DNA of 24,000 nucleotides from Achromobacter sp. M1 (lineage in GTDB: Bacteria; Pseudomonadota; Gammaproteobacteria; Burkholderiales; Burkholderiaceae_B): positions 3,209,173 through 3,233,172 of the forward strand of contig CP159308.1 in the NCBI GenBank assembly GCA_046736065.1. The letters are read 5' to 3'. This document shows, one piece after another, positions 1 through 24,000 of this stretch (positions are counted from its first letter, which is position 1; each line of letters opens with the position of its first letter). The position numbers and the translations under genes were made by a program. Under the pieces are notes generated by a model. That model did not search any database. It was not told where the DNA came from and saw only the letters and a list, made by a program, of their open reading frames with translations.

Positions 1-2
1 CC

Positions 3-419
3 TTGTGGCTGGTTCCCGCCATGCTGCCCGTCGTGCTGTGGGGCCCCAAGGTCTGGACCGGCCTCTTGTGCGCCGCCTTCCTGATCCTGGCGGCCTGGCG
101 CCTGCGGCGCCGGCCCGGGCTGATCGCGGGCTGGGACACCACCTGGCGGCGCTACTACCTGAAGCACTTCGGCCTGGTGTTCCATCTGGTCGCGCTGAGC
201 TTCGCGGCCGTGCACCTGACCAACTTCGTCTACGCCAAGACGCCGTACTGGCTGCTGCCCCTGCTGGTGCTGCCGCAATGGCTGACCGGCCTGGTGCTGG
301 GCTGGATGCGCGTGCGCCGCGGCATCGGCGCGGCCATCCTGCTGCACTCGGTCTTCAATGCCGGCCCCATTTTGATGATCTGGCTCATCATGCGCTGGCT
401 CCCGGCGGCGGCAAGCTGA
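3..419 (+). CDS. CPBP-family (CAAX/Abi-type) intramembrane protease, C-terminal part; 5' end outside window
   Basis: The ORF is open from the window edge to the stop at 417-419. The sequence is very hydrophobic and multi-TM. It carries the two C-terminal CPBP motifs F-x3-H (FAAVH) and H-x3-N (HSVFN). Confidence 0.55.
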   Translation: MWLVPAMLPVVLWGPKVWTGLLCAAFLILAAWRLRRRPGLIAGWDTTWRRYYLKHFGLVFHLVALSFAAVHLTNFVYAKTPYWLLPLLVLPQWLTGLVLGWMRVRRGIGAAILLHSVFNAGPILMIWLIMRWLPAAAS

Positions 420-470
420 CGGGGTAAACTAGAACGTTAACGATCAATACCGTACTCACACAGGATTCCC

Positions 471-1562
471 ATGGCTCTGCAATGCGGCATCGTCGGCCTG
501 CCCAACGTCGGCAAATCGACACTCTTCAACGCTCTGACCCGCGCCGGCATCGCCGCCGAGAACTACCCGTTCTGCACCATCGAGCCCAACGTCGGCGTGG
601 TGGAAGTGCCGGATCCGCGCCTGCAGAAGCTGGCTGAAATCGTCAAGCCCGAGCGCATCCTGTCGGCCACCGTCGAATTCGTCGACATCGCCGGCCTGGT
701 CGCCGGCGCCAGCAAGGGTGAAGGCCTGGGCAACCAGTTCCTCTCGCACATCCGCGAAACCGACGCCATCGTCAACGTCGTGCGCTGTTTCGAAGATCCC
801 AACGTGATCCACGTCGCCGGCAAGGTCGACCCCATCGCCGACATCGAAGTCATCGAAACCGAACTGGCCCTGGCCGACCTGCAGACCGCCGAAAAGGCCC
901 TGCAGCGCCACCAGAAGACCGCCCGCTCCGGCGACAAGGAATCGCAGCGCATCGTCGCCGTGCTGGAAAAGTGCGTGGCCCAGCTGAACGAAGCCAAGCC
1001 CATCCGCGCGCTCGACCTGTCCACCGAAGAAAAGGCCGACATCGCCCAGCTCTGCTTCATCACCGCCAAGCGCGCCATGTACGTGGGCAACGTCGCCGAC
1101 GACGGCTTCGAGAACAACCCGCTGCTCGACCGCCTGACCGAATTCGCCGCCGCGCGCAACGCGCCCGTGGTCGCCATCTGCGCCGCCATCGAGTCCGAAA
1201 TCGTCGACCTCGACGACGCCGACCGCCAGGCCTTCCTGTCCGACATGGGCATGGAAGAACCGGGCCTGAACCGCCTCATCCGCGCCGCCTTCAAGCTGCT
1301 GGGCCTGCAAACCTACTTCACCGCCGGCGTGAAGGAAGTGCGCGCCTGGACCGTGCCGATCGGCGCCACCGCGCCCCAGGCCGCCGGCGTCATCCACACG
1401 GACTTCGAACGCGGCTTCATCCGCGCCCAGACGATTTCGTATGAAGACTACATCGCCTACAAGGGCGAGCAGGGCGCCAAGGAAGCGGGCAAGATGCGCG
1501 CGGAAGGCAAGGAATACATCGTCCAGGATGGGGATGTGATGAATTTCTTGTTTAACGTCTGA
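471..1562 (+). CDS. ychF: Ribosome-associated ATPase YchF (Obg-like P-loop NTPase)
   Basis: 363-aa ORF with ATG at 471. The N-terminus [23 protein letters not shown] contains the G1 P-loop. The sequence is full-length YchF-like and ends ...[11 protein letters not shown]. Confidence 0.95.
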
Positions 1563-1563
1563 C
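1554..1563. repeat. Putative attL core: AACGTCTGAC (last two ychF codons + stop + 1 nt), repeated at 16099-16108
   Basis: An exact 10-mer occurs at both edges of the block of island-type genes. The integrase gene lies just inside this copy and reads inward. Confidence 0.5.
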
Positions 1564-1692
1564 GATTTTGGCTGGATCTCGGTGGCGCTCAGTAGCGCTT
1601 GGTGGATTGGTTGACCCGTTTGAAATCAATGGGTTGCGTAAACAATACGGTCTGCTGAGCGTTCCTATTGTTCATCGAGGTCTGAAAAATTC

Positions 1693-1734
1693 GGGGGTAG
1701 CGTTGGGGGTACTCATGTTCAACCGTGGGGGTAC
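1693..1734 (+). promoter_or_regulatory. Three direct GGGGGTA(C/G) boxes (1693-1700, 1705-1712, 1727-1734) at the island left end, over the int start region; candidate recombinase arm-type/regulator sites
   Basis: The same box recurs as a pair in the same orientation at the right end of the island (15985-15992, 15997-16003). The 12-bp centre-to-centre spacing matches that of the first two boxes here. Confidence 0.4.
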
Positions 1735-2610
1735 ATCTCCCCGCAGTGGAGTCCAACGGTGCCGAGAATCTACTCACCGACCTCAAGGTCAGGTCGGCCA
1801 AATCGACTGATCGAGACTGGAAACTTTCAGACGGCGGGGGCTTGTTCCTGCTGGTCAAGCCTACCGGCGGCAAGCTCTGGCGGTGGAAGTACCGCCTGCA
1901 AGGCAAGGAGAACCTCTTTGCCATTGGCGGTTTTCCTCAAGTAAGCCTCGCAGAGGCGCGCGCGGCCCGAGAGAAAGCGCGTGCCTTGGTCAAGCAAGGC
2001 ATCCATCCTGCCCATGAGCGGCAACAGATCAAGCAGCGTAACCTTGAAGTGCTGGAGGAACGCAAGCGCGCAAAGGAAAGCTCGTTCGCCAAGGTGGCAC
2101 AGGCGTACTTGGCCGAGATCAAGCCTGTCTTTGCGCTCAGCTCCTACCGGACGAAAGAATCCCGTATCAGGAAGTACCTGTCGCCCAAGTTCGATGGGTT
2201 GCCGATGAGCGACATTGGCGTCAAGCAGATTCGTCCATTGCTGGAGGAGTGCAAGGCCCACGGCGCGTGGGCGGCCATCCATGTCAAAGGCGATCTTTCA
2301 GCCATCTTCGAATTCGCGGTGGTGCGTGGGCTGGTCGAGGCAAATCCAATCCCCAGCCTGCGCGGGCTGCTGCGCGTGCCGTTCAGCGAGAGCAAGGCGG
2401 CGATGACGCGAGAGCAAATCCAGAAGTTCTATCAGGAGTTGCGCGGCTACCGGGGCTATCCGGAAACCTCGCTGTGTCTGCGGCTGATTGCGCTGACCGC
2501 CTGCCGTCCAGGGGAAGCGGCGGATGCCGAGTGGGCCGAGTTCGACTTTGAGGATGCCCTGTGGCGTCGGCCTGCGGCGAAGATGAAAGCGCGGCGCGAC
2601 CATGTCAGCC
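1725..2610 (+). pseudogene. int: P4-type (DUF4102-type N-terminus) tyrosine integrase, N-terminal ~290 codons, interrupted by IS66-family insertion
   Basis: The start is GTG at 1725 or 1746. LTDLKVRSAK..GGLFLLVKPTGGKLWRWKYR..SLAEARAAREKARALVKQGIHP is the canonical P4-like integrase N-terminal domain. The catalytic-domain Arg region is LTACRPGEA. The frame continues as ...RRDHVS|PLSSQAIAVLKDL... when 2611-5031 is removed. Confidence 0.9.
2603..2610. repeat. Target-site duplication TGTCAGCC (left copy) of the IS66-family element
   Basis: An identical 8-mer directly abuts both IS termini (2603-2610 and 5024-5031). An 8-bp TSD is typical of the IS66 family. Confidence 0.9.
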
Positions 2611-2646
2611 GTAAGCGCCTGCTGAACACACCCTTGACGGTTCTGC

Positions 2647-4217
2647 TTATGCAGCAGGTTGCCACCGATGCGGCAGCAGCTCAGCGATCTGGCTGTTTTT
2701 CTGCGTGGGCAGGCGCGTGAGCACGTCCTTCAGATAGGCGTACGGGTCGTGCCCATTGAGCCGCGCCGACTGGATCAGGCTCATAATGGCGGCCGCACGC
2801 TGCCCGCCGCGCAGCGAGCCTGCGAACAACCAGTTCGAGCGCCCGATCGCCCAGGGCCGGATCTGGTTCTCCACCCAGTTGTTGTCGATCGGTGCATCGC
2901 CATCATCAAGATAGCGCGTGAGCGCCTCCCAGCGCTTGAGGCTGTAGTCGATGGCGCGTGCGGTACCCGAGCCATCGGGCACGCGCTGGCGCTGCGCGAT
3001 CAGCCATCGATGCAAGGTCTCGGCGATCGGCCTGGCGCGATCCTGACGTATCCGCCTGCGCTCGTCGGCAGGCAGGTCGGCTACGTCCCGCTCTACGCCG
3101 TAGAGCGCGCCGAACAGATCCAGTGCCTCTCCGGCGATCTGGCTCTGGTGGCTCGCATGCAGGTCATGGAACTTGCGCCTGGCGTGCGCCATGCAGCCAA
3201 GTTCCTTGATGCCGGCAGCGAAGCCGGCCTTGTAGCCCACATAATCGTCGGTCACCAGTTTGCCGCGCCAATCTTGCAGGAACGTGCGGCAGTGCTCACC
3301 GGCCCGGCTTGGCGCGAAGTCGTAGAGCACTGCACGCAGGCTGTCGAACGAGGTCGGTGTGTATGCCCACAAGTAGGCCCGGTGCGTCTTGCCCGCGCCC
3401 GGATTGAGCATCTGCACTGGCGTCTCGTCGGCATGCAGCACGGGTTTGCCCAGCACCTCGGCCTTGAGCGCATCGACCAGCGGCTGCAACCGCAGCCCGC
3501 ATACGCCGACCCACTCGCCCAGCGTCGAGCGCGGCAGCGCCAGACCGGCGCGCGCAAAGATGCCTTCCTGGCGGTATAGCGGCAGGTGGTCGGCGAACTT
3601 GGCCACCAGCACCTGCGCCAGAAGTCCCGCCGTCGGGATGCCCTTGTCGATGACCTGCGCGGGGACCGGCGCCTGCGTGAGCGTCTCGCAGTGCTCGCAC
3701 ACCCATTTGCCGCGGATGTGACGTTCGACCGTAAAGACGCCGGCAGGTAATCCAGCTTCTCGCTGACGTCCTCGCCGATGCGCTTCAAGCCGCAGCCGCA
3801 GCGGCACGTCGTGGACGCCGGTTCGTGATGGATGTCGGTGCGCGGCAGTTCGGGCGGCAACCGCATGCGGCGCGGCGCTTGCGGCGGCGCAGGCTTGGCG
3901 GATATCGCCTCGCGCAGCGCGTTGACTTCCTCTTCGATAGCCGCCATGTCGGCATCCATCGTTTCTTCCAGAAGGCTTGCCTGCGCAGGGTTCAGTTGCT
4001 CGCTGCGCTTGCCGTAACGCCAGCGCTTGTACAGCGCCAGCTCCTGCATGAGCTGGTCGATGTGCGTCTGTTTGAAGTGCAGTACGCGATCCCGCTCGGC
4101 AACCACCGCATCGTGCGCCGCTATCTGGGCGTCACGCGCGGCCACCTCGCCCATCAGGCGTTCGGCCAACGCGCGCAGTTGCTGTGCGTCGAGGTGATCC
4201 AGGGATGCGGTACTCAT
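2647..4217 (-). pseudogene. tnpC: IS66-family transposase TnpC (Orf3), one frame break as sequenced near 3738-3746
   Basis: ATG at 4217 (MSTASLDHLDAQQLRALAERL...). The N-terminal leucine-zipper/zinc-finger part (..CRCGCGLKRIGEDVSEKLDYLP) is in one frame. The remainder (VFTVERHIRGKWVCEHCE...DETPVQML...DDYVGY...CMAHARRKF...NWVENQIRP..GRSNWLFAGS) is in the -1-deletion frame. Confidence 0.88.
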
Positions 4218-4279
4218 GGCCCACAGTATGCCGCAGGGTTCGCAGCGGCGATATTGGCGTCTTGCCGGATTGTCCGGCG

Positions 4280-4615
4280 CTACAACACCGAGATCGCGCC
4301 TGCCGCGCCCACATGCTGCCAAGGCAGGCCCAGCACCAGCGCCTGCCACTGCTCACTGTCGACCGCGACGTGTGGGCCGCGCAGCGCATCGGCCCACACG
4401 AACTTGCCGCGGTTCAGCCGGCGCGCGGCCAGCCACACGCCGATCCCGTCATGTACCAGCACCTTCATGCGGTTGGCGCGCCGGTTTGCGAAGCAATAGG
4501 CGTGGTGCGGACGGGCCGAACCGAACACGGCCACCACCCGGGCCAGTGCCGTCTCGGTGCCGGCGCGCATGTCCAGCGGCTCGGTGGCCAGCCAGATCGC
4601 ATCGACACGGATCAC
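4280..4615 (-). CDS. tnpB: IS66-family accessory protein TnpB (Orf2)
   Basis: VIRVDAIWLATEPLDMRAGTETALARVV...KVLVHDGIGVWLAARRLNRGKFVW is the typical IS66 Orf2 sequence. The GTG start at 4615 overlaps the tnpA stop (GTGA). Confidence 0.88.
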   Translation of the reverse strand: MIRVDAIWLATEPLDMRAGTETALARVVAVFGSARPHHAYCFANRRANRMKVLVHDGIGVWLAARRLNRGKFVWADALRGPHVAVDSEQWQALVLGLPWQHVGAAGAISVL

Positions 4616-4959
4616 CGCAGCCACTCGCGTAGCCACGCCACACATGCGCCCGCTTCACTCACGGGCCATTGCACCGTCGCTTGCGCGGGACCGCGCGACA
4701 AGTGAATCTCGATGTGACGGCCTGACGAGGGCACCGCAGGCAACGCGACCGGCACGAACGTCGGCGCTACAGGGGCCTGCCGTTCGGCCTGGCGAATCCA
4801 CTTATGCACCAGGTTCGCGTTCACGCCGTGTGACAGCGCCACGCCGGCAATGGAGGTTTCTGGCTGGCTGCACTGGGCCACGATCTGGGCCTTCAGCGCC
4901 TTCGGATAAGACCGACGCTTAGGAACCGGCGCTAATTCTGTCTTCGACATGGTGTCCAC
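4612..4959 (-). CDS. tnpA: IS66-family protein TnpA (Orf1, HTH)
   Basis: 115-aa ORF. ...RRSYPKALKAQIVAQCSQPETSIAGVALSHGVNANLVHKWIRQ is the typical IS66 Orf1 HTH region. Confidence 0.85.
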   Translation of the reverse strand: MDTMSKTELAPVPKRRSYPKALKAQIVAQCSQPETSIAGVALSHGVNANLVHKWIRQAERQAPVAPTFVPVALPAVPSSGRHIEIHLSRGPAQATVQWPVSEAGACVAWLREWLR

Positions 4960-5023
4960 CTAAAAGTGGTGGACACTATCGAGGACAACGCACGCGCTCA
5001 ATATGTGTTCGCCGGGCGCTTAC

Positions 5024-5389
5024 TGTCAGCCCGCTATCCTCGCAGGCCATAGCGGTGCTGAAAGATTTGCAGCACATCACGAGTGGCGGACGCTATCTGT
5101 TCCCGCACAGGAGCGGAAAAGGCTTCACCACATCCAACCGGCTGACCTACGCCATGCGCGACATGAACCTGGGCCGGGGTACGACGCCGCATTGCTGGCG
5201 GACGACCTTTTCAACCTGGGCCGATGAGAACGGATACCGGCCTGATGCAATCGAGCGGCAGCTTGCCCCGTGGAAAGCAATAAGGTGCGGGCGACGTACA
5301 ACAAGGCGCTGCTGCTGGATCAGAGAAGGACGCTGTTGCAGGACTGGGCGGACTATCTGAGTGCTGCGGAAGACAGCGGCACAGCATAG
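5024..5389 (+). pseudogene. int: C-terminal part of the same P4-type integrase (starts with the right TSD copy); additional 1-nt frame break near 5266-5270
   Basis: VSPLSSQAIAVLKDLQHITSGGRYLFP...TPHCWRTTFSTWADENGYRPDAIERQLA contains the H-x2-R box. After restoring one base the sequence continues HVESNKVRATYNKALLLDQRRTLLQDWADYLSAAEDSGTA*, with the catalytic Tyr in RATYN, and ends at TAG 5387-5389. Confidence 0.88.
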
Positions 5390-5518
5390 GGACAACTTCG
5401 CCGAGTGTTGCAGAACGAATGGACGGGTACGGCCTTTTCCGGGTAGGGCCATTGTTCCTTGAGTGCCGTTCCCTTGCCATTTTTTCAAGGGCTGGACGCT
5501 AAAAATAGGGTAATCAAG

Positions 5519-5559
5519 CAATAAATGGGGTAATTGTTAATGAATCACCCCATTTATTG
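5519..5559 (-). terminator. Hairpin just 3' of hsdM (12-bp perfect stem CAATAAATGGGG/CCCCATTTATTG, 17-nt loop)
   Basis: A perfect inverted repeat lies 6 nt beyond the hsdM stop, in an AT-rich context. The loop is long and the T-tract is weak, so terminator function is uncertain. Confidence 0.35.
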
Positions 5560-5565
5560 AATCGC

Positions 5566-7200
5566 TCAGGGAAGCAAAGGCAATCCTAGTTCAGCCAGAT
5601 ACTGGTTGTGACGTTTCTTGGCCTCGGCGACCTTCTGCTCGGCGGACACTAGGTCGGCGTGTACGGTCGCCAGGACGATCTCTTCCTCGGTTTCCGCCGT
5701 GCTCACGTAGCGTGAGATGTTGAGGTTGAAATCGTTCTTTTCGATTTCTTCCATGCTTACCCGGCGCGAATAGCGTGGTTCTCCCTTGCGAAACTGATAA
5801 GTGTCGATGATCTTTTCGATGTGCCCGATTTCACCATCAGGCATTTCGTCTGTTCTCAGTAGTCGGTTTTGCCGCTTGCCCTTCTCGAAGTGTTCGGAGG
5901 CGTTAATGAACAACACGTCGTCTGGCTTTTTACACTTCTTCAGCACCAGGAGGCACACTGGGATGCCGGTGGAGAAGAACAGGTTCGCGGGCAGGCCAAT
6001 CACCGTGTCGATATGCCCATCCTTGAGCAACTTGGTGCGGATGCGGGCCTCGGCCCCGCCCCGGAACAGTACGCCGTGGGGTAGGATGATGGCCATTACC
6101 CCGTCTTGCTTCAGGAAGTGGAAGCCGTGCAGCAGGAAGGCGAAGTCCGCTGCCGACTTCGGTGCCAGCCCATAATTCTTGAAGCGGGTGTCTTCGCCCA
6201 GTGCCTCGCTAGGCTCCCAGCGGTAGCTGAACGGCGGGTTGGCAACCACGGCGTCGAACCTAGGCATCTTGGCTGGGTTGGTCTCACGCAGCATGTCCCA
6301 CTCATTGAGAAGGGTGTCACCGTGGAAGATGTCAAACTCCGAGTCCTTCATCCCGTGCAGCAGCATATTCATGCGTGCCAGGTTGTAGGTAGTGATGTTC
6401 TTCTCTTGGCCGTGAATCTTGCCAATGCCATGCGGCCCCATACGGTGGCGCACGTTCAACAGCAAGGAACCTGAGCCACAGGCAAAGTCGAGCACGCTAT
6501 CGAGGTGCGAGCGCTTGCCTGTGGCAGGTTCCTGGCTGTCCAGTGTGACGATGGCCGACAGGACGTCTGAAATACGTTGTGGCGTGTAGAATTCGCCGGC
6601 CTTCTTGCCAGAGCCTGCTGCGAACTGGGCGATCAGGTATTCATAGGCATCACCCAGGGTATCACTGTCGGTGGAGAACTGCCCCAGCCCCTTGGCGATC
6701 TCGGCGATGATCTTGCACAGGCGAGCATTGCGCTCGGCGTAGGTCTTGCCCAGTTTGTCGGAGGCCAAGTTGATCTCCGAGAATAGCCCTCGGAAGGTGC
6801 TGGCGAAAGACTCCTCCTCAATGTATTTGAACCCCTTCTGCAAGGTATGCAGCAGCTCGTCATCCTGCGTGCGCGCCATCTCGGCGATGTTGCCCCACAG
6901 GTATTGGGGTTCGATCACATAATGCACCTTGCGGCGCATCTGCTTCTCGAATTCCTGCACATCGTCCAGGTTGCATTCGTACCAGAGCTGCAACGGTGTA
7001 GAGACTGAGCCATCAATCTGTTCTGGATAGTCTGACCCCAGCTCCTTCTGAGCGGCGGCCTCGTAGTTGTCCGACAGATAGCGCAGGAACAAAAAGGCCA
7101 GCATATAATCGCGGAAATCGTCCGCATTCATCGCACCGCGCAGTTGGTCGGCGATGACCCAGAGGGTCTTGCCCAGTTTTTGTTTTTCGAATTCGGTCAT
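5566..7200 (-). CDS. hsdM: Type I restriction-modification system, DNA methyltransferase subunit HsdM
   Basis: 544 aa. It has an HsdM N-terminal domain (LWVIADQLRGAMNADDFRDYMLAFLFLRYLSD), a SAM motif (DFACGSGSLLL) and the N6-adenine MTase motif IV (VVANPPFSYRW). Confidence 0.95.
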   Translation of the reverse strand: MTEFEKQKLGKTLWVIADQLRGAMNADDFRDYMLAFLFLRYLSDNYEAAAQKELGSDYPEQIDGSVSTPLQLWYECNLDDVQEFEKQMRRKVHYVIEPQYLWGNIAEMARTQDDELLHTLQKGFKYIEEESFASTFRGLFSEINLASDKLGKTYAERNARLCKIIAEIAKGLGQFSTDSDTLGDAYEYLIAQFAAGSGKKAGEFYTPQRISDVLSAIVTLDSQEPATGKRSHLDSVLDFACGSGSLLLNVRHRMGPHGIGKIHGQEKNITTYNLARMNMLLHGMKDSEFDIFHGDTLLNEWDMLRETNPAKMPRFDAVVANPPFSYRWEPSEALGEDTRFKNYGLAPKSAADFAFLLHGFHFLKQDGVMAIILPHGVLFRGGAEARIRTKLLKDGHIDTVIGLPANLFFSTGIPVCLLVLKKCKKPDDVLFINASEHFEKGKRQNRLLRTDEMPDGEIGHIEKIIDTYQFRKGEPRYSRRVSMEEIEKNDFNLNISRYVSTAETEEEIVLATVHADLVSAEQKVAEAKKRHNQYLAELGLPLLP

Positions 7201-8312
7201 GGTGTACCTGCTGTTGCAGCCTCAGCGATCTGAGGGAATAAATCGGGATTGAAGGGGTAGCGGTTCAGGAAGTCATTCAGAATCTTCCTGAAGTAGGCCT
7301 TGTTTTCATCGAGCATCTGCTGCGGCTCATACAGCGAGTAATTGCCGTGGCTGAGGATATTAATCAGGCGTGCGTGCAGAATTCCGTCTGGATCGTCATC
7401 GTCATGCTTGATGCAGGCTGAGAAATTCCTGTGCCCATGGAAACTTGCCGTTTTCTCCAGGATCGTGCGCAGCATGTTGAAGTGATGGGTGAACAAGCGA
7501 TCTTCCTGAGCGGCTTGATACAGCTCGGCTAAGGCGGCAACATGATGAAAGAAGGGCGTGTCTCCCTCTTCAGGCCGTAGCAGATAGCCGCCGCTGGCCG
7601 GGTACTTGTTGACGACGTACCGTCGGGCTTTGCCCAGCTCATTGCATAACACATTGAAGAACAAGGTGTGGTGCGTGGAGATCACCGCTTTGAGTTTGTT
7701 GTCCTGCCTTTTGAGCATTTGCGCCAGGTGATTGGCAACGGCAATGGCATTGTGCTCATCCAGCGAAGAGATTGGGTCGTCGATATAGAGGTACTTCACC
7801 CACTGGTAAGCCTCGATCTCGGGGTCCATTGCCAGTTCGACCACCACCAAGAAGAAACACCAGATAAAGATGTTCTCCTCGCCGCGCGACACCTTGATGT
7901 TGTCGATATTCTGTCCGTCCACCAAGCGCGAAAAGCGCACGGCCCATTCGTTTCCCTGAGTGTCAATGCGGAAATCGAAATCCGCGTAACGCCGCAGCAG
8001 CGGGCGGACGCGGTTGTCCATCTCCAATTCAAACAGGCCCTGGAAAAAACGGGAGTCCTTATTGAGCAGTAAGCGGCGATCCGCATCGCCTTCCAGATCG
8101 TTGTTCCAGTGAAACAGATCTTCGGTGAAGGCGTTGAAATACAGCGTATCGCGGGTCTCGTTCTGTTTGCCCATGTCCTTGAAAGCCATGGACAGCCGTG
8201 TCTTGCCAGTGCCGTTGTACGCATAGAGCAGGACGGTTTTCTTGTTTTCCAGCTCGCCGCGCAGATGAGCCGCCAGCTCCGGCAGTTCGGCAAAGGGCTG
8301 GCCTGGTCTCAT
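7197..8312 (-). CDS. PrrC-like protein: ABC/AAA_13-type NTPase N-domain plus C-terminal putative anticodon-nuclease domain
   Basis: 371 aa. NTPase motifs are Walker A AYNGTGKT, LYFNAFTEDLF, the signature-like VSRGEE, Walker B/D-loop YLYIDDPISSLD and the switch STHH. The C-terminus has FNMLRTILEKTASF (R-x3-E) and LINILSHGNY (S-H). ATGA overlaps link it to hsdS upstream and hsdM downstream. Confidence 0.6.
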   Translation of the reverse strand: MRPGQPFAELPELAAHLRGELENKKTVLLYAYNGTGKTRLSMAFKDMGKQNETRDTLYFNAFTEDLFHWNNDLEGDADRRLLLNKDSRFFQGLFELEMDNRVRPLLRRYADFDFRIDTQGNEWAVRFSRLVDGQNIDNIKVSRGEENIFIWCFFLVVVELAMDPEIEAYQWVKYLYIDDPISSLDEHNAIAVANHLAQMLKRQDNKLKAVISTHHTLFFNVLCNELGKARRYVVNKYPASGGYLLRPEEGDTPFFHHVAALAELYQAAQEDRLFTHHFNMLRTILEKTASFHGHRNFSACIKHDDDDPDGILHARLINILSHGNYSLYEPQQMLDENKAYFRKILNDFLNRYPFNPDLFPQIAEAATAGTP

Positions 8313-9498
8313 GCCGGCACCTCATCCGACACCGGAAACATTTGCCGAATCAAGCCCTTTTTGAAGGCCTTGAGGACGTCGACCTTTTGGCTTTGAGTGG
8401 CGATCAGTTTGTCAATCGATATCAGGCAGTCGGCGATTCGATCCTGCTCAGGGGGAGATGGGCATTGCAAGGAAATCTTTGCAAAGTCGTCGTAGTAAAG
8501 GCGCAATCTGTCCTCGGTCAACCCCCTAGAATGCGCAGTCAAGACTTGAAGTGACTGTGGTCGTTTTAATAGGTAATAGAAAAGAGGGAATTCACGCCCT
8601 GTGGCTCTAGAACAATGTAAGCAGGGCTAACCATGCAATCTTCCGGTGCGATTCCCAACGCCCCTTGCCACATCCGCATCATGTTATAAGCAAGATCGCC
8701 AGTGCGCACTGTCTTGTTTGCGCTTGCCTCGGCAATATCATCTATTTTTCGATCTAATGAAGCACGTGGCACCAAGCCGTCTGTCATTGTTACCGAGTAA
8801 ATTGGCAACCCCGGCCTGCCCCGCTCAATCCGGTTCAAAAATAGTTCTCCAGCGGTGACTTTTGACCAACTGCCAGCGCTGCGAAACTCCGGGAATCTCA
8901 GCCGTGGCACGACTTCGCCGTCACGGGGGAAAAGCTGCTGCAACAGGCCTTTCTTGTGGGTTATGAGGGTGTCTAGCTTCCGATTTTCTGTCGTAATTAG
9001 CTCATCAAGAGAAGACAGGCAGTCGGCAATTTTTTGTTGCTCTCCTGGGCACGGAGTCGAGATCGGCATGGGTGCGAATTTGGAGATCCAATGCCGCTCA
9101 TGAGCACCAACTTCATATGAAGTATTCTGCAGGAGTTCATACAGGAACTTGATGTTTTCTCCATTTTTAGCCTGCAATATTTTCATTGCCGACGACTTGG
9201 CCTTGAACGGAAAATCAACGAATTGCGTGGCTGTGGTGAAATCGTCGAAAATTATTACAGGCAACCCTTGAGAAAAAATACCGTGCTTTTCATTTGTATA
9301 TCCCAATACAAATGTCTTGCCAGCTGTCAAAACTGGAGTGTCATAATTTTCGCTGTAGCTGGTATCAGAAACCAGATAATCCGTTGGCTGCTGGTAATCC
9401 AAACACTCCCCGAGCGTTGTCGCCTTCCATTCACCAGCATCTCGAAACTCCGGAAACCGCAACCGTGGTACCAAAGGCTGTTTTTCACTTCCACTCAT
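8309..9498 (-). pseudogene. hsdS: Type I R-M specificity subunit HsdS; single 1-nt frame break as sequenced in an A4/T4 run at 8580-8583 (probably artefactual)
   Basis: The two-TRD architecture shows repeated conserved regions. These are VPRLRFPEFRDAGEW.. and VPRLRFPEFRSAGSW.., then PGEQQKIADCLSSLDELITTENRKLDTLITHKKGLLQQLFP and PPEQDRIADCLISIDKLIATQSQKVDVLKAFKKGLIRQMFP. Adding one T gives a continuous ..NSLFFYYLLKRPQSLQVLTAHSRG.. Confidence 0.9.
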
Positions 9499-9872
9499 GC
9501 CATTTGCTCCTGCGACCGTGCGAGGATCATCTTGAAGAGGTTCCCAGCCCGGTCGCCGATCAGATCAATCTGCGGCCAGGCCCGTAAATCACGCAGCAAG
9601 CTGCCTCCCAGCCCGCGATGCGGCAGGAGCTTGGCGGCAAAGGACGCCAGAATCGAGTTGCGCATATTGCTGTTGACTGCTTTGATGTTTTCGATGGTCA
9701 GGTTATTGGACGGATGGCCGAGGCTGATGCCCGTTTTCTTCAACGTGCTTCCATAGTTGCTGTTGTAGAAGTTGTCATCGCCCGTCAACTTGAATTCGCG
9801 GTTTGCGTGGGTGTGCAAATGGACATCTGCGCGAGTCCAATGCGCGCCTTGTGTAAAAACGGCTCCCATCAT
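9495..9872 (-). CDS. Hypothetical 125-aa protein (orf125) wedged between hsdR and hsdS; N-terminal H-x-H motif (GAHWTRADVHLHTH)
   Basis: The ORF exactly fills the hsdR-hsdS gap, with ATGA overlaps at both ends (9869-9872 and 9495-9498). Its base composition matches the operon. No family was recognised. Confidence 0.6.
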   Translation of the reverse strand: MMGAVFTQGAHWTRADVHLHTHANREFKLTGDDNFYNSNYGSTLKKTGISLGHPSNNLTIENIKAVNSNMRNSILASFAAKLLPHRGLGGSLLRDLRAWPQIDLIGDRAGNLFKMILARSQEQMA

Positions 9873-12847
9873 CGTCCCTCCTCATAGGCGGCGAGGCCAG
9901 CAATGTCTTGGCCTTGGGCAAGCTTGTGTAGTAGCGGCGTCAGCTCCTCCATCAGCGCCAGTTCCTTCTGCGTCCGCGCTTTCCAACTGAGATTCAACGG
10001 GGCCATCAGATCGGAAAGGCGCTCACCGTCGAAGATGCGGCGGTGCAGGATTTCATTGACAAACTCCTGTAGGGCGTCAGGCGCGAGCGCGTGGCGGCTG
10101 GCCATGTCGTTGATTTCCCGCGTCTTCTTTTCTGCCTTGAAGTGGTCGTATCCGGCACGAATCTGCCGCTCATCCAGGGCTTCATTGACCGGCAAGCTGC
10201 GGATGTACTCGGCAATAACCTCCCGCTCGTCGATAAACTTGGCATCGGACTGGATGAGACCTATGAGCTGCTCCCGATTCATCGTGAGCTTGCCGGGCTT
10301 CTGCTGGGTCAGTTTCGCAATCAGGCCCATGATGTAGTCGTAGTCGATCACCGACGAGGCGAAGAGTACAAACTCGAAGTCAAGCTGCTGTACATCGGGT
10401 GGAGCCTGATCGCCCTCCTTGCTCTGTATTTCTTTCAGATGCTTGGCGGTTTCAAGGTAGGTACTGCGGAAGCTCTGCAACTGGTCTGGCGACAGGATGG
10501 TGTCAATGCGCTCTTTCTGCTCTGGTGCCAAATCGGTGTACTGATCGAGCTGGGTTTTGAGCCGTTGCACCTCTTTGAAACGGTTGACGAACTCGATGCG
10601 GGCGGTATCCCCCTTGAGGTTGTATACCGCCTCGGGTTCGCAAATGAGGTTCTTGTCCGTCATGAAGCGCGACATGCCTGCCACGGCGGCTTCGTATTTG
10701 TGGATGACCTCTGCTGCGGATTCCACTAGCCAGATTTCGCGAGGGTTGTCGATCTTTTCTCCGGAAAAGAGCGCAATCGCTTCCTCAACCGGATTCTGTT
10801 GCTGGCGGAAGTCGAGAATATTGCCGTAAGGTTTGCTATCGTTGAGCACGCGATTGGTGCGCGAAAACGCCTGGATCAGGCCGTGGTACTTGAGGTTCTT
10901 GTCCACGTACAGGGTGTTGAGGTACTTGGAGTCGAAGCCGGTGAGTAGCATGTCCACCACGATGGTGACGTCGATTTTCTGCGCGGCGGGCAGGTCGGCG
11001 TTGGGATACTGCTGATCCTTGATGCGCTTTTGCACATCCTGGTAGTACAGGTCGAACTCACTGATACGGTGGTTGGTACCAAAGCGTGCGTTGTAATCGG
11101 CGACGATGCGAGTGAGTGCCGCCTTCTTGCCCTCTGGGTCTTTCTTGTTGTCTTCTTGTTCTTGTGGCAGGTCTTCCTGAATCTGCTGCACGTCCTTGTT
11201 GCCGTCAGCTGGTGGGGAGAACACGCAGGCGACATTCAACGGACGGAATTCGGGGTCTTGCTCTGTTTTTTGGTTCTGAATGCGCGCGAACAGCTCAAAG
11301 TATTCAATGGCATCGTTGATGCTGGCCGTTGCCAGCACCGCATTGAACTTACGACCATTGGTCGCAGTGTCGTGCTTGGCGAGGATAGTCTCGATGACCT
11401 TGGCTTTGGCTACGCCTTCGCCGGGCTTGGGCGGGTTCTTGCCTTCAGGCTTGAAGTAGTCCACGTGGAAGCGCAGGACATTGCGATCTTCAATGGCGTG
11501 GGTGATGGTGTATTGGTGCAGACAGCGCTGGAATAGATCGTCGGTTGTGCGATAACTGGCCTGCTGACCTTCGATCTGCTGATAGCTGGCGTTCTTCTCG
11601 AATATGGGTGTGCCGGTAAAGCCAAAGAGCTGGGCGTTAGGGAAGAACTCCTTGATGGCTTTGTGGTTGTCGCCGAACTGCGAACGGTGGCATTCATCAA
11701 AGATGAACACCATGCGCTGGTTGCGTAGCGGTTCCAAACGCTCTTTGTAATTGCGCTTGTTGGCCCCGTCCAGGGCAAGGCCCAGCTTCTGAATGGTCGT
11801 GACTATCACCTTGTCGGCGTAGTCATCCGACAGCAGGCGGCGCACCAGTGTTTCGGTATTGGTGTTTTCCTCAACGCAACCTTCCTGGAAGCGGTTGAAT
11901 TCCTCGCGAGTCTGCCGATCCAAGTCTTTGCGGTCGACCACGAACAGACATTTGTCGATGTCTGGATTGTCTTTGAGCAGGGTAGAAGCCTTGAAGGAGG
12001 TGAGAGTCTTGCCCGAGCCGGTGGTATGCCAGATATAGCCGTTTCCGCAGTTCTGGTGGATGCAATCCACGATAGCTTTGACGGCATAGATTTGGTATGG
12101 CCGCATCATCAACAGCTTTTGTTCACTGGCCACTAGCACCATGTAGCGGCTGATCATCTGGCCAAGGATGCACTTGGCCAAAAACTTCTCGGCAAAGCTA
12201 TCGAGCAGGGTAACTTTCTTATTGTCTTCGCTGGCGAACTGATAAATCGGCAGAAAACGCTCATCCGCGTTGAAGCTGAAGTGGCGCGCGTTGTTGTTGG
12301 CGAAGTACCAGGTATCGGTGCGGTTGCTGACGATGAATAGCTGCAAAAAGCACAGCAGCGTTTTGCCGTAACCGTTGCCGGGAACGGCCTTGTAATCAAC
12401 GATCTGCTGCATCGCCCGGCGCGGGCTGACGGCCAGGGTCTTTAGCTCAATTTGCACCACCGGCACCCCATTGATGAGCAGCATCACGTCGTAGCGGTGA
12501 TGGCTGTTTTCGGTGTTGATGCGTAGCTGGTTGATGACCTCGAAGTCGTTCTTACACCAATCCCGGATGTTGACCAAGGTGTAGTTCAGCGGCGTGCCAT
12601 CGTCGCGTTCGAAGCTGTTGATGTTGCGTAGCGTTTGGGCAGCGTTGTAAACATCGTCTGTCACGATGCTTTCCCGCAGGCGCTGGAACTCGCTGTCGGT
12701 CAGGCGCACCCGGTTGAGTGCCTCAAACTTGGCGCGGAAGTTGGCCTCTAGCGCGGTACGGTCTCGGATATCAGGGCGATAGGTGTACTTGAGGTCACCA
12801 AGCTTGGCGATCAGATCGAGTTCGATTTGTTGTTCTGATGTTGTCAT
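9869..12847 (-). CDS. hsdR: Type I restriction enzyme, restriction/helicase subunit HsdR
   Basis: ATG at 12847 is preceded by GAGGAAAGAG (MTTSEQQIELDLIAKLG...). It has a PD-(D/E)xK nuclease region (YDVMLLINGVPVVQIELK), helicase motif I (HTTGSGKTLTSF) and motif II (FIFDECHRSQ). Length is 992 aa. The ORF-track extension to 13075 is rejected. Confidence 0.95.
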   Translation of the reverse strand: MTTSEQQIELDLIAKLGDLKYTYRPDIRDRTALEANFRAKFEALNRVRLTDSEFQRLRESIVTDDVYNAAQTLRNINSFERDDGTPLNYTLVNIRDWCKNDFEVINQLRINTENSHHRYDVMLLINGVPVVQIELKTLAVSPRRAMQQIVDYKAVPGNGYGKTLLCFLQLFIVSNRTDTWYFANNNARHFSFNADERFLPIYQFASEDNKKVTLLDSFAEKFLAKCILGQMISRYMVLVASEQKLLMMRPYQIYAVKAIVDCIHQNCGNGYIWHTTGSGKTLTSFKASTLLKDNPDIDKCLFVVDRKDLDRQTREEFNRFQEGCVEENTNTETLVRRLLSDDYADKVIVTTIQKLGLALDGANKRNYKERLEPLRNQRMVFIFDECHRSQFGDNHKAIKEFFPNAQLFGFTGTPIFEKNASYQQIEGQQASYRTTDDLFQRCLHQYTITHAIEDRNVLRFHVDYFKPEGKNPPKPGEGVAKAKVIETILAKHDTATNGRKFNAVLATASINDAIEYFELFARIQNQKTEQDPEFRPLNVACVFSPPADGNKDVQQIQEDLPQEQEDNKKDPEGKKAALTRIVADYNARFGTNHRISEFDLYYQDVQKRIKDQQYPNADLPAAQKIDVTIVVDMLLTGFDSKYLNTLYVDKNLKYHGLIQAFSRTNRVLNDSKPYGNILDFRQQQNPVEEAIALFSGEKIDNPREIWLVESAAEVIHKYEAAVAGMSRFMTDKNLICEPEAVYNLKGDTARIEFVNRFKEVQRLKTQLDQYTDLAPEQKERIDTILSPDQLQSFRSTYLETAKHLKEIQSKEGDQAPPDVQQLDFEFVLFASSVIDYDYIMGLIAKLTQQKPGKLTMNREQLIGLIQSDAKFIDEREVIAEYIRSLPVNEALDERQIRAGYDHFKAEKKTREINDMASRHALAPDALQEFVNEILHRRIFDGERLSDLMAPLNLSWKARTQKELALMEELTPLLHKLAQGQDIAGLAAYEEGR

Positions 12848-12914
12848 GACTCTTTCCTCAAAGACGCAAACGGTTTGCCATGGCCGTTGCATGGGCGGAT
12901 AAAAGCCGTGGTGC

Positions 12915-13124
12915 TCATGTGTGTTGACCCCCTGACTCAGTGGCATCTTCGTCAGCCCCGCCTGCGCGCACCCACTCGTCCACTTCGGACAGCTGAAACT
13001 TCCACAGTCGCCCCACACGATGCGCTGGTAGGCCCTTGCGCTCTCTCCAGCGATAAACAGTGTCTTTGGCGACACCCAGATGCTGGGCCACGTGTTCAGC
13101 AGTCACCCACGGTTCAGTGCTCAT
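12915..13124 (-). CDS. Excisionase-family (MerR-superfamily-like) helix-turn-helix DNA-binding protein
   Basis: 69 aa. WVTAEHVAQHLGVAKDTVYRWRERKGLPAHRVGRLWKFQLSEVDEWV matches the excisionase-family HTH pattern (..EaA.yLgvs..tvYrw...g.lPa.rvGr.w.f...ev..Wv). It lies 67 nt upstream of hsdR on the same strand. Confidence 0.85.
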   Translation of the reverse strand: MSTEPWVTAEHVAQHLGVAKDTVYRWRERKGLPAHRVGRLWKFQLSEVDEWVRAGGADEDATESGGQHT

Positions 13125-13216
13125 GTCGATGGCGCTCTGGAATTATGTTTTAAAGTCGTCTTAAATCGTTTGAAGTCTACCATTGAAATTCTATTTAAGC
13201 CCCCGCCTGGCCAACC
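13125..13216 (-). promoter_or_regulatory. AT-rich upstream region of the HTH-hsdR transcription unit, with tandem TTAAA(G)TCGT repeats (13150-13160, 13161-13170)
   Basis: This is a 92-bp AT-rich intergenic stretch in otherwise GC-rich flanks. A possible -10 element, CATAAT, lies on the minus strand. The promoter assignment is not verified. Confidence 0.3.
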
Positions 13217-14079
13217 TCAAACTCCCAGATAGATCGACGTCACCGTCAACCGCTCATGTCCGAGCTCACGGCTGATCTGCTGGCGGGTGTGTCTATCGAC
13301 CAAGCGCTGCGACAGCCCTAGTTGAGCCTTGCCAGGTCCGCCGGCTGCTGGTGACTTCCACCCCGTCAATGCTTCATATCGCATCTGTGCATACCGATGC
13401 CGCAGGCCATGCATATTGCTCAGGCTTGCAGCCTTGCACTGCCCATCGTAGGCGCGCCGCTGCTGGATGAAGGTCTTGTCTGCCGGGATCAATGATCCTC
13501 TGCCCGCCAGGCGGTGTGCTGCGTGGAGCACGTCGCGTTGCTCTGTCGTGGTGATGGGCACAGTTCGCTCCCGACCGCCCTTGGTCCACGATCCCTTGAG
13601 GGCGATGTTGTCCCCCGATCCGCGTAACTGGGCTGGAACTTGATCGCTTCCTCCCGACGCAATCCGAAGGCGGCCTGTAGCTGAAGGCTCATGCGTACGT
13701 GCGCGTCGGTGACCTGTTCAAGACGTGTGCCCAGTTCCTGGGCCTTGCTGATGTTGGTCACATAGTGGCGCTCGGCCACGCCGAGTTGCGTGTTGTCCGT
13801 CGGCAGGATGCCGGCCTTGCCGATCTTCTCTGCCCACCAGCGCAGGTGAGAGAGCCGATTCTTGATGGTGCCGGACGACAAGCCTTCTCCCTGCCAGCGA
13901 TCCAGCAGCGTCTGGACGTGCTTGCCCTTGAGCGACGAGGCTTTCATCTGCCGGAAACCGGCCTCCCGCAGTTGCCGCGCGGCCAGCGACAGCGAGCGCA
14001 TCCGGTCGGCCTGTGTGGTGTAGCTGCCGTCTCGGTTGCGCTGGCATAGCTGCCGCAGGGTGTAGGTCAAGTCGTCCAT
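13217..14079 (-). pseudogene. Second tyrosine recombinase (phage-integrase family with Integrase_1-like N-domain); 1-nt frame break in a C5/G5 run at 13612-13616
   Basis: ATG at 14079 is preceded by GGAGA. The N-terminal part is MDDLTYTLRQLCQRNRDGSYTTQADR...GTIKNRLSHLRWWAEKIG. After restoring one G the sequence continues ..SYADRGDNIALKGSWTKGGRERTVPITTTEQRD... The catalytic boxes are HGLRHRYA and LGHERLTVTSIYLG. Confidence 0.8.
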
Positions 14080-14631
14080 CTTCCGGTCTCCAAGCAAAGC
14101 GCCGTACCGCGTTGTCCTGAAACTCAGTGGTTAGTGTTGGTGCCAACTCGCCAAGGCGAGATCCCGTGAGGGCAAGGGCATGGTGTTCAGGAGACACCAG
14201 AGCCTCGAATGAGGCGTCCGTCTTGCTCCCTGCTGGAAGCCCGGACGGAGGTACTACAAGACGAAAGTGATATGAACGTGGACGAGTCCTCCTATGAAGT
14301 GGATGGGATGAGAAATGCAGCGGCAGCTCTGTGCGTCGCGCACAGGCAATTGCCGCAAAGGACAGTGCGCCAGGTGGCGCAGTAGAGATGAGATCAAACA
14401 GACGAAGAAGGCTCCGCCCTGGGTAGGGCCGGTATGCGATCGGAGCCTGGGCATACCTGGGGTGGCTCCACCCTGTCGGGCCAGCGCTTGCAGGAACCTG
14501 CGCTGTTGGGGGGGCCGATGTACGAAGCCCATCGGTCTTGGCAACTGCCCGGTCAATGTAGTGCGGACATCATCATGTAGGCCGCACGCAATAGGAACTG
14601 GCTTTCGCCCGCATTGTTTGCGGTGTTGCGC

Positions 14632-14662
14632 GGGTCGTCACTGCGGTGTGCAGTGACGACCC
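14632..14662 (-). terminator. GC-rich hairpin (13-bp perfect stem GGGTCGTCACTGC/GCAGTGACGACCC, 5-nt loop) 19 nt after the rep stop
   Basis: A perfect inverted repeat was read directly from the sequence. No clear U-tract follows on the minus strand, so this is called terminator-like only. Confidence 0.4.
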
Positions 14663-14680
14663 GTTTCGCGGCAGCATTTG

Positions 14681-15820
14681 CTACGCAGGATGCGGCTGCC
14701 ATTCCCTGGCCTGCATTGCCTGTGCTGTGCTGTCCCCAGCGTTCGTCGGAACGTTTAGCATCTTGCGGATGTTGGCGATGTGCGCCAAGGCCGTTTCACG
14801 CGATGCCGGTGGCGCAGTGGGTTCCGGGCGGGCTTCGGTGCGCGGTGGAGTTGTAGGCCGGTTCGCGGCAGACGTCTCCTTGCGACCTGCCCACAGGCGG
14901 AATTCACCAGCAAATACGCGCTTCACCAAGGCGAAGAAGTAGGCCACGACATTGCGCACGGTGCCGCTCTGGCTGCGTGCCTGCAACTCGTCGAGCACTT
15001 CCTGGCGATGCTGCGGCGGCAGCCGCCGCAAGGCGGCCTGCACGTCCCTTTGCTGATCTGCCTGGGCATTGCTCAGGCAAGGCGGCAAGCTCACCGACTG
15101 CGATGCCGAATCGCCGTCGCTTTCGCGCGCGCGGTACGTACGTTCTTTTTATACATATACGTCTTATACGTATTGCCTTGCTTAGCCGGCATGTGGCAGG
15201 CGTGTTCGGTCTGTTGCGGAACAAGCGTGCTGCCAGCGGAATCGCCAGACAATGGCAGTGGGTCGGCTGCCTCGCTCGCCGGCGACGGCGGCGTAGGGGA
15301 AAATCATCGTCATCCCCGAGATGATCGTGGGTCGCAATGGAGGCGGCTTCAGGTGCCTGTGCCTGCGTTGCCTGAATGTGGACAGCCACCCGATCCACCT
15401 GGTTGTTTTCGTGGCCGATAGACGCTTGCAGAAGCACGGACAGACTGGCATCGAGTGCGCAGGCTTGTTGGAAGTCCAGGGCGCTTTCGTGAACCTGATA
15501 CAGCTCGCTGAGCACATGGCCGGTAAGGGGATCGCGTTGCTGGCCCACCAGGCTGATCCACCCCGTCAGCCGAAGCACGACGAGGACGCGCCGGGCCGTC
15601 TCGTACCCGGCCCTCTGCCCAGCGGGGTGGAGGTGAGATAGCGGCGCAACTGCCCCAGGTTTGCCAGCGGGCTGATGCCCTCAGCAGAGCGCAGCATGCG
15701 CAGAACCTGCCAGCCATTGCGCTCCAATGGCGTGAGGCGGGCATCGAGCATGAGCGAGGTCGGCGTGGTGAAGAAGGCGTCTTGCCCCAGCGGGTTGTGG
15801 CGGGTGAGGTGGTCTGCCAT
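14681..15820 (-). pseudogene. STY4528-family genomic-island replication protein; three apparent 1-nt frame breaks (about 15625, 15296-15303, 15146-15150)
   Basis: ATG at 15820 is preceded by GGAG. Joining the frames gives MADHLTRHNPLGQDAFFTTPTSLMLDARLTPLERNGWQVLRML...LG|QRAGYETARRVLVVLRLTGWISLVGQQRDPLTGHVLSELYQVHE...|FSPTPPSPASE...|..SLPPCLSNAQ...LDELQARSQSGTVRNVVAYFFALVKRVFAGEF. The LDxRLTPLERNxWQV and VRN..AY...LV.R motifs are as I recall for this family. Confidence 0.7.
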
Positions 15821-15984
15821 GGGAGTTCTCCAAGGTCTGGGCCACGGTGGCCCGTTCCCCTGCATCTCATCGCGTACCGCTCCATGCGTCAGCCAACAAT
15901 GCGGTCTGCGCCATACCCGTTTTATCCGGCAGGCGCAGCGCTGGCACCCGCATCCAGACTGATCTATCATCCCGATACCCCTAT

Positions 15985-16003
15985 GGGGGTACAACTGGGG
16001 TAC
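15985..16003 (+). promoter_or_regulatory. Pair of GGGG(G)TAC boxes (15985-15992, 15997-16003) at the island right end, upstream of rep; partner of the boxes at 1693-1734
   Basis: The motif, orientation and 12-bp spacing match the left-end pair. An inverted partial copy, GATACCCC, lies at 15974-15981. Confidence 0.4.
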
Positions 16004-16075
16004 TTCCAGCGATTCCCGCAAAGGCCGTGGCCTGATTTCCCCGTGAAACCTAGCATTCACGGCCCTTTGCCGACC

Positions 16076-16108
16076 GATCAACGTTTAAACGTGTGATCAA
16101 CGTCTGAC
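16076..16108. repeat. Putative attR region: three tandem AAC-GTN-TRA units (16080-16088, 16088-16096, 16099-16107); the last is an exact copy of the ychF end (AACGTCTGAC, 16099-16108)
   Basis: GATCAACGTTTAA (16076-16088) and GATCAACGTCTGA (16095-16107) differ at 2 of 13 positions. All three units mimic Asn-Val-stop, the C-terminus of YchF. Confidence 0.5.
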
Positions 16109-16130
16109 CGAATCCCCAACGCAGACGTTG
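16098..16130. terminator. Hairpin CAACGTCTG-(15 nt)-CAGACGTTG between the island end and the convergent LysR gene; possibly the original ychF/LysR bidirectional terminator
   Basis: A 9-bp perfect inverted repeat. Its left arm is the attR core. It lies 34 nt beyond the LysR stop. Confidence 0.35.
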
Positions 16131-16163
16131 CGGGCCAGGACCTCAACGGAAACCACCGTTTCC

Positions 16164-17063
16164 CTACCCCCCATCCGAAGCCCGCAACTCTTCAAACAAC
16201 CAATCCTTGAATCGCACGATCTTCTCCGTCCGGCGCTCGTTGATCCGTTGCGAGAAAAAATGCGTTTCACGCAGAATTCGCTCGAACTCGTTGCGGCCGG
16301 CCTCGACCAGTTCGCCGCGGGCCAGTTCGCGTTCGGCGAAGCGGGTCGTCTCCAAAATGACGCCCATGCCGTCCACCGCCGCGGATACCGACAATGCGCC
16401 GCGGTCGAAGGATGGCCGGTTGCGCTGCGGCAGGTTCAGTCCGTTCAGTGAAAACCAGTCGTGCCAGCTGACCTGGCTCAAGGATGAATCGATGAGCGGC
16501 AGTTCGGTCATGAGCTGCCGCCAGTTGCGCCTGCGGCCCTTGAGCGAGGGCGCGCACATCGGCACGATGGCCTCGCATCCGAGGGGCGTGATTTCGATGC
16601 CGGGACGCTGCAGCGCCACGCCATAAGAGATTGCGATGTCCAGCTCGCGGGCCTGCGTCAGGTCCATGGGTTCGGCGCCGCTGGACAGGCGGATCGTAAT
16701 GTCGGGGTTGTCGGTCATGAAGCCCGGCAGGCGCGGCCCCAGCCATTTCACCGCGAGGCTGGGGGCGCAATAGACGGAAAGAACCTGGCCGCTGGGCGCC
16801 AGGCTGACTTCCGCGCAACAGGCTTCCAGGGCGTCCATGATGCGCGTCAGGCTCTGAAGCAGGCGATGCCCTTCGGGCGTCGGTTCGACGCGCCGGTGGC
16901 TGCGCCTGAACAGGGATGTGCCGAAGTTTTCTTCCAGTTCACGTATCTGGTGGCTGATTGCCGAGGGCGTCAGATGCAGTTCGTGCGCCGCGAGGGTGAA
17001 GCTCTCCAGCCGGGCGGCGGCTTCGAACGCGCGCAGCAGGACGAAGTTCGGGATTTTTCTCAT
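16164..17063 (-). CDS. LysR-family transcriptional regulator (GcvA-like subgroup)
   Basis: ATG at 17063 (MRKIPNFVLLRAFEAAARLESFTLAAHELHLTPSAISHQIRELE), followed by a substrate-binding domain. The longer ORF-track start at 17189 is rejected. Confidence 0.9.
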   Translation of the reverse strand: MRKIPNFVLLRAFEAAARLESFTLAAHELHLTPSAISHQIRELEENFGTSLFRRSHRRVEPTPEGHRLLQSLTRIMDALEACCAEVSLAPSGQVLSVYCAPSLAVKWLGPRLPGFMTDNPDITIRLSSGAEPMDLTQARELDIAISYGVALQRPGIEITPLGCEAIVPMCAPSLKGRRRNWRQLMTELPLIDSSLSQVSWHDWFSLNGLNLPQRNRPSFDRGALSVSAAVDGMGVILETTRFAERELARGELVEAGRNEFERILRETHFFSQRINERRTEKIVRFKDWLFEELRASDGG

Positions 17064-17093
17064 AGGGCCTTTGCCGGCAGCCGGATTTTCATG

Positions 17094-17106
17094 TGAATGC
17101 CATTCA
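17094..17106. promoter_or_regulatory. LysR-type T-N11-A box TGAATGCCATTCA (dyad TGAAT-GCC-ATTCA) in the divergent LysR/aldolase intergenic region
   Basis: A perfect 5-3-5 palindrome matching T-N11-A lies 31 bp upstream of the LysR start. Confidence 0.5.
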
Positions 17107-17230
17107 TCCAAACGTGAACATCTATCGGTTGTCATCATGTTAGCGCTGATCGAACATTCTGAGGTCCGGCGACGGATGGGCGCGCCCATCTTGTGCGCCG
17201 CATCGGGTTTACTTCAGAAGAGGATTCATC

Positions 17231-18088
17231 ATGTCAGCCATACCAGACCGCGCCATGCCGCCTCGATCCAGCCAGCCGCTGCTGGCCGATGGCCGTGTTT
17301 CGATTTACCAGCCCGAGCAGCAGGGGCTGATCTACCCTGAGCTGCCCGCGTTCTCCAGCGCGGCCGAAGAGCGGCTGCATCTCAAGCAGCGGCTGGTGGC
17401 GGCGTGCCGCGCGTTCGCGCTGGAGGGCTTCGATTACGGTTTCGCCGGCCACCTGACGGTGCGCGATCCCGAGCATCCGGAGCTGTACTGGACCAATCCC
17501 ATGTGCGTGCATTTCAGCCAGGTGAAGGTGTCGAACCTGATCCTGGCCGACCACAAGGGCAAGGTCGTGGAGGGCAGGCACGCCATCAACCGGGCCGGCT
17601 TCGTGCTGCATGCCGCCGTGCACGAGGCGCATCCGGACATCGTGGCGATGTGCCACGCGCATACCGTATATGGAACCGCCTTCGCGGCGCTGGGGCGGCC
17701 GCTGGAACCCATATCCCAGGATGCCGCGGCGTTCTTCGAGGACCACGTGGTCATCAAGAGCGAGGCGGGCCAGGTTGCGGTGGAAGAGCGCGCCGGACTG
17801 GCGGTCTGCGACTGGTTCAAGGGCGTGAAAGCGGCCATCCATCAGAACCACGGCTTGTTGACGGCCAGCCGGCACAGCATCGAATCGGCCGCGTTCTGGT
17901 TCATTGCGCTGGAGCGGTGCTGCCGCCAGCAGCTGATGGTCGAGGCGACGGGCATCAAGCCGGCGCTGGTCAGCGCAGAACGTTCACGCTACAGCCGGGA
18001 GCACGTGGGCTCCGAATACATCGGCTGGCTGCACTTCCAGCCGATTTACGACCATCTGGCGCTATCCCAGCCCGACATGTTCGACTGA
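17231..18088 (+). CDS. Class II aldolase/adducin-family protein
   Basis: 285 aa, with ATG at 17231 after GAGGA. ..GFDYGFAGHLTVRDPE...INRAGFVLHAAVHEAHPDIVAMCHAHTVYGTAFAALG.. shows His-rich metal-site spacing typical of the family. Confidence 0.85.
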   Translation: MSAIPDRAMPPRSSQPLLADGRVSIYQPEQQGLIYPELPAFSSAAEERLHLKQRLVAACRAFALEGFDYGFAGHLTVRDPEHPELYWTNPMCVHFSQVKVSNLILADHKGKVVEGRHAINRAGFVLHAAVHEAHPDIVAMCHAHTVYGTAFAALGRPLEPISQDAAAFFEDHVVIKSEAGQVAVEERAGLAVCDWFKGVKAAIHQNHGLLTASRHSIESAAFWFIALERCCRQQLMVEATGIKPALVSAERSRYSREHVGSEYIGWLHFQPIYDHLALSQPDMFD

Positions 18089-18159
18089 GCAAGGCCGCGG
18101 TCGGACGCCGGCGCGGCGCTCGTTCGCGCCGGTTCAAAAAGAATACTTGGAGACAACCT

Positions 18160-19476
18160 ATGTACAGCGATATCGCTGGGCCCAGCCTCGCCCGTACCGA
18201 TGACGAAGGCGCGACCTATTCCAAGGTTGCGTGGCGGCTGCTTCCGTTTCTGTTCCTATGCTATGTCTGCGCGTATCTCGATCGAATCAACGTCAGCTTC
18301 GCCAAGCTGCAGATGTCGAGCGATCTGGGTTTCAGCGACGCCGTCTATGGATTGGGCGCGGGGATTTTTTTCGTCGGCTATCTGCTGTTCGAGGTGCCGA
18401 GCAACATCATCCTGTTGAAGGTCGGCGCGCGGCGCTGGATCGCGCGCATCATGGTCACGTGGGGCATTATTTCCGCCGGGATGATGTTCGTGTCGGGGCC
18501 GGTCAGCTTTTATATCCTGCGCTTCCTGCTGGGCGTGGCGGAGGCGGGCTTCATTCCCGCGATCCTGCTGTACCTGACCTACTGGTTCCCGAACAAGCGC
18601 CGCAGCAAGGTGACGGCCCTGTTCCTTACCGGTATTCCGATGTCCGGCGTCATCGGCGGGCCGTTGTCGGGATGGATCATGCACCGGTTCGATGGCGCGG
18701 CCGGCTGGGCCGGCTGGCAGTGGCTGTTCCTGCTGGAAGGATTGCCCACGCTGCTGGTCGGGGCGATGGCGTGGTTCTATCTGGACGACAAGGTCGCCGA
18801 TGCGAAGTGGCTCACCGAGGCCGAGAAGGCGCGCATCCAGCGCGACCTGGCGGCCGAACAGCAGGGCCAGCATCTGCATTCGATCCGCGACGGGCTGACC
18901 AATCCCAAGGTGCTGCTGCTGAGCTGTCTCTACTTTTTCTTCACGATGGGGCTGTACGGCATCAGCTTCTGGCTGCCCAGCCTGGTGAAGGCCAGCGGCG
19001 TGACGGACAACTTCGACGTCGGACTGCTGTCGGCCGTGCCTTATCTGGCGGCCACGATAGGCATGATTCTGTTCAGCCGGAGTTCCGATGCGACGGGCGA
19101 GCGCCGCTGGCATTTGTTTGCGGCGGGCGGGCTTGCCGCGATAGGCCTGTACGGCAGCGTGGTGTACGCCCATAACACGACCTTCGCGCTGATCGCCCTG
19201 ACGATTGGCACGGTCGGCGTGATGGCCTCGATTTCGCAGTTCTGGGTGTTGCCGCCGGCCATCCTGAGCGGCGGGGCGGCCGCGGCCGGCATCGCGCTGG
19301 TCAATTCGGTGGGCAGCGTCTCGGGTGTGGTCAGCCCTTACCTGATCGGCTGGGCGCAGACCGCGACCGCCAGCACCGGCGCGGGCGTGCTTGCCCTGGT
19401 GGCTTGCCTGGTGTTCGGCAGCCTGCTGGTGTTCGCGGTGCCGGCCAAGCTGGTGAACGTGCGCCGCTCAGCGTAG
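18160..19476 (+). CDS. MFS transporter, anion:cation symporter (ACS) type (tartrate/phthalate-permease-like)
   Basis: ATG at 18160 after GGAGA. MYSDIAGPS...WRLLPFLFLCYVCAYLDRINVSFAKLQMSSDLGFSDAVYGLGAGIFFVGYLLFEVPSN is the canonical ACS N-terminus. About 12 TM segments. The 690-aa ORF-track version is an upstream read-through artefact. Confidence 0.9.
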   Translation: MYSDIAGPSLARTDDEGATYSKVAWRLLPFLFLCYVCAYLDRINVSFAKLQMSSDLGFSDAVYGLGAGIFFVGYLLFEVPSNIILLKVGARRWIARIMVTWGIISAGMMFVSGPVSFYILRFLLGVAEAGFIPAILLYLTYWFPNKRRSKVTALFLTGIPMSGVIGGPLSGWIMHRFDGAAGWAGWQWLFLLEGLPTLLVGAMAWFYLDDKVADAKWLTEAEKARIQRDLAAEQQGQHLHSIRDGLTNPKVLLLSCLYFFFTMGLYGISFWLPSLVKASGVTDNFDVGLLSAVPYLAATIGMILFSRSSDATGERRWHLFAAGGLAAIGLYGSVVYAHNTTFALIALTIGTVGVMASISQFWVLPPAILSGGAAAAGIALVNSVGSVSGVVSPYLIGWAQTATASTGAGVLALVACLVFGSLLVFAVPAKLVNVRRSA

Positions 19477-20181
19477 CGGCGACAGGCCTGGGCGGGCTCG
19501 CGCTTCCGGTTCCGGACTTTGCGCAAAGAGCTCGTCCAGTTTGGCGAGCAGGTTGGAGCGGGCGAGTTCGATATGCCGGTCGCTGAGCTGGACTGCGCGC
19601 GCCGCGTCGCCCTGGCCGATGGCCTGCGCGATCGCGGCATGTTCGTCCCAGATCGTGTCGCGGTGCGGCGATACCCGGTGCACGGCGCCCATGACGCGGC
19701 GCAGGTGCACCCAGTAGTGGTCGGCGCTTTGCGCGATCAGCGGGTTGCCGGAGGCGGCATAAATGGCGGAGTGAAACGCCAGGTCCGTGTCGATGATGGC
19801 TTTCAGGTCCTGTTTCAGGACCGCGCGGCGGCCGGCCTCGATCAGTTCGGGATCCAGTTGACAGCGGGCCTCGGCGGCCAGCCGGACCGCCAGGGCGTCC
19901 AGGGCGCCGCGGACCTGGTAGAGGTGGCCGACCCATTCGGGCTTCAGTTGCGCGACTTGCACGCCCCGGCCCGGCGCGTCTTCGATGAAGCCGTCTTTCT
20001 TGAGCAGCAGCAGCGCCTGCAGCACGGGCGAGCGCGACACATGGAGCTGGTCGGCGATTTCTTCCTGGGTGATCCGCTGGCCCGGGCCGATGGAGCCGTC
20101 CGTGATGGCGTCGAGCAGCACACGGTAGACGGTATCGACGAAATCGGTTCGCGACGGGATTTTCTCGAGGGGCAGGCGCAT
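19468..20181 (-). CDS. GntR-family (FadR-type C-domain) transcriptional regulator
   Basis: ATG at 20181 (MRLPLEKIPSRTDFVDTVYRVLLDAITDGSIGPGQRITQEEIADQLHVSRSPVLQALLLLKKDGFIE), followed by an all-helical FCD-type C-domain. 237 aa. Confidence 0.9.
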   Translation of the reverse strand: MRLPLEKIPSRTDFVDTVYRVLLDAITDGSIGPGQRITQEEIADQLHVSRSPVLQALLLLKKDGFIEDAPGRGVQVAQLKPEWVGHLYQVRGALDALAVRLAAEARCQLDPELIEAGRRAVLKQDLKAIIDTDLAFHSAIYAASGNPLIAQSADHYWVHLRRVMGAVHRVSPHRDTIWDEHAAIAQAIGQGDAARAVQLSDRHIELARSNLLAKLDELFAQSPEPEARARPGLSPLR

Positions 20182-20323
20182 GGGGGCGATTCTACCTTGC
20201 AAGGGGTGGCTGAAACGGCAGTGGGCCGGGCGCGGACGCGGCCGCCGGTTTACATCCGGACACCGCGGCGCAGGGAAAACCCTGGATCTGCCATACCGCA
20301 ATTTACTATATTCTTCGAATACC

Positions 20324-20343
20324 GAACTCTGAATACAGAGTTC
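20324..20343. promoter_or_regulatory. Perfect dyad GAACTCTG-AATA-CAGAGTTC (plus an extra AGAGTTC at 20344-20350) in the GntR/oxygenase divergent region; candidate GntR operator
   Basis: 8-bp perfect palindrome arms sit in an AT-rich intergenic stretch 49 bp upstream of the oxygenase ATG. Confidence 0.45.
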
Positions 20344-20391
20344 AGAGTTCAAAATAATGCGCATTTCCGCGCTTTTCCAGAGAGACATCAA

Positions 20392-21949
20392 ATGAGCCCC
20401 AAGATCCAGGAACAGTTTGGCCGCGACCCTCACACCAGCGCGGGCGGGACGACAGAGAAGAAGCTGGTCCCTTTCGGCGGGTACTACACCAACAGGATCC
20501 CGGGGCATGATCCGGAGCTGACCGAAGTGGGGCCGGGCACGCCGGCCGGCGAGTACCTGCGCCGCTTCTGGCATCCGATCTGCATGTCGATGGAGCTGAC
20601 CGACACGCCGCGCTTCCTGAAGATCATGGGCGAGGAACTGGTGGCGTTCCGCGACGGCAGCGGCCGCATCGGGGTGCTGCACGCGCATTGCGTGCATCGC
20701 GGCGCTTCGCTGGAATACGGCAAGATCGAACAGCACGGCATTTCCTGCTGCTATCACGGCATGGTCTTCGACGTGGACGGAACCTGTCTGCGCGTGCCGT
20801 TCCCGGAAGGCGAGGAGGAAGAGGGCGAGCGCTATCGCTGCTCGATCAGGCAGGGCGCCTACAAGGCCTTCGAGCGCAATGGCCTGGTCTTCGCCTACAT
20901 GGGCCCGCCCGAACAGGAACCGCCGTTTCCGCAGTGGGAAGGCGACTTCACCGTCGCCGAGGGCGACGAACTGGTGCCCTACAGCAATTTCCAGCACTGC
21001 AACTGGCTGCAGGTCCAGGACAACGCGGCCGACAACTATCACACCATGGCGCTGCACGCGAAACGTCAGGTCACCGGCGAACACTGTCGGGCACCACGTT
21101 CGACGAAGTGGGCGCGGCGACGATGGAAGTGCCGCCCGACATGCAGTTCGTGCCCGTGCACGGCGGCCGCGGCCTGGCCTGCGCGGGCGCGCGCCGGGCC
21201 GACGACGGCCATATGCACATCCGCGTGCAGCACCAGGTGCTGCCCAACTTCAGCCTGCACGCCTACACCTCGGAAGACGGCAAGAAGAAAAAGCTGTTCA
21301 GCCGCTTCCACATGATCCGCTGGACCGTTCCCGTCGACGACCACAACAGCAAGATGATCGGCTGGCGCGTGATGGGGCCGGGCATCGACACGCGCGGCAT
21401 CGGCGACAAGAGCCTGGTCGGCTACGAGACGATCGATTTTCTGGAAGGGCAGGTGGCGATGCGCCGCCCGAGCGGTTCGGCAAATACAAGCTGGAGGACA
21501 TGCCGCCCATTCCCTCGGATCACCGCGCCCGGGAAAACTACAAGGACGCCCAGTACGCGCCGGGCGACTACGAGGCGATCATCAGCCAGCGGCCCATCGC
21601 GATCCACGCGCTGGAGAACCCCACGAAATTCGACGCGGGCCTGTATGTGTTCCGCAAGCTGCTGCGCGATGCGATCCGGGGATCCAACCCCAATGCCGGT
21701 CCCGAGCAATTCGCCCAATGGCTGCGCGAGTGCGCGGGGCATCCCAACAGCTATTGCTCGGGCAATGTGTTCGACCTGCCCGTGGGACGCACGACGCAGG
21801 AGGAAGTGACGCTGCGCCGCCATCTGGCCCGCCAGGTGGTGCAGATCCTGACCGAAGCCGACGGCATGAAGGGCGATGAACGGGCCGGCTTCGTCATGGA
21901 AAAAATGGAGGCATTGCAGCAGGACGTACTCGCGCGGAGGCAGGCGTGA
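20392..21949 (+). pseudogene. Rieske non-heme iron oxygenase, alpha subunit (phthalate-family type); two 1-nt frame breaks (about 21080-21085 and 21468-21472)
   Basis: The Rieske motif is CVHRGASLEYGKIEQHGISCCYHG. The mononuclear Fe motif is NWLQVQDNAADNYHTMALH. The protein continues through three frames (..GEH|LSGTTFDEV...GQVAMRRP|ERFGKYKLEDMPP...) to the stop at 21947-21949. Confidence 0.85.
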
Positions 21950-22949
21950 ACGCGCCGCTGCCGCAAGGCGTGGTGATGGACGGCCGCGCCGGGACGGAGC
22001 TGCTGCAATTGCGGGTCCGCGGAATACGGATGCAGGCCGAAGGCATCCACGCCTTCGAGCTGGTCCACCCCGAAGGCCTGCCGCTGCCGGCGGTGGAGGC
22101 GGGCGCGCACGTCGACGTGCACCTGGCCGGGGACTGATGCGTTCCTATTCCCTGGCTGGCGATCCGCAGGACAGGTCGCGCTGGATTCTGGGCGTGCTGC
22201 GCGAACCCAAAGGGCGCGGCGGGTCGCGGGCCATGCATGAGTCGCTGCGGGTCGGGGACCTGCTGCCCGTGGGAATGCCGCGCAATGCGTTTGCGCTGGC
22301 GCCGGATTCCGGCCACGCCATCCTGCTGGCCGGCGGGATAGGCGTGACGCCGCTCAAGGCCATGGCGCACGTGCTGGCCCGGGCCGGGCGGTCGTTCGAG
22401 TTCCACTATTGTGCGCGCACCGCGCAGCACGCGGCCTTCGTCGACGAGCTGCGCCAACTGGTTCCCGAGCGCGCGCTGCATCTGCATTTCGATGGCGGCG
22501 ACTTCACGCGCGGATTGGACATCAAGGCCCTGCTGGCGCATCCCGGCGCAGGCCACCACGTCTATTACTGCGGCCCCGGCGGCTTCATGCAGGCATGCGC
22601 CGACGCGACGCAGCATTGGCCGCCCGGCACGGTGCATAGCGAACACTTCAAGGCGCCCGAGCGTCCCGCGTCCGAGGCGCCGCCCAGCGGCGGCTTCGAA
22701 GTCAGGCTGGCCAGGGCCGGCATTTCCGTGATGGTCGAGCCGGACCAGACGATCGTGCGCGCCATCGAACTGGCCGGCCACCGCGTGCCGACTTCATGCC
22801 TGTCCGGCTTGTGCGGCGCCTGCAAGGTCGAGTACCTGGAAGGGGAAGTCGACCACAGGGACTACATCCTGAGCGACGAGGAAAAAAGCCACTGCCTCAC
22901 CGTCTGCTGCTCGCGCGCGACGAGTTCGTGCCTGGTGCTGGACCTGTAG
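21946..22949 (+). pseudogene. PDR-type oxidoreductase (FMN/NAD-binding domain plus C-terminal plant-type 2Fe-2S ferredoxin); 1-nt frame break in a G4 run at 22129-22132
   Basis: The GTG start overlaps the oxygenase stop (GTGA). Features are ..HVDVHLAG|GLMRSYSLAGDP.. (RxYS flavin motif), LLAGGIGVTPL, and the 2Fe-2S cluster motif CLSGLCGACKV...CCS. Confidence 0.85.
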
Positions 22950-22981
22950 CGGGATCGGCGCAGCCGCCCGGCGCGTGGCCG

Positions 22982-23817
22982 TCACTCGATGGCGCTTCTG
23001 TGCCGGGCCGCGATCTTGATCGCCTTGTTCGCATCCGCGGCCACCTTTTCGTAGTACGCGCGGGTCGGCGAAAAACGGGCAGCACTTTGCGTTCGTCGAA
23101 GTTCTTGACCGAATCGTTGACCAGCTTGATCTGCACGTACCTGGCCTTGGCGTTCTGCACTTCCAGAGTGGCCCAGTTGCGGCAATCCATGAAGCCGGCG
23201 GAAAAGTTCGCGGTCCTGGTGGAGCCGGCCGGCACGCCGCCCTTGGATTGGTAGTAGCCATGGACGCGGCAATGCCGGTCCGAGGTCTGTTCGTCGTTGA
23301 TGAACAGCCACGCGTCCCAGTCGGCCGATGCGATGTTGTAGCGGCTGGCGTTGGCCACTTCGTAGCTGAAGTTGACTTCGGAGAAGAGCGACCGGTCGGT
23401 TTTCAGGTCCAGGGCTTTGGCGGTGACTTTCGCGAGCTCGGCTTCGGCCTGCTGCACCAGTTTTTCTTCCTTGGCGAACCTGTCGGCGTTGTGCGTGATG
23501 GCGGCCTGGGCGTTGGCCGCCTCCTGGGTCTTGCCGCGGATGTATTCCTCGCTTTCGCCGACGATGATGGAACGCGGCGTGAGGCCGGGATATTTTTCGG
23601 CGAGCTGTTCCAGGCTGAAGCCGTTGGCCACCCAGCTGCCGACAGCCCAGTTGTACGCGTCCTGCTGCGCAGCCGTCATGTCGGGCCAGGCCTTGTCCAG
23701 CGATGCGCGGTAGGCCTGCGCGTTCTGCGTGGACAGCCGCAGGTCCACGCCTTTGTCGCATCCGGCAAGTGACGCGACGATTCCGAGCAACAGCAGTCCG
23801 CGGCGGGCTTTCAACAT
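22982..23817 (-). pseudogene. Lipoprotein of unknown function; 1-nt frame break in an A5/T5 run at 23071-23075
   Basis: Signal peptide plus lipobox MLKARRGLLLLGIVASLAGC. Restoring one T joins ..DERKVLPVF|SPTRAYYEKVAADANKAIKIAARHRSAIE*. Confidence 0.7.
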
Positions 23818-23908
23818 GTTTCTATTCTCGATTATTCGTAACGGGCGTTAATGTACCCCCAATCCTAGTAATCTGGGACGGCCTGCGAATCGAATAAGAG
23901 GAGACTGC

Positions 23909-24000
23909 AATGAGTCATGTATACGTCGTTGGCGTGGGCATGGTCCCCTTCGCCAAGCCCGGCCGGCACGCGCCTTACCACGAGATGGCGGCGCAGGCGG
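23909..24000 (+). CDS. Thiolase-like protein (acetyl-CoA acetyltransferase / lipid-transfer-protein type), N-terminal 30 codons; continues beyond window
   Basis: ATG at 23909 after AAGAGGAG. MSHVYVVGVGMVPFAKPGRHAPYHEMAAQA is a typical thiolase-like N-terminus. Confidence 0.6.

Follow-up and report, generated by a model that had tools for sequence, protein, structure and literature searches.

The locus analysed here raises the question of whether a type I restriction-modification (R-M) operon carrying two additional genes represents a new phage defence module or a form of a known one. It lies in a window of 24,000 nucleotides from Achromobacter sp. M1 and comprises, in this order on the minus strand, hsdR, orf125, hsdS, a gene for a 371-aa ATPase and hsdM (Table 1). 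In a sequence-only reading, the two additional genes had been taken as an abortive-infection-type nuclease and an unknown small component of an undescribed composite defence module. The present analysis very probably leads to a different answer, in which the block forms a single operon for a PrrC-guarded, type IC-like R-M system on an Achromobacter genomic island, orf125 is a deletion scar, and a frameshift in hsdS is most likely a homopolymer consensus error. Among PrrC/type I loci, that of the window is ordinary, and two-layer phage defence of this kind is known already.

Table 1. Features of the operon and the gene upstream of it, in window coordinates
Feature	Coordinates	Strand	Basis
HTH_17 / excisionase-family DNA-binding gene, 69 aa	12915..13124	-	Pfam HTH_17, 8.6e-16
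hsdR, type I restriction subunit, type IC-like, 992 aa	9869..12847	-	Pfam, PADLOC, TIGR00348
orf125, 125 aa	9495..9872	-	ORF listing; putatively two gene remnants fused
orf125 nt 1-147, putative 5' remnant of a TrlF-family PHP/ABC-ATPase gene (first 49 codons)	9726..9872	-	blastn
orf125 nt 144-378, putative 3' remnant of a SLFN_AlbA_2 + HATPase_c_4 gene (last ~77 codons)	9495..9729	-	blastn
hsdS, specificity subunit, two pieces in the window	8309..9498	-	Methylase_S, PADLOC Specificity_I
prrC, predicted anticodon nuclease, 371 aa	7197..8312	-	PADLOC PrrC, 7.5e-142; Pfam AAA_13
hsdM, type I methyltransferase subunit, 544 aa	5566..7200	-	HsdM_N, N6_Mtase, TIGR00497, PADLOC MTase_I

The Pfam domains HSDR_N, SWI2_SNF2/ResIII, T1R_D3-like and EcoR124_C were found in HsdR, which scored 1135 bits against PADLOC REase_I and 392 bits against TIGR00348 and showed 33% identity over its full length to HsdR of a classical prr locus. 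HsdM contained HsdM_N and N6_Mtase (TIGR00497, 365 bits; PADLOC MTase_I, 4e-148), with 36% full-length identity to its classical counterpart. The combination of an HsdR with a nuclease N-domain, an SF2 motor and an EcoR124-type C-terminal domain and an HsdM built of HsdM_N and N6_Mtase is that of a type IC-like system.

Five ORFs chained by overlaps had been proposed for the block. The gene order, the coordinates of hsdR, orf125, prrC and hsdM and the junctions were all reproduced, but hsdS is not one ORF in the window, since its span of 1190 nt (9498-8309) is not divisible by 3. It is divided into a 310-aa ORF (9498-8566) and, in a different frame, a C-terminal piece of 77 aa (8542-8309), and both Methylase_S and PADLOC Specificity_I match the two pieces. 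The split corresponds to the loss of one T (T5 to T4) at about position 8584, as judged from two near-identical assemblies (L083 and L084; 99.7-99.98%), which carry T5 and an intact HsdS of 396 aa. Compared with L083, the window has seven indels, in each of which it lacks a single nucleotide; six fall within homopolymers of 4-6 nt, and this pattern makes a homopolymer consensus error the most likely origin of the frameshift. It could instead be that the locus is decaying in this strain, in which case a real frameshift would abolish restriction and modification and leave PrrC unregulated or silenced. The frameshift is indeed present in the window as given, the P4-type integrase of the island is split by an IS66-family element, and further island genes are broken in the window. 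Such decay is nevertheless unlikely, as the indel pattern is typical of consensus error and not of mutation, hsdR, prrC and hsdM are intact, and T5 together with the 396-aa HsdS occurs in two independent assemblies.

Re-reading of the sequence confirmed that each of the four junctions is the tetranucleotide ATGA, at the positions where neighbouring genes in Table 1 overlap. As the 7.3-kb block contains 42 ATGA, the presence of four of them exactly at gene junctions is not due to chance. Among related PrrC loci, a 4-nt overlap was found between hsdS and prrC in 50 of 84 and between prrC and hsdM in 61 of 84; such overlap is the norm for the family and not peculiar to the window. The block was also correctly described as AT-richer than its surroundings (GC 0.542 versus 0.63-0.65 in the flanks), and the two 60-nt lines counted by hand, 33.3% GC in hsdS and 63.3% in ychF, were exact.

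Based on homology, the 371-aa ATPase is predicted to be a full-length PrrC anticodon nuclease with an ABC-ATPase-like N-domain and a C-terminal RNase domain. Residues 9-356 matched positions 20-348 of 372 in the PADLOC PrrC profile (PDLC02360, E=7.5e-142), and alignment with an annotated anticodon nuclease of the classical prr type, 396 aa long, gave 32% identity. In this alignment, G34-T38, D185 and H214 correspond to G43-T47 (Walker A), D222 (Walker B) and H251 (linchpin) of the reference, the PrrC box LYFNAFTEDLFHWNNDL aligns with LYYNAFTEDLFYWDNDL, and R282/E286/K287/H322 of the catalytic triad region align to R320/E324/K325/H356. At least 97% of 82 homologues retain these four residues, as well as Walker A, D185 and H214. 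The family is defined by the triad, the NTPase motifs, the PrrC box and a constant linkage to EcoprrI homologues (PMC1484252), a linkage to EcoprrI-type R-M that has been on record since 1990-2006 (PMC1484252). In the window, prrC is located between hsdS and hsdM with an ATGA overlap on either side, and linkage to hsd genes was found in 80 of 80 related loci. The proposed tight coupling of an abortive-infection-type nuclease to a type I R-M operon is thereby borne out, the nuclease being PrrC. The stretch implicated in recognition of E. coli tRNA-Lys (residues 284-294, with Tyr294) is not conserved in the window PrrC, where EEGDT--PFFH is aligned and His takes the place of Tyr294; this stretch defines only a subgroup of PrrC and not the family (PMC1484252). 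Because of this divergence, the target may be a tRNA other than tRNA-Lys.

In total, 504 relatives were found in species-representative genomes, and the loci of 80 of them were inspected. In all 80, prrC lies downstream of hsdS and directly upstream of hsdM-side genes, and the order is R-(x)-S-PrrC-M wherever flanks exist. A widespread subfamily, present also on IncC resistance plasmids and Tn7-like elements, has hsdR-hsdS-prrC-hsdM as its standard arrangement. As had been noted, this order differs from that of the E. coli prr locus, hsdM-hsdS-prrC-hsdR being seen in a classical prr locus of an E. coli P1-like plasmid (L092). No experimental test of the R-S-PrrC-M subfamily was found in the literature searched.

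The second additional gene, orf125, is best read from nucleotide alignments as an in-frame fusion scar left by the deletion of two passenger genes and not as a component of the system. In relatives, such as the IncC plasmid pNDM102337, two intact passenger genes (3.4 kb) are located between hsdR and hsdS, annotated in this plasmid as TrlF and SLFN_AlbA_2/HATPase_c_4. The intact TrlF protein measures 880 aa in L001 (595 bits, cutoff 350), and the intact Schlafen-like protein has 387 aa with SLFN_AlbA_2 and HATPase_c_4. By blastn, nt 1-147 of orf125 are 79-85% identical to nt 1-147 of the intact TrlF-family gene (L001-L006, L010), and nt 144-378 align at 80-84% identity with nt 3554-3788 of the interval between hsdR and hsdS in its intact form. 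In L001-L006 and L010, the two halves are separated by 3.0-3.7 kb. Breakpoints were mapped to 147|3554, and the microhomology CATC at this junction spans 9726-9729. Both retained fragments cut through domains of their parents, as 49 of 880 TrlF residues are left and the retained part of the Schlafen-like protein starts about 14 residues into its HATPase_c_4 match.

No Pfam match was found in orf125, and matches to PF13749-carrying proteins cover only its C-terminal ~60%. Membership of the TrlF family was rejected (NF045780 matched with 18.8 bits, the cutoff being 350, and over no more than positions 2-45 of its 944), as was assignment to the SLFN_AlbA_2/HATPase_c_4 proteins, of which the last ~77 of 387 residues are kept, starting inside the HATPase_c_4 match (297-361). 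What had been called an unknown small component consists of two gene ends joined by deletion; taken whole, it matched no family. No orf125-like sequence is present in about 70 of the 80 PrrC loci. The sequence-only reading had made its case depend on preferential linkage to type I R-M genes; since intact homologues of the passenger genes mostly occur as a free-standing pair with no type I R-M nearby, this case does not hold for orf125.

Other strains carry scar alleles of 184, 93-98 and 90 aa at the same site, in frame and with the overlaps kept; the scars were found by protein search, which is biased toward in-frame alleles. The scars go back to at least two deletions that arose independently, 147|3554 and 67|3328; further junction variants occur, and two later small indels in scars (+6 and -9 nt) also preserve the frame. 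The dN/dS ratio was 0.26-0.61 between scars and 0-0.16 between intact copies, a 3- to 6-fold relaxation of amino-acid constraint, while values for the neighbouring hsdR, prrC and hsdM were 0.04-0.08. The N-terminal part varies freely between scar classes (e.g. MINAVFMQEPQRLRAN vs MMGAVFTQGAQWIRAD), and the nucleotide identity of the C-terminal 72 codons, compared over both scars and intact genes, is 79-88%. The orf125 peptide is probably inert. Selection of some kind may still act on the scar ORF, whether through its peptide or through its being translated, because dN/dS lies below 1 and all scars, as well as the two small indels, keep the frame.

Selection might keep the scar open as a 'translational bridge', on which ribosomes from hsdR carry on to the ATGA of hsdS; this passage, rather than the peptide, would be what counts, so that only frame-preserving passenger deletions would survive. 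This is a tentative and rather doubtful proposal, suggested by the preservation of frame and both overlaps in the deletions, junction variants and small indels, at a site where amino-acid constraint is relaxed. It is very unlikely that orf125 has become a neo-functionalised micro-protein, e.g. a Schlafen-like C-terminal tail docking onto a partner or DNA. The intact frame of every scar allele, a dN/dS below 1 and the similarity of the C-terminal codons would agree with such a protein, but the relaxed constraint, the freely differing N-terminal parts and the differing junctions and lengths (90 to 184 aa) speak against it, and the low dS of the C-terminal segment is not specific to a new function because the intact genes show the same. 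That the locus is a new five-part module with orf125 and the ATPase as dedicated, co-evolved extra subunits is highly improbable: the ATGA chain and the recurrence of the same 125-aa ORF at the same position, with all overlaps kept, in a Stutzerimonas stutzeri locus would fit, but the ATPase belongs to the described PrrC family, the R-S-PrrC-M order is standard, and orf125 is a domain-truncating scar that most PrrC loci lack.

For the PrrC-guarded system, domain content suggests that HsdM and HsdS would methylate host DNA and, together with HsdR, cut unmodified incoming DNA. By analogy with EcoprrI-PrrC, PrrC made from the same transcript would be held latent by the R-M complex. Once a phage anti-restriction factor disables this complex, the ATPase domain of PrrC would license the RNase (R282/E286/H322), which, as homology suggests, would cut tRNA anticodon loops, halt translation and abort the infection. 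A microhomology-mediated deletion of 3.41 kb would have removed the TrlF-family and Schlafen-AlbA_2/HATPase_c_4 passenger pair. As the scar keeps ATGA at both ends, ribosomes finishing hsdR could still reach the start of hsdS.

The same four protein families as in the window make up the E. coli prr locus, which pairs the type IC R-M system EcoprrI with PrrC, and the ABC-ATPase motifs, PrrC box and R-x3-E...H triad of PrrC are common to both. There too, prrC sits inside the hsd operon and its junctions overlap or abut, and the presumed logic is alike, with a guardian RNase freed upon inhibition of restriction (PMC1484252, PMC12707154). Against the PrrC-guarded reading stand the low identity to classical PrrC and the rearranged gene order: PrrC, HsdR and HsdM of the two loci are only 32-36% identical, and the order is M-S-PrrC-R in E. 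coli versus R-S-PrrC-M in the window. The anticodon-recognition stretch differs as well (Tyr294 to His), so the substrate may also differ, and only the window has an extra scar ORF between hsdR and hsdS. Much closer is the operon of pNDM102337 and its relatives, described as six-gene and listed with HTH, hsdR, TrlF, Schlafen-AlbA_2, hsdS, prrC and hsdM. Its proteins are ~90% identical to those of the window, and the HTH gene, gene order and ATGA chaining are alike, whereas the TrlF and Schlafen-like genes are missing from the window, which appears to keep their fused ends alone as orf125.

Passenger systems in type I R-M operons include DarTG2 in the EPEC RRDM island and the rlo genes of Campylobacter loci, where rloC/E/G were first found as inserts in C. 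jejuni type I loci. As in these systems, the hsdR/hsdS and hsdS/hsdM gaps serve here as insertion sites for accessory defence genes; inserts at the two sites in the PrrC family include RhuM, YhcG/DUF1016, Bro-N, Fic, PIN and a DEAD-helicase pair. The window differs in having apparently lost a passenger rather than gained one, and its upstream regulator would be an HTH_17 protein. The methylation-associated defence system (MADS) was also considered and rejected, with 63.6 bits of the HTH_17 protein for MAD1 (cutoff 80) and 50.8 bits for MAD2 (cutoff 720), the latter against 365 bits of hsdM for TIGR00497.

The apparent new five-gene module is thus a false lead, formed by a PrrC/type I system and what reads as a gene scar. 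For annotation, a 371-aa 'AAA family ATPase' in such operons would be better named an anticodon nuclease, and orf125-like ORFs remnants. The R-S-PrrC-M subfamily, widespread at the species level and distant from the studied E. coli enzyme, is worth testing. The locus also illustrates the gain and loss of accessory defence genes inside type I operons, and the various in-frame scars provide a simple natural experiment on whether gene loss from operons is limited by translational coupling.

Integrase genes flank the block on both sides, and the excisionase-type gene preceding it was found as had been described. The HTH_17 gene, whose product scored 52.5 bits against TIGR01764 ('excise'), lies 67 nt upstream of hsdR and may be a regulator of the operon or a gene of the island. 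Homologues precede hsdR in 8 of 66 other loci, distant MAGs included, at a conserved distance of 67-68 nt, or of 208-216 nt in two loci.

The block is a PrrC-guarded type I R-M operon of a known kind, with the layout usual for its subfamily, and carries in addition the scar of two lost passenger genes. The sequence-only reading had proposed an undescribed composite defence module; the 371-aa ATPase is instead identified as PrrC and orf125, the 125-aa ORF between hsdR and hsdS, as the scar, and the novelty of the system is low. The HSDR_N, SWI2/SNF2-ResIII, T1R_D3 and EcoR124_C domains were found in HsdR, and HsdM_N and N6_Mtase in HsdM. The sequence reads ATGA at all four of the junctions where this tetranucleotide had been placed, and the stop of each gene therefore overlaps the start of the next. 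Shine-Dalgarno-like purine-rich stretches lie within the upstream coding sequence before orf125 (GAGGAGG), hsdS (AGGAG) and prrC (GAGGTG). As had been claimed, the block is AT-richer than its surroundings (54.2% GC versus 63-65% in the flanks), with the lowest value in hsdS (48.9%), and a recount of two earlier single-line GC hand counts agreed exactly. Sigma-70-like sites within the block were not found (4.2 expected), which is uninformative as to an internal promoter, and the 10 terminator-like sites are at chance level (8.8) and equally uninformative.

Coordinates of the operon and of neighbouring island features in the window (intact operon genes according to ORF listing and translation)
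Feature	Position	Strand	Remarks
hsdR	12847-9869	minus	intact, 992 aa
orf125	9872-9495	minus	intact ORF, 125 aa
hsdS, split	9498-8309	minus	310-aa ORF ending 8566 and conserved C-terminal 77 aa in other frame
prrC (371-aa P-loop protein)	8312-7197	minus	intact
hsdM	7200-5566	minus	intact, 544 aa
HTH_17 gene	12915-13124		upstream of hsdR; spacer 12848-12914
P4-type integrase, split	1758-2610 and 5024-5390		adjoins ychF; interrupted at 2610/5024
IS66-family element	2611-5023		2413 bp; TnpA, TnpB, TnpC; inverted ends GTAAGCGCC...; 8-bp duplication GGCTGACA

The PADLOC PrrC profile matched the 371-aa P-loop protein over nearly its whole length (E=7.5e-142). Residues were mapped against a 396-aa protein annotated as 'anticodon nuclease', encoded in a classical hsdM-hsdS-prrC-hsdR locus of an E. 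coli P1-like plasmid. At 32% identity, the key residues of window protein and reference aligned, respectively, for Walker A (G34-T38 and G43-T47), the PrrC box (LYFNAFTEDLFHWNNDL and LYYNAFTEDLFYWDNDL), the Walker B Asp (D185 and D222), the linchpin His (H214 and H251) and the catalytic triad with its adjacent Lys (R282, E286, K287, H322 and R320, E324, K325, H356). The mapped positions are kept in at least 97% of 82 homologues, and it is by these features and by a constant linkage to EcoprrI homologues that Blanga-Kanfi et al. define the PrrC family (PMC1484252). Judged by its sequence, the protein is PrrC. The tRNA-Lys recognition stretch of E. coli PrrC is not kept, Tyr294 being replaced by His, and homologues lacking this stretch may have other substrates (PMC1484252). 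No solved structures matching PrrC were found at E<=0.01. Compared with the classical prr locus, HsdR is 33% and HsdM 36% identical, and the window genes stand in a different order. These identities of 32-36% and the difference in order point to the whole system as a diverged sister of EcoprrI-PrrC with reordered genes. By homology, a two-layer mechanism can be proposed, in which HsdMSR would methylate and restrict, while PrrC would be kept latent by the HsdMSR complex and, once restriction is inhibited, would be freed to cut tRNA.

For orf125 as a unit, Pfam and PADLOC profile searches revealed no family; the sole profile match joined residues 9-51 to the first 45 of the 944 positions of the TrlF model, at 18.8 bits. 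Alignments to proteins with PF13749 (HATPase_c_4), at 75-81% identity, were confined to the C-terminal ~60% of orf125, and those to others, such as the protein match P0039, to the N-terminal ~50 residues, after which these other proteins run on as PHP-domain proteins. The two halves are separated by 3.0-3.7 kb in the hsdR-hsdS interval of the relative loci L001-L006 and L010. The intact interval encodes an 880-aa TrlF-family PHP/ABC-ATPase related to Ppl (NF045780, 595 bits, cutoff 350) and a 387-aa protein with SLFN_AlbA_2 and HATPase_c_4 domains. On the IncC plasmid pNDM102337, where the two genes are labelled 'TrlF family AAA-like ATPase' and 'RNA-binding domain-containing protein', their junctions with hsdR and hsdS are again ATGA overlaps. 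At the DNA level, nucleotides 1-147 of orf125 correspond to nucleotides 1-147 of the intact interval and nucleotides 144-378 to nucleotides 3554-3788. This indicates that a 3410-nt deletion via microhomology, with the junction CATC common to both ends, gave rise to orf125; the fusion is in frame because the parent genes lie in different frames and the deletion has this length. Both retained pieces are incomplete domains, with 49 of the 880 TrlF residues kept and the Schlafen-like piece beginning ~14 residues inside the HATPase_c_4 match. orf125 is best described as the deletion scar of this passenger pair.

Outside the operon, TrlF proved to be a very large and strongly conserved family with more than 5000 matches in the protein search. 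Identity is 86-99% across genera (protein matches P0100-P0219, loci L093-L096), including Aeromonas, Klebsiella, Burkholderia, Rhizobium, Vibrio, Teredinibacter and others, and the usual companion is a Schlafen-AlbA_2/HATPase_c_4 gene, on plasmids or beside resolvases. In three of the four outside contexts sampled, namely a plasmid, an ICE-like element beside resolvases and a chromosome, TrlF followed by the Schlafen-AlbA_2 gene forms a free-standing pair, with no hsd genes found nearby; in the fourth, from Vibrio, the TrlF partner is an nSTAND3 protein rather than Schlafen-AlbA_2. The linkage to type I R-M genes that had been expected of orf125 is thus not preferential among its homologues. 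The free-standing occurrence marks the pair as an autonomous cassette, probably a defence candidate, which in one subclade inserted itself between hsdR and hsdS. The origin of the TrlF family name was not found in a literature search.

A scan with one genome per species yielded 504 relatives of the window PrrC. The order hsdR-(x)-hsdS-prrC-hsdM was seen in the best 80 of these 504 loci wherever flanks were present, with hosts among Proteobacteria, Acidobacteria, Chloroflexi, Cyanobacteria and others. IncC plasmids from E. coli and Klebsiella carry versions that are ~90% identical, with the protein labelled 'AAA family ATPase' or 'anticodon nuclease'. The 'translational lock' described in the sequence-only reading is real but not peculiar to this operon: 4-nt overlaps occur at hsdS/prrC in 50 of 84 loci and at prrC/hsdM in 61 of 84, and the lock is therefore generic for the family. 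Among gene overlaps in bacterial operons, ATGA is the most frequent type. In other species, the three operon junctions hold other passengers, i.e. RhuM, YhcG/DUF1016 nuclease, Bro-N, Fic, PIN toxins and a pair of a 261-aa protein and a DEAD helicase. RhuM genes (~335 aa) lie in the hsdS-prrC gap in some species and in the prrC-hsdM gap in others (L019, L023, L028, L031 and others, with ~1-kb gaps by prrC), and YhcG/DUF1016, Bro-N, Fic or PIN genes occupy the hsdR-hsdS, hsdS-prrC or prrC-hsdM gap in other loci. The two-gene insert between hsdS and prrC, found in several PrrC operons, consists of a ~261-aa protein without Pfam match and a DEAD/Helicase_C protein of 1050-1140 aa (L015, L020, L030, about 6000-10000, and L097, 3687-7630, where it is chained by 4-nt overlaps). 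The same use of a type I operon as insertion site for accessory defence genes is seen with DarTG2 (PMC12255303), and the rlo genes are likewise accessory inserts in type I operons, matching the passengers of the PrrC operon family.

Other scars were found in the same island from other samples (380-aa gene, Integrase_1 gene, HTH, hsdR...hsdM, P4-type integrase, ychF). The 125-aa form of the window (breakpoints 147 and 3554) recurs in L081/L082 from S. stutzeri in a different genomic context. A form of 93-98 aa is present in L085 and L087 (67 and 3557-3561), one of 184 aa in L089 (67 and 3328), and one of 90 aa, with the junction MINAVFMQEPQRLRAN | LLPNNL, in the variant operon L097 that also carries the helicase pair. 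The microhomologies at the scar junctions are imperfect. The 93-98-aa scar could derive from the 184-aa scar via a second deletion at CAGCC, which would set the count of independent primary deletions at at least two. Frame and both ATGA overlaps are kept in all scars and through two indels that came later (+6 and -9 nt); because the scars were picked up from protein calls, in-frame alleles are favoured among them. Amino-acid constraint on the scars is relaxed, with dN/dS of 0.26-0.61 between scars, 0-0.16 for the same segments of intact copies and 0.04-0.08 for hsdR, prrC and hsdM. We infer that orf125 does not encode a functional subunit; the scar ORF may be kept open by selection so that translation reaches the hsdS start. 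The keeping of frame-preserving scars for translational coupling is the one mildly new idea here.

The last ~216 nt before hsdS (window 9495-9710; compared in L001, L003, L010, L081, L085 and L091) showed a dS of 0.26-0.72, much below the 0.8-1.6 of hsdR, prrC and hsdM for most of the same locus pairs, and the low value is common to intact genes and scars. One possibility is recombination that swaps hsdS alleles and so homogenises the segment. A conserved RNA structure was rejected (RNAalifold covariation term +1.52, unfavourable, only 2 compensatory pairs; single-sequence fold z = +1.25), and no promoter-like site was found in this segment.

hsdS, taken as one ORF in the sequence-only reading, is not a single ORF in the window because its span measures 1190 nt; it is divided over two frames, and type I specificity-subunit profiles match both pieces. 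The same island is present in two independent short-read assemblies, L084 (99.975% identical over 8 kb) and L083 (99.7% over 17 kb), both with an intact HsdS of 396 aa. The sole indel between the window and L084 is a reduction of T5 to T4 at window 8584, within ...CTCTTTTTCT..., and restoring the T gives the frame ...NSLFFYYLLKRPQ..., a typical HsdS sequence. Against L083, all seven indels are 1-nt deletions in the window (16001, 15621, 15300, 15151, 13617, 8584 and 5269), six of them in runs of 4-6 identical bases. Besides hsdS, they disrupt the P4-type integrase, the Integrase_1-family gene and, at three points, the 380-aa island gene. This pattern looks like homopolymer under-calling in the consensus of the source assembly, and the hsdS frameshift is probably non-biological; that it is real in the source strain appears unlikely. 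Phase variation at the T-run is also unlikely: slipped-strand switching needs a longer run than T5, and unrelated genes show the same indel pattern. Of the 35 substitutions that separate the window from L083, about 20 cluster in ~300 bp (window 14906-15206) of the 380-aa unknown island gene, which suggests a small recombination tract.

Among 66 other loci, a homologue of the HTH_17 gene precedes hsdR by 67-68 nt in 6 and by 208-216 nt in 2, some of them in distant taxa. The gene thus accompanies the operon in part of the loci, and it could regulate the operon instead of being an excisionase. Membership in MADS, raised by matches to MAD1, MAD2 and mad3, was rejected, as all scores, including that of the HTH_17 protein for MAD1, fall below the cutoffs. 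The YchF protein matches those of Achromobacter sp. HZ01 and A. pulmonis with full identity, which places the host in Achromobacter. No tRNA genes were found in the window, and a comparison of the ychF-integrase spacer with the far side of the island yielded no exact att direct repeats of at least 11 nt. L083 is without the IS66-family element, and its P4-type integrase is intact (403 aa). Within the element, the TnpC reading frame is split across two overlapping frames (2650-3807 and 3255-4349).

What the first reader, a model, noticed from the sequence alone, without database searches (positions are those of the whole stretch)
7197..8312. PrrC-like anticodon-nuclease candidate between hsdS and hsdM
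The N-terminal two thirds carry ABC/AAA_13-type NTPase motifs. These are Walker A AYNGTGKT, LYFNAFTEDLF, the signature-like VSRGEE, Walker B plus D-loop YLYIDDPISSLD, and the switch His in STHH. The C-terminal ~140 aa carry N-x2-R-x3-E (FNMLRTILEKTASF), with the His of N-x2-S-H (LINILSHGNY) 40 residues after the Arg. These are the same residue types and order as the Arg/Glu/His triad reported for the E. coli PrrC nuclease domain, where the Arg-to-His spacing is 36. Size (371 vs about 396 aa) and residence inside a type I R-M operon also fit. PrrC is known to be held latent by its R-M partner and to cleave tRNA-Lys when phage inhibits restriction. The comparison is by eye and from memory, not an alignment. 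The target tRNA and the activation cue are unknown.
Basis: partly seen in the sequence, partly recalled or inferred. Interest (0 to 1): 0.65.

Follow-up and report, generated by a model that had tools for sequence, protein, structure and literature searches.

The report
Ordinary PrrC anticodon nuclease gene
The gene is a clear member of the well-known PrrC family: a latent tRNA-cutting "backup" enzyme that sits inside a DNA restriction-modification operon. Standard defence-gene profiles and some public annotations already recognise it, so it is correct but not new.

Summary
Window 7197-8312 (minus strand) is an intact 371-aa ORF, and every quoted motif is where stated. It scores 470.8 bits (E 7.5e-142) on the PADLOC PrrC profile. 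The E. coli prototype, EcoPrrC, recovered here from a plasmid, scores 489.5 bits. The two proteins align end to end (32% identity, E 3e-51). Walker A, the PrrC box, the ABC signature, Walker B/D-loop and the switch His all line up. The catalytic residues map as R320/E324/H356 to R282/E286/H322, and R349/N352 map to R315/N318. These columns are invariant or nearly so in 70 diverse relatives. The gene sits in a translationally coupled cassette, hsdR-orf125-hsdS-prrC-hsdM, and 80 related loci from many phyla keep the same gene order. A published relative with that order, PrrC170 (about 58% identical), is toxic, depletes tRNA-Lys and defends against phages T1 and T7. Proteins about 90% identical are already deposited as "anticodon nuclease". 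The most likely function is a latent tRNA-Lys anticodon nuclease that is released when the partner type I R-M enzyme is inhibited. The target and trigger of this particular protein remain inferred. Novelty is low. Side observations are an hsdS frameshift (probably a sequencing error), a trlF-trlG deletion relic (orf125), and an IS66 insertion in the island's integrase.

The parts
7197..8312 (-). prrC: 371-aa PrrC-family anticodon nuclease (stop codon at 7197-7199)
   Evidence: ORF. PADLOC PrrC 470.8 bits. Pfam AAA_13 46.9 bits. 32% identity to EcoPrrC, E 3e-51, full length.
7629..8312 (-). N-terminal Rad50/SMC-type ABC NTPase domain (residues 1-228)
   Evidence: AlphaFold model, mean pLDDT 77. 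Best Foldseek matches are Rad50 and SMC heads. Motif alignment to EcoPrrC.
8199..8222 (-). Walker A, AYNGTGKT (K37/T38; R39 follows). Equivalent to EcoPrrC K46/T47/R48.
8094..8144 (-). PrrC box, LYFNAFTEDLFHWNNDL (E64, W69, N70, N71). Equivalent to EcoPrrC E88, W93, D94, N95.
   Evidence: The motif is described as unique to PrrC in PMC1484252.
7875..7898 (-). ABC signature region, IKVSRGEE (K140, R143). Equivalent to EcoPrrC K168, K171.
7758..7793 (-). Walker B plus D-loop, YLYIDDPISSLD (D178, D179, S182, S183, D185)
7668..7679 (-). Switch/H-loop, STHH (T213, H214). Equivalent to EcoPrrC T250, H251.
7200..7628 (-). C-terminal, mainly helical nuclease domain (residues 229-371)
   Evidence: Secondary structure of the models. 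Alignment to the EcoPrrC C-domain. The fold search of this domain alone was not significant.
7542..7574 (-). Stretch equivalent to the EcoPrrC Lys-anticodon-recognising peptide: PEEGDTPFFHH against KYGDSNKSFSYH. D251 = D287, F254 = F292, H256 = Y294, H257 = H295.
   Evidence: LARP sequence from PMC1950546
7452..7484 (-). HHFNMLRTILEK: H277, R282 and E286 are equivalent to EcoPrrC H315, R320 and E324. T283 stands where EcoPrrC has N321.
7347..7370 (-). RLINILSH: R315, N318 and H322 are equivalent to EcoPrrC R349, N352 and H356 (HEPN Rx6H motif)
   Evidence: HEPN assignment from PMC3710099
5566..7200 (-). hsdM, type I methyltransferase subunit (544 aa). Its start overlaps the prrC stop (ATGA).
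   Evidence: Pfam HsdM_N and N6_Mtase. PADLOC MTase_I. 36% identity to EcoprrI HsdM. Junction.
8309..9498 (-). hsdS, specificity subunit. Read as 310 aa plus 77 aa because one base is missing from a homopolymer at 8584. It is intact (396 aa) in the near-identical loci L002 and L003.
9495..9872 (-). orf125: in-frame relic joining the N-terminus of trlF to the C-terminus of trlG. A 3.4-kb deletion relative to the E. coli and Enterobacter versions of the cassette produced it.
9869..12847 (-). hsdR, type I restriction subunit (992 aa) with an EcoR124_C C-terminal domain
   Evidence: Pfam. PADLOC REase_I 1135.6 bits. 33% identity to EcoprrI HsdR. Gene call in L002 and L003.
12915..13124 (-). Small HTH_17 gene upstream of hsdR. 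It is a possible regulator of the cassette.

Best explanation
The ORF encodes a PrrC-family anticodon nuclease. It has an N-terminal Rad50/ABC-type NTPase domain that acts as the regulatory switch and a C-terminal helical RNase domain. The gene is co-transcribed and translationally coupled with a type I (EcoR124/IC-like) restriction-modification system, in the order hsdR-(orf125)-hsdS-prrC-hsdM.

Family membership and conservation of the active-site residues are shown here. The working model is inferred from EcoPrrC and PrrC170:
1. The protein is held inactive by the HsdRMS complex.
2. When a phage anti-restriction factor disables that complex, NTP binding and hydrolysis by the head-to-tail dimerised N-domains switch on the C-domain.
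3. The C-domain cuts the anticodon loop of a tRNA, most probably tRNA-Lys, by metal-independent transesterification. R282/E286, R315/N318/H322, H257 and H277 are the likely catalytic residues.
4. Translation stops and the infection is aborted.
For: - **Profile scores.** PADLOC PrrC: 470.8 bits (E 7.5e-142), covering residues 9-356; EcoPrrC scores 489.5 bits on the same model. Pfam AAA_13: 46.9 bits here against 49.2 for EcoPrrC, cutoff 36.
- **Alignment to the prototype.** Full-length BLASTP to a protein that matches EcoPrrC at 53 of 53 published residues gives 32% identity, E 3e-51.
- **Essential residues.** Of the 33 residues essential in EcoPrrC (PMC3025547 Table 1), 24 are identical here. 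Three more carry a substitution that was tolerated experimentally (K171R, D223E, H225N).
- **Conservation.** R282 is conserved in 70/70, E286 in 69/70, H322 in 69/70, H277 in 70/70 and H257 in 68/70 diverse family representatives. All of them are conserved in 120/120 close homologues.
- **Selection.** dN/dS is about 0.05.
- **Structure.** The model of the N-domain matches Rad50/SMC heads.
- **Operon.** There are 4-nt ATGA overlaps at all four gene junctions.
- **Gene order.** The order hsdR-hsdS-prrC-hsdM recurs in essentially all 80 related loci, across many phyla.
- **Experimental relative.** PrrC170 of Klebsiella quasipneumoniae has the same four-gene order and is about 58% identical. It arrests growth when induced, depletes tRNA-Lys in tRNA-seq, and protects against T1 and T7 unless a phage tRNA-Lys is supplied.
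- **Existing annotation.** Proteins about 90% identical are deposited as "anticodon nuclease".
Against: - No activity was or could be measured here.
- Six positions essential in EcoPrrC differ: D94 to N70, N224 to H187, D276 to S240, H297 to A259, K299 to L261 and N321 to T283. In EcoPrrC, D94N and all tested N321 substitutions abolish toxicity. These columns do vary naturally across the family, and N70 and T283 are shared by the nearest clade.
- The stretch equivalent to the Lys-anticodon-recognising peptide is two residues shorter and only partly conserved, so the target could differ.
- Xanthomonas and Neisseria PrrCs were not toxic in yeast.
- As read, hsdS is frameshifted. If that is real, the masking partner could not assemble.
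- The trigger of this subfamily has not been identified.
- The fold search with the C-domain alone found nothing significant.
Confidence: 0.85

Rival explanations
1. It is an active PrrC-family nuclease, but it cuts a tRNA or RNA other than tRNA-Lys, or responds to a different cue than inhibition of its R-M partner.
For: The specificity stretch differs from EcoPrrC: two residues are missing, with Y294 to H, H297 to A and K299 to L. The 2006 study predicted that homologues lacking the E. coli consensus target other RNAs. Stp, the T4 activator, is tied to EcoprrI, which is only 33-36% identical to this R-M system.
Against: D251 (= D287, the residue implicated in Lys-anticodon recognition), F254 and H257 are conserved. 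PrrC170 has the same shortened stretch (YGDT--ARFYH) and still depletes tRNA-Lys.
Confidence: 0.15
2. The cassette in this genome is decaying. hsdS is really frameshifted, and PrrC is either inactive or no longer regulated, so the gene is a relic in an immobilised island.
For: One base is missing at 8584, which splits hsdS. The trlF-trlG genes have been deleted, leaving orf125. The island's integrase is interrupted by an IS66 element. N70 stands at the position where D94N inactivates EcoPrrC.
Against: All seven indels against L002 are single-base losses in homopolymer runs, which is typical of long-read assembly error. L002 and L003 encode the identical PrrC with an intact 396-aa HsdS. prrC, hsdM and hsdR are intact, and prrC is under strong purifying selection. 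N70 is shared by 29 of 120 close homologues.
Confidence: 0.08
3. It is not PrrC but another AAA_13/ABC-ATPase defence protein (RloC, PDC-S06, LmuB-like), or a non-nuclease accessory ATPase of the R-M enzyme.
For: The Pfam hit is only to the generic AAA_13 family. Weaker PADLOC hits to PDC-S06 and LmuB exist. The C-domain model has no significant structural match.
Against: The PrrC profile scores 470.8 bits against 61.9 or less for every other model. The protein is 371 aa, and its N-domain model shows a compact ABC head without a long helical insertion. The PrrC box and all catalytic C-domain residues are present.
Confidence: 0.02

Closest known systems
EcoPrrC (E. coli prr locus; 396 aa; linked to the type IC enzyme EcoprrI)
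   Same: - Two-domain plan: ABC-type NTPase plus C-terminal anticodon nuclease.
- Walker A, PrrC box, signature, Walker B/D-loop and switch His are all present.
- The catalytic residues R320/E324/H356, plus R349, N352, H295 and H315, are all present.
- The gene lies immediately downstream of hsdS inside a type I R-M operon.
- Both score alike on the PADLOC PrrC and Pfam AAA_13 profiles.
   Different: - Only 32% identical and 25 residues shorter, mainly through a shorter acidic linker after Walker A.
- Four extra residues lie between E286 and H322.
- The Lys-anticodon peptide equivalent is shorter and diverged.
- D94, N224, D276, H297, K299 and N321 are replaced.
- The operon order is hsdR-hsdS-prrC-hsdM instead of hsdM-hsdS-prrC-hsdR.
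- The R-M subunits are only 33-36% identical to EcoprrI.
PrrC170 system of Klebsiella quasipneumoniae (Azam et al. 2024, PMC11555353)
   Same: It has the same four-gene order, hsdR-hsdS-prrC-hsdM. It is about 58% identical over 358 residues (E 2e-147, using a machine-read copy of the published alignment). It has the same shortened specificity stretch and the same catalytic residues. It is the closest experimentally characterised relative: toxic on induction, depletes tRNA-Lys, and defends against T1 and T7.
   Different: It belongs to a different clade (58% identity). PrrC170 keeps D at the D94 position and N at the N321 position, where the window protein has N70 and T283. The published sequence was read by machine from a figure and contains errors, so the identity figure is approximate.
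RloC
   Same: It is a distant homologue with an ABC ATPase plus a HEPN-type anticodon nuclease and the same Arg/Glu/His residues (PMC3025547, PMC3710099).
   Different: RloC carries a Rad50-like region with a zinc hook, excises the wobble nucleotide and is rarely linked to R-M (abstract of PMC3458546). The window protein is 371 aa, its N-domain model is a compact ABC head without a long helical insertion, and it is embedded in an R-M operon.

Membership tests
PrrC anticodon nuclease | Significant match to a PrrC-specific profile, comparable to that of the prototype | tested here: met
   PADLOC PDLC02360: 470.8 bits for the window protein against 489.5 bits for EcoPrrC. The next best model scores 61.9 bits.
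PrrC anticodon nuclease | N-terminal ABC-type NTPase motifs (Walker A K/T/R, signature K-x2-K/R-G-E-E, Walker B DD, D-loop SSLD, switch His) | tested here: met
   K37/T38/R39, K140/R143, D178/D179, S182/S183/D185 and T213/H214 align with EcoPrrC K46/T47/R48, K168/K171, D215/D216, S219/S220/D222 and T250/H251. The model matches Rad50/SMC heads.
PrrC anticodon nuclease | PrrC box, a motif unique to the family (EcoPrrC residues 68-94; PMC1484252) | tested here: met
   LYFNAFTEDLFHWNNDL aligns with LYYNAFTEDLFYWDNDL. E64, W69 and N71 are conserved. D94 is replaced by N70, as in 14 of 70 family members.
PrrC anticodon nuclease | C-domain Arg-Glu-His triad (R320, E324, H356), plus R349/N352 (Rx6H), H295 and H315 | tested here: met
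   R282, E286, H322, R315, N318, H257 and H277 align with these residues. The triad columns are conserved in 70/70, 69/70 and 69/70 sequences and in 120/120 of the close clade.
PrrC anticodon nuclease | Genetic linkage to a type I R-M locus related to EcoprrI | tested here: met
   The gene lies between hsdS and hsdM with overlapping stop and start codons. HsdR carries EcoR124_C. HsdM and HsdR are 36% and 33% identical to those of the prr locus over their full length. The same order is seen in 80 loci.
PrrC anticodon nuclease | Lys-anticodon-recognising peptide, KYGDSNKSFSY (present only in a subset of PrrCs) | tested here: inconclusive
   Partly conserved: G250-D251-T252, F254 and H256 against G-D-S, F292 and Y294, with two residues missing. 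The literature says the motif is absent from many bona fide PrrCs.
PrrC anticodon nuclease | Cleaves tRNA-Lys 5' of the wobble base; latent until the R-M partner is inhibited; needs GTP hydrolysis and dTTP | not testable with these tools
   Known only by analogy with EcoPrrC and PrrC170.
HEPN superfamily (C-domain) | Four-helix up-down fold with an Rx4-6H motif | tested here: inconclusive
   The R315-x6-H322 motif is present and the domain is predicted to be helical. Foldseek with the C-domain model found nothing below E = 1; HEPN proteins (8yuf) and AbiV (9bj7) appear only among non-significant matches. The HEPN assignment rests on PMC3710099.
RloC | Rad50-like region with a zinc hook (PMC3458546) | tested here: not met
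   The protein is 371 aa, and its N-domain model shows a compact ABC head without a long helical insertion. The only strong profile hit is to PrrC.

The most novel reading that the evidence does not exclude
The very widespread hsdR-hsdS-prrC-hsdM clade to which this gene belongs could differ functionally from the E. coli prototype. It might have a different RNA target or cleavage site, set by its shortened specificity stretch and the T283 and N70 substitutions. It might also respond to a different trigger, for example DNA-mimic anti-restriction proteins such as Ocr or ArdA rather than a Stp-like peptide. The N70 subclade could be a naturally retuned switch.
Probability: 0.15. Interest if true: 0.35.

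Novelty: already known. Interest (0 to 1): 0.15.

Why it matters
It matters little for discovery. PrrC has been a textbook example of backup, abortive-infection immunity linked to restriction-modification since 1990. Defence-system profiles call this gene automatically, and near-identical proteins are already labelled "anticodon nuclease". The practical value is annotation: this Achromobacter island carries a two-layer defence cassette, DNA restriction plus tRNA cleavage. The survey also shows that the hsdR-hsdS-prrC-hsdM arrangement is kept in 80 related loci from many phyla. No PrrC structure has been solved and no trigger is known for this clade, so a well-behaved member of it could be useful for structural work.

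Tried and rejected
- **Solved structures.** A sequence search of the PDB with the protein and with a family profile found no solved PrrC or RloC. It found only a weak Rad50 Walker-B match, so no superposition on an experimental PrrC structure was possible.
- **C-domain fold.** Folding the C-domain alone (pLDDT 70) and searching the PDB by fold gave no significant match. The HEPN fold could therefore not be confirmed structurally.
- **NCBIfam.** It has no PrrC model that the protein reaches; only noise hits were returned.
- **Promoters and terminators.** The scan of 5000-13800 was uninformative: 1 promoter-like site against 4.4 expected, and terminator-like sites at the chance level.
- **tRNA genes.** None was found in the window, so no attachment-site tRNA could be named.
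- **RloC, PDC-S06 and LmuB readings.** Considered and rejected on score, size and motifs.
- **Pseudogene reading of prrC.** Considered and rejected: the ORF is intact and dN/dS is 0.05.
Full report
**Observation**

The stated coordinates, 7197-8312, are exactly one minus-strand ORF. It starts with ATG and encodes 371 aa plus a stop codon.
- AYNGTGKT at residues 31-38
- LYFNAFTEDLF at 57-67
- VSRGEE at 141-146
- YLYIDDPISSLD at 174-185
- STHH at 212-215
- FNMLRTILEKTASF at 278-291
- LINILSHGNY at 316-325

The flanking genes are hsdS upstream (Pfam Methylase_S, PADLOC Specificity_I) and hsdM downstream (HsdM_N plus N6_Mtase).

**Family assignment**

The protein scores 470.8 bits (E 7.5e-142) on the PADLOC PrrC profile, over residues 9-356. 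The next best model scores 61.9 bits. It passes the Pfam AAA_13 gathering threshold, with 46.9 bits against a cutoff of 36.

To compare it with the real prototype, I looked for EcoPrrC in public records. A tblastn search of plasmids found a 396-aa "anticodon nuclease" on an E. coli P1-like IncY plasmid, in the classical order hsdM-hsdS-prrC-hsdR. That protein matches all 53 residue identities listed for EcoPrrC in Table 1 of Meineke et al. 2010 (PMC3025547). It also carries KYGDSNKSFSY at residues 284-294, so it can stand in for EcoPrrC. On the same profiles it scores 489.5 bits (PADLOC PrrC) and 49.2 bits (AAA_13). By profile score the window protein is therefore as much a PrrC as the prototype.

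**Residue-level comparison**

BLASTP of the window protein against EcoPrrC gives 32% identity, E 3e-51, over residues 10-354. A MAFFT alignment with 68 full-length cluster representatives from a 1.84-billion-protein search gives this mapping:

| EcoPrrC | Window protein | Region |
|---|---|---|
| K46/T47/R48 | K37/T38/R39 | Walker A |
| E88/W93/N95 | E64/W69/N71 | PrrC box |
| K168/K171 | K140/R143 | ABC signature |
| D215/D216 | D178/D179 | Walker B |
| S219/S220/D222 | S182/S183/D185 | D-loop |
| T250/H251 | T213/H214 | switch His |
| H295 | H257 | C-domain |
| H315 | H277 | C-domain |
| R320/E324 | R282/E286 | triad |
| R349/N352/H356 | R315/N318/H322 | Rx6H motif |

The spacing of 40 instead of 36 comes from a four-residue insertion. 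Across the 70 aligned sequences the triad columns are R 70/70, E 69/70 and H 69/70. In 120 close homologues they are invariant.

Six positions that are essential in EcoPrrC differ here: D94 to N70, N224 to H187, D276 to S240, H297 to A259, K299 to L261 and N321 to T283. All six columns vary naturally across the family. N70 is shared by 29 of 120 close relatives and T283 by 113 of 120. dN/dS against the E. coli and Enterobacter orthologues is about 0.05, so the gene is under strong purifying selection.

**Structure**

An AlphaFold2 model (mean pLDDT 77, pTM 0.65) shows an α/β N-domain followed by a helical C-domain. Its best Foldseek matches in the PDB are Rad50 and SMC ATPase heads, as expected for PrrC (PMC3710099).

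No PrrC or RloC structure exists in the PDB copy searched. The C-domain modelled alone found no significant fold match. The HEPN assignment therefore rests on the R315-x6-H322 motif and on the literature.

**Context**

The cassette reads, on the minus strand:
- an HTH_17 gene (12915-13124)
- hsdR (9869-12847)
- orf125 (9495-9872)
- hsdS (8309-9498)
- prrC (7197-8312)
- hsdM (5566-7200)

The hsdR/orf125, orf125/hsdS, hsdS/prrC and prrC/hsdM junctions are all 4-nt ATGA overlaps. HsdR carries the EcoR124_C domain, and the R and M subunits are 33% and 36% identical to those of the prr locus.

A scan of one genome per species returned 80 loci encoding relatives 53-91% identical. They come from Proteobacteria, Firmicutes, Bacteroidota, Acidobacteriota, Cyanobacteria, Verrucomicrobiota and other groups. 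Essentially all of them have the order hsdR-hsdS-prrC-hsdM. This order differs from the classical hsdM-hsdS-prrC-hsdR, but in both arrangements prrC directly follows hsdS.

**Experimental precedent**

Azam et al. 2024 (PMC11555353) cloned "PrrC170" from Klebsiella quasipneumoniae as a four-gene unit, "HsdR, HsdS, PrrC, and HsdM". They showed growth arrest on induction of PrrC, depletion of tRNA-Lys by tRNA-seq, and defence against T1 and T7 that a phage tRNA-Lys relieved.

The machine-read sequence from their Supplementary Fig. 12 is about 58% identical to the window protein over 358 residues (E 2e-147) and has the same shortened specificity stretch. The aspartate implicated in Lys-anticodon recognition (D287) is conserved as D251.

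**Mechanism**

Family membership, intact catalytic and NTPase residues, purifying selection and operon coupling with a complete type I R-M system are shown here. The following steps are inferred:
1. The HsdRMS complex holds the protein latent.
2. A phage anti-restriction factor relieves that hold.
3. NTP-dependent dimerisation of the N-domains activates the C-domain.
4. The C-domain cleaves the tRNA-Lys anticodon loop by metal-independent transesterification.
5. Translation arrest aborts the infection.

The trigger for this clade is unknown. T7, which PrrC170 restricts, is the source of Ocr, a DNA mimic that blocks type I R-M. That makes DNA-mimic anti-restriction proteins a reasonable candidate, but this is speculation.

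**Status in this genome**

The exact protein is on record in an NCBI genome contig of 6.2 Mb and in two metagenome-derived assemblies. The flanking ychF product belongs to a cluster named from Achromobacter. The cassette has 51-58% G+C against 61-69% in the flanks, so it was acquired horizontally.

Relative to the near-identical loci L002 and L003, the window lacks one base in a homopolymer at 8584, which splits hsdS. All seven indels against L002 are single-base losses in homopolymer runs, so assembly error is the likely cause. The island's P4-type integrase is interrupted by an IS66-family element (2611-5023) with GTAAGCGCC termini and an 8-bp duplication, TGTCAGCC.

**Verdict**

The gene is an ordinary member of a known, profile-detectable defence family. 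Proteins 90% identical are already annotated as anticodon nuclease. Novelty and interest are low.

Noticed in passing
window 8584 (hsdS, 8309-9498, minus strand): One base is missing from an A/T homopolymer relative to L002 and L003, which splits hsdS into 310-aa and 77-aa ORFs. All seven indels against L002 (16001, 15621, 15300, 15151, 13617, 8584, 5269) are single-base losses in homopolymer runs. This points to long-read assembly error rather than real pseudogenes.
   Followed up: yes
window 9495-9872 (orf125); compare L001 3911-7695: orf125 is an in-frame fusion. Its first ~48 residues are the N-terminus of a TrlF-family PHP/SMC-like ATPase, and its last 77 residues are the C-terminus of an AlbA_2/HATPase_c_4 protein (TrlG of the Photorhabdus temperature-restriction locus). 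E. coli AR_0137 and Enterobacter (L005) carry both full genes between hsdR and hsdS; Pseudogulbenkiania (L007) has trlF but only the trlG C-terminus. The window has a 3.4-kb deletion. L011 also keeps only the trlG C-terminal fragment in front of hsdS, so that fragment may be retained for hsdS expression.
   Followed up: partly
window 2611-5023, with flanks 1758-2610 and 5024-~5389: An IS66-family element carries three overlapping minus-strand ORFs (4612-4959, 4280-4645, and a transposase ORF ending at 2647). Its termini are GTAAGCGCC and GGCGCTTAC. It is inserted in the island's P4-type tyrosine integrase gene with an 8-bp target duplication, TGTCAGCC. The integrase is intact in L002.
   Followed up: yes
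window 14900-15250: There is a dense patch of about 20 substitutions against L002, inside a 380-aa gene with no Pfam match next to an Integrase_1-family gene. The rest of the 13-kb match is almost identical. This could be a recombination patch or a fast-evolving gene.
   Followed up: no
related loci L009, L010, L019, L028, L030, L062, L068, L072 and others: About 1 kb of extra sequence lies between prrC and hsdM in many relatives. In some (L009, L011) several kb lie between hsdS and prrC. [quoted passage not shown] The window has no such insert.
   Followed up: no
L004 (E. coli plasmid CP057875.1), 4277-12064: A protein matching the classical EcoPrrC at all 53 published residues is carried with its hsdM-hsdS-hsdR genes on a P1-like IncY phage-plasmid. 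The locus sits next to phd/doc and a gene annotated as 3'-phosphatase.
   Followed up: no
L001 (E. coli AR_0137 chromosome) 1-11712; plasmid hits H22-H28: The ~90%-identical version of the cassette in Enterobacteriaceae lies next to a TnsD-family Tn7-like transposition gene on the chromosome. It also occurs on large Klebsiella and E. coli plasmids, including conjugative ones, which suggests how it spreads.
   Followed up: no
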